Assembly: GCA_051294905.1 (NCBI GenBank)
Contig: CM119384.1
Location: 10,106,001 to 10,170,000, forward strand
DNA length: 64,000 nt
Direction: 5' to 3'
DNA from: Botryllus schlosseri
Taxonomy: Eukaryota
Shown here: one piece after another, positions 1 through 64,000 of the stretch
Layout: each line of letters starts with the position of its first letter
Numbering within the stretch: the stretch's first letter is position 1
Position numbers and translations under genes: made by a program
The notes under the pieces: model-generated
What the model saw: the letters and a program-made list of their open reading frames with translations, nothing else
What the model was told of the DNA's origin: nothing
Databases searched by the model: none

Positions 1-45
1 CTCTCTCTCTGCCGATCGTTCTGGCACACTTCTCGGAGTTGCATG

Positions 46-572
46 TAGGGCTAGGTAAAATCGAGTACCTATAAGTGATTCGATTCTGAATCACGAAATG
101 CTTCGAGTCGAGTCGCGAGTATCCGAGCACCACTCATTATGACGTCATAACAGAATGTGATACGTCAAAGTTCAAATATGTACAATTGTACATTTTATGC
201 CACCACAAAGAATATAATGACTGTTATTCATCACATTAGAAATACTTAGGTGTATTTTTCGACCATACCTATTTCATTGCACTTTTTGGCGATGTTGTGG
301 GATGATTATGGCATCGTATGTGTGATATTTCCAGTAACGTTCTTAGTTTTTTTACTATGTTTTATATTCTGCGATACAGACAATCAAGGTTTTAAGGCTA
401 CCATAGTGGAAAATAGTGTCGGCAATTTAATTATCGTTGATAAATTAACTTTCAGGTGCGAGGAGCGTCTAATGTCAGTACTTGAAGAAATCGCCTTTTA
501 CTACTCGACTCGAATCACTAAAATTAATATTCGATTCCGATTCGAGTACTTGAATCATTGTGGCCAGCCCTA
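46..572. mobile_element. Non-autonomous hAT element (family A), 527 bp
   Basis: TIRs TAGGGCT.GG / CCAGCCCTA and a near-perfect 8-bp TSD (GTTGCATG / GTCGCATG). Homologous along its length to 6017-6533. Confidence 0.88.
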
Positions 573-1684
573 GTCGCATGTTACATGGCCTAAAGCTTCA
601 TATGTCTTGATGTGTCGTGGCGCGGTAATGGCCGACGCCGAAATGCCAATTTCTATAAATCATGCATATTTTTTCTTGGGGGAAGGGTACCCAATAATGA
701 AGGATTTGGCAACGTTAAATCGCGCGTAGCGAGAAAAAAAATGTGAATAAAGTTGTATAAATTTTCAAAAAAATACTCTATAATTTATGTTAATTCACAG
801 AATGATTTTGGTGACGTCACAACATGGTGGCAGGAAGTCAAAAAACTATCATCCTTTACCGCTAGAATGGAAATATTGCTGTATTTTATATAGCTTGCAC
901 TCTCAAGGTGTCCAAATGAAACCTTTCTAGTTTATTTCATGTACAACTATGACAATGGCCGTGAAGCTGTTGAAAAAATGCTCTAAAGTTTTGAAAATGC
1001 GCCTTTTGGCGTAGATTCCGTCTTATTTGAATATCGGCTGAATATATCGGTGAATGTGTTAGATATCGGTTTTATCGGTATCGACCCAAAAATCCAATAG
1101 GTCGGGCTCTAATGATGACCGCCGACCGTAAAATTGCTGCATTAACGACATATAGTACTTGTTAAAGATATTTTTGGTCTGTTTCTGACAGTGGTCGGAA
1201 GCCCTCTTCGTCGTAGAAGCCATATTTAGTCTATATTTTCAATAGTCAATGTTAATCTGCGGTGACGTCACAATTAACAATTCCTAACGTCGTGGCTAAA
1301 AAGAACATGTGGTAAACAAGGGCCACGTTTTAAGCAAGTTTGTTTTAGATGCAACCCTTTGTATCACGGCAACAAAACATAGGCTAATTGTGAAAATTGC
1401 AGTTGTATATTTGTGGCGTCACTATTCCTTATGTGTTTATCAAAAAGATGTATCTTGCTATTGGCAAACTGCAGTCAGCGTTAGATATCTTCTCACCTCA
1501 CTTATTATAACTATTTAAACTACTTGAGACTTCGCTTGCTGCTGATGTAGTTTTGATGATACTGAAAATCATTACATTACCTTGTAACTTAGCTATCTGC
1601 GACACTGAGTAAGACCTACCCTGCCTTAGCACATGCTTCTAGCTGCATGCAACTGAAACGCTAAATTATATAAATTGCACGTTC

Positions 1685-2734
1685 CAGTGTTGAGATGACT
1701 CGAGTCAGACTCGAGTCACCTATTTCGTATGATTTGACTTGACTCGAGTCACTTTGCTGAAATGACTTGACTTGACTCGGCGCATCAGAAATGTGGATTG
1801 ACTCGTGACTCGAAGCAAAATTCACGAGTCAATTTCAAGTCATCAAGTAATCGGTGTCGATAAAAATCACTGTGTATGGCATATGGTCGGATTGTTCGCG
1901 AAACGCTGGTGTAACCCATGAGAGCTACCAATCCTTCAATAATCGTGCGTTTCACTGGGCCTCCATTGTTCTCTCACAAATAAATTGACTGCAAACGATG
2001 TGATCGAAGCTTACAGCTGACGTTGACCTGAATTAGTAGTAGAGTAATGTAATAGCAAAATGTCTATTTCTGTTTTCTGTTCTTACCTTAACCAAACCCC
2101 TTGTTTTAATAAAATTGAATTCGAATATAGTTTATATATCCCTCAGCCATTGGCGAAGGCTCGAATTGTATCATATCAATTTGTAAAAGGGTGGTGTATT
2201 GCATCTTATCAATTCGTTTCTCTTTTTGGCTGCTAACTGAAAACCGAGGCTATGTAATTACTTGCGTAGTTAAACAGTTCTGCGTTTATGTGATCGATGC
2301 CTTCTTGCGGGTATATTCGACTTTATATTCGTTCATCTGTGCAGAAACAATGACCACTCAATCTGTATTTCAGACAGCTAGCAAAAGACAATGACGTAAT
2401 CATGCCTCATACTTTGAAAAGGCAACTTGACTTGAATTGTGACTTGACTCGTGACTTGACTTGACTCGACTTGACTCGAGTCACCTTCGAAAATCTATTG
2501 ACTTGACTTGAGTCAAAATGTGCAATGACTCGTGACTCGAAGGTAGTGACTTGATCCTAACACTGGCACGTTCACTATCGATCATCCACAAAATCTTCAG
2601 CAAAAAAATCTCAAACAGCTGATTTGACTCGGTGTTGAATTGAAAATGACTGGACTTGACTCCGGTCAAAACTATAAAAGTTAAATTGACTTGTGAGTTG
2701 TGACTCGGAACCTTGTGACTTGGTCACAACCCTG
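1685..2734. mobile_element. GACTCGAGTC-rich hAT-like element (family B), degraded long copy
   Basis: Subterminal GACTTGACTCG arrays at both ends. The right end GTGACTTGGTCACAACCCTG matches the family B TIR. No TSD is recognisable and the left boundary is approximate. Confidence 0.65.
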
Positions 2735-3008
2735 CTTACTGGTATCGATAGGGGAAAGAGCGTATAGTCACAAATTTAAAGTCTATCGCATTCATTTCAC
2801 GATCTATTCAGCAAAGACTAAATAAGTGCTTTCAGTGAATTAGTTAGAATGATATGAATAAAGAAAATATTTATTAAACACCAATATATCGCTATTCTCA
2901 TAATATAGGGACTATGGCATAATTTTAGTTTTCAGTGTCACTGAAGATTAGCATGTGATCCTGTTACAGTTCAGCAGGTAAATCAAATACCATCAACTGT
3001 GGAAGTTG

Positions 3009-3825
3009 GGGTTGCATTTAAAATAGGGTTACCATATTTTGGAAACTAAAAAGAGGACACTTTTTCAAAATTTTCAGACTTGCAATAACGGAGGCAAATC
3101 CTGAAAATATGGTAAGTTTCCCCCATTGCGTAGTCGGTTGACTAAAAAAGGTCAATTTTCCGGCTCAATTCTCCAAATACAGTTTTTTTACACATTATTC
3201 GTTGGTTGACTAAAAAAGGCCAGTTTTCCGGCTCAGATCCCGAAATAGCCGCCGGAGCGATACTTCAGTGCTGATTTACTGTAGCCTATCTCATTCGAAT
3301 TTTGCCCTAAAGTTCTCAAAAAAGAGGACATTTGGGCGTCCTCCGAGGACACTTTCAAAAAAGTCAAACAAGCTGACAAATCCTCTTAAAAGAGGACGTA
3401 TGGTAACCCTAATTTAAAACAGCAATCAATTTAAAACAAACATGTTTAAGACAAGGCCCTTGTTTAAAACATATATTTTAGAATTTTTTTTCAAGTCATG
3501 GAATATTCAGTTGTGACGTCATAGTTGATTGATATTGACAATTGAAAATATAGGGTAAATAGAGCTCCTTTGATGAAATATCTACGTACTATAATAGCTG
3601 TTGAACCGACTATATTTTGAGGTTTCCAACCATTCCGTATATCATATGAGTCGGCCATGTCGGGTGGTAATCGTCCGTAGGATCATACAACATGTTTTTT
3701 GGAAAGTATTTACACAATTATTGCATAATTATACAACTAAAAAAAACACAAAAATTTTTAAAAGGCCTTTGTTTGAAACATGTTTACAACATGTTTTAAA
3801 CAACCATTTGTTTTAAATGCAACCC
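3009..3825. mobile_element. MITE with GGGTTGCATTTAAAACA terminal inverted repeats, host of the family C insertion
   Basis: Removing 3024-3411 plus one TSD copy restores a 17-bp TIR matching TGTTTTAAATGCAACCC ending at 3825. A similar right end occurs near 1340-1358. Confidence 0.75.
3024..3411. mobile_element. Non-autonomous hAT element (family C), 388 bp, nested in another MITE
   Basis: TIRs TAGGGTTACCAT / ATGGTAACCCTA and 8-bp TSD ATTTAAAA. Confidence 0.92.
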
Positions 3826-4322
3826 TAGCGGAAGTTATACGCGTTGTATGAACAGTTGAACACTCTCCGAACCCGTAAGGCAAATTGAGTTCCAATCATA
3901 TCACCAAACAAAATCTCCGAAATCGGCATATGCATGCACGACATTTCGAATGATTCGTTTTACTAGAAAGCTCAATCACGGTATATTATATAGTCACTAT
4001 AGTCTGTGCGGGGTAATGGAATCATCGATCAATTTGAATATTGTATCGCAATCTTGTGGTGACTTGAAATGATGAAATTGTTAGCAATAAATTGAATTGA
4101 ATTATTCGGGTGAAGGTACCGTATTATTCACCACATTTCCTAGGGGCGGAATTGGGACAGAGTCATAAAGATTTATTGGCATATCGAGCCAAAACATGCA
4201 ACAATAGAAACATTTGTTCTCGGTATCTCATCATCCAACGAGTATCATCGTGTTGTGTTAGGTTCAGACCGAACTACCTCTTCTCCTCATTCCGTCCCGT
4301 GTTGCTCACTAGGAAATAATTG

Positions 4323-5734
4323 CTATACCATCAAAGGTTCCCGGTAACCGAGACACTTCATCATACCGGTATTTACTTCTTGCTGATTGAATAGTGGTGG
4401 CTCATGCCACTGCACGCCAAATCTCAGGACGTATCGGACTTTTTCCGGGAGCCACGGTCTAATGCTCCAATGGTCAAACGGCGGCCTTAGCAATTCTGAA
4501 GGAACGTCATGTCTCGTGCGCCAGCCGCCTGTCAAAATTCTACGTCGTCATCCAGAGAAAGACGAGTGAAGGAGATTCGCTCACATGATAACAAACTGAC
4601 AATTATTCCAAATCCTAATGTCACGGCGAAACCGATGCACCCGTAATAAAGGTAAGATACGGAATAAAAATCAACAACTCCTGGAATTTCAGGCGGTAGA
4701 GTTGTAGTCAAATTCTCCGATAGCAATGCCGCGGTGGATAGGACTGGCGTCGTGGTGAATGCTGCTGTCGAGTTGCCGGTTACAACCGGGCATCCAGCCG
4801 TGGAGACAGGTAGCTTGTTTCTTATGGACGTGCTTATCCCAGCTTTCCCGTAATCAACTGCTCCGCGGTACATCCAGCTTGTGCACGCGAGGCCCAAAAC
4901 CAGACCGGATAAGCCTCCCTGTTTAGGATCAATCCCGTTTGAGAATGCACGCATTTAACAATACTTGAAATGAAAAGACTTGGAAATTACGTGGCATTGA
5001 ACAGAAAATTAGGATCAAGATGAACTGAAATAATTTGTCAGGCCGAATTCGTGATAGCGACTCCGTCACTCAAAAAATAATTGTGATGCGAAGAAAGCAC
5101 AATATATTGACAACAAAATGAATCACATCTGTGACTTGACGAAACAATAGATATCATCTCAATACCCAAACGCTAAGCCATAACCATAAGTAACGCAGCC
5201 AGGGTATAAGGATCGCTTTTGACCCGCCTGAAATGAACCATATGCCTTCGTTTTGGTCGGTTATGCCCGTATCTCATGGCATTGCCGGAATATTTTGTTT
5301 TGAATTCATATCGATTTTAATTGTCCTGCTGCAATAGCGCAATCATCAAGAATTTTCAACTGGCACCGATTTAATGGAACAGGTAAACGAGCATACCCAA
5401 CTATTTGCAAAGGGAAACACAAATCCAAGAGTAAAAATTCCGATCAGCGGCCCTCCGACTATACCAAATATACTGATGGCGGCTTGGAGTACTCCTCCTA
5501 GGGTTGAAGCTAAGTACGCCATGCCTATGCAAGCGCATCCATACACTACAGCAAGACCTGAAGATGAAATATAATATTACGATTTGTGCAATCGTGCGTA
5601 TAGCACCCAACACTCAACCAATTCAATTACCTCTAGATATCCATCCGTAGGTATTATTCGAAAGCCTTGTGCATGGCTTGAGGAAGTCTTCCACAGTCAC
5701 GCATGCCATTGCATTGATGCCGGTTGATATTGTA
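4323..5734 (-). CDS. SLC5A-family sodium:solute symporter (SMVT/SMCT/NIS-like), last four coding exons only; 5' part not found
   Basis: Phase-consistent GT-AG exons at 5631-5734, 5397-5557, 4585-4918 and 4323-4528 (TAG at 4323-4325). They translate to [21 protein letters not shown]...[39 protein letters not shown]...[13 protein letters not shown], matching the SLC5A6/8/12 C-terminal helix motifs as recalled from the family. The exact paralogue cannot be assigned. Confidence 0.85.
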
Positions 5735-6016
5735 CTGCAACACAAAATATTTTGTTATCCTACGGGCGACTGGGCGTACCGCCACAACCATGATTTTCAG
5801 ATGGAAGAATAGTGCTCGACTATAGATAACTAACCTACGGATAGATGGGCAACACGAGAGTCACGGTCGAGTGATGCGACAACGGCAGATTTGTTGTCGC
5901 TTCATAGCATTAATGGGGTAATATTTGTAGCGAGTATAGAAACCTGTTTTACACTCAGCTCAATATCAATGTAGCGATACTCAGACGATGAATACATTGT
6001 CCGGTCTGGTCTCGAC

Positions 6017-6533
6017 TAGGGCTGGGCAAAATCGAGTACCTGTGTGATTCGATTCTGAATCACGTAATATGCTTCGAGTCGAGTCGAGCAATCGAGTATC
6101 ACTCAATATGACGTCATAACAGAAGGTAATATGTGAAAGTTCAAATAGTTACCTTTTATGCCACCACAAATAATATAACGCCTGATATCCATCAAATTAA
6201 AGATACTTTGGTATTTTTTCGACCATACCGATTTCATTGCACTTGGTGACAATGTTGTGGGACGATCATGACTTCGGAAATGTGCTAGTTCCAGTAACGT
6301 TCGTAGCTTTGTACGAGTTGTTTCGTATACTGCGTTACGCCCAATCAGGGTTTCAAGGCTTCAATAGTGAAAATTACTGTCGAAACTATTATTCTCGTTG
6401 ATAAATTAACTTCTAGTGCCGAGGATCGTATAAATTCAGTACTCGAAAAAATCGTCGTTTACTACTCGACTCGAATCATGACAATTAATACTCGATTCAG
6501 ATTCGAGTACTCGAATCATTGTGCCCAGCCCTA
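6017..6533. mobile_element. Non-autonomous hAT element (family A), 517 bp
   Basis: TIRs TAGGGCTGGGCA / TGCCCAGCCCTA and a perfect 8-bp TSD GTCTCGAC. Confidence 0.93.
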
Positions 6534-6659
6534 GTCTCGACCGTTAAGGCGTAAGTTTATGTTCCCTGGTAAGTCCTCGTCGAAATTGTTGGCAAAGCGA
6601 CGGAAGATATTGATTTTATGAGAGTATTATATCCTTTAATTGCCTCAGTTGATACATTT

Positions 6660-7277
6660 AGGGTGAAGATAATAAAGTTGGATTAGCAATAAAGTTGATT
6701 AGCGCGTTCGTCAGGATTTATCTACCCAGGATTAAGGAAACCGGTTGATCGCGGCGCATAAAGTTAGTGTTAATCTCATGATTTAACAAACTGGAACAAC
6801 TGTAGATTTCTAGTTATCTATAGAAACTGCGTACCATTCCTACGTCTAATTATTCCGGATAATGACCGTGCCTATTGTCTCCTAGGTTATGGCTTCACTA
6901 AACAATCAACGAATTATGTATTCCTACCCGCCATTGCAAAGCGATATCCGTTTCTTAGCTGTACCGTACGAATTGGACACGACTTTCATTTCGCGATGAT
7001 GATAATTCCACCTGTTACAGTGGCAGTACCGTCATTAGCAGGCTGCTGCTTCATTATGGAGATTGTGGGATCTCTAAGTTTCATTCACCAACTAGCAGCC
7101 TATGTATAACGCATTTTCGGATTATGATGCAACAGATAACGTCACTTGATTGAAAACTCGGGACACCGCGACTAACCATCGCGCGTAACCTTCTCCAACT
7201 TCATGCGTCGCGATTAGCAGTATTTAATCACACGATTAGCATTCTTTCGGATCAGCTAACTTTATTATCTCCACCCT
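6660..7277. mobile_element. Unclassified non-autonomous TIR element
   Basis: About 20-bp inverted ends AGGGTGAAGATAATAAAGTT / AACTTTATTATCTCCACCCT, with internal GATTAGC repeats. No TSD seen. Confidence 0.6.
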
Positions 7278-8142
7278 CGGGGACATTTAAAACACCAATA
7301 TGTAGGCCTACTTCGGAAATGTGGCATTATGTGGCCCGAGTCGTCGGTAGGTATCGTGTACATTAATATAGGCTATCACATCATCGAAAGATAGGGTTGG
7401 AATTAGCAATATGTCGTCACGTGACGTCATGAGGTTCACGTTCGTGTTCACACAGAACCTTTCAAAAAGGTTCGCGTTCACACGAACCTGAACCTTTCAG
7501 AGGTTCACACCATCCCTAACTATACTACAATGTACGTCGAATATCTATTTACAATGCGTGGATCCTGTTGATACTTCTTAGTGAGCTAACACTTGTGACG
7601 TAATAATGAGCAGTGGTGTTTGTAAATGAGACGTTTGTGCCATCACTAACCTGGTATAACGTATTTTCCTTGTTTACGAATGTTGAGTTTATGTCATAGT
7701 CCTTGTACAAATAAAAAGTAATCGCTCTTTCACAAAGAAATCGATTAGATATGGGAAGTAGTCGATTACTTCGGATTTTTTTCGAATGTGATCGATTGCG
7801 ATTACTTGAAAATGCTGTATTCGTCGTAATCGATTACTAATCGCGATTACCCCATATCTGTCGTACAATGTACATCCTGATAATCTACTAACTATTGTTT
7901 TCTGAATATCGTTAGCTCCGTATTTCGAAAACCCAGTGATTTGTAAAAGTCTGTTCGTTGCTGACCACCTCTGGCGGGTTCACACACGTACGACCTCGAT
8001 AGCCTGAATGAAACTCCGACTTTACCCACCAGATATTATACCTAATCCCTTCTGCTGTCTACCCACGCGCCACAATTAAGCTTTCAACAAACACCCCAGA
8101 TAAATCCCCTCAACACTGATAATCGTAATCGTCCTAACACGT

Positions 8143-8148
8143 TTTATT
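8143..8148 (-). terminator. Candidate SPEN polyadenylation signal (AATAAA)
   Basis: First AATAAA seen on the - strand, about 250 nt downstream of the SPEN stop codon. Position is approximate to within 1-2 nt. Confidence 0.45.
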
Positions 8149-8399
8149 GCCATTTCTACAACGATTTCCAAACGTAAAAAAGTTCGCATCATCACATCAT
8201 AATCGTAGAGAGCGCGGCAGTTCATTGATTCAAACAGGACAACCCGACGTACAAAACAATCATCACAAAATTGAAATCAAAACAGTGAGTAAGGAGAGAT
8301 AGAGAGAGAAAATTGATATAAATAGGTGCGCGACGCGGACAACGACCCGGATCTCAACGCAGAGAGGCCGGCAAAAGTCTTGTGAGCGGACGCGGGCCG

Positions 8400-11300
8400 T
8401 CACACCGCCGCGATAACGATCATGATATGCTGAATGTCGTTAATGTTAGAGAGCAGGTCCCGCGCGTGGCATTGCAGGTGCTTCGTGGTGAAGTCGCACG
8501 GCGGGAAAACGTGGAGTACGTACTGCAAAGGAACGACGGAGATGTTGAAATTCGGTTTGAAATCACTTGACAAAACAATTGCTCGTAGCCGGCGAGGCAT
8601 GGTAGCATCAGAAGTGTCTTATCAATTGAGGCATACCGACCTGCAAATCGCTACGCATCTGTTGATGCTGCACATTGACGATTCCGGCGGCTTGTTTCTG
8701 CTTCAAATAATCAATGAAGCACCGCTTGAGGGCGGTCTGTTGGAAGTTCACGTCGGTCTTGTCTCGGCCGCACGGCAGCGCCAGAAGTAGACAGTAATCG
8801 GAATTTTCCTGAACAAGGACCACACACGGTAATTCCGTTGATATGCTTCGGGGCGGCGACATTTCAGTCGCTAATCCAAATGTAAACGTAACTCGTCAAA
8901 GCGTCGCTGTTAGAAAATATCGAATCGTGACCATGAGGTTTATATTAAACGTGTGCTATAGCCGTGGTCCTCAACCATTCTCAGATTGCGGACCGGTAAA
9001 ATTACATAACAAATTTGCAGGCTGGCGAGCCTTGAAAATATATATATTAGCCTCAAATGTAATTAATACAAAATACAGCTACAAGGTAAAGTCCCGTTAA
9101 AACCACTGATTTGACTTTGATTGATTGATCGTATTTCTATTATAGGACTGCGACTTTGCTGTTTGCTAGCTTCTAGTAAAGTGCTAAATGTCGCTGAATT
9201 GTACTGTTGAAAATGTTGTTGAAGTGTGGTGATCCGCAACTAGGCAATAATTACTTTCATCTGATTAGTTACGTTTTATAGTACAGCGTCGCCTTATCGT
9301 TACCGTGTCATTCTATTCTCTTCTGTTCTGCTGTCGGTTGTGTTCTATGTTGGTTAAAGCCACATTGGTTACCTTTGCTTTAATAAAGCTTCAGTCAGTT
9401 ATTCAACGCAATAGTCTGTTCACGTCATGAAGCCTTCACTGAATCAGTCTTAAATGTGTTGAAGGCTACTTTCAAATAGTTTGGTACAACCCTTGCGTCA
9501 TTGTGAGATGTGATTATACGCTCGTCCTATGCACCTGATGTTGCAGAAACATCAGTGTCGGCGACAGGCGCTGAACTCTGGTACACCCTTAAATAGGGGG
9601 TGCGTATTATACACGGGTAAAGCAAGCCTTGAAAAAAAATCCCTCGATCAAAAACTTGATATCACACCTTTCTTCATGTTTGTTTAAATCGCGCATCACC
9701 TCTAGCCATTGGCCCCGTAATTCGTATTATAGAGTGCAACGCGCTGCCAAATAGAGAAGTGTGTTGCCAATTAACGAAAAGTGTGTTTCTAATTAACGAG
9801 AGTCGTCTGCAAAGCACGCGATCTCTTGCTGAGTCGGTTTGCCGTTTGTTCGCGAGCGAAATTAGGTCGCTGATTGCTACCGGCGTGCGCGGCAATCCTT
9901 GTTGATTTATCGCGTCAACGACAGGCCTTAACAATCGCATACACAAGAGGCCATGCGCGCAAGATATAATCGCTTGCGTAATCAGTCGCATCTCCAACAT
10001 GACTGGTGCGCCCGACATAACCGTTGGCCTGAGCAATCGCATCTGTAATTGTAATAGGCCACGTGCGAAAGATGTCGTGTGTCGCTAGCCTGAGCTATCG
10101 CGTCGCCGACCTCACAGGCTTTGGCTACTATCTACTATCGTTTAGAGACAATGCCGGTAATTGTATTATGATTAGCGTTCATCATGTCATGATTGTTCGA
10201 CAGTGACATCGCAAAACAGAACAACATCGAATACTAAACTGCAACTATTCATGTACTCATGTACTGCGAATGCAGGGTGCGTACTATACACGGGTACAGG
10301 CTTCTTCCCAGAATATGCACGTCATTTTAAGGGTACGTATTATACATGGGGGCGCACTATATTCGGAAAATTACGGTATAATACGTAGCCTGAAAATGGC
10401 ATGTAGATTCTGGAAAAAACCCTGTACCCATGTACCGTACGCAGTACGCACCCTGCACGAGCAGTACATGCGTAACTGCCGATCATACAAGCTTCTCGTG
10501 TTGACGAACTTGCGCGTATGATAAGTTACCAGCGATCGTTATGTTTTAGTAGTGGCGAAAATCGATTAGGCACGGTGTAGTCTGCTCGCGGCGATTCGAT
10601 GTCATTCTGTTTAGCGATGTCTTAATGATCACTAATCATTATACAGTTAACGGCATTGTCTCCAAACGATCGTAGATAAGAGCCAAAGCCTCCAAGGCCC
10701 GAGGCGGGATAGTTCAGGCCAGCGACGATATCTTGTGCACTAGGCCTATTGCAGATGCGATTGCTCAGGCCGACGATTATAACGTGCGCACCAGGCCTAT
10801 TGTAAATGTGATTGTTCACGCCAGAGCATCCAGGCTTGTTGTTGACGCGATAAATCAGGCCAGCAAGGATTGTGTGCTCACCGCTCACGCAGCTACCAAT
10901 GACCTAATTTCGCTCCCGCACAAATGGCAAACCGACTATGCAGGAGATCGCGTGCTGTTGTGCAGCACAGACGAACCTCGCTAATTGGCAACACACTTCT
11001 CGCTAATTGGCAGCGCCCAACAACACTGATAATACGAATTGCTGGGCAGGACGGTTGAATGTGATGCGCTATTGCCAACAAACAACAAAGACCTTGTGAT
11101 GTGATGGATTTCAAGTTTTATTTCTAGGGAGATTTTTTTAAAGAATTGTTGTACCAATGCATGTGAACAGACCCACGCGGCGTAATAGATTGCGATTTGC
11201 ACCAACACAAAAGAAAAGAGCAGAAGATGTCTTTGCAGGCTCTTGATATTGATAGTTTTGACTCCTCTGAAATAAGTTTCAGAGTGAACGGAGGCTTCGT

Positions 11301-12197
11301 GAAAATGATTCCTATAACTGCTGCTTATTAACCATGGCCGAAGATGCGTATTCGTTTGTTCCAGATTGAAGTTTCGTGTTTCTCAGCGCATGTGTTCGCG
11401 AATATGTTGTGTATTGATCGCGAGCTCGCTAACTGACTGCAGTCGGACTCACTAGTAATGTTATTGTAACGCGAGTTGTCGAGTATATATTTATCATACT
11501 CGCGAGTTCATCAACACGAGGAAGATGATCCGATCGATGTATTATCGGCTTTGGTGCGTGTAATAACCCTAATAAATTGATGCTACCTTGGTGAATTTGA
11601 AATCAAATTCAATCAATTCAACTGGCGGCCGACTGGCTACACGCCTGCATGATAGTATCGTAATTTTGTCACCATGTACAAGCGACAGATAATAATAACT
11701 GGTGATATTGAATATCTGCGAGTCGGCTCAATTGTCAATTCTTACGTATGATGAGGTCACCCCTTTGGATCTAGCATACCTACGAAAAATTAGACTTCAG
11801 CGCCCATACTGTCAACTTATAAGAATATAAGAACTGGAGATTCTAAACAAGACCGAAGGGAAGCGTTATCGATTCAATGCCAAGCGCATCTCAAATTTCA
11901 ACACAAAACACAAACGCGACACAACAAAACATTTCCTGTATCCGCAAATGTACTACGAAACGAACGAGTTCCCACCATGATTTTGCTGTCGATTCCTTCC
12001 AGCTGATGCGGTTCCAGTCTCATCCGCTGCACGATACGCAACACGGCCAGGTTTCGTTCCTTGTCCGTTTCTGCGTGGGAATCGGGCTGCGGCAGGCAGG
12101 CTTGCGCCAGGTTACGGTCGCCGCATATGAAGTGGGTCTGCACCGCGGCCGAATCGTTCTTCAGGGCTAGCAGCCCTTGCCATATGACGGGGTACCG
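8400..12197 (-). CDS. SPEN: SPEN exons 27-29 (SPOC domain)
   Basis: Exons 11976-12197, 8641-8808 and 8400-8522, all phase 0. The basic SPOC motifs LLALKND and LRIVQRMRL are present. TGA at 8400-8402. Confidence 0.95.
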
Positions 12198-15100
12198 CTG
12201 TAAAACACACCACAAGGTTTTGTTACCAACAAATATGTGATATTGCCAGTAATGGCACACGTGGCAGCACGTTAAAAACCACCAGTGATTGAATTTTTTC
12301 ACAGATTCGTGAAATTTACCAGTTACCAAACAAAGATTTGTTTAAAATCATTCAGTTTTATACATAAGGGGACACAATGCATGCTATATAGTACCACACC
12401 AGCAGCTATTGGGCCTCTTCGACATACGTGGTAATATCCCAATGGCAGCAGAGTAGTGTGTTTAATGAGTTCCCATCATATCCAAGATGATATGCCGCTA
12501 GAGACATGCCCAAAAGTAACTAGAAGAGTCCAATATATTAGCCTAACGTTTTATGACTTCGATGAATATTGTACTAAAAGCCAAATGAACTTGCGGGCAT
12601 AAATTAACCGGTGCGTAATTTGGATTTTATTGAAGGGTAATTTGCACAAATTAATTCAATACTATGAAAAAAATACCTATCACGATTATCTATCTAGATA
12701 ACTTACTCGTACTTTAATCGAACACTCCGATGAAAAATGTCACGATAACCGGCTGGCAGTGACTATTTTGTTAAATGGGGGTGTTTGAAATCCATATTGT
12801 TATTGGAGGGAGGGGCATTAATGCGAAGCTGGTTAATAACCACTGAACTACATTCTCAAGATGACAAACCGCAGAAAAACGACATCAATCAAACTGGCAA
12901 CGCATATCCCAAGGTGACCAATCGAAAACGACCGAGACAACACACCTGAAAGAGATCCATCACTTGATCCGGGGCGTCCGCGCTGTGACCGGGACCCCCC
13001 GGCGCGTGTCCCTGGTACGTCTCGGCAGGATGCACGCGAGCCTGGACCTGGCTGGGCTGCTGACCGACGGAAGGCGGCCTGAAATTTCCACCCGGGGCCG
13101 GATATGGCCACTGCATGGTGGGCACGACGCCGGGCAGAGTCCCGGCGTACTTTTCCCCGTGCATCAGCAGTCTCGGCGGCATGTTCAACGCGTGTCTCGG
13201 TATAACCTGCTGGTACATATTCCCGTGCCCCGGCATGGACTGGTGATGCGTGGTGGATGGTTGAGTGTCATGGTTCGGGTACACTTTACTCTCTGGTTTT
13301 ACAGTTTGATTTTGATGCCCTGGCGGTAGGTTACTGGACACACCGGACATAGCAAAGTGCTGGTCCACCATGTCCATCTGGGACTGTTCATTATCGGCAC
13401 GGACGTAGCGTTCCCCGTGTTCTGCCCTTGGAGGCTGGTACTGATTCGACTCGTGTTTGACATGTTGCGTTTGATGTATTGCGGCGGTTTGACTTGGGTC
13501 TTGCTGAGCGTGGTGTACATTATAAGATGGGTGCATCGCCATTTGCGGGTTAACATGGGGTAGGGGTCTGCTCGAGGGTATATGTGCGGGTTGCTCGAGC
13601 CTCGGTCGGTACGGGAGCGGGGTCATTGACCTTTGTTGTGGGGTTTGGGGTTTTGGAGTCTGCCTCTGGGGCTCTTCTGGCGGTGTCCGTACGATCGGCA
13701 CCGACGGAAGGTTTGGCCGCATCCCCAAGAACGGGGGCATGTACGGAGACAGATTAGGGTAGTGCGGCATACCTGCGAATAAAAAAAAGAAGAAAGTTTG
13801 GGATGCAGTTCATTCTCACATGTACGCCGTACACATAAAGACACAAAACTGTTTGAAGAAGATTTGAATCAGACCACATGAGCAGGACATTGGGCTTCCG
13901 TGTAAAAATGCATCACACCCATAGGTGATCAGACTTAAGTACAAGAAGAACTGCAATTTCAAATAAGTAAAAAAGTATTCTAGGCCTAGTTTTGCTAAAA
14001 CTGAACACTGCTAAGTAGAAGTTCTTCGTTACTGACCACACAACATGTCGATGTAATCACAGAAACTATCAAGATTTAGGTGTTAACGGTAATGATTTTC
14101 TGATCATAAATGCCAAAATTCCATGGTCCACTGGTTTGAGTAACTCTTGCAATATAGCCAATTATTTCAGACGCACACAATTGGGGTCATGAGCGTGATT
14201 ACAATAAAGAACAAAGCTCTTACCCGGATTGGGATAATATAGGTGCGACGGAAAAACTTGCTTTTGTTGCATGTTGGCTTGCTGCGGATGTAGATACGGA
14301 TGTGGAATGTTCGGTACAGAGGATGCCGCCAAGTTCGGATTAGAAGACGAAGTTCTCTGGGATTCAGAAGTCTCGGCGCCCTGCCAAAAAGTTTGACGAT
14401 CGGAAGGTGCAGAAAAAAATCATACTCGGGATAATATAGCAACGCACTTGATTCATGCCCGGTAATTTCGGAGCGTCGCGATTCCGCGTCGGTGTCGAGA
14501 CTTCGATTTTAGCGGGCGGAATGTGTGGCGCGGGCGCAGAATGCTGAAGCAGGTAGGGGCTCGACAGCGTCCTCTGCATGGTGTCTGGCTGCTGCGGTTG
14601 CTGTGGCGCTAACGGATGCGCGTCTGTGAATAGAAAAAAATCAAGGTGCGGCCCGATAACAGGGACCGTTGTTCCGAATCACCAATTAGTCTATTCCATT
14701 TCCAATCAGTTCCGAGTGTATTCCAGGAAAAGGGATAGTCATGTTCACTAAGCAGTCGTAATAACCAAATGGTATCAAGTCTACGACAAAGTCACTAAAA
14801 CTTAACTCTACAGCAGCATTAACATTTTGCATACAAGGGCTGGTTGAGAAGTGTTTGAAAGCTTTCAACAAAATTACATTAGGGCTCTCAGCCGGGCTTT
14901 AAATGAGCCCCAGGGGTTCGTTGAGGTTCGACGGAGGGCAAGACACACATCCAGCCCATGGAGCGGTAAATATTCATGATCATCCTTTTGTTTCGTGAGA
15001 AAATCGTGTTTGAAAGGTTTTGATCTTTTGAAGCTGTTGCTGATGTAGAGTTCATCCTGCGCACTAGTATGCTATAGTAATGTAGTAGATGCGTAATGTG

Positions 15101-18100
15101 GTATATTTGAAATATAGAAAACTTTTGGTTTGCTGTCAGCATGCAAGAGTTTACCAGATCAACTTACAGGGCATCATCGCAGGAGTTTGAGAGCTTGAAA
15201 ATCGGTTCTGCGGAAGACCAAACGGCTGTTGAGCATGTCCCTGTCAAAAAATACGGTACAAACATCGCAAAATGATCGAATCAAACCGCAATTTCATCAA
15301 TACCTGATTATGAATAGGCATCATAGATTCTGGGTAGCCTAGGTACGGCGTTTTTGGGGCGTGCGAGTACGGTATGCGAGAGCTGTGCTCCATCGCGTGC
15401 GGCGCACTTGTCGGGGTGCTTTTTATCGATACTGCGGATTGAGACGGTATGCTGGCACGTGGATGATGCAACGCCGAAGGCGCGTTGGCGAAGGAAAGCG
15501 CCGGGTCGGACGGCTTCTTCGAAAGCTCTGAAAACCGAGTAGGAACAAAATATTTAGTAGTCAGACGACAGTTGAGAGCAAATGCGATGTAAGAAAGGGA
15601 CCAGACGTAGTCAAAGTACTCAAGTGTTAAGTTTTTGACTACTTTTTAGACAAAAAGTTTTTTCTAGGCTAAACTACTCATTTTTACGCTTTGGATTTTG
15701 TATAAGTACAGGGTAGTTTTGTGATATGTCTGCATCATTTTTACGAGTGAAATCGTGATAACCAAGCAAACTACTTTGATCAACCCAGGTTATAAACTAC
15801 GACAGACAGACGGTGAGAAAAAAGCATCGATCAGGCTTATACGATTTGAAACGTTGACGATAGTAAGCAGATACCTGGCCGGCTGCTCGGTCTTTGCAGG
15901 AAACCTCCGACAGGCAACGTAGATACCGCCGCAGTCCGCGGCTCCTGAGCAACGACCGGGCTTCGAGCCGGGGCACCGTGGCTGCCGACAGATATCTGGG
16001 ACCTCTGCGGCTCGGGCGGTGTGCCGCGTGACGGCAATGCGGAAGGTTGATTTCCGGAAGCTACTGAAACGGCAACGACTGAAAACAGATAAGTTAAGAA
16101 TACAGAAGGCAGTAACCGTGACATTGGTCTTACAGGGATTGGTCGAAATCTCGGAGCTTGTCGCCGTCGGTGACGGTTCTGGCGTCGGTACGGTCGTGAC
16201 AAACTGTTGATGGAAGAGACTTTGAGTTAGTTGTGATCGAGATATGCGAAAACTCCTTACCAACAGCGGATCAATTGTTCAGCAATATAAGGTTACAGCG
16301 CATAGACCATGTGTAGTGCGGTATCATAAGCGACTCAAGTAATGCTACTTTTTCATAGCACTCAAGTCGGTTTTGTTCACTTGCGCTGCATACTCAAGCA
16401 GTTGATGTTAGACTGCTTCCACTTGGCAGTTTTCAGTTTTTTAGTTAGGACTAGGCCGAGAACACTTAATTAATAAGCAACATGGAAAGTGGAACTTTTT
16501 TTGTTTTGGAGTAGAAATTCACGTTACTTCTACTTGAGTGTCGTCGATAACTACTTTGACAACCATCTCAAATACAAAGAGACGGCAGAGGCAAAATCTA
16601 TTAGCTCACAGCAGGGTTGTAACCAAGTCACTAGGTTCCGAGTCACAAGTCAATCTCACTTTCATAGTTCTGACTCGAGTTATGTTCAATTCACCAGAGA
16701 GTCAAGTCCGAGTCCAAGTCAGAGAGTAGACGGTCGAATCCGAGTCATAGCCCGAGTCCAAGTCATTGTGTTTACTGTTCAGTTTTGAGTTCAATCGGGT
16801 TCAGCCTACTTTTTCAACTCTGCTCGAGTGATGTAGAATGGCTCGCATTCATAATATCGTAATTTTCCTCATTCCTAACAGTTTCTGGCCAGATTTTCAA
16901 AGTGAGACTGATAGACTAAATACTATAATGTGGTGACTTTACTATTCTACGAAGTTACAATGAAATGTCGGCCGTCCTAGTTTCGAGTCATATGACTTGG
17001 ATCGAGTCATGTCCAATGACTCGAGTACAAGTCAAGTCAATACATAAATTGACTAGAGCCGCAAAAAAATCATGATTCAAGTCGAGTCATTACAACCATG
17101 GCTCACAGCTCAACCAGTTCAAAGTGCACGACGTATTCTTACCGGTAGATTCTGGACCGGCATCGCAACATTGGTGCTGGCGGGTTGGCTCACGTAAGCA
17201 GGACGATTGTCGGGTTCAACGGGGAGACGCGCAGGCTCTGGCGCGGTCTCAGATCGCACAACCTAAAAACATATAACGTGACCCCCCGTACAAACACAAA
17301 TAAATAAACTCCAACCTGTCTCGCCTGCACGCTAGCAGAATTTACGTCACTCGTCTGGTACGTCCGCTCAGAGCGCGACTCGGGAAGCGAACTGACCCAC
17401 GGCGTATCGATGGCTTTCGGTGGCAGTTCACCCACAGAATCACTGGACCGTATTTGGTCATCCTCCAGGGTCAACGACCGCTGTTTCACAAACGATTCGC
17501 GCCCATCAGCAAAGTCCGTCCGGACCGACGGCAACTCCAAATCGGACTTGTCCGCAGAGACCTTCCGACTGTTGTTCCCGGCAACGAAACTTTCTTCGTG
17601 GCATTTCTCAAAGGCCGCCTGCGGTGACACTTCCCTACTGATAATGTCCGGTGCTGTGTCGTAGCTCGTTGCTGGCTCATTTGAAGTGGTCTTGTCTTTA
17701 GATACCCGCCGAGAACTGGGCCGAGGCGAGGCATCAGACAGGAAACTGTCTGCGGGCCGGTCTTCGTCGGCAAAGTCACCAAAGAGACCCTCGATCGCGC
17801 TGACCGCGGCCGCCAGTTCGTTTTCTTCCGCCGTGGACCGTTCCTTGGCCAGGTCACTTTCCACATCCTCCTTTTCCTGACTCGACTCGTGCCCCTTTTC
17901 GTTGTCTTCGCTTTGTGACTCGTCGCGACCAGGGACCTGCTTCACAACATCAGCCCCGGCATCTACATCGTCACTCTCAGTCTTGTCCGCAAAATTTTGC
18001 TGATTAGGCACGGTCTCGTCGACTTTAACGTCAGAAAAGTACGAGTCTGCGTCCGAGCTTTCGTCAAGAATACCCATAATGGACCTGACCGCTTCCTCCT

Positions 18101-21100
18101 CTCTTTCATGTGATATAGACTTCATCTTGTCCATATTCTCTCGCCTATCCACGACACCAAAATGATGCCTGCGCTGCCCCGTCGGATACCCAGCGCCCGG
18201 TAGGTTAGGCCGTTCGCGCTTCACTTCGCACAGGTCGTGCGATCTTTTCCGATCACGGGGTTCTGAAACTTTTTTCAACGGGGACAGCGACCTTGGACGC
18301 GGCGGCACAGGGAGCTTTGTCGGAGATTTTGGTTTTCGTACAGACGGTAGAAGTATGTCCGCCTGTGTGTCACGGACATCGCGGTCTTGACGCAGGACAG
18401 ACAAAGCTGATTTCACGGCCGATTTTTGTTCTTTATCGCTGTCGTCAGACCCGCTACTGAGAAAACTCCTTTCGCGTTGCACCACCAGCGCCTTTTCGAC
18501 CGGTGAAGGCCCGGCATCCGCTTCGGTCGGGACAGTTTCTTCGCCGTGGTCCGGCAAAAGTTGACTTTTGTGCACGTCCCGAGACGAGTCATACTCTTCG
18601 TCGATTGTGAAGCCGATATCATCATCGTCGCTGTCTGAACCAAAAAGTGAGTATGTGATATCTTTATTCTGGTTTTCGTCGGTTTTAATAGGTTCAGGTT
18701 TCTTTGGAGATTCAGGTTGTACAGGCGCAGCGACTTTTTTGTGCTTCTTCAATTTGTCGCGGTCTTCCTTGCCAATCTTATCGAGACGGTCCTTTTTCGT
18801 CCTTTCATCTTTCCCTTTCGCGCTCTCCGACTCGCTTCTGGAAAAGTCAGCCTTTTTGTGTTTTTTCGAACTTTTCTTCTTGTGTTTCCCAGTCTCCCTG
18901 TCAGGCTTTTGCCACGATTCTTTGCGGTCGTCTTCCGGCTTTGGCGCTGACGACTTGCTAGATATTTTGGGATCTTTCTTTTTGATCAATTCCGATTTTT
19001 CGGTGTCGTGTTCCGGTTTCTTTTCTTTTGCCTCCGTCTTGGACGATGACTTCTTATCGGAAACGTGCTCCGGCGCATTCTTAACGGGGTCTTTCCTTTT
19101 TCCGATCTCCAAGTCTACCTTGTCAGGTTTCGAAGACGACTTTTTGTCAGGATCGCGCTCCGACGCCACTTTACCCGGGTCTCTCTTTTTGGTGCTTTCG
19201 CCTAATTCCGATTTTGAGATTTTACCGGAATCTTTCTTTCTCCCAACGTCATCAAACTTTCCGGACTTGTGCCTTTTCTCCGCGTCACGTTCCGACGAAA
19301 TTTTAGAAGAATCTTTCGGTTTAGCGGCTTCACCGAATTCGTGCATCTCCGATTTTGATAACCTTTTATCCGAGTCGCGTTCCGACACCGTTTTAGTCAA
19401 ATCTCTCTTCTTACCGATTTCACCAGGGTCGACTTTCCCGGATTTCGCCGACTTTTTGTCCGAATCATGATCAGACGCGATCTTGGGAGAATCTCTCCTT
19501 TTGCTCGATTCGCCGAAATCATACCTCTCCGATTTCGAAGACTTCTTATCCGGGTCTTTCGCAGAGTCCTTCTTTTTCGCAGCCTCCACAGACTCAGGCC
19601 TGGACTGTTTCTTGTCGTGGTCGTGTCCCGGAACTAATCTTCCCGAATCGCTTTTACCGCTCCGCGACTTTTGGTCTTTATGCTTTTTAGCTTTCGCCAG
19701 CGATTTGTCTTTCGGCTGATGCACGAGAGGGGACGATTTTGCCGATTTTGATTCCGGCTTGTCGGCGGCGAAGCTCGGCGATGGCTCGCGACTAGCGTCG
19801 GACTTCTTTACTTTCGTGGAATGCTTCGATTTCAACTTGAAACCCACATCAGGCTCGTTATCGGACGATAAATCATGCTTGCGTTTCTCTTTTTTCGCCA
19901 TCTTCGCCAGTTTCTTGGTAGACTTTCCGTCTCCTTTCTTCGAGGTCTTCTCCGATTTTTTACTCTGGACTTTGTGATCAAACGCTGCAGTCGATACAGT
20001 GGCTTTCGCGTCCGGCTTGGGCGCGAGAGCTTTGAGCTGAGGTTTCGGGGTTTTCTTCGGCGGCGTCTCCGAGTCGGAAGAGTCCAAATCGTCGGAAAAA
20101 GCCATGGCCGACCGTTTGGGGAAAGACTTTTTCGGAACAGAAATCTCGTCCGAACTCTCCGAATTGGTCAGCGACATCACCAGCTGCGTCTCAGACATAT
20201 CCGAATCGGAACAGCTGCCAAACAGATGCTTGCTCTCAGTTTCGGGCTTCAAATCTTTGATTTTTGTCCCGGATTTTTTCTTGCGCTTTTTTTCCCGAAA
20301 AACATCGGCAGAGCGCGAATCGTCTTCGCTCGCCGAAGAATCAGAGAAAGAGTCCCGGTCGTATCCGACCGGCATGATCGTTTCGCTTTTGATGGTTTCC
20401 GTCGTCAGCATGGATGACCGACCGGCACCGGTCGCGAACGGCTCTAAAGATGAAGCCGACGACATACTCCAATGACTTTTCGAACGCCGGCTGCTATCGT
20501 CTACATCCGACCATTTCTCGTCCTCGCTGACGATTCTGCTTTCAGATTCATGCGGAAATTTCGACACGCCCGAAGAAATTCCTTCGTCCGCAGACTCGTC
20601 TGAAGAATCGGACGATATCACGAGTCTTTTCTTTGCGGGTTTCTCGTGCTTTTTTGTCTTTTTCAATTTTTTCCTATTGTCGACAGGACCGGGCACCGTT
20701 TTGGAAGACGGTGGTGCGGAATGGGACGCCTTGAGATCGGAATGGGCCTTCACGCTTTTAACCTGTTTAGACTCTTTTTTGGTGAGCCCGCTTTTCTCCG
20801 ACGTTTTCAGCAGGTTTTCGCTGGTCTTCGATTTTTCGACAGGATTCTTCTTGCTTTTTTCGCATTCCCTGACACTTTTTCCATCTTTGTTTTTACTGTC
20901 CGACTTGTCCTCTGACGTGGAACCGACAGTTTTCTTCTCGGAATGTTTTTCGCGTTTGTCCAACCCGTGTTTTTTCTTTTTCTTCTTCACAAAATGTGGA
21001 GTCGTGTCCACCCTACTCTCACTACCTTCCGGCCGTATCGATGGAGATTTCGATTCGGTCAATTTTCTGTCTTCCTTTGCAACAGCAGAACCGAAGACAT

Positions 21101-24100
21101 CACCTTTTTCACGCTTTTCCGCCTTAGCCTTCGCTTTTTTATCCGTTTTCGCGTCAGCCGGCACGGATTTTTTCTCGGAAATTTTCTTTTTCGAAACACC
21201 GTCATCCGTTTTCTTGTTGCCAGACTCCTCTTTGCTTTTATGTTCCTTAGTTTTTGCTTGAGAAGTCTCCGCATCGTCATCACCCGCAGTACGCTCCAAA
21301 ACCTTCTCACTCGTAGCTTCTTTATCGCTGTCCTCGGGTTTTGCCCTTTCCTCGCTTACCTTCGACTTTGCATCCGACTTTGTTTTGTGCGCGTCGCCTT
21401 TCGGTTTTTTGTGACTGTCCTTTTTAGCGATCTTTTCCTTTTTGGCCTCCTTCGAGATCTTGCGTTTGACGGCGATTTTCGGCGTCTTCGGCAAGTCATT
21501 TTTGCCCGGAATCTTCTTCTTGCCGACCTTCGGCCTATCCTTCGTGATTTGCGCATCTTCATTTTCGCCAGACGTCAACGGGACCTGTTTTATTTCGCCG
21601 ACCACGTCTACAAATTCATCAGGCTTTTTCGATATCGCGTCACCGTCAACCGTTTCAGCTTTCGCAATCTTTTCCGGCCGAGTTTCTGCATCACTCACAA
21701 CTCGATCCGTTTCCATTTCTGATTTCGAATCTTCCGTTATTTCTTCGACGACATTGTCATCGATAATAACGTCACCGAGATTTCCCGAGTCCTCTACGTC
21801 CACAGATATCTCCATACAGCCGCCCGCTTCTAAATCTTCAGCGCACACGCTCTCCGCATCTACCTTGAGCGCGTCCTGCTGCATTTGTGACGCGTCTACA
21901 CATTCCGAGACAGGAGAAACAGTGCGGTCTTCTGATATCGCAGACTTTGCCGGACTATTTTTGCTTGAATGTGAAGGTATAATTTCAGTATCGCATAGGT
22001 TTTGTGAGACGCAGGGCAACTCTGTGTCTCGTTCTAAAGAGTCTGGTAGTAGAGTAGGCTCCTGCTCGTGTTTTGATATCTCTCTTGTGTCTTCGCTGCC
22101 ATAATCCATCGTCGATGTGTTAGTTTTCTTCCCGAACGCATCTCTCGGTCTCTCAGCAGTTACGGGAAGGTCAGAGCTGCTGAGAGAAAGCACGTTTTTT
22201 GGCCCGTCGCTTGAAGAAACAGGGGTGGGCGGATTGCACGGCACCGGGTCTACCCCGGCGCTCGGCGCGACCGAATTCAGTGGGACCGGTAACATCTGCG
22301 GTACAGGTACTGGCTGCAGAAATTTTGAACCGGCAAACAGCGGGACGTTTAAAGGTACCGGAGGTGCGGACATGGGCGCGGCGTTGAATTCGTTGCTGGA
22401 CAAATGGTCGGAGATGTAAGAGAGTCGCGCCAAGTCTTGGTCGATTATGCTGGAGCTGTGTAATAAAAAGCGGAATTGTTACATCGCGCCAGCGGCTTCG
22501 CACATTGAGGAATCTGCATTCAGAGGATCGAGAGTGCTTTGAAATTATCTATGTACAATAGCAGAGGTGGTCTATTGAAGTACCAAATTATAGTTCACTG
22601 CCTTAGGTTGTGATGCAGTGGCCCATGATGTGCAGAGGTGACTCAAGTAAACATCTTGGTTCTCAAGTAAAGGGGAATTAACGACGTGAATTTCAACTCA
22701 AGTACGTACGCGATTTCCCAGTAAGTAAGCATTCTAGTCCGAGAAAACAGTAAAATAGACGAGTGGGAGTAACACAAGAAGGCAAAACCTACTTTCGTCC
22801 GTACTTTAGTTTCTGGCCACCTCTGGTCAATAAAACAATCTACCAGCATGTCAGAGTACAGACTCTTTACTCTAGATCTGAAAGTTCCAATCTCAGACCA
22901 GCCTACGAAACTCACCGACACAATTTAACATCGACGCCGACCGCGCCATCAATGGCCACGCGTTCCAGGGTCGCGGCCTCGGTTTTCACCTTGACCTCCG
23001 ACGCCAGCCCCGAGCTTCTCTTTTTCACTTTGCCCAGCAGCTTGAGCCGATCGGTCAGCGAAGGCCCGGAAGCCGGACTCTGCGACGAGGCGCCGGTGTC
23101 TGTTCTCCTGTTGTGAGCCTGTGTCGAATACGTCCGGTTAGCAGATATCGCCGATAATTGAAGTTTTCCAACGATGCCATAACCACATAAGCTAGGCTAG
23201 ACAGACGTGGTATTTCAAAATTCATTAAAAATTTGTTGTCCTTAGTTTCTAACCAGTACTGTGGGCATAAGGTAGTAACAGGCCAATTGAATCATCGGGC
23301 AAACCTAATATACATGGGATAATATATGCACTAGGGGTATTCAAAAATGACTTTTTTTTTCTCAAATCGTACTGGCAACTTGATAAAATTGTTAGGTTAC
23401 CTAATTTAAGCCTACACACCAAATTTGGCTCAATTCCAGCCATTAGCCGCATTGCTACAGGAGAAGAAAGTTTCGATTTATTATATAAAAATAAATAGGA
23501 CAAATATTTAAAAATTTTTTGTTAACCCCATGAAAGTGTTGGGTTGTCTATAGAAACGCTGTTCACCAAATTTGGTTCAATTCCAACCAGTGGAAGCGGA
23601 GTAATTGCCGTCGAAAAATTAGAATTATGAATAAAATAGTATTTACGGTGACCAATTCTTTAATTATTTATTATAGTGTAAATACTATTTATATATACAC
23701 CGTGTATACTATTTTATTCAAATCCAAATTTTTCGACGGCAATAATTCCGCTTCCATTGGTTGGAATTGAACCAAATTTGGTGAACATCGATTTTATAGA
23801 CAACCCAACACTTTCATGGGGTGAACAGAAAATTTTCAAATTTTTTGTAATTTATTTTTATATAATAAATCGAAACTTTATTCTCCTGTAGCAATGCATG
23901 CGGCTACTGGCTGGAATTGAGCCAAATTTGGTGTGTAGGCTTAAATTAGGTAACCTAACAATTTTATCAAGTAGCCAGTACGATTTGAGAAAAAAAAAAC
24001 ATTTTTGAATACCCCTAATATGCACGGATGCCTTATTCCGTACCTTTCGCGGAAATTTTGTCCCAATTTTTGGCAATGAGTCCGTGATGACAGTTTGTCA

Positions 24101-27100
24101 ATTTTGCGGTTTTTCAAGGCTGCCCTTATGTTACGTTGATGGCTGCCCCGATTACAGGGTTGAGGTATTGGATCACTGGATTAGAATTTCTCGGTAGCTC
24201 ATTACCTAATGACAGTTTAATGTGACTCTGTCTCACCATTACGTTCCCGGGACTTTTCAGCAGCGGGCTAATAGGAGAGAGCAGCTGCGCCGGAGATTGC
24301 GATTTGCCGCACGGCTCGTCGTCGGAACACGGCGAGAGAGAACTCGGCGACACGCCGCCTGCATTGAGCTGGTTGCGGACAGACTCCAATTCGTGCCTCA
24401 AACGTTCCAATTCATTTTTCGACAAAGGCTGAACACAGACAACGGATGAGATCACCACACTGGCAAAAACATAAAAACACCAAAGCTACCTTCGATGGAC
24501 TTGCGTCCAGACCGACCGTGATCGTGGCCAGGGACCTTCGCGACAATTGCGGCGCGTGCCTCTTGTGAGCGTCCGATTTGTGGTGACCTGCCGCCGCGTT
24601 ACTGTGAGACCTGGACCGGTGGGAATGCGTACTGGACCGCCTGTGCTCCTGGTTGCCGTGATGACCGTGTGGTCTGAAACGAAGTACAGGCTCGTATTTT
24701 ACACACAATTTTACAAAAGACAAGAACAAAGGTTTAGAGGTAGTCAGTAAGGGAGCATGTCTTGCTTTTTCAAAGCCTACTCGAGCAGGTTTTCACGACT
24801 TGCCTGCTCATCTACTCCACAGTGTTCAGTTTTTAGGGCCAAATAACGCCTAGAAAACTTTTTTATTCAATCGGAACCGCCAGTTCTACTGGAGAATAAA
24901 TTAACGATGACACTTCTCCATCCACTCCAGCACCAATGATAGCATACATGTCCACCTTTGGTCATGATTTTAGACTAGTCCCACTTCTAATCAATTGAAG
25001 TTTCCAGGCAAAGCTAGGCCTACGATAATTACTTTTTACTAACTAGGAAACGGCTAACCTCTACTTCTACACGCTTACCGCACTCTTGTACAAACTGCTC
25101 GTTTGAGTAGTTCTCGTTCTAGTCGCGGACATTGGAAAGTGAGTAGCTCTAGTTTCACGTAAGAAAAAAATATCAGTTGACAGACAACTTGAAAGAACGT
25201 GTCGTTTGTTTGTTTGTGCTGCGATTACCAGCTCAGAGTCATCATTACTAACAGTGGCATAGCCAACGGATGGGTTTTTGGGGTAGAAATCGACTCCACT
25301 CCAGAGCCGAGGATAACAAGAAACATACCTCGAGTCTTTACTCTGCCCAATCCGGCCCGGGTGTCCGCCATGCCTGCGCTGCATCTTCATCTGCCTGTGC
25401 TTGTGTGATTTTGACGCCGACGACGAAGAAGAAGCCGGAGACGGCGTCGTGAAAACCGGCGTACGGCCCGTCTGAGACGCCGGCGCGAGCGCGACTGCCG
25501 GTTTTTGAGGAACAGACGCGTTAGACTGAGCCTCGGTCCTCGGAGAGATTTTCACAGCTGCCAATGTGTCGTTGCCCGCGCCAACCGGGGTGACAGGACT
25601 GTCCGGGTTTGTGACGTTATTTTCAGCGAGAGTTTTCAAGGCCGCCTTTGACTCGCCGTCCGGACTTTTAGTCTCAACGTCGTCCGTGGTAGCGTCCGAG
25701 CGGTCCGCTTCCTTACCTCTGTCTGGTGGCCACAACTCTTCATGGCCAGAGTCCTTCAAAACAGTATCAGAACTACCGGTAGCGATATCGTCTTTATCTT
25801 CGATTACAACGTTACCATCGTTAATACCAATTAAACCGGGGGCATCGTCAGCACCACCGTCGCACAGGACAGGAGTATCCCCGGCGGTCGATACCTCGGA
25901 TGTTTCCAAAACACTGTCATTAACATTTTCTATTGCCGCTTCTTCGCTAATATCTTCCGTGACATCATCATCGTCGACAGAACTGATGACGCTCTGGCTG
26001 CTCGGGCCACGCATGGCCTGCACCCTCTCGATCTGTTTCTTCTTCTCTTTCTCCTGCCTCTTGAAGATCTTCTTGATCTGGCTCTCTCTCTTCCGTTCCA
26101 GTTTCTCCAACGCCTTTTTCTCGTCTTCCGTCTCTTTCTTAACGTCGGCCGATTGTACCGGTTTTACCACGGGCATCGGAGGCACCACCGGGGAAACGAC
26201 AGCGGGTTCTTCCAGCACTTTATCATCTTGCGGCATCTCCCCCAACTCTTCCTCCTCTTCTTTCACGGTAACCTCTTCCACTTCTGTTTCGATGATCTCG
26301 TCTTCAGTCACCTCTTCAATCGTGTCCACCACGACCTCTTCCTCAAACGTGACGTCATCTACTTCCACCACCTGGTCCCTGTCCTCCCCTAAAACCGTCT
26401 CGTCCACGACGACTTCAGCTGTAGCCTTGCTCGGCCCGGGCACCTTTTGGGGCTTCAGCTCGTTGAGCTTGCTCCTGGCCTTCTCCGTCAGTTCTTGGAG
26501 CACGACATCCGCGACCTCTTCGGCGTCTTTGGGGTTGAGTCGCTTGTCCGAGTCGAGTTTGGAGAGGAGCTGCTGCAGGCGGACCTTCTCTTTTTCGAGC
26601 TCGGTCAGGGCTCCGTCCTTCTTTCGCCCTTCTTGTGGCTGGTCGTTGCCGGCGGTTTGTTTCTGGGGTTTCGTGAACGCTTTGGGCAACAACGAGAGTG
26701 CGGCTGATAGTGACGCAGCGGTGTAGCCGATGTCGGGGGGACTGTCGGCTTTGTCCTGGTTCGGATCCGGGTCAGAATGCGCAATTTGGGCCGCCTCAGC
26801 TGCCTGCTCCTAAAATATTATTCATATTGTCAAGGAGGATATTTTGGAAATAAGTATACAGTGGCCAAAAAGCATCTAAGACCTGCAGTCCATGGAATCC
26901 TTGGGTCTTAGGATTTTTATACTGGACATGGACAGCGACGAGGCTGTGATTAGGTTTAGGACTGGGTGAGATCTATGACCTACTTTTCAGTCATCAGCTG
27001 CATGGCCAGACTAACACAGGTTTTCTCAATATACCATTGTTTTAACGAATATATTCTTTGTCGGATACTTCACCCTTTCAGTGAATAAAAGTCTAGAAAA

Positions 27101-30100
27101 CCTCCGTGTGTTAACTGTGTTATTAGTAGGGCCATTTAAAGTCATTAAAGTCATATTTTTTTCTATGCATCAGTAAGTCGTGAAATCAATTTTAACGCAA
27201 AACCCCCTTCCATACGGGGTATATTAAGAAAGTTATAAAGTCATATAAAGTCATATTTTCCTGGTTAGGTCATATTTGAGGTATAAAGTCATATTGTTGT
27301 ATACTTTAAATAAAAAGTGTCAATTGAAGCAATTACGCACTAAGAAAGTAAGGCAATTTCTGATTGAACAAAGGCAAACTGTTAGGTTAGCCTACATAAC
27401 ATCACAGTCGCAGTCCGACGAGGTCACACATTGCATTATGAGGTCACACATTCCACTGTGTTGTTATACAATCTGTTTCACTTCTGTGCACTGAAGTGGG
27501 ACGTCATTTGAAGTTCAGAGACTTCCACAAGTGAAAGAAATAGTCAACGCATTGGAAGCTGAAGGAGTTATTGTAAAGAGCTAGCGTCAAAGATTCAGTG
27601 AATGATCCAAAGTTGACGAGTTAACAGAAATATGCCTCCACTATAACAATATTTCAAACTTGATACTGAAAATGGAAAGTTGTACGTACACTATCAAAGA
27701 GGCCCATGCTGATCTAAATGCCATCGAATTCGGAAAAGATCCGCTTGAGCTCAACAATTGCATTAAACGATAGGACAAAAACGATGTGAAACAAATTATG
27801 GAGCTACAAAGACAAGACATTTCACCAGCGCTGTATGCAAAACTGCAGATGTGTCAACCAACATCAGCGTCTGTGGAGCGCTCATTACTAAAGTCATTTT
27901 ACGTCGAAATCATAACTTAAAAGACTCCAACATTCCACACTACATGAAACTGTACTACAAAAGTGATGTGTATTACTGTTATGTTGTTCATGTTTTACTC
28001 GTCAGTTCCATGAGTGACGTTGGTTACATGTAAAAATACACGATATTCGCATAAAGTCATATAAAGTCATATTTTCCAAAAAATAAAGTCATATAATTGA
28101 TTTTTTAAGGTCATATAAAAATGGCCCTAGTTATTAGGTTTTCCTAGACGGGACACAAGTGCCTACCGTAAATCTTACAAAACGAATTGCAACAATCGGC
28201 TTTTATGGTATTTCAAGAAATGTCATTTTCGTTAACATTCGTAACCCTTTGCCACATGTTCGGATGTTGTGATGTAAAGGTGATATTAAAGCGATAATAA
28301 TTGTCCTTAAAAACATAATCACCAGTAGCAAGAATTGTATAAAATCAACACGGGTACTTGAAAAAATGGACTAGCACTGCGCAACTCAAATCATTACAAT
28401 CAATACGCGACTTGGAGCCAAGTCATCATGCCCAGCCATTGTCACGGGTCCTGAACGCCATCCGGTTCGAGTGAAATGACCCACAGGTCGGATTTCTGTG
28501 CCATGCCTTATTCGTAACGGGACAAGACCAAGAAACTCACCTCCGGTTTTACAGTCTCCGGCAACGGTGCCGTGCTATCGTTTCCAGAGTCTTCCTCATC
28601 TTGCATAAACATCTGACTAGCGATAGATAACGGCGCCTCGTGCTTTTGAGAGGGAGTATCGTTTGACGACTTGTGTTTGTGATGGTCCGAGGTCGATTTT
28701 TTCCTTTCGCGCTTCGCTTTGACTGCTGATTGATCTGAAAGTGGAATGAAAATTTATAATTTTTTAAAAACCGACATGCCACAGCTCTTTGATTATGTAC
28801 AGTTGTGGCACCAGGACGCTTCAATAATGATTGATAAGCTCATGGTCTTGTCAACGTTGTAGAATTACAAGGTGACAATAGTGTACCCAATAAGCGTTTG
28901 CATATCTCGGAAAATTGGATGAACAATATGAACATAGAACATTTTGTCATTTCATAGCTCTAGCACTGACACAAAATCAACAGAAGCATAAATACTTTCA
29001 ATATGACTCTCTGGAACTACGAAATTTTCCTTATCTATAAACATTTTGTCTTATTAAAGCCGTCAGTAAGCAGTAGCGGTACAATCGAAGGGGCGCGTCC
29101 ATATACTAATATCTCAAGGGGACAACAGCTTCAGAATATGGCTTTTCCAGAAAATTGGACTGACTTTTCGTCACAGAATACAACAAGCTCTAGCACTCTT
29201 GCAAAATCGAGGGAAGCATAACTACTTTGAATACAATTTTATAAAACTATGGAAATTTTCTTATTTATCAATACTGGTAGCTGGTTCAGAACTTGCAGAT
29301 TGCTTTCCTCGCAAGATCGATTGCAATTCTACATTTAGTTTAGCCTAACTGTCATACCATAGTGGTTATACTTTTGAATCTGTTTGAATCATTTAATATT
29401 CCGATATCTGTTGATAAGAAGCACCCCAAAACAGTCTCCGAGATTAAATAAATGCATTTCAACAAGGATGTTGTGATGACAGTCAGTTATAAATATTAAA
29501 TCTCATATACGGGGAGAGTAATCAGCATCGTAAGCGTCATAAAATGGGCGTACCTGAATCTGGCGAATGCCTCCTTTTCTGTGCGTGAGATGGCCTCTCG
29601 TCCCTGTCCAAATTCGAATCCGGCCTTCTCTTGTGCTCCTTGTATTTCTCTTTCGAGCTCGACGATGGCGTAGCGGTACGCGCCCTTTTCGATAAACTGT
29701 CCTCCCTTTCCTTGGGCTTCGGAGAGTATTCCCTTTTCAGCAAACCCGGTCCGCTGCCTGGCGTGCGGCGTTCCGTTGGAGACACGGCACGATCGCTGCC
29801 AATATCCCGATCTCCGCGGACACGTTCAGCGGGTTTACCGGATTTAGAATGCTTGTGACGAGACGCATCCCTAGAATCGGGCTTGGACTGTTTGCGATAA
29901 TCAAAATCTTTCTCGTAAGTCGTGCCGGTGTCTTTTTTCGTAGGGGGCGGCGAATGAACGCGTTGAATCAACGAGGTCGACCTGGACTTCGATCTTGATT
30001 TTCCGCCCGAGTCCGACTTTGCCGGGGCGGAAGAACCGGCGGCAAACTCCTTCCTGTAATCCTTATCGCGCGGTTTCTCTTCCTCTTTCGGACGAGCTTT

Positions 30101-33100
30101 AGTCCTTTCCAACGACGAAGACTTTGATCCCGATTTCTTAATAATTACTTCGCCGATCAAGTCTTCGTTTTCATCGCGAGTCGGAGTACCGCTGACACTG
30201 CGCCCGTGCTCGGAGTAAGCGGGCGAGTCCGCATGCCAGCGCGGCTCGTCGAAGCTCTCCGGGGTGCGATCGACGCGGACGCCGTCGTCGCGATACTTGT
30301 CGTAACGTCCGCGAGGCGACAGGCTGTCATTTGCCGGGGTTAAATCTGCTGGGGCACGTTTTCGGGAGCGAGATTTCCTGGCCCGTTCTGTAAATTCCAC
30401 GATTCTTTCATCGCTTCGCGGGCTAGGCACTGACAGCTTGTCCTCGTCCAAGTATTCGCGCATGTCCACGTCGCCGCCCCGGGCCGGGTACCGTGGGTCC
30501 GAATGCGTAGACGACTTGCTTTCCATCGAATTCAATCTTTGCAGCGAGTCATATCGAGCCTCGGGTGACGCACTACCTCTTCTGCGAAAAGGGGCATCGC
30601 CCGCCCCCCTTTCCACCCCGTACCTTTCAGGGTCGCGAGGTTGGGGCGACGCACTCCTGCTCCGTCTGGGGTGGTACCGCGGATGAGATGGTGACAAATG
30701 CGCGGCCCTGTTATAGTACCGGTCTCCTGTACTCTGGTCCCTGTCACGAACATAGTCCGCGTCACGCTCTTCTCGGTACCTATCCCGAGCCCCGCCTCGA
30801 TACCGAAAATTTTCTTCATAAGCCGCCCCGGTCCTCGTCGTCTGCTTTCTGGGGTAGCCCCGATGCTCCCGCCGCAAATCATGGTCTCTCTGTCGATAGT
30901 CCTGATCGTATTGCCCCGCACGGTTTCGTCCGTCCGGGTAGCTCTCGTGCTCCCAAGCCTGGTCACGGTGGTAGTCCTGCCTTGGGTGAGCATCATCGTA
31001 ACCCCGCTTGGGCCTGTTGTACCCAGTCTGCTCTGCCGCAAAGCCATGCCGCTCCCGACTGCGAGCCCGCCAGCCCCGCCTGTAATTATTCCCGTCGGCG
31101 TATTGTTCATCGTTATAACCGCCCGGCTGATGACGCTCTTCGTAGTACCCGGCCCTGGGCTCTTGCGACGGTGCCGTGCGGGCATACGCTGCCCCGGCGG
31201 GCGGCAGCGGCGCAGCCACAGGCGACGACGGCGGTTGCAGCAGCTGCCGGATATTCTCCAAGCCCTGGAAGCTCTGCCCCGAGCTTTTCATGTGCTTCAA
31301 GAAAATTTCGACCAGCTCGTTGCTGGCGTAGTCAAGCTTTAATCGGCTGCCGTTGAGTTTTCTGGCGCGCATTTTCTGCATTGCAGACTGCGCGAAATCG
31401 TATTGAGAGTAGAACACCAAAGCCTGGCCGCGGTTTCGGTCGATGACCACGTGCTTTACGGGGCCGTACCTGGAAGAGGCGAGTGTAAACAAGCAAAGTC
31501 CCACAAACATGGCTGGTCAAAGCGGGGTTGTTATGACTCGAGTCCGAGTTGCGATTTTCTAATGACTCGACTTGACTCGAGTCAGTTTCTTGAATTACCA
31601 ATTGAAAGACGTGAATTACATTGTTAATGGATGCTGCTCAGTGGATGTCTTGATAATATATATTATATAGGCATTGAAAAAATGAAGATTAATTTACAAA
31701 AAATAGTATTTATTCACTGTCATAATTCAAAACAATGATAAACCTTGACCTATTTTAAACCCAAGACCAGGGCTGTAATGCGTAAAATGAATCGACTTTG
31801 ACTCGAGTCATTGCGCATGACTCGAACTAAGTCATATGACTCAAGACTCGAACGGCCAAGACCGACATTTCTTTGGAATTTCGAAGAATAGTAAAGTAAC
31901 CACACCACTGGGATTTCGTCTATTGGTACTGGTACCGTACTTGAAAATGCGACTAGAAACTGCTAAGAGTGAGGGAATTAGTATACAATAAATGCGAACC
32001 ATTCGATATCACCAAACAGAGTTATAAAAAGTGGGTTCAACAGACTTCAACTGGAAACTCCACAGCCAACACAATGACTCGGACTTGAGTTATAGTACCA
32101 TGACTCGGACTCGACCGTCTGCTCGCTGACTTGGACTAGACTCGGTGGTGAATTAAAAATGACTCGACCTGACTCGAGTCAAACCTCTAAAAGTGAGATT
32201 GACTTGTGACTCGGAGCCTTGTGACTTGATTACAACCCTGGGTAGTTGGAGTTGGCATCCGAGTGGAAGTAACGACATAAATTCCTACTCAATAACAACA
32301 AGCAGCAACCGTTTTTAAGACATGCGAAAACTACTTCTAGTCGTAGTAGAAAATGAAAGGTTCGAAAAGATTTTGCTGACGAATCTCATACTTTCGTATG
32401 TATCTTTGCGACTAATGCAAGATCAACATCAACATTGTACATATAGATGGGATCATCGAAAATATATCCAGTTATTGTGATACAGCTGTTTCCGACGACA
32501 ATGTTGCTTGTACAAAAGTGACGCTGACTGATCCCAAAAGCACTTTCTCAGTTTCAAAATGCAAATCATAAAATGGAAGGAATATTGCCTAAAAAACGAA
32601 TCAGTAGAAGTGGAAGTTGCCAATTAACATAATCACTGACGTAGTGCAAGTAAAACCTACCAGATTATCGACTACAAACCAAGATTGGGTCTCACCTCAT
32701 GAAGCAACGCGTCAAATAATTTTCCGTGAAGCTGTCCGTAACGCCGTCCACCCAGAGACACGACGATATCACCGTTTTTCCAAACCCAAGCTGAAAACGA
32801 CGGGAGAAAAAAAATAAGCAACGCGTTCCAGACCGATACGGCAGCGACGCAAATACCTTGAGCGTGTTGCGACCTAACTTCTCTCCGTCCATTTTCGTAA
32901 TCGCCCGGACCACGCTCATGATATCCGTGTATTGCAGAAAAGCGTACTGAGGTATGTTGTGCTGTTTCTTGATTTCGATAGCCTGTAATGATCGCAAAAT
33001 TCTAACAACCCTTTCCAATTCTTAGCGACACTACGGCAACGTACCACAATCTCCCCGAATCGAACGAAAATATTTTGAATGTCGCTATATCCCACTGTCT

Positions 33101-36100
33101 TGTCGAGATTACCGACAAACAGAGTCCGCGAAGCTCTCGGGTGAAATTCGTCAATGATGCCCCCGCACTCCTCCAATTCCTGACCGCTTACTGATGAAAC
33201 ACAGGACACAAACGGCCGATTGAAATAACCATAATATCCTGCCGCACACAACCTTACCTTCGCCTTCATAAATACTTGCTTCGATAGCTACCCCGAACAG
33301 TAACTTTGTCCTAGCGTGAGCGATCGCTTTATTTGCTTCGCCGGCGGTGCGGAACAACACAAGCGCGTGTCTGTCATTTCCGTCTCCACGCACTAGCACA
33401 GACTTAACCTTGCCGTATTTTTTGAACTCGTGAAATATGCCGTCCCGGATGCTCGTGACTGAAAGTTGCGAATCGGGTAGACTCATTGTTACCGAATATC
33501 TGACATTTCCGAGCTAATCTAAAGCGAGCACATACTTGTCGGGCGCGAGGGGAGATTCCTAATGCACATTGCCACCAATTTGCGATTTTCCTGCTTTTCT
33601 TCGATTTCATAGCTCGATTCCGAACTGGGAAAAAAAGCGCAAAAACCGTCATTACACAATCAATGCGCCCGTATCGAAAAGCAAATTAATCCCCTACGAG
33701 CTGGCAATACTCGCAATATGCCAAGTAAATACACATTGAAATCTTTTACAAAAAATATAAAACAGCAATCACGCATTTAAATTACGGTACGAGAATGTTC
33801 TTCCGCAGTCAAAGAGACCGGCAATGAATGTTATCAGCGATACACACTTTATCTGACACTGCTTATTTTACATCCGACGCAAGCTTGATTGAACGAACGC
33901 GTTTAAGAAATGATTGTAGTCATCTAGAAAATTCTCAAATCGATGGTTCTAATCAAAGTGAGAACGGTATCTCGCTCAAATCCGTATTTAATCAGACGCT
34001 GTGCTAAGCCACAGAGAAATTGCTAATAAAAAATTGTTTTCACAACAATCACGATGAATAATTTTACATTCCAAGAATGAAAGCGATGGGACCAAACTAT
34101 AATAAATTTCAGAACCGGGAAAGCCATGAAAATAGACTATATAAGGATGAAAAATTGCACTTGAAAATCCCTACCTTGCCGAATTGCTGCGATGTGTCTT
34201 GGAAGAATTGCTGGATCCGGTCGAAGACGACGAAGAGACAGAAGACGACCTATGACCCTCGCTGACACTTCTGCCTGCGCTCGCACTGGTAGAAGATCTA
34301 CCTTCGCTGGAGCTACCTTGCCTTTTACTTCCTGAAACCACAAATTAGTTTGAATCGTGCGGCATGTCACGGACCAGGGCTCACAACACTACCAAGTACC
34401 TGATCTTGACGGACTTGATCCGCTCGAGGTGCAAGATTTTCTTTGTCGGATAGTTGGCGAACGACCTCGCTCTTTGGTAATTTTTGGTTTACCTATCAAA
34501 CATATATACCATCAACCAACCAGAACTAAAATGAGCAACTTGAGAATGAAAAAGAAATTCAATCAAAAGCTTAACCGAGATGTGGTCTTATTGCAATCGG
34601 ACTAGTGGGTTGAACTTTCATGAAAAATCAAATGGCTTATATTAAATGATCAGCGAGTTTGAGTAGTTTTGAACAAAAACGGCCGACAATCTGGTTTCAA
34701 TTCATGTCACACTTAGAACTTACACATGACCAGCTTTGCATTACGAGTTATCTCTGAGGCAAGCAGTCAAATATGCCAGCTATAAATAGATAACAGAAAC
34801 CACATAAGTCATGCTACTATTGGAGAGCTAAGACAGTGAATCAGAACCTATACCACAAGTCAAGTGCATAATCTCATATTTATGAACAAAAAGTTGGCCG
34901 TCAGACATTAATTGCAACTAAACCATGACTCTACGAATGGTGCCGCTTTTTTTACCATTGCTTTGCTTGAAAGAACATAGTAAACACTGTGAGATGACTA
35001 AGTAGCCTCTGCAATGCAACATCTAAAATGCCTGTTGAAGCATGACGTGAAGTTACATGGGAAAGCCATAGGCAAAGAACACATAAAGAAGCCATAACAG
35101 TTGATTGATCGCAAATTCTTACTACAGTACATCTAAGTGTATGAAGTTGCCTAAGGCTGAACCACATTAGCTGTCAGGCAAGGAAATAATAACAAAACAA
35201 GGACATAGTCGCATTTTACCATATTTGAAAAACAAGCGACGGTTCTTATCATACTATTCTTGATTTACGTAACAAGAAAAATACCGAGTAGTTAAATAAG
35301 AAAGAAAACCAGCAAGTCATACCTCAGTAGTGGAAAATTGTAATATGAGAGAAATTTGCTTGCTACTGGCACTTTCCCTCAAGCATTACGTAGTGAACAA
35401 TAAAATAAGACTCGGTCTCAGAATCATTATTTCAGTTCGACTCATTTTCAATGCAATTTTAAGAGCCACATTCTGTTTCGCACAGTTGGAGAAGCTAGTT
35501 CCCCTGACCATCCTCAGTCATAGTCGGCATAACCGTTATTAAAGTCATTTTTGCCGCAAAATCTCACCGGTAATTCAAAAAGAAGGAGTACATTACCTTT
35601 CTTCAATTTCAGCCTTCCGTCTTCATCCTTGTTCTTCGGTGCTTTACCGTCCAGTCTTTTTTTACTGCAGATACGACAAAACGAAATCTCTATAATTCAT
35701 TCTAAATTTTGATGTACCGTATGTACCATTCTATTAAGACTTATAAGCACGTGGAGGCGTGATGGAGGTTGGTTGCGAATCGTTAGAGGGGTGCAAGTCA
35801 CCAGGATAAAATGAGGTGATTACAAAAAGGCATAAGGTTTATTTGGTAGGCAGATCACTTCGATATGAATATTTTATAAGTAGCTCACATATTCATCTCC
35901 TTATACTAACCAGACTCCAAGTCCAAAATACAATCAATCGAAATTTTTCAATGCAACTACAAACATTCTATGAAATATTCTGCAACATCAGAAGTGGTTA
36001 AGATTTCAGTTACCACATTATTATTGTTGCGACTGCCCGGGCTGTGGAAAAATTGCGCTTACAGAAAGATACCAAGTTTGTGAATATCCACCTAGGTCTA

Positions 36101-39100
36101 AAGCCTGACAATTTCTGCAACTGCGACAGTCCCTTTAGTAACATTTGAGTGCAGTTGGATCGATTGTGAAGCAGTTGGAGTCGGAGCATTTTCAGAAACT
36201 CCGAATCCAAAGAGCGTCTTCTGACTCCGACGCTATCCCGAGAAAAATTTTAAAAATCTCCAGCCCCACAGACATGGCAACAGTTAACGTAAGGGTTTTC
36301 AAATCTGGCCTTCCATATTTATATATGGGAACAGCTAATCGATACCTGAACGATAAATAATTATCTTTTTTGGGTGGTTGAAAAATTGATTGAAATTATT
36401 CCTGGCTTCGTATGTTTCTTAAAGAGAATGAAGGATTTGCGGAAAACATGCACTGCTTTGCTAATATTCTACTTGACATGGCTGTAAAGTTATAATTGTC
36501 AAATCTTCAGGTGCCGGTCTGTGGCAACTTTCCTGCCGGCGGTTAAATATGTTAGAATTTTATATCCAAATTCAAAAATGCAACAAGTTGCACGCTTGTC
36601 AATTGATTAAATAAATAAAACATCAAATTTTAGATTGATTCATAAATTTGGAAGTTATTTTAGTGCATTGGTTTCGTAATACATAGTTGATGGTCTGCTC
36701 TAGGCATACGTCACAATAACGCAAGTGTTGTCCGAAATTGTTAAAAAGTAACCTACAATTCGTTTCAGACAAGTTACAGGCGGAAACTATAGAGACTTTG
36801 AATAAACTTCTTTAAATTAAGACAGTGTAATTAAGCGACACTGGGCAGTACAATAGAGGCTCCAGTAAACAGCATAATCGCTTTTTTTCGAAGGAAACCG
36901 AACAACCACCATCAGGATAGTGGTCGTTAGCAGTACTTCGCGAGCTTCGCTTTGCTTTGCAGAAATTTCAATATGACTGTGTATAGATAACTAGTGTCAA
37001 AAAATGAAGCAATAAATTATGTTTCGAATGTTACATTTGAGTTGCATAAATTATTGGTAATTTAAATTGGGGTGAATTTTTAATAGTCCACCAGTGCGCA
37101 ATATTTGTTTTCAAGTTTTACCGGTATGCGAGGTCAAAAAGGTTGAAAACCACTGGCTAGACTACATATGTACAGGGCGAGTTTAATTTATGTGTATGTG
37201 ACAGTACCAATTACCTGCAAATTTTAATTAAAATACAGAACAAGAATTGACCGGCCTGATTCGTCGAGTCTATATCAGCTACGCCAGTTGTGCAGAACAA
37301 TAATTCAGGAGAATACTTTCAGTGTCCCCAATTTACCGTATGAACCCCTCACCTCGAAGCTTGTGGACGAGATTTTCCATCGCCAAAATCAACCCTCGGT
37401 CGACCTTTATCGGAGTCATTGCTTCCAGGATCAGATGCTTGGTAACTTCTTTCTAATGGTGCGGGAATCTCTCTAGCAGGCCTGTCATCGATACCGCTGC
37501 AACACACAATAGCACAATAATGAATCAGTGATAGGTTATGGTAACGAATTATACCGAAGAATTTCGGAAATCTAACAACCACTAGTCAAATGATCGGCAA
37601 CAGCGAATTTGTTATTCTTGTAAGATATATGAGCAAGAAGTTCATTCTACTAGCACACTGTAGCTTCTCAAGTCATTTTGGCACTTCTGACATTAATACT
37701 ATTAAAGCTAAAAAGTAAATAGTGGTTCTTGATCGATGCTAATCAAAATTGCCATTACTGCCAAAATAAAGTTAGGAAATGGCTCATATTTGCACGAAGA
37801 AAATGTTCATCAACATCATCACTTGCTAATGCGACCATTGCGACATTCCAGTCCAATTAGCCCAAGAATTCACAGCACTGTGCCCTAAAGGGATAGACAT
37901 TAACACAACCCATATACTGCTATAGTGAATGAAACATGTTTTGGTACAAGCACAAGCAGTCAAGCATTCCGTTATGACCAAGAACTATAAACAGAGAGCA
38001 GTCAGTGAGTATCAGAGTTGAGAACCACTTTATGTGAGAGAGCACATTCATCAGTCAAACCATTTCTTCACACAAATGAAAGTCATGTTTTACTCTTCAA
38101 TCCAACCAAGCATGCCATGACTATTGACTATCGGTCAGTAATAGCCGTCCTTCTAAGAAAAAGACTTGAGCAATCGTAATATTGCGCCTTGTCAAATATA
38201 TCACAGAGAGTGGAGTTGAATCATATTAATAATAATGCCATGATTTTATTCATCCCAAAAACAAAAAGCTTCAAGAGGCCCCTGAAATGGGCATCGAGAA
38301 GTGTGCGGACTGCAGAGTCACTAAACTTGAGACACCAATGATAAAATAGGCCAAGATAGCACATGATAGGTAAAATAATTTGAATTAAATTTACTGAAAG
38401 TTTACAAGTTGAAGTCACCTATCTTGAATGAAGTTTTCTTATGATTGCAAAGTATTTTGCTGGTTTTGCCATTTAGCGAATTCAATTGACATATATATTA
38501 TGGTGGTTTTAATTCTGAAGCACGAAATGAAGAGTGTATGTAGGAGTGGTAGCACTAGATCTAGCTTATTACACGTGAGTTATTTAGAATCGGACATTGC
38601 TGCAACATGACATGTTATGCAGATCTAAAGAACTAAATCTACTCTAGACTTGACTCTATATGCAGCAGTATGCATTTCGGTAGGCTTTTAATGTCATCAA
38701 TAACAAATACATTATCAACATTTTAGTGGCATTCTTATTTACACACTTACACATCGTCTGGAATTTCTTTCAATCTATTTTATACAATGATTAATTGATT
38801 ATGAGATTTATAGCGAGTGACTTGATGCTGAAAGTATCGACTAAAGTTTGGCACATATGCTTGATGTGTAATATATCATTTCCGACTATTTCGGTACTGA
38901 TGACACAAATTATGATGGCTTCTAAAGAATGGGAATTGAAGCATTCGGTGGACTATTCGTTAATAAATTGCAGCTTCCAACTAGTTGATGATACAATTTG
39001 GGATATTTGAGACAAGCCTCAACTACAACTAATAGACTTTTACCAATACCAGTGAAAAAATGACATATTTTTCTACAAGCAACAAACACTGCTGGCAAAC

Positions 39101-40941
39101 TATAGCAGACTCCTACTTGTGATCAGGCAACACACACAGCACACCACCCAAACGTAGTATACCAAAAAGCCACAAGCTCCATACCGACCACCTCACCAAC
39201 AAACTAAAGAATATATCGCATTTTGGATTGTGGATAGAACTTAAACTGCAAAGCTATAAAGAGTGCAGCATCGAGGCTCAAGCTGTGCATGTGCATTTAA
39301 GTTACTTCGTAAAAGGTAGAACTATTACCGTTGGAATTCATGCCCTTTCGGATACCGTAACTGATTACTTAGTAATCCACACTTGGTTATTGGTAACTCC
39401 CAGTTTTATAAAGATTTTTGCAGCGAGATCGCAACATAAAAGGGTCTTTGCGAAACGACATGATATAAATCCAACGCGCAAGGTTGTGCGTGGTATAATC
39501 CCAATGATATATATCCAATGTTCGAAGTCAACGGTGCTAATCCAGAGAGCTTTCCAGGAATGAGCAGCGTACTTCCCTTTTCATGAGAATTAATGGCGAA
39601 GGCCACCTAAATCCACGATGCGTAATCCGTATACGCCTTCACATACTGAAACAATAATCCAGGTGCAGCACTATGCACCTAATGGGAACACAACGCTCTG
39701 CTAGACTATAACTTGGTCCAGCTTCTGTGAAAGTGTACCAGTAAAATATGGGCAAGGCAAACCATTTAAAACTATTATTCAATTACCTATCCTTGACTGT
39801 CTCATAACGTCGATAGTTTCTGCTTTGACTTGGCTGTGGCGGTATATGCCGTTGACCTGCAAATAACGATAACAAAAGTCAAGGTTCAGACCAAACCAGT
39901 TTCCGTGACACCGGCTAATTTACCTTCATCAGCTCCAGCACGGGCTACTGGATCAAAGTAGTCTGTTAACAATTCTCTGTCGCCGATGATGTTGACAGCA
40001 GTTTTGGCTTTCTGCGCAGATCGAATGTCCATGAAAGCAATGTAGGCACTTAGCCCATTTTCCCCACTTCGTTTCGACAGGAATCGCACCTTATCGATCT
40101 TTCCATATCTGCAGACGATCAACATTTGAGCCCATCATTCGATAATATCATAAACAAGAATACCGTGTTCAATGTGGCAATCAAACAATCTTACTAAATT
40201 AATGGTAGTTCAATAGATTTTCTACAAATATAAGCTACCATGACATTTTTTCTATATCTATGCAGAATTTCAGTTATTTCACAAATCGGATATGAAATAA
40301 TGGTATATCGTATGCTCCCAAAAAAGGAGATGAGAAATGCAATTTTGGGAACAATATATGGGATGGGGCAAGCAGCAACGTATTGCAAACCATGAATAAA
40401 GTCGGGATTTGCAATGCCAGGTTGAAATCATTTATGCGAAATTCAGAGCTGTGGAACAGATTTTGAAAGAACATTGCCTTTTCCTGTATTCTTGAAAAAC
40501 ACGACATTTTTGAAGCATTAAAAGCTGTATGCTGTTCACATCTGAACTGTCAAAGGAATCAAATCATATAAACCAAAAATTGTGGTCAAACGCAGATCGA
40601 CAACATTTTTAGAGCTGTTTTATGTTGAACAGCTTGAAATGTGATGCTCCAGTTTAGTTATTGATCGCAAGCCCACACGTGATAGGCATTACACTTTTTG
40701 ATTTTCAATGATCATATAGAATCATTTCACATGACGGCAAAACAAATCTCAACAATTAACTCTACTTAAGACAGGTCAAATGATAGCTAAAAATTGATGG
40801 AATTAATTTCATTTGCTAGTACCAGAGATGGTATGTATTAGTAGTATAGGTGCAGCCGTACCTCCTGAAATAGTCGGCAATTCTGTCTTCTCGTACGTTC
40901 TCGGCGAGATTTCCAATCCACAAGTACCTAGTCTCTCTCAT
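8400..40941 (-). CDS. SPEN: SPEN/SHARP/MINT (Msx2-interacting protein) orthologue, 29 coding exons, about 4344 aa
   Basis: Hand-traced exons, all GT-AG with continuous phase: 40862-40941, 39897-40108, 39787-39856, 37353-37496, 35597-35664, 34400-34492, 34175-34331, 33536-33624, 33258-33458, 33045-33190, 32857-32982, 32696-32790, 29554-31469, 28541-28734, 25329-26809, 24490-24673, 24237-24428, 22916-23118, 17316-22455, 16134-16203, 15875-16078, 15304-15527, 15168-15240, 14448-14623, 14224-14380, 12946-13772, 11976-12197, 8641-8808, 8400-8522. The sum is 13035 nt, divisible by 3. The N-terminus MRETRYLWIGNLAENVREDRIADYFRRYG matches SPEN RRM1. The C-terminus YPVIWQGLLALKND...LRIVQRMRLE...YVLHVFPPCDF...HIMIVIAAV* is a SPOC domain. 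Small low-complexity exons are less certain than the domain exons. Confidence 0.93.
9225..9427 (+). mobile_element. Solo LTR of the same Gypsy family, in SPEN intron 27
   Basis: 203 bp, TG...CA, aligns end to end with the LTRs of 52555-56698. 5-bp TSD TGAAG at 9220-9224 and 9428-9432. Confidence 0.96.
9741..11016. repeat. About 1.27-kb imperfect palindrome built from a Tc1/mariner (Tc2/pogo-like) element end
   Basis: 9741-10344 is the diverged reverse complement of 10377-11016, with indels. The 32-nt loop ends in TTACGG|TA. Each arm contains degenerate ~51-nt AGGCCTATTG repeats. Confidence 0.8.
15602..15788. repeat. Degenerate TACTCAAGTA-rich repeat family (also about 16310-16570, 22562-22780, 50890-50972)
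   Basis: Shared CAGAGGTGGTC(AAAGTA)-like ends and ACTCAAGTA / TACTTGAGT motifs. Boundaries are approximate. Confidence 0.5.
16612..17100. mobile_element. Non-autonomous hAT element (family B), 489 bp, SPEN intron 19
   Basis: TIRs CAGGGTTGTA / TACAACCATG and a perfect 8-bp TSD GCTCACAG. Confidence 0.92.
17316..22455 (-). CDS. SPEN: SPEN exon 19, giant 5140-nt exon encoding a K/S/D/E-rich disordered region
   Basis: Open frame between acceptor ttacacag| and donor CAG|gttgga, in phase with both neighbouring exons. Confidence 0.9.
23334..24015. mobile_element. Foldback-type MITE, 682 bp, SPEN intron 17
   Basis: About 317-bp high-identity inverted arms (23334-23650 and 23698-24015) with a 47-nt loop. 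Ends are GGGGTATTC / GAATACCCC, flanked by TA on both sides. Confidence 0.9.
27127..28129 (+). mobile_element. Internally deleted hAT element with transposase remnant, 1003 bp, SPEN intron 14
   Basis: TIRs TAGGGCCATT / AATGGCCCTA, 8-bp TSD GTTATTAG, and AAAGTCATA subterminal repeats. The interrupted + strand frame ends ...LYAKLQMCQPTSASVERS, resembling the hAT C-terminal dimerisation motif. Confidence 0.9.
31330..33624 (-). CDS. SPEN: SPEN exons 8-13 (RRM2-RRM4)
   Basis: Motifs TSIRDGIFHEFKKYGKV, ASRTLFVGNLDK, YAFLQYTDI, LGFGK...CLWVDGV and RYGPVKHVVIDRNRGQALVFY. They are separated by 62-77 nt introns plus one 1.2-kb intron. Confidence 0.93.
31768..32240. mobile_element. Family B element, 473 bp, inverted relative to 16612-17100, SPEN intron 12
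   Basis: TIRs CAGGGCTGTAAT / ATTACAACCCTG. Its reverse complement aligns along the whole 16612-17100 copy. No TSD is evident. An extra terminal fragment lies at about 31523-31590. Confidence 0.85.
39897..40941 (-). CDS. SPEN: SPEN coding exons 1-2 (RRM1)
   Basis: ATG at 40941. Exon 1 (80 nt) joins in phase to exon 2, YGKIDKVRFLSKRSGENGLSAYIAFMDIRSAQKAK. Confidence 0.93.
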
Positions 40942-43361
40942 TTTTTACAATCAGTGCTGCACGGTGGGGTGGAAACATCGGTGCGTTTACACATTCACAA
41001 TGATTTACGAGGGTGCATTGAGTGATCATTGGTAAACATCACGTTGGCCTAGAACTAGTGAAGTAGTTGGATACGCTATCGCAGAACCTGATCAAACCCA
41101 AAATGTGTTCATCAATCTCACGAGGAGGGTACTCTCAGGCAAATAAGATTGTAAAGGTAAAAATAGCTATGTTCAAATAACCACAGATAAGTTGACAAAT
41201 GTAAATGATTAACTATGAGCATATCAACTTGCAATTTGGTGAATTAGGCTCATCCTTTTGCCAACATCGAATTGCCATCATCACAAATTCAACGTCAATT
41301 TTGCAATAAAAATCCGCTCTAATCACCCGGTGTGTTCTGTATTCTGGAGTGAGCATAGCAGTTGACAAAGATAGGCCAACTTCATTAGACATCGGTATTA
41401 GCTTGTCCGGTGTTAGCTACAGCATTAGCTGATAATGGTATTAGGAAATTAAAGATGCGGCCGCCGTTTTCTTGGTCCAATCAACATTCTCTTCGTCTAA
41501 GGCCAAGGGCAAGATTCTTCAAATTGTATTGGAAGAATTAAGTATTACGATGTCGACACAAGATTCAGAAAGGGGAGCTCAAGTAAATTGCATACCATCC
41601 GGAACCAAATCTGTTCAGCTCTGTTATATGATTTAAAGATGTGTCAGAGCCGACAGTGCGGTCGTTGACAAAAGAAAAAAAATTATTTCTCAATAACTAG
41701 AGATGGGCCAATCGCAATATCCAAGGACATCACATTGCTTCAACGAGGCAGAAAGTTAAGTCGGCCTATTTTTCACCGATTCTTTGTGCATGGGAAGACA
41801 AGATTGCAGCAATAGAGCTAGCGACTTGCAGTGTGATATCCATGAAAGATAAGTGCATCTACACTATCGCTGACTATTAGTCCATTACCATTCGAACCAA
41901 CAATATATAACAATTTCAGTTCTGCTCATAAATGACTGCAACTGCAACTTGCACACATACTTCAACATGATTTCCACACCATTTGTATATGGTGATAGAT
42001 TAATAGACTTCACCACCATTCACACTTCTTACATCGGAATATCACTATGCTTCGAATTCGACGAGCAATAAAATAAAAATATTGATAAAAGGAACACGCG
42101 ACTGTAGCTTGCTATGCCGTGTCGTGCGTTACAATACCATACGTCAGCACAAAAATACATGACATTAACTGATACGATAAGATTGCTCTCTTTTAACCAA
42201 GGTTATAATAAATATTCAGATTTGACTCATTCGTATGCTTTGCATCAAAATGAAACCAACTTTTGAAAACCAAAACAACCGCCCGACTCCCAACGATTGG
42301 ACGCGAAGAGAGCGCCGAAGCTCGGAACTCAGAATGATGTAGTAAAACGCCTTTCGCGGACGAGTAACCACGATGACTGCCCCCCTTGCCTCGAAAGCTT
42401 TACATCAAAAATACCATTGCAAATCGATATATTTGAGAAATGTTAATGATAATCATGATGAAATCGTCAAAATTTTTGAATATAATGTAAAGTTTTCGCT
42501 TTTCATCTTCCAACCAGTCCGTGAAAATCCGAATGCATCGAAAGCTCAAATAACATGGAGCGACATATCATTTGCATTATGGGAGGTCACGAGTCTCCCA
42601 ATGAGCTATATCATGTTTCGATTCTAATTTTTATTTTCTACCGCCGGTTCCGGCCTATTTCGGTCAAGTTGTCAACTTGGTATCAACTAATATTACCTAC
42701 GCGTATATAATCGACAGTCGGGGGAATCACTGGTCGGAAGCCAGTGGACCACTTCCGAAGTGCTGAAGGCCTGGAAAACTGAGTGAAAACCATTCAGTTT
42801 TACATGTTGACGGCGTTCTGAATCAATACCAACATGTGCTTGAGATAACCGGGTCGTTGGTGCAACGTCTGATATATCGATTTCGCCTACAGACACATGC
42901 CACGTCATTTTGATTTCATGACCATTCTATGTAATATTCTGTTGATATTCTTTCGGCGGATATGCCTTCATCATTATATTAGGTCAAGGTGGGTGTTTGA
43001 TAGAAGACTCGTCTTACAACTTTTTTATTGCATCGCATTCTCGTGGTGTTTTGAACTGATGCAATAAACTGAAAGTTTTAATGATAATCATTTGTAAACA
43101 AATTTTGCAATTAGGTTTCACAATTCGGTTTCATCTCTGGGTTTATTCAGAAAGGAAGTGATATTTCGATCCAAATGTATTTCATGGCAAGATCATCGGT
43201 TCCGATAGTGGATTATTAACCTAGTAATCTATATTCCGAGATACTTTTTTCCGTTTTGAACTTTGTAAGTTCAGGTTTGGTTTATGACGTGTGACGTGTT
43301 TTGGTAGATTTTCTCCCCAACGGCATTCATCTCTCTCAAATTCTTGACTCGAAGTCATGGT

Positions 43362-44386
43362 CAGAGATGCCACTCCTGGGTTTTTCCACCCAGATCTGGG
43401 TTTTTCGAGCATCACCTGGGTTTCTGGGTTTTTGTGCTTGAAATCTGGGTTTTTTTCAACATCATGTTTGTAAGGTCAATTTTACTGCGCAAAATTGATT
43501 ATTAGCTTAGTAAGATCTTGTAATATCGACGGATTCTACTGTGATTGAGTGTAAAGAGACCCATTTACTATTAAAATGAAAGGTCTTGGCGTGATGAGAG
43601 AGCTTATTGAATACTGACTACTAGGTCAGGCAACTCTGGAGCATTTGTTTTGCAATTCAAAATGATTTAGGACTTGAATGCTAGCGCTGCAACAAATTCG
43701 CTGTGTGTCAGTAAATAGTATGTAACTGCTGTAAAGTATGCAATTAATGCTCATGGAAAGACCAAATGTTGATCTAACTAATTTACCATGTTGACATCAG
43801 AGTATATTCACTTTCAACAGGGACACTCAAAGAGACAGTTTGGGCACCCGGGCAAGTTATTCAGAGGGAGAGGGGTTTGTCAAATTCAAATGTACCCTTA
43901 ATTTCATGATCTGGCAGTTTCTTTTTCGACTAAACATCCCAGATAAAAGTGCTTGTCCCAGGTTTAATGAATCGAAAGCTATATTCTATCTGGTCAACTC
44001 ACAGTCACTGGAACTACCCTAAAATCATTCTCATCATAGATGGGGATTAGCATTGTGACAAACATTACGAATATATAATAAACTACGTATTGACCCCCCC
44101 CCCTCCATACCGAATGCCCGTAACAATGTGTCGAGAGGAAAGCATCATATTTCGATGGATTTGCTCATTTAGCTGAGCAAAATGTATAGTATGAAAATGA
44201 ACAGTTGGGATTTCAATATCAAGGGCTAAAACTTCTTCTATGTCCGTATAACTGTCATTGATGACTCTCAGTCACTGTTTTGCAGCTATATCATATAAAT
44301 TTGAGTGAAATATAGGATCTGGGTTTTTCTGGGTTTTTTCAACGTCCAAATCTGGGTTTTTCCAAAATATCTCAGTGGCATCTCTG
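43362..44386. mobile_element. Non-autonomous hAT element, 1025 bp, between the divergent SPEN and CLINT1 starts
   Basis: TIRs CAGAGATGCCAC / GTGGCATCTCTG, 8-bp TSD GTCATGGT, and CTGGGTTTTT subterminal repeats. Confidence 0.93.
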
Positions 44387-44507
44387 GTCATGGTGCGAGG
44401 TCCGCTAAGGATTTGGGAGGTGGTTTCACGGCCGGCAGTTATAGTTTGAGGTTATTTTTTCAGAATACTTGTCATCGGAAGTTTCAAAGAATTTCTGTTG
44501 AATAAAG

Positions 44508-44905
44508 GTCAAGTACTGTTTTAATTATTTAGGGTCTTTCTGTACGATAATACTTTTCATTCAGTGTACAGTGCATGCCTCTTCTCTTCTCTATACTTCG
44601 CCTAGGCCAAAAGGTGGGTGTCTGAACTCGAAGACTATTCAAAGTCGTTTCGGGATTTTCCTATCTTTTCATTGTATGGCAGTTTTTGTGGTGTTTTGAA
44701 ATGATGAAAATAATATTAAACTAATATTGATACTAATAACGGCTCCACATAGCTGTATATTTCACGACTTGTTAAAGTACAATTCCTATTCCGTTCTATG
44801 AAGTATATACCAACATTATATCAATTCATCCAAACGGTTGGCTTGCGTCAATTCTTTAATAGATTGAAATACCGTGTTGTTAGCAATACCAATTTGATAT
44901 TTCAG
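44508..44905 (+). other. Candidate 5'-UTR intron of CLINT1
   Basis: Donor AAAG|gtcaag at 44508 and acceptor atttgatatttcag| at 44905, 29 nt before the ATG. The acceptor could instead be a trans-splice site. Confidence 0.45.
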
Positions 44906-44934
44906 TGGGTTTGGTAGAAATAGGAGCGGTAAAA

Positions 44935-46764
44935 ATGAATCTTCTACCATGGAAAATCCGCGAACTAACTGACAAGGTTACTAATGTTGTAATGAACTAT
45001 ACTGATGTTGAAGCTAGAGTTCGTGAAGCAACAAACGATGAGCCTTGGGGGCCGTCCGGAAGTCTTATGCAAGAACTTGCAAATGACACATTCATGTACG
45101 AAAGTTACTCGGAAGTTACTGGAATGCTTTGGAAACGTATATTCCATGAAGGCCGAAGTAACTGGCGACGGATTTATAAAGGTCTTCTCGTTGTTTCATA
45201 TCTGATTCGTAACGGTTCGGAACGATTTGTTACCAGTACGCGGGAGCATATAAACGATTTGAGAGCGTTGCAAAATTTCACTTACCATGATGAACATGGC
45301 AAGGATTTAGGAGTCAATGTAAGAAATAAGGCAAAAGACCTTGTAAGTTTTATTCGTGATAATGAGAGGTTGCGAGAAGAGAGAAAAAAGTGCAAAAAGA
45401 ACAAAAACAAATACGTCGGCATGTCAAGTGAAGATTCAAAATTTGGTTTCTCTCGTCAACGTTATCATGAAGATGAGTCTTATTCAACAAACAACGATGA
45501 CCGATCATATCACGATTCTGACAGCTATGGTAAACAGGCTGAATCGAATGATTCCATAGGATATACGGATGATTATGAGTCAAAAGATGATAAAAATGAA
45601 GGCAGGTGGTCACCAAATAAGGGAATCAAATACAGCTTCAGCACGGATAGCCTAGAACACCCAAGCGACAAAGAAACTTACGACGACAGGAATTCTACGC
45701 CGAAATCGACGGGAGCAAATGCAGGCCGTGAGAAAAGGTCTGTCCAGCCATCTCGCAAAGTAGACTTGGGCGCTGCTGCAAAGTACACCGGGGATGGAAA
45801 GGAAAAAACACAATCCTCTACATTAGCCGATACGTCGGTGACTACGTCACAACAACCTGACGAATTCGCCGACTTCGACTCGTTAGCTGCATCGCGTGAT
45901 CCGTCCAATGACGCCAAAAGCCCAGCCCCATCCGGAGATTTCGCAGATTTTTCTGGCTTCGGTGCGACCGGATCAAATAATGCTGGTCAGGGATCGTCAT
46001 CAAATGTTGATTTACTCGGTGGTTTGGTGAATCAGCCCATGACAGGTAATATACCAGCCTTTCCTGGTAATTTTCCAGCACCGCAAGCTGCACCGATTGC
46101 TGGCATGCAGCAACCTACATTATTTCAACCTCAAGCTGCTAGTTTATTTCAACAACAACCGACATTAATGGGTGGAAGTGTGCCTCAGCAACAGACGAGT
46201 TCAAACAATCTGGATATTTTCGCATCAGTACCTGTTGCAACCAATCAACCGTTGTCTCCATCAGCTGATTTGCTGACTCCAATGCAAAACAGTACACCGA
46301 TGGCTCCACAGTCTTTCCAACAATATCAGCCTGCAACGCAAAATATGCAAAGCACCACTATGTCTGGTGGAGAACAATCAAGATCCGCGAAACCGAATAC
46401 TTGGTCCGACGTGAAAGGATTGGATATTAATCTAGATTTATTTTCCAAAGCAAACCAAAAGTCTGTGCGTCCGTCAATGAATCAACTGCAACACAGAAAC
46501 CCTAATGTCATGACTTCTGCAATTCCACAGATGAACCAGCCTGTGGGCATGAGGCCGATGGCCCCGCCTCAGATGCCAATGCAAAACACCATGCATCAAT
46601 CCCATGTCCCCGGCATGCAGCCAAACATGGGTTCACCGTATAACATGTCCGGTGCTTCAGGATTTAATGGACAGTATAACATGCCGGCGTACGGTAATAG
46701 CATGTCAGGAAATCCTCAAATGCAAGGTTTGCAGGCGCAGGGCAGCTTCAACAGGCTGTACTGA
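44935..46764 (+). CDS. CLINT1: Clathrin interactor 1 / epsinR / enthoprotin, single coding exon, 609 aa
   Basis: ENTH domain KIRELTDKVTNVVMNYTDVEARVREATNDEPWGPSG...WRRIYKGLLVVSYLIRNGSERFV. It has EFADF/DFADF GAE-binding-type motifs, DLL motifs, and an M/Q/P-rich C-terminus with PNTWSD. The ATG at 44935 follows AAAA; the GTG start in the ORF track overlaps a splice acceptor. Confidence 0.93.
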   Translation: MNLLPWKIRELTDKVTNVVMNYTDVEARVREATNDEPWGPSGSLMQELANDTFMYESYSEVTGMLWKRIFHEGRSNWRRIYKGLLVVSYLIRNGSERFVTSTREHINDLRALQNFTYHDEHGKDLGVNVRNKAKDLVSFIRDNERLREERKKCKKNKNKYVGMSSEDSKFGFSRQRYHEDESYSTNNDDRSYHDSDSYGKQAESNDSIGYTDDYESKDDKNEGRWSPNKGIKYSFSTDSLEHPSDKETYDDRNSTPKSTGANAGREKRSVQPSRKVDLGAAAKYTGDGKEKTQSSTLADTSVTTSQQPDEFADFDSLAASRDPSNDAKSPAPSGDFADFSGFGATGSNNAGQGSSSNVDLLGGLVNQPMTGNIPAFPGNFPAPQAAPIAGMQQPTLFQPQAASLFQQQPTLMGGSVPQQQTSSNNLDIFASVPVATNQPLSPSADLLTPMQNSTPMAPQSFQQYQPATQNMQSTTMSGGEQSRSAKPNTWSDVKGLDINLDLFSKANQKSVRPSMNQLQHRNPNVMTSAIPQMNQPVGMRPMAPPQMPMQNTMHQSHVPGMQPNMGSPYNMSGASGFNGQYNMPAYGNSMSGNPQMQGLQAQGSFNRLY

Positions 46765-48190
46765 TCATATAGTCGACATCTGCACTGCTATATCTGCAAT
46801 TGATGCTTGTATGCGCGGAAAAAAACTGTTCCTTCCATGATGCTGAATTTCAGTATTCATATATCTTATTAATATTTTGTGAAGGAGCAATATGTAATGA
46901 TGGTAAGATATTGAGATATATTGAAAGGCTCTGCTATTTGTAATGCTTTTAATACGAGTATGGTGTCGTTGGTTAATTATGATGCTACCGCCAGAGGTGT
47001 AGCCAAGCAAAGAATTCGGGTGTCGAAAACTTTTGTGAATATATATATGATTGCAGCATCGCAACGTTGAAACTTCGTAGATGTTATAGCCCATGCTGCT
47101 ACATCTGTGACAATTACACGCATACTGGTAGCACAGCAAATGATTTTGTTCATATCGGAAGAGACACGATTGCTGACATGCCTTATTTTAAGAAAAAGTT
47201 GCTCTACGCTAGTTTCATTCCAAAATATTGGCTTGTGTGCTCGTATTTGGGAAAACCTAAGGTGCAGCCCATTTCTTTTGAATGCTGCTCATCTATTTTT
47301 TCCAACGCGCATTCAATGTCAATGCTTACAGTATATATACCTATGAATTATTATGTACTTTCTATAGCTTTTATGCATTACTTTTGCTTTTTATATGCTA
47401 TAACCTGTGTCGGTGGGTTTTATTTAGGTACGAGTCCGGGCGTGAACTATATCCTAGAATCCCATGGGCATTTGAAATCGAGTTCTTTTTCGATTTCTGT
47501 AACCACGTCAATGAAATCGTACCGATATTGACTTGCATCAAACCAATTCTGTATGCATTGTCATTGTCAGTGAGGGGTAAAAAATATTGTGTATGTATCT
47601 CAACTGTAATTGCAACGTTCTCTTCACATGTTAATGTTGGTGACTTGTAAAATAGACAAATGAACCGTTTAAATCAGCAAATTGAGTTTGAACCGAATTT
47701 TCAATCGTATTTAGGCATCGCGTAGGCAATCTCAGGCTTGAAAAACAGTAGTGTAAATAAGCAAATCTCAAATAATTTTCATTATTCTGTGTGTACTTCT
47801 CGGTGAATGCAACACTTTCTTAATTGTTGATAATCTCTATTCAAATTTTTGTGATTCTCTGTCAGTGTTATCAGAACCACGATTGTTAGGTGGAAGTTGG
47901 CTGCAGGACTGTGGGTTAGAGTGCGACACCAGTTTCTGTACTTGAACATTATTGGCAGTGACAGCTAATTAGCGCAGCATTTTGAAACTGCTTGAAAAAT
48001 ACTGGATGCGCATGGCTCTGGAAAGTGTTGACACTTCCTTCATTGTACGGCCTATAGTATGTACTTTCAAACCATAGCATTTTCCTTTCGACAGAAAGTT
48101 CGGGAGATAGGAACTGGGATAGTACTAGACATGAACAACATAGTACTAGTTCACAGCAGCAATTGCCTCATCTCATCATAAGCAGTAGGA

Positions 48191-48490
48191 TAGGGTTACC
48201 ATATTTTGGAAATCTGAAAATGACACTTTTTCAAAATCTTCAGACTTGCAAAACCGGAGAAAAATTTTATTTTCACATTAGCAGGTGGTTGACTAAAAAA
48301 TAAAGGTCAATTTTCCGGCCCAGCTCCTGAAATACCCGACGCAGCGTTGCTTCAGTGCTGATTTGCTGTCTAAGTCGATGTTGCCATATATTTAACCAAA
48401 ATCTCATAAGATAGGACATTTGGCCGTCCCGAGGACACTTTCGAAAAAAGAGGGACAAATCCTCATAAAAGAGGACGTATGGTAACCCTA
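48191..48490. mobile_element. Non-autonomous hAT element (family C), 300 bp, between the convergent CLINT1 and CHSY 3' ends
   Basis: TIRs TAGGGTTACCAT / ATGGTAACCCTA and 8-bp TSD CAGTAGGA. Confidence 0.93.
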
Positions 48491-49219
48491 CAGTAGGAAT
48501 CAACGTTACCACGTAGTTACCAATCTTTTAACACTCATATAAATGACGACCACCCAGTTCCATATCACCCGAAATAAACAGTAATGATTTTAGCAATTGC
48601 TATACCCATAACCACGTCATCATTTTCTGAATCCCAAGCTTCACAAACAAAAACGCATGATAGGTTATTTAATCAAAAACAGTGCGGCCGTGGTAAAGCA
48701 TTGAAGAGTTCACAAAGCAAGATTCTCTATAGAAGGTGGATTCAGTGATAAGCTAGACACACATAGTTCTATAAATATCTAAAAAATAAAACTTTATATA
48801 GGCCAAGTTCATATGAACTGAGGAAAGTAGAGCAGAAGAAGTACAGGAGATTTACAAGACAATGCACACTGTGCGTTGTTGCCACCTACGTGATTTCACT
48901 GCAACAATTTATCAATAACTTGGCAATAGGTTGTGGTTACAAAAACTCAGAAAAACTACAAACTGTTCGAGTTGAGTTATGTTATTGAAAAAAAGTTCAG
49001 ACGGTGGAGCAAAGCGTAGTGCGAATGTATCTTTACAGAAGAGTTTGCAACAATCTACACATTATACACCATCACATACAAAGTACCCGCAAATAACTTG
49101 AAGATGGCCGCGAAGTTCAACAAAAAATATTGCATACGATACACATATTAACCGTCGCACATCAAGTTTGCTGTGCATATTTTGAGAGACTAGATGTGCA
49201 GTGCACCGTATAGTAGGCG

Positions 49220-52200
49220 TTAGGTAAGAGTGACGGACTGGCTTTTGTTACGCTGCCACATGTCCGCGAGGCATCTCTGGCTTGCAAAATGACTGGCCTT
49301 AGTTCGATAGCAAGCGTCCGACTGCTCCTTGGGAATGTCGGGGTCACAGTACTTTTGGTGGAAGATATGTATCAAGTCGACTTGCCGTGACCTGAACACG
49401 TCTATCCCGGACTTGATCAAGGAGAGAAACAACCTGATGTCTTCCTCCCCCCAGCCTTCTATCGACAAGTCAAAACCACCGGTCCTTATAAAGTCGGACT
49501 TGTGCATGCACGCTATGCCAAAGCCGAAGTCTCGCCAGAAGCCTCTGTTGGAATTCAGCGTCAAGGGAGTGTGTTTTATCGCGTCACGTTTTTCCCGTAT
49601 ATCGACAGCTCTTCTGTTTGCGAATTCATTGCCCGCAACCTCAGAACCATCGTTGTAACAAAGTTTTTCAGGATCGTATTGACTGAACGATACCGGGTAC
49701 CATACCGCACTGCCTTGTTCCGAAATCGCTTGGCATTGCTCGGCAAGGTTTGGCGTTACAATCATATCCACGTCCATAAAGAACAAAATATCGTTCTCTT
49801 CACCGATTAGCGAGCCCAGTTGGATACCTGTAAGACAGAGTGCATTGCAGCTTTCGGCTTATGTTGAATTGCGGCAGTATGGGTACTAGTTATAAATAAT
49901 TGAATGCACAGCAACAGCAGTTGGATGCATTTGGAAATGGACACTGTTGAAAGCACACGAACACAAAGTCCACTCGATGAATCTTTAAAATCATCTCCAC
50001 GGTGTTTAAGCATATAAGTGAATTTTGCGTTAACACTGTGATATTAAACAACTGCAAGGAAATCTATGTTCTGTATGTGCGATATGTGCAGCCTTCTCAC
50101 CACATAACACCTTGGTGACAAGTATGTTCGATATGGTATGCTTACGAGTGATAGACCGATATGTTTCCTTGGTTTGGAGCTGTCCTAGCAAAAAGTAAAA
50201 CTCCATTGAGAATATCAGCGATGCTATAAAATGCACCGAGGAAGACATACCTGTCATAATTCTGATTAAAATCATGACAAACCTGACCTCTAGGCCTATC
50301 ACTCATTCAGGAAGTCATGCTATGCATGATGAATACATTTTATAACAGCAAATTTTAGTACGTAGATTTTACTGATAGGCCAACTGCTATCTATCAGTTT
50401 TCAATTTCGCTATGCTCGAGTAGAGCAGTGGTTCTCAAACTGAGGGGGCCGTGAAGGCATCTGAAGGGGTGCCCGAAGCTGCGGTGAACTGAAATTTTTT
50501 ACATGCAATTTACCTCCATTACGTAGTTTTTAATCTGTGAATAGTCTGAATTTCATATTTCACAATTTTCCCATGAACAGTCCTAACCTTCCATGCACCC
50601 AACTATCCGTTGGGATTGCTAGGATTCTGGTTGCATTTTGTGATATGACGATATAGGGGGCGCAAAATTTTACAGTATCATAAAGGGGGAGCGGGGCGTG
50701 TCTAAAAAAGTTTGAGAACCACTGGAGTAGAGCTACTGCTCTATTCACTAACAGAGTGACTTAGACCAGGTGTCCAACCCACTGCCCAAGACCAAATGTG
50801 GTGCAATACTCCAAGAGGTTACTTTGTGTGACCTCAGACACCGTATTCTGCCACTGGCTGTGTTTCCAGATTAATGTTGCTTATGGAAGAAGTACTTCTA
50901 TTCGTACTTGAGTAGATTTTTTCGTCACTACTTCTACTTGAGTAGCTTTCTTGACTACTTTGACCACCTCTGTGTAATAGTGACTGGAGTTAAAACTCAA
51001 CACCGCTGTCAGACGGTGATAATACGGCCTATGAACATCTTCGACATTTGCTGTCTCGAGGGACTATTTACAGGAAAGTATTTCTTACTAAAATTCTCAG
51101 GATTGTCTAGAAATGTGCTAGATAACACAATAATTTTTCCATTTAATCAGAATTGCAGCGCGGGCCTGATGCGGGCTTTATGTGTGCCTTGTTTGCGGGC
51201 TTTATGCGTGCCCTGTTTTAGATTATATCAAGTTACATCGGCAGAATATATCTGGTTCGTTATGCTGACGTAGAACAGGAATTGGAGCATCAAACCAAAT
51301 CTCAACTTTAAAATCCTAAATCAGTGATTTTTTCTGGCTATCAAAAGAAGCCACTGGGATAAGCACGTAATGGCAGCAGCAAGTGACCACCAAAAACAAA
51401 CTCACCCGCCCCTCTCGAGAAACCCCTGTCCCCCGTGGAAGCGACATGATACCGGACGAGCTCCGCCCCGTAAGTGCTCCGGTAGCTTTTCAACAGATGC
51501 GCGGAAGCCAAATTCAAGCCCAAATCGTCCCCTCGATCGTCTTTTCCCAAAAGCACGATCGCCAGCTGCACCCCAAGACCGCCGCGAAGCTTGCCGTCGC
51601 TTAGCTGCGCCGGCTTTAGAAAATCTCTCTCGTACCTTTCCATAAAGAGCTCCAAGGCTCTGTACCGTCCTTGCAAGGGCATTACGAAAATAACTTTGCT
51701 CTCTTTTCGATATGGAGGTACCACTGGCGTGTCGCCGCCCGTGTTTTTATGTGATGCATCCTTGTCGCCTCCTGTTAATATATCATTCATTGCACGTTCC
51801 AGTATACCTTTCGAAGGCGCGAGGGCCTTCCTCAGCGAATCGTGTCTCTCCGTGATCGTTTCCTCTTCGTGCATCATGACGGCGCCGTACGACGCTTGCG
51901 ATATCGTCCGGCAAAACTTGATTGTGGACCCGGCCGATGAGCGGTGTACGGTAACGGCGCGAACCCCCTCTAAAGATCCGATCTGCATGTAGCCGTAGTT
52001 GAGCTGCACGTTTGTGGGGAAATTCGGACACGATATCTGCATTAGGTTGCTCTCAATGTCTACCAACGCGTTTCCTATCGCTTGCTTCTCAACCGACGAA
52101 TGACCTGGTCAAAAATGTGATATGTAAGTTGTATCGCAAGCAGTTGGTGAACGACTGAATGTGTGCTCGAGTTCAACAGCAAGAAAAAACATAATTTGAA

Positions 52201-55200
52201 ACCGTACGAGCCTGTTTGAGTGTTTGCTATCACTTCTTCTCCGTCGACGAACGACCTGTTCAAGCCAGCCATATGAAAGTTGTATTGAAAACAGTCGGTG
52301 AACATGAACGACTAAAAGGATGTTTGAGTTCAAGAGTAAGATATAATATAATTTGAAATCCTATAGGCAGAGTTTTTTAACCTTATGGACGCGATCCTTG
52401 ACCGGAGGTGAATTACACTTGAAGAGACTCTTGGAGGCACTGAACCTCTATGCACAATTGTATATTCGTAATTAATAGGGCAAGTTTTTGTTGCACTAAA
52501 AACCTGAGAAAGTTGCATTTATTTTTTCAATTTTAACAAAAGTTGAAGAAGTTGTGTCGTAAACTGACTATTGCGTTGAATAACTAACTGAAGCTTTATT
52601 AAAGCAAAGGTAACCAATGTGGCTTTAAGCAACATAGAACACAACTGACAGCAGAACAGAAGAGAATAGAATGACACGGTAACGATAAGGCGATACTGTA
52701 CTGTACGACGGAACTAATCAGATGAAAGTAATTATTGCCTAATTACGGATCACCACATTCTACCCCCCTTTCATTTTGTAAATTCACATAGAAGAATGAC
52801 ACAAAAACATCAATGACTAACAAAATTACCATACCGATCCGGCTGGCGCCTAACTCTAGTTGAACGCCGAAGCTCGACGTCTAGATTTCTACTCGACTCA
52901 TCTGGTGCATCCTCTGAATGGTTAGATTCTTGAGGCTCTTCATCAGATGACTTCAACTCAACGTTACAAACTTCGCGACTTGGCTCGTGGCCATCGATAT
53001 CAACAGAACAAGGTTCAGCTTGTTTCGTTTCAGGATTAGTCGATGGTGTTTCTTCTCCAGTAGGAAAACGGGCCAAATCGTTGAGTGAGACGTTTGACTC
53101 GCGGCCGTTAGGAAAACGAACAATGCGTAAGTCGGGTTGGCTTCAAGAAGTTCGACCTCAGAACATAGTTCGTCGCCCTTGTTTCTGACGAATTTGCGTA
53201 AGAAAACTGGCCCCGGTGTCAATAGCCAGGATGGCACGCTATTCCCCACCATACTTTTTCTTGGAAAGGAAGAAAATCGGTCATGCGGTGTTGAATTAGT
53301 TGACGCGCAAAGTAGCGATCGAACTGAATGTAGCGCATGAGGAAGGGCGTCAGCCCAACATGATTCTGAGACTCCGGTTGATTACAAAATGAGTTTGATA
53401 GTTCGCCATAATGTTTGATTAGGGCGTTCGCACTGCGAATTTCCTGTTGGGTGGTAAGGCGTAGTGAAGCTAGTTGCAACCCCGCGAGAATGTAAATAAT
53501 CCTTGACTTCCTTGGACACGAAAGCGGTGCCTCGGTCACTGTGAACGTATCCCGGAAGTCCAAAAACAGCGAATAGTGTCGACAAACACGAAACGACGAT
53601 TAGCGCGGAAGTGTTGCGACATGGAAAGGCGAACGGAAAACGACTATATTCGTCTCTGACAACGAACATGAAACGGGATTTGTTAGATTTCAAAGGCCCT
53701 TTGAAGTCTACGTTGATTCTTTCCCAAGGTTTCGTTGCTTTCACAAGCACTTGCGGATTGCATTTGTAAAAATTTGGTTTGATCTGAGCACAAATGCGGC
53801 AACGAGCGCAGGTCTCACGGACGTCATTTAGGGAGAACGAGAGATTTTTCGAACGAACGAAATGATGCAGCCTTGTGGCTCCTGGATGACCCAGAGTGTC
53901 GTGTATGCGATTTAGATTAGAACCCAACTCACAGGGTGAAATCGATGCGCAATACGAAGATGTGGTCCGCGAAAACATATCAGTCGCAACATTCAGTGCC
54001 CCCGGTTTGTGTACGATATCATACGAAAATTGACCAAGTTCGACACGCCACAGCTGGATTTGGTATTTTTGATTTTACCTTTAGATTTGCCGTCAAACAT
54101 GAACGCGACAGATCTTTGGTCAGTAACAAGAGTGAAATGTCTGCCATGTAAAAAATGAGCCCATTTACGAACTGCCGCGATAATTGAGGACGCTTCTTTC
54201 TCAACAGAGGAGTAGCGTATTTCACTTGGCGATAGTGCTTTTGACATGAACGCGACCGGTCGACCGTTTTGACTGAGGATAGCTGCAATGGCTGCATTGG
54301 AAGCATCACACTCTATTGTGAACGGACTTGTCTCGTCAATCCTACCAAGAGACGCGTCAACTGACCCGCGTTTTAAATCGTTAAATGAGATACATGCATT
54401 TTCGGAAAGCGGAAATTTTTCGACTGAATACAAAGGACGGATTTTGTCGGAAAAGTTGGGCAACCATTTGGCATAGTAGGCAAACATACCACACACTCGT
54501 TTTAGTTCTGGGTTGTTGCGTGGCGGCAATAAATCGATTAACGGCTTTAGTCTTTCTGGGTCCGGTTTGATCACGCCATGCGACACGCGATAACCGAGCA
54601 AGTCTATTTCCGTAGAACGCATGATCGACTTCGAATGATTGAAAGTGAGGCTGAATCGCTGAGCGACATTGAGAAACGAGTCGAGATTTCGATCGTGGTC
54701 GTCCTTATCCATATTGCAAACAGTAATATTATCGAGATAAGCGAATGTGCCGGTGAGCTTGTTGTCTTTTATGACGTTGTCTATTATTCTTTGAAATGCC
54801 GAAACTCCGTTGGTGACTCCAAATGGCAATCGACGGTATTGGTAAAGATCTCCAGCGGCTTCGAATGCCGTATACGGACGATCATCAGGTGATAGTGCCA
54901 CTTGATAATACGCGGACTTCAGATCTAACGTACTGAAAACTTTGAAACGGGCGATGTTGTTGACTTGGTCATCGATCCTTGGTAAAGGATAGGCGTCTAG
55001 TAAGGTATACCTGTTGACCGTCTGAGAGAAGTCGATGACCATGCGCTTCTTGTGTCGACCGTCATTTACAACAAGAACCTGTGCTCGCCAAGGCGATGAG
55101 GACGGCTCGATGATTCCTTCCTTCTCGAGTTTAGCAACTTCCGCTTTAATGAAATGTAGATCGGCTTCGCTGTATCTTCTGGATTTAGTGGCAATCGGTT

Positions 55201-58200
55201 TACAATTCGGTGTCATAAACTTGAAAATTTGCGGTGCTTCGACACACGCTTGAGCAACTCCGCATACACTGTACTTCTGATCTCGAGGGAGTTCCAAGGT
55301 ATCTTTATCTCCGTCCATATTGAAAATGACCCGTTTATGCAAGTTCATGAAATCGAGACCAAGCACCACATCAGCGCATAAATCTTCCATCCCTTTAAGA
55401 GGGAATTCCGTATATTTCGTTTCGTTTACAAGAATGACCGGTCTGTAGAGTTCTTCAATCTTGCGGGAATGGGATTTAGAAGCAAATGTAACCGTAGAGG
55501 AGTACGGAGTGGATTTCAGGTCAATTTCGTTGGCGTATCCAGTGCTTATGAAGCTTTCCGCGGAACCGGAGTCGATTAAAGCAAATGTTATGTGGCAGCC
55601 GATCTTAACCACGATTCTTGCTTTTATGAGACATTTGGGTACTCCGATGGCGCTGAAGTATGAGATCATTGCAGTTACTGTTTTCCTGTTGTCGGTGGCC
55701 TTTCTCATGCAAACCACTTCATAATGACCTAGGACTCCACAATAGCCACACTCGCTCCGTTTCGCTGGACATTTATATCGGGAGTGGAATGACTGACCGC
55801 AAAAAAAGCACTTCCGATCAGGTTTGATTGTTTTGCTCATTGCGTTGAGTTGACTGTGAGTTTCTGTGGATGATAGTTCGACTTCGGGATTCAAAGATTT
55901 TTCCAGCGGTTCGACGCCGACAGATGAACATGGAGTGCTGCAATAGATACTAGAGCTTCGCTGGGCGAATTCTAATGAGCGGGCTTTTGAGATCGCCATT
56001 TCGAGGGTTACAGCCCTGTCACTTTCTAATAATCTCTGTCTGCTAACGTTTGATCGGAGACCAGTAACGAAAGCGTCGCGGATGGACTCCTTGCGATGAT
56101 CTTCCGCCGAGATAGTCTTGAATGTGCAATCTTTCGCCAGATCTGCCAAGGCGCGGGAAAATTCCTCGATCGTCTCTTCGGGCTTCTGAATACGGGTTAC
56201 TAGCATGTGGCGGACGAAGATTTCGTTCTTTTGCTTGATATAAATTTTGTCGAGAAGTTCTATTGCGGTATCGTAAGTCGAACTTTCTTCAAAATAGGAA
56301 TAGACAGACGACGACACGAAATTTGTTAAGATCTTAAACTTGTCGATCTGTGTATCTTGATCAAATGATGAAAGAAAATTATCGAAGGTCTTCTTCCAAT
56401 GCTTATACTGTTTTTCAGCAGAGGCGGAGTCCGGACTGATATCGAGCTTGTCTGGTTTCAGAATCCTTTGTGCCATAATTCTATGTTGCTTAAATTGTCG
56501 TAAACTGACTATTGCGTTGAATAACTAACTGAAGCTTTATTAAAGCAAAGGTAACCAATGTGGCTTTAAGCAACATAGAACACAACTGACAGCAGAACAG
56601 AAGAGAATAGAATGACACGGTAACGATAAGGCGACACTGTACTGTACAACGTAACTAATCAGATGAAAGTAATTATTGCCTAATTGCGGATCACCACAAG
56701 TTGCATTTTGGCCACATTTTGCTCGGGTGACTAAAAAAAAAGGCAATTTTCCGGCTCAGCTCCCGAAATACCCGTAAAAGCGTTATTTCGGTGCTGATTT
56801 ACGGTGTTTCAGTTGAATTTGACTGTGTATTTCACCAAAATCTAAAATACTTTCATGAAAAAAATGGACAAAAGTTGCACTATAAGATTCCTTCAACGGG
56901 CTTAAAACAGAATTCTACATATCTTACGAGTATTTAGGAAGCTGCCGGAAGCTGTAAAAAAAAGTTGCAAAAACTTGCCCTAGTAATTAACTAACCCGAA
57001 TATGTTCGGCTGACAATTGTCAGGGATGATCGACAGCAATTAGTTCAAAATTGAAAATAACATTGTATATTATTCTATATACTGGTTGTTGATTACACTT
57101 GTGGTTTAAATATCAATAATTATAACAGAAACAGCATGAAAAGGACTGTCGCATATGGAGCGGGTCAGAATTTACTCAAGGTTGAATCCAACTTCGGCAA
57201 CTAGGAAATACTCGAGATTGCCATTACTGTTCAGACTGTGTGACACGAGACAAAATTCCTCTGTCGTCACATTTATACACCAGAAACCGGTAGCTAAGGC
57301 CCGGCGGAAACAAAAATCTACTTCTCCCGAATGCTTCACCTCAGTGATGTTTCAAACAAACAGGATTCAATATCATACAAACATCGACTAAAAAAAGTTC
57401 ACTTCAATTACGTAATCACAATATATCCTTTTACACCAGCTTCACTTCAACTAAAGGAATTTGGTAGATTTGACCATCAAACACCATTCAGATAGACTCA
57501 TTAAATTTTGGTATCACCGGTAACAAATATCAAAAAACAAGTTGTGAAGACCCCTCATCCTCTATGCTGGAATTGAGCGTATCCAAGGATTTACGAAGCG
57601 TGAACGTGATCTACGATACAAACGTAATTTATTTCGAGAGAAACTTGATTATAACTCTTTTTTTAAATTGAAGCTTGATATTGACCTATTCAACACCGTT
57701 GGTTTATTAAAAAATATTTGATCGCAGTGCACCAAGAGCTGGATAGCTTTTATTATTAATTACCCTTCGTCATTGCTCCAAAGTCAGAACATCAAGATGC
57801 TTATTGCACCGTATTGCCTGTGTAAAACATATAACATCTGTAGTATTCCTTATATTAATGACAATGTTCATACGTCAAATTGAAAGGTGCAACCAAGGCA
57901 TTCTGGAACCAATAAATGAATTTTTTACTGGCTTATCAGCCCGACAAGCATGCTGGTCATATTTCATTGTTCACCAATTTAGCAACTACAATCTGAAGTG
58001 TTTTCAGTGAGTTACAGCACGGTAGCATTTTATAGTTATTTTGCAATTATTTGTCGATCAACCGCCAATGAGATAACAGTATGGGTGCTCAGTTCCAATC
58101 CATCACACCAAGTATACAGGATTGGTTAGCAAAATTTCAGAAAATGGACAGCTCATGATAATCATTACTTGCCACTACGAATACCAAGAACCAGGAACGA

Positions 58201-61200
58201 ATAAGTAAACAAGGGCTCGCAGGTTCTGTTAGTACACCTACTTAAACATCCTATTGAGTATATTGGCGATAATCACACCATTGTGCAAGTACTGACCTCT
58301 TTTCGGAACTAGAACGTCTTTCGCATCGTTGCGATAATAACGATCAAAATGTAACCAAGGCAGATCAAACGACGCTTTGTTGAACGATGCATTCGCTGGA
58401 TACCAGTGAGCATCCGGAGGCCATCTTCCGTCTGTCCAAATGCTGTTTTGTCCAGGAATAAGAGGAAGGATCTGATCCCGTCCCTCGTAAGACTGGACGG
58501 GCTGTGATAGATAATAATAAGATCATAGGACATAATTTTTGTAGGCTATTTTCACGATTTATCATGATGACAATCGCTTCACTAACGATTCCAGAATAAA
58601 TTAGCCGAGGGTTTCAGAGTGGAAATTCCGTGTAGGTTACGCATCATGGCATTGACATTAGCTTGAGCTGCTCGTTGAAAGAGATTCTAAAGTTTAAAAA
58701 TAGTTTTCAGAGTTGATGAGGATACTCCTCAAGTGAGAAAACATACAACTGCATTCATACAAAAAGTTACCCGCGACACAAACCTTAAGTGACATTTTAC
58801 CATGTACGATACGGATTGAAGGTAAACAATAAACCCACATATAACAGCTAACAAATGTGTGGATTTTAAAAAAGCTTTTATGTAGGTACACGCTAACAGC
58901 GCAAAATACACTCAACACAAGTAACGACTTCAAACAAAGATTCTGAATCTTCAAACAACTCGACATTTTACAGGAGTTGAGAACACGTTTATACAAATAC
59001 GGGCCTTATAATGAAACCCACCAAATCGCAAAGGAAAGAAATTAAATTGTCTCATAAATAGCTCTGTGCCCATCAATTTCCAACGCTACCAACTCGTGAA
59101 ACTACTCGAGATGAAATCAAAATCTTACTTTCGACAATTCGATCATCTGCTTCATGTGAGCTATCTCATTCAAGAGCCTTGCCGTCCGATTTAGTTCGGT
59201 ATGCATGTCGCGCTCCAACACTTGACGATGCAGCTTGTACATCAGTTCCGGCAACTTCACTGCGTGATACGTAACGGTTTTCGCCGTTCGTTTAGCAGTG
59301 AGCTGATCCATTACGACATTGGTGACAGCGCCAGTTTCCTGTTATTATTCATCATGACACCCCACTGTAATTTGTTAATAGATTGCATTATATGATTTCA
59401 CGACGTACCTTGTCATATTGCTGGTAAAATAGGTCAACGAGCTCCCAAGCAACGGGCAGTACCGCCTTAGTGTGTTTCCAAACGCATCGGCCGATTTCGA
59501 TATCTTCATGGGGAGAGTACAGATGTTGAATGCAGTACTTGATATGGGGTCTCAATTGTACCAGTAAACCTCGGCTAAATATCATCCCCAGCCCGCCCAT
59601 CAAGTATCGCATTCCTGAAACGGTCAATCACATTGTCAGTCGGACATGGCCGATTACTATATGATCCTTCGGTTATTGATCGATTTTTACCATTTTAAAA
59701 CAGTATGAATCTGCGGCGCCATGAAAAGACAGAATGAAGTAAAAAAATGGGGTGAGCGTTGAGTCGAATCTAAGTTCACCTCAAATCATGCGTATTCTCA
59801 TTTATTTGTGTATACTGAAATACACAGATATATGATATTACATATATACAGAAACTAGATAGCCTATACGTCATTTTGTTTCTTCATGTAATAATCTGTA
59901 TGTCATCCTTCATCATTAGCCATGATGGAATAGATCTTCCCCACTCTTTCTCACTCTAAGCGAACATGATTTTGAAATCATAGTCCCATATTCCTACTTA
60001 ATTATTTCATGATAAAAACATTATTTGGTATTAATTATTATTGACTCGTACACATCTTCCCAACTAACCGCTAGAGTAGATGTAATTTTTGAATTCTGGG
60101 TATGATCAGATTAGTTGAAGTTGACCATATCCGGAGTTATATTTATCACACCCTACCCTACATCATTTCTTTTGTTATTGCTTTCATACGTTCGCGCGAT
60201 TTTCGTTTAGGGTGTACATGAAACAATAAATCTCTGTCTCTCTTGAACATACTAAATCCAATCATATCTTCTGGAAGACTCTTTGAATAAAGCTATCTTG
60301 ATACACATAATGCTTTCAACACTTACGGTACTTCAACTGATGAGTGATTTTCAAAATAACAAGGGTGGATACAGAAAAGGCACCATTGTTAAATGAAGAA
60401 TATGGTATCGAAACACTCACCCTCCTCAATTCCGTCGTCTTCATCTACTCCGAATCCGGGACTTCCAAGAAAAATTGGCAGACTACTATTGAGTTTGTTT
60501 AATAGCTTCTCCAGCCTAGGAAAGTCCGTGTAGCTGTCGTCATCGGCTCTTATGAACCAATCATAGTCGTTAATATGGTAATCGTGCATATGTCTCAATA
60601 ACATAAAGCATTTCTTCTGCGGCGGGTACGCTGTGTCATCCACACCTGGCAACCTAGTGGAAAGATGAAATGTAGAAAGCGCAATAGGGAATGTCACAAA
60701 TCAATAAAGATCATACGTCACAATATTGATGTCGAGTCCTTCCGGTACTTGCAAGCGCGATGGTCCCGGGTCTGTGAAAACATCTATCCTCCATCCGCCT
60801 TTCTGAGCCCAGGTATCAACATTTCGCTGAACTCGCGATGACAAGTATTTTGATGAAGACATCATTCCTGCAAAAATACCAAAATTATTTCAGATAGAAA
60901 CGGAAAGTGAGCTATGTGATATATTGTGTTAACTGATGCTAAATATGAAAATGCAACCACAATATTATTGTCCAAAGTTAGGTGAGGATGCCTTGAGTGA
61001 CTCCTCACTATGTCAAAATGTACACCACAATGCTGCTGGCTTTCGAAGCTCCATGCTTATGGTTATGTGATACCACTGATACGGTATGTGTTAATTTGAA
61101 TACACTTGCACATTAGGGTTATGACTTGAAAAACAAAATTCAAAATATTGTGTCCTGTAATCACAAATGATGAACTTTTGTGTCCTGATTAGAAAATTCG

Positions 61201-62832
61201 CAAAAGTTACGACTGTTTACAAAAAAACCTCTTGCACAATTTTTTTCTGGCTCTCTTTTGTAGATACAGACTGTATAATATATCTATCGGTCGATTTGAA
61301 TTTAACTGACACATTTCCAATTGCGAAGATTTAAAATGGTATTTTGGTAAATTGTGATTGCCCAGATCCTATCGCGTTCTTGTTTACAGTAAAAAATATA
61401 TAATTATTAAATATTTATTAATTTCGATTTTAGATGTAGACTGTATGTATCGTATAATTTCAATTTGCCCGACACAAATCAAATTGGGTGCTCGAAAAAT
61501 TGAAAGTAGAACAACTCGAGATATTTTCAGTGGTCTAGAAAACCGATTAGAGGAATATGATGTATAGGAAAATTTGGAAACGTCATATCATATGTGACGC
61601 AGCATATGTTAATACCGGACACGGGATGGCATTGTTGTGAAACTGCAAGATGCAATGATGAGCAAGGGTTTTGATAAACTACAATATAGGCCTATTGGTT
61701 GCCAACATCATATCATCGAGTCTCAAAGTAGGCCTATATAGCAGAGTTCTTCAATCCGACGACTTCAACAAATCCAACTCTTGGCTTCAAATTTGGAGAT
61801 GATGTGGTAAGACACTAGGAAAACTCGGTACAATCCAGAAATTCAAATGAAAATATTAGAAAACCGACGATGACGGGATGATTTCAAGTTTATCTTTGAG
61901 CTGTGCAGAGCATGCCGCTCTTTGAAAGAAAATAGTAGATTACCACTAATCAAATGGCACAAACTTCCATCTCCACGCAATGCGCGATGGAGATCAAGGG
62001 TCATGATTGCGGACTTCCAGATCCCCAGACGGAGATTAACTCTGGAGATATCATGCTTATTCATCGCAAATACGTGTCAGGAAGCCTGGTATTCTAACCA
62101 GAAGTCTAAAGATGGAATATACTGGAGCCCGACCGATTATCGGTTCGCTGATAATATCGAGACTTTATCACACTTTGAAAGAATTATCGGCATCAGCCAT
62201 TGGAGGTGAAAATTATCGGCAATTTTTGTGACGTCACAATATGGCGATAGGAAGTCAGAAAACTATAATCTTTGACCGCTAGACTGATAATATTGATATA
62301 TTTAATAAAGCTTACACTTCACAGGTGTCCAGATGCATTAACCTTTCTAGCTGATTTCATATTATAACAGCGGGGCATTTTTTACGATTTGACCAAAATA
62401 ATTATAATTTATTTATTTTATACCAAAATGTTCCTTAATTCCTGCTACAGGCAAATTTTCTTCCAAGTCATAACCCTATTGCACATAGCATATCTTCATT
62501 GCAATATATAACCAGGCATTACATTGCATTATTGGCGAAATAAAGTATTACATCCCATCTTAATGGGTGGCACAGACAATATTCTAATCCATGTAACGTC
62601 ATCATAAATAAGCAGTAAAATAAATGAAACCTATGTATATCTTTGACTTTTTGGGAACTTCACTTCCATGTCGCACACCAATATCAATATTTTCCACATT
62701 GATCTTGGGATATATGAAGTAACTCTGGCTGCATCCAATACCAAGTCCGCCAAAAATGTATCGGCTACTGAATAGTCCAAGCAAGAAGCCACAAAACACC
62801 AAAACGGATTGCTTGCTTGATATTCTTCTCAT
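49220..62832 (-). CDS. CHSY1: Chondroitin sulfate synthase (CHSY1/CHSY3 orthologue), 8 coding exons, about 837 aa
   Basis: Phase-consistent exons at 62631-62832, 60717-60867, 60421-60653, 59409-59614, 59129-59338, 58297-58501, 51406-52104 and 49220-49827 (sum 2514 nt). Features include an N-terminal signal-anchor, LPGVDDTAYPPQKKCFMLLRHMHD, WFIRADDDSY, HEDIEIGRC, FSRGAG, LFFMDVD and GGFDLSIEGWGEEDI. Confidence 0.93.
50426..50724. mobile_element. hAT (Charlie-like) MITE, 299 bp, CHSY intron 7
   Basis: TIRs CAGTGGTTCTCAAACT / AGTTTGAGAACCACTG and 8-bp TSD GAGTAGAG. Confidence 0.93.
52555..52757 (-). repeat. 3' LTR (203 bp)
   Basis: Direct repeat of 56496-56698 with 4 substitutions, preceded on the - strand by the polypurine tract. 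Confidence 0.97.
52758..52771 (-). promoter_or_regulatory. Polypurine tract of the Gypsy element
   Basis: AAAGGGGGGTAGAA abutting the 3' LTR on the - strand. Confidence 0.85.
52810..56476 (-). pseudogene. Disrupted gag-pol polyprotein of the Gypsy element
   Basis: CCHC knuckles CFFCGQSFHSRYKC and CGYCGVLGHYEVVC; protease LIDSGS; RT LDLKSAYYQ...LPFG...YLDN; RNase H ECDAS...EKEA; integrase HDTLGHPG...CRIC, WERINVDF, HSDRG. Lesions: a frameshift near 54058, an in-frame TAA at 53382-53384, and a second frameshift near 53125. Confidence 0.92.
56479..56494 (-). promoter_or_regulatory. PBS-position sequence complementary to the element's own LTR (candidate self-priming site)
   Basis: TTTAAGCAACATAGAA begins 1 nt after the 5' LTR and is the exact reverse complement of LTR bases 56565-56580. 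There is no TGG start typical of tRNA PBSs. Confidence 0.75.
56496..56698 (-). repeat. 5' LTR (203 bp)
   Basis: Reads TGTGGTGATCC...GTTTACGACA on the - strand and contains AATAAA (56536-56541). Confidence 0.97.
56720..56810. repeat. Internal fragment of family C next to the Gypsy 5' LTR
   Basis: GACTAAAAAA...TTTTCCGGCTCAG.TCCCGAAATA.CCG...GTGCTGATTTAC is shared with about 3205-3280 and 48290-48365. Confidence 0.7.
61700..62210 (+). pseudogene. DNA transposase remnant (hATm-like by recalled similarity) in CHSY intron 1
   Basis: Interrupted frame RDDFKFIFELCRACRSLKENSRLPLIKWHKLPSPRNARWRSRVMIA...EISCLFIAN. The ARW motif recalls hAT-related transposases; this is from memory and not verified. 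Confidence 0.45.
62210..62400. repeat. Dispersed repeat, also at about 790-960
   Basis: Both copies share GTGACGTCACAA.ATGG.G..AGGAAGTCA.AAAACTAT.ATC.TT.ACCGCTAGA...AGGTGTCCA.ATG...ACCTTTCTAG. Confidence 0.75.
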
Positions 62833-64000
62833 AATCTGCTAGTACGTTAGATGCCGGATGATATAGATGGGCAACAAAATGTAGTTACGCACACATGAAA
62901 CGATGGAAGTATGTCTGCTTCATGGCAGTGAAATAGGCTATACTTGACACATATCTGTGAAATATATAAATATTTATAATTAAACGATTATTTTCTGCGT
63001 CATTTCATCAGCCCACAAGGTCAACAATGTGTCTTTCGCTCGTTCATCATGATGGAGACTTGATGAAAGACCAGACCTTTTATAAACGTGTCAAAAATTC
63101 GCCCAGTGGGCCGGGTCTCTTACCTTGCACATGACCAAGAACGGACAAAATTTATGATAGGGAGGAGCCATCCCAGCTGTTTCCTCCCCCCCCCACCAAT
63201 TCGGTCAAATCCAAAAATACGTCAAAAGCCGGATACCGTACCAAACCCCTAACCAACCAAACCTTCTGATCGTGATCAACAAAGCAAAAGCAAATAAAAG
63301 TCTGTCGGAATTAACCTAACCTAACCCAGCCTTATGCACAAACCCTGACAATAGAACAATGTGTGCGTGGTGCGTGCCATCGCCACACACTTGAACAATA
63401 TGAACAACGTACAACTGTACTACAATGTACATTGTACACTATGACGATGACGACACGCAAAAACCACATTAGAAAACTACTGTGATCGATCGATTGCTGT
63501 TTGGTGTTTGAAGACACGCCACCTGCCGACGACTGCGACGAACCGGACCGGCGTGTCCGCTAGGGGGCATAACTAGTTATGGGCAAAATTTTTGTTTTAT
63601 TTTTTTTTGATTATCGATCTAGAACGGAAATTTCACGCTGATTCCGAATATGTGACTACTTTGTTGGTACTCCAACTCCTTCTTGGTCAAATATACCTTA
63701 TTTTAGGGGCCATTTTAAAGAAAATTAAAAAAATTACAGTCAAATTTTCAATATAGCCGTTAGCCGTGTTCAAGCGCTTATTCTTATAGGTACAGAACAA
63801 TATTCATATTGAAATGTACCCGAATATTTTCGGTGACACTCGTCAGGGGTAATCGTCAAAATCTAGTAATGAATTGGAAATAACATTGTATATCGACAAT
63901 CGTATCACAAAATATGACGTCACCAGCTTGGAATGAAATCTCAAATAAGAGAGCGTTCCATCTACTATTTTAAGATGGTACACGAACTCCTTATGTAGAA

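Follow-up and report, generated by a model that had tools for sequence, protein, structure and literature searches.

Predicted self-priming in a clade of compact, chromodomain-less animal Gypsy retrotransposons whose primer-binding sites pair with their own LTRs

A 64,000-nucleotide stretch of the Botryllus schlosseri genome (contig CM119384.1, positions 10,106,001 to 10,170,000; hereafter, the window, to which all coordinates below refer) carries on its minus strand a Ty3/gypsy retrotransposon in which the 16 nucleotides next to the 5' LTR are complementary to a segment of that same LTR. The two complementary segments occupy the same position in most of the related elements that we analyzed, are conserved as a pair, and covary. 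From these sequence patterns, we estimate a probability of about 75% that the 16-mer is the minus-strand primer-binding site (PBS) and that part of the element's own transcript acts as the primer, as in Tf1. A whole large clade of animal Gypsy elements probably self-primes as well; these are compact, about 4 kb long, and consist of a single ORF with two zinc knuckles and no chromodomain, flanked by LTRs of roughly 150-310 bp.

The element spans positions 52555-56698 (4144 bp) and is a defective copy. The 5' LTR (56496-56698, TGTGG...CGACA) and the 3' LTR (52555-52757) are both 203 bp long, 98% identical and bounded by TG..CA. They are flanked by a 5-bp target-site duplication, CAACT, with the upstream copy at 56699-56703 and the downstream copy at 52550-52554, and a polypurine tract, AAAGGGGGGTAGAA (52758-52771), lies directly 5' of the 3' LTR. 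The gag-pol coding region (52810-56476) was delineated from the ORF, Pfam domains, knuckles and break counts; Gag, PR, RT and RNase H form one intact 827-codon ORF, and the integrase/C-terminal part is disrupted by two frameshifts and one in-frame stop. The domain order after Gag, PR-RT-RNaseH-IN according to Pfam matches, together with the TG..CA direct LTRs, the target-site duplication and the polypurine tract, is that of Ty3/gypsy elements (Metaviridae), and the closest solved structures are those of Ty3 Gag-Pol and RT (7q5b and 4ol8). The two CCHC knuckles in Gag, described in an earlier note made from the sequence of the window, are CX2CX4HX4C motifs, in which the Cys and His residues are invariant across 25 aligned relatives. 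The same note reported no chromodomain after the integrase, and this held on a broader scale: none was detected in 7 full-length relatives (E<=0.05), PF00385 is absent from the Pfam annotations of the 120 listed matches, and the broken C-terminus of the window copy itself gave no chromodomain match.

The compact, single-ORF layout of the element is similar to that of Cigr-1 of Ciona. With respect to domain composition, the window element, which has two zinc knuckles and belongs to a family lacking a chromodomain, may be Mag-like. Mag Gag contains two CCHC knuckles (PMC2577118), and the Mag lineage (clades A, B and C, with SURL of sea urchins) shares with the element here these knuckles, the lack of a chromodomain, short LTRs, and hosts that are marine invertebrates, among them echinoderms. 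The LTRs of Mag C have a mean length of 174 bp, and the length and termini of the LTRs in the window only loosely resemble the published Mag C motif (PMC3601003). We found no description of self-priming in Mag, SURL or Cigr-1 elements in the literature searched.

At the junction between the 5' LTR and the coding region, the terminal ...ACGACA of the LTR is followed by a single spacer A (56495), the predicted 16-nt PBS, TTTAAGCAACATAGAA (56479-56494), the dinucleotide TT, and the gag ATG at 56476, which thus begins 2 nt past the end of the PBS. As the earlier note had proposed, the 16-mer located one base past the LTR is the exact reverse complement of 56580-56565, with 16 of 16 pairs formed; this proposed self-primer arm (56565-56580, LTR positions 119-134) ends in CTTAAA, and GCC comes next. 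An identical 16-nt arm is present within the 3' LTR (52624-52639), and no PBS follows that LTR. With up to two mismatches allowed, the 16-mer would be expected 0.12 times in the window; it was found 4 times, in every case within this element family.

We examined 43 testable relatives with 36-59% protein identity, among whose hosts a sea anemone and a sea cucumber are named; intact copies occur in Apostichopus japonicus and Actinostola. An exact stem of at least 10 nt (median 13 nt) is present in 33 of these, whereby the 10-19 nt that follow the terminal CA and one A pair with a segment of the respective element's own LTR located 24-70 nt upstream. Accordingly, the duplex length of 16 nt given in the earlier note stands for the window element and is one value within the family range. 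The window element and most of the relatives with mapped LTR pairs have a PBS that starts one base past the terminal CA, and CAA directly precedes the PBS in all 26 aligned relatives. Four more elements (five loci) possess a stem with one or two mismatches or had been missed because of a wrong start codon; the stem of L089 is 15 nt long. In the stem search among relatives, none was found in L001, which is the closest relative by RT, in L048 or in L066, and L056 and L058 appear rearranged. As a control, the longest exact reverse-complement match was sought between the 32 nt before the ATG and the 268 nt upstream. Although the region is AT-rich, which could favor a chance inverted repeat, the longest match in controls averages 6.1-6.4 nt and reaches at least 10 nt in only 0.6-1.1% of the cases, none of the 1720 composition-matched shuffles yielded a match above 12 nt, and the same geometry, with covariation, recurs in dozens of relatives; a chance match is thereby refuted.

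The sequences involved in this pairing differ greatly among the elements. Relatives contain more than 20 distinct PBS 12-mers, each complementary to the element's own LTR, and the single assembly WLWD01 includes at least four different ones, each again pairing with its own LTR. The complementarity, the free loss of which among family members would have refuted the proposal of the earlier note, is not freely broken among the 43 relatives; rather, many differing sequences and compensatory changes are observed, and the retention of pairing across relatives, along with the match of differing PBSs within one assembly to their own LTRs, supports the self-priming interpretation of the earlier note. 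These observations also bear on the possibility that reverse transcription is primed by host RNA, be it a tRNA, a tRNA fragment or another RNA, and that the LTR match is secondary, for example a U5-PBS helper stem. Half-tRNA priming without TGG is indeed known in copia-type elements (PMC6317226), and the PBS in the window lacks TGG, as noted earlier. However, a common host primer would fix the PBS while the LTR drifted, whereas beyond the initial TTTA, the PBS sequences vary at nearly every position, even within one assembly, each fitting its own LTR, which argues against a common host RNA primer. Furthermore, TGG starts the PBS in none of the 26 aligned relatives. We therefore regard priming by a host RNA as highly improbable. 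A search with ARAGORN that covered the window and 44 related loci yielded no tRNA gene with which the PBS could be compared.

Covariation was analyzed in 26 contiguous arm-loop-PBS stretches that were picked for having a stem and anchored on the LTR end, an anchoring that reduces the selection bias of this set, which is still present. In these 26 stretches, 88.7% of the cells are paired compared to 64.5% in shuffled data (0 of 500 shuffles as high), two-sided changes occur at 16 of the 18 helix pairs, and there are 111 compensatory cells versus 36 in shuffled data. The covariation score is 0.646, compared to 0.183 after shuffling and to at most 0.17 when the partners are slid, and RNAalifold independently recovered a 13-bp helix. 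In the window element, the RNA from 56590 to 56470 folds with -32.3 kcal/mol (z = -4.1), and the 16-bp helix is part of the minimum-energy structure. The same fold includes a small hairpin, GCCA(CAU)UGGU (56554-56564), that starts from the first base past the arm and stacks on the predicted primer/PBS duplex; an equivalent hairpin abuts the arm at the same position in 24 of the 26 relatives.

The nine most variable helix pairs, core pairs 7-15, contain no one-sided G-U states and many swaps, for example, AU to UA and AU to CG. Such a Watson-Crick-only core is predicted if the primer is copied into the PBS, whereas RNA-level selection alone would leave a different pattern. This distinction is pertinent to the possibility that the role of the RNA stem is purely regulatory, in which case it might mask the 5' poly(A) signal or the start codon region, acting as a switch for translation or packaging, with some other primer being employed. 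In HIV-1, the 5' poly(A) signal is concealed in a hairpin, and in several members of the family described here, the PBS arm adjoins the ATG. A canonical AATAAA or ATTAAA terminates the arm in 11 of the 26 members, and in these 11, no further canonical hexamer precedes the LTR end; four members that lack a canonical hexamer in the arm have one in the loop instead. In L007 and L084, the apex of the small hairpin is formed by a loop that contains a canonical hexamer. In 15 of the 26 members, however, the arm hexamer is noncanonical and the helix is nonetheless present. Moreover, the stem starts one base past the terminal CA, the very position that defines the LTR end in minus-strand priming, and only 13-34 nt separate the PBS start from the ATG, so that there is no space for another primer site between the LTR and the ATG. 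Taken together with the absent G-U states, which suggest copying rather than RNA folding alone, these features make a purely regulatory stem unlikely, and regulation is more plausible as an additional function than as a substitute for priming. Conservation of the arm may be partly owed to polyadenylation via the hexamer, which resembles a poly(A) signal.

Transcript signals near the arm were in line with the earlier note, which had described TCAGTT upstream and AATAAA downstream of it. The Inr-like TCAGTT (56584-56589), a candidate start region, lies 4-9 nt upstream of the arm, and the canonical AATAAA (56536-56541), the likely poly(A) signal of the window copy, 23 nt downstream. In a few relatives, YCAGTT-like motifs are found 5-18 nt before the arm; among the family members, we found weak Inr-like motifs in some only, no clear TATA box, and no consistent TATA or DPE motif at a fixed distance from the arm. 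Logan contigs L087-L089 were considered as transcript ends and discarded because their breaks about 30 nt into the LTR or a 31-nt circular overlap represent de Bruijn graph behavior. Should transcription start downstream of the arm, the arm would belong to U3, and the primer would have to come from the 3' LTR copy, in the same or a co-packaged RNA. The arm does occur in the 3' LTR, an arm holding the poly(A) signal would place that signal in U3, and this is a known layout in some retroviruses. Nevertheless, with the poly(A) site located 10-30 nt past the hexamer, about 15 nt or less would be available for R after the transcription start, and the adjoining hairpin of 24 of 26 members would be structurally meaningful only on a 5' leader that also includes the arm and the PBS. 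Given also that we know of no precedent for priming from a 3' LTR copy of the arm, this scenario appears quite improbable.

Under the preferred self-priming scenario, transcription would start upstream of the arm, and in the genomic RNA, the LTR segment 56580-56565 would fold back across a 70-nt loop and pair with the PBS. The element's RNase H would then cleave the RNA directly past the arm, between ...UAAA and GCC, and the 3' end of the released primer would be extended across the spacer A and U5, with later synthesis following the usual course of LTR elements. The primer would be copied back into the PBS in the course of plus-strand synthesis, such that a change in the LTR arm would reach the PBS within two replication cycles and perfect pairing would be maintained. 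In the many members whose arm ends in the only AAUAAA/AUUAAA of the element, the duplex would likely have a second role, hiding this poly(A) signal at the 5' end and leaving the 3' copy open; since the arm and PBS can pair only after the 5' LTR, such masking would affect only the 5' signal.

In HIV-1, the poly(A) hexamer of the repeated leader likewise resides within a helix, whereas in the elements described here, the primer/PBS duplex would itself act as the mask and would form at the 5' end only. With regard to priming, the closest parallel is the Tf1/sushi group, including Tf1 and Tf2 of S. pombe and Tj1, in which there is also no tRNA-type PBS, the PBS lies beside the 5' LTR and is complementary to a sequence within that LTR, the 3' end of the primer points toward U5 as a result of the foldback, and additional structure adjoins the duplex (PMC7175516, PMC10085805, PMC4600332). 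The Tf1 transcript pairs with the PBS through its first 11 nt, and cleavage by RNase H takes place between nt 11 and 12 (PMC7175516); in the present family, the duplex varies from 10 to 19 bp and is 16 bp in the window element. Three features are new. First, the primer arm usually ends in a hexamer resembling a poly(A) signal, followed by a conserved RCC (the junction of arm and loop, at which RNase H is predicted to cut, reads ...AAA, then RCC, in 23 of 26 members); we found no report of a poly(A) hexamer within a primer in the literature searched. Second, a single small hairpin abuts the duplex. Third, the three-duplex "pretzel" of the Tf1 leader (PMC10085805) is not evident: two duplexes adjacent to the PBS were not seen in the family members, the loops of which align poorly. 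Furthermore, Tf1/sushi elements are chromoviruses, whereas the elements analyzed here lack a chromodomain, encode two zinc knuckles and reside in animals. Outside fission yeast, self-priming has been predicted from the same type of LTR/PBS complementarity for plant Tcn1 (Gypsy) and TAR (copia: Houba, Osr-1) (PMC6317226); unlike the present family, both are plant lineages, with Tcn1 related to Tf1/sushi and TAR belonging to another superfamily.

In the literature searched, self-priming is a hallmark of Tf1/sushi chromoviruses and is predicted in two plant lineages. If one of the most abundant clades of animal Gypsy elements self-primes, annotation tools that seek tRNA-type PBSs would misjudge such elements, and host defenses in which small RNAs derived from tRNA fragments target PBSs (PMC7472051) would miss the clade. 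If, additionally, RT trees place this clade at a distance from Tf1/sushi, self-priming would have arisen more than once in Metaviridae or would be ancestral there, the latter corresponding to the suggestion that hairpin priming is older than tRNA priming (PMC3601003). The relative age of the two modes would become testable by mapping the priming mode on the RT tree. A 4-kb element that unites primer, PBS duplex and poly(A) signal within a single short stretch would also illustrate genome economy. More tentatively, and with the odds rather against it, one can envisage a very large, pan-metazoan clade of chromodomain-less Gypsy elements that dispense with host tRNA, in which a 10-19-nt module serves as the self-primer and, in many members, as the only poly(A) signal and the mask of its 5' copy, with the PBS rewritten in each cycle.

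Elsewhere in the window, another repeat pair (358-575 and 6319-6536) is unrelated to the element family and is not clearly a pair of LTRs, and no Rfam family matches the region 52300-57000 at E<=1. The plus strand carries, at 9225-9427, a solo LTR that belongs to the element family (93-95% identity) and has the target-site duplication TGAAG; its arm (9343-9358) differs by one base from that of the window element.

The Ty3/gypsy-type LTR retrotransposon on the minus strand (56698-52555, 4144 bp) is bounded by a pair of 203-bp LTRs (98% identity, starting with TGTGG and ending with CGACA) and by the 5-bp target duplication CAACT on both sides, and has a polypurine tract immediately adjoining the 3' LTR. 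Its 827-codon ORF, with the ATG at 56476, encompasses Gag, protease, RT and RNase H; the nearest solved structures to the element proteins are Ty3 Gag-Pol and Ty3 RT. The integrase part, downstream of this ORF, contains two frameshifts and one in-frame stop, which mark this copy as defective. On the plus strand, the family is represented by a solo LTR (9225-9427, 93-95% identity, target site duplication TGAAG). The 16-mer in it that corresponds to the proposed self-primer (9343-9358) has one base changed, C to G, but because no primer-binding site (PBS) adjoins it, this copy is uninformative with regard to pairing.

The 5' LTR ends at 56496 and is followed by one A, the candidate PBS TTTAAGCAACATAGAA (56494-56479) and, after 2 nt, the ATG. 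As claimed in the earlier note, this 16-mer matches, as a reverse complement without a single mismatch, part of the same LTR (56580-56565, hereafter the arm), with TCAGTT 4-9 nt upstream of the arm and AATAAA 23 nt downstream. In controls, the longest reverse-complement match averaged about 6 nt, with matches of at least 10 nt in about 1% of the controls, and none of 1720 shuffles produced a match longer than 12 nt. The RNA spanning 56590-56470 folds with an energy of -32.3 kcal/mol (z = -4.1), and the 16-bp helix is part of the minimum-energy structure.

A protein search yielded more than 1000 relatives; in most of them, one ORF of about 1200 residues lies on a contig of about 4 kb. We collected 80 related loci from metagenome contigs along with others from named genomes and public assemblies. 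In the relatives with both LTRs, the 11-16 nt following the 5' LTR are exactly complementary to a segment of the element's own LTR, 29-69 nt before the LTR end, and the stem sequence varies from element to element. When the 32 nt preceding the gag ATG were compared with the 268 nt upstream, a test that is independent of the LTR boundaries, 33 of the 43 elements contained a stem of at least 10 nt (median 13 nt). Inspection by eye added four elements (five loci) with stems that include 1-2 mismatches or had escaped the test owing to a start codon annotated too far downstream. The stem spans 15 nt in locus L089, 13 and 12 nt in the named hosts, the sea anemone Actinostola and the sea cucumber Apostichopus japonicus, respectively, and 14 nt in a contig assigned to the woodlouse Armadillidium that is flagged at the source as possible contamination. 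The stem is retained even in relatives with only 36-38% protein identity; a few relatives had no detectable stem or appeared rearranged. In the closest relative by RT (L001, 69% identity), gag and pol are separate, overlapping ORFs, and the LTR remnants are strongly diverged (about 75% identical). This locus carries the PBS-like TTTAACCAACTG after ...CACAA, but an intact matching arm was not found there; L001 is probably an old, decayed copy. In two other loci, L015 (1762-1995 and 5704-5939) and L009 (1786-1991 and 5650-5846), the match between the LTRs continues through the PBS, so that a PBS-like sequence is present also after the 3' LTR, which suggests tandem elements with a common LTR or a recombinant arrangement.

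Covariation was assessed on 26 contiguous, unedited stretches, each consisting of 18 nt, the loop and a further 18 nt; these were picked for having a stem, and the alignment was anchored on the LTR end, which is independent of the stem. Across the 18-pair helix, standard pairs occupy 88.7% of the cells compared to 64.5% after shuffling, and none of 500 shuffles reached the observed value. Two-sided changes occur at 16 of the 18 pairs, and the pairing is kept among the family members, the check proposed in the earlier note; there are 111 compensatory cells (36 after shuffling), and the covariation score is 0.646, compared to 0.183 after shuffling and at most 0.17 when the partners are slid by 1-3 columns. 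RNAalifold, without an imposed structure, predicted a 13-bp consensus helix in the same columns. The core pairs 7-15 show no one-sided (G-U type) states and many AU to UA and AU to CG swaps, for which a wobble intermediate is impossible. Such a pattern is expected if one arm serves as the physical template for the other. Retroviruses regenerate the PBS during plus-strand synthesis, in which the 3' end of the primer is copied; if the LTR arm is the primer, a change in the arm would reach the PBS within two rounds of replication.

The position of the minus-strand primer sets the end of the LTR, and such a primer must therefore anneal immediately beside U5. In all 26 aligned members, the helix starts directly after CAA, that is, the terminal CA of the LTR and one base. 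The PBS begins 13-34 nt before the ATG and occupies most or all of that stretch, so that no other primer site fits. None of the 26 candidate PBSs starts with TGG, the complement of the tRNA CCA end, extending to the family what had been noted for the window copy. A shared host RNA, were it the primer, would fix the PBS while the LTR drifts; the opposite was found, with more than 20 different PBS 12-mers, at least four of them from one assembly, each matching its own LTR. Position, lack of TGG and PBS diversity thus support the prediction that the helix marks the primer site rather than being only an RNA helix. Together, the family-wide pairing, covariation, PBS position and lack of TGG support the self-priming interpretation of the earlier note, which the comparison of these sequences extends beyond the single element to a large clade in animals.

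In nearly all of the 26 members, the last bases of the arm form a hexamer that resembles a poly(A) signal. This is a canonical AATAAA or ATTAAA in 11 members, which lack a second canonical hexamer in the rest of the sequence up to the LTR end; four members, including the window copy, combine a non-canonical arm hexamer with a canonical one in the loop, and the remaining 11 have near-variants only. GCC or ACC (RCC) directly follows the arm in 23 of the 26 members and, in 24, the bases after the arm open a small hairpin from the first nucleotide (56564-56554, minus strand, in the minimum-energy fold of the window copy), which would stack on the primer/PBS duplex. The AAA/RCC junction would be the cleavage site, and the hairpin region might be the portion of R that serves the first strand transfer. 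The duplex could also mask the poly(A) signal, only in its 5' copy because the PBS arm is present only after the 5' LTR. In L007 and L084, a canonical ATTAAA just after the arm occupies the apical loop of this hairpin (ACCUC-AUUAAA-GGUG), reminiscent of the presentation of the HIV-1 poly(A) signal. In four loci (L003, L009, L064 and L086), the PBS runs right up to the gag ATG without a spacer; the primer/PBS helix would then reach as far as the start codon and could couple translation with priming.

Self-priming is described as the trait shared by chromoviruses of the Tf1/sushi sublineage, and the Tf1 leader forms a three-duplex "pretzel" (PMC10085805); plant Tcn1 and copia TAR elements are predicted to prime in this way as well (PMC6317226). 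In the position and geometry of the primer/PBS pairing, the present clade resembles Tf1, but it differs in the longer duplex (16 bp in the window copy, in agreement with the earlier note), the poly(A)-like hexamer in the primer and the single abutting hairpin seen in place of the pretzel. Self-priming in this clade, as predicted from sequence, would be a variant of a known mechanism. Chromoviruses usually carry one zinc knuckle; two are typical of Mag and Micropia/Mdg3 elements (PMC2577118). The Gag of the window element indeed contains two knuckles (CX2CX4HX4C), and the absence of a chromodomain, likewise reported earlier, holds for the 7 full-length relatives and for the domain lists of the 120 listed matches, which sets the clade apart from chromoviruses in this respect. 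Mag C (SURL) and Cigr-1 are plausible assignments for the clade; in the searchable literature, older subscription papers excepted, we did not find self-priming described for animal clades of these types.

Elsewhere in the window, a direct repeat pair on the plus strand (358-575 and 6319-6536, about 82-87% identity, extending past the reported 218 nt) has no TG..CA ends, no long ORF in between and no match to the pol of this family; it probably represents a dispersed repeat with no relation to the element. A 1747-codon ORF without a Pfam match (17190-22433, minus strand) lies in a stretch with a strong AT skew of -0.30 to -0.33, GC content of about 0.49 and several long opposite-strand ORFs; it may be coding sequence that is repetitive or of low complexity. 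Near the element, about 500 bp away from its 3' end, an ORF on the minus strand (51341-52066) weakly matches chondroitin N-acetylgalactosaminyltransferase (CHGN) and may be a host-gene exon beside the insertion. An animal host, most likely a tunicate and probably an ascidian, is indicated by a single-exon gene on the plus strand (44905-46764), which encodes a clathrin interactor 1-like protein with an ENTH domain, for which the best named relative is from Styela clava (51% identity), with matches also in Clavelina and Ciona.
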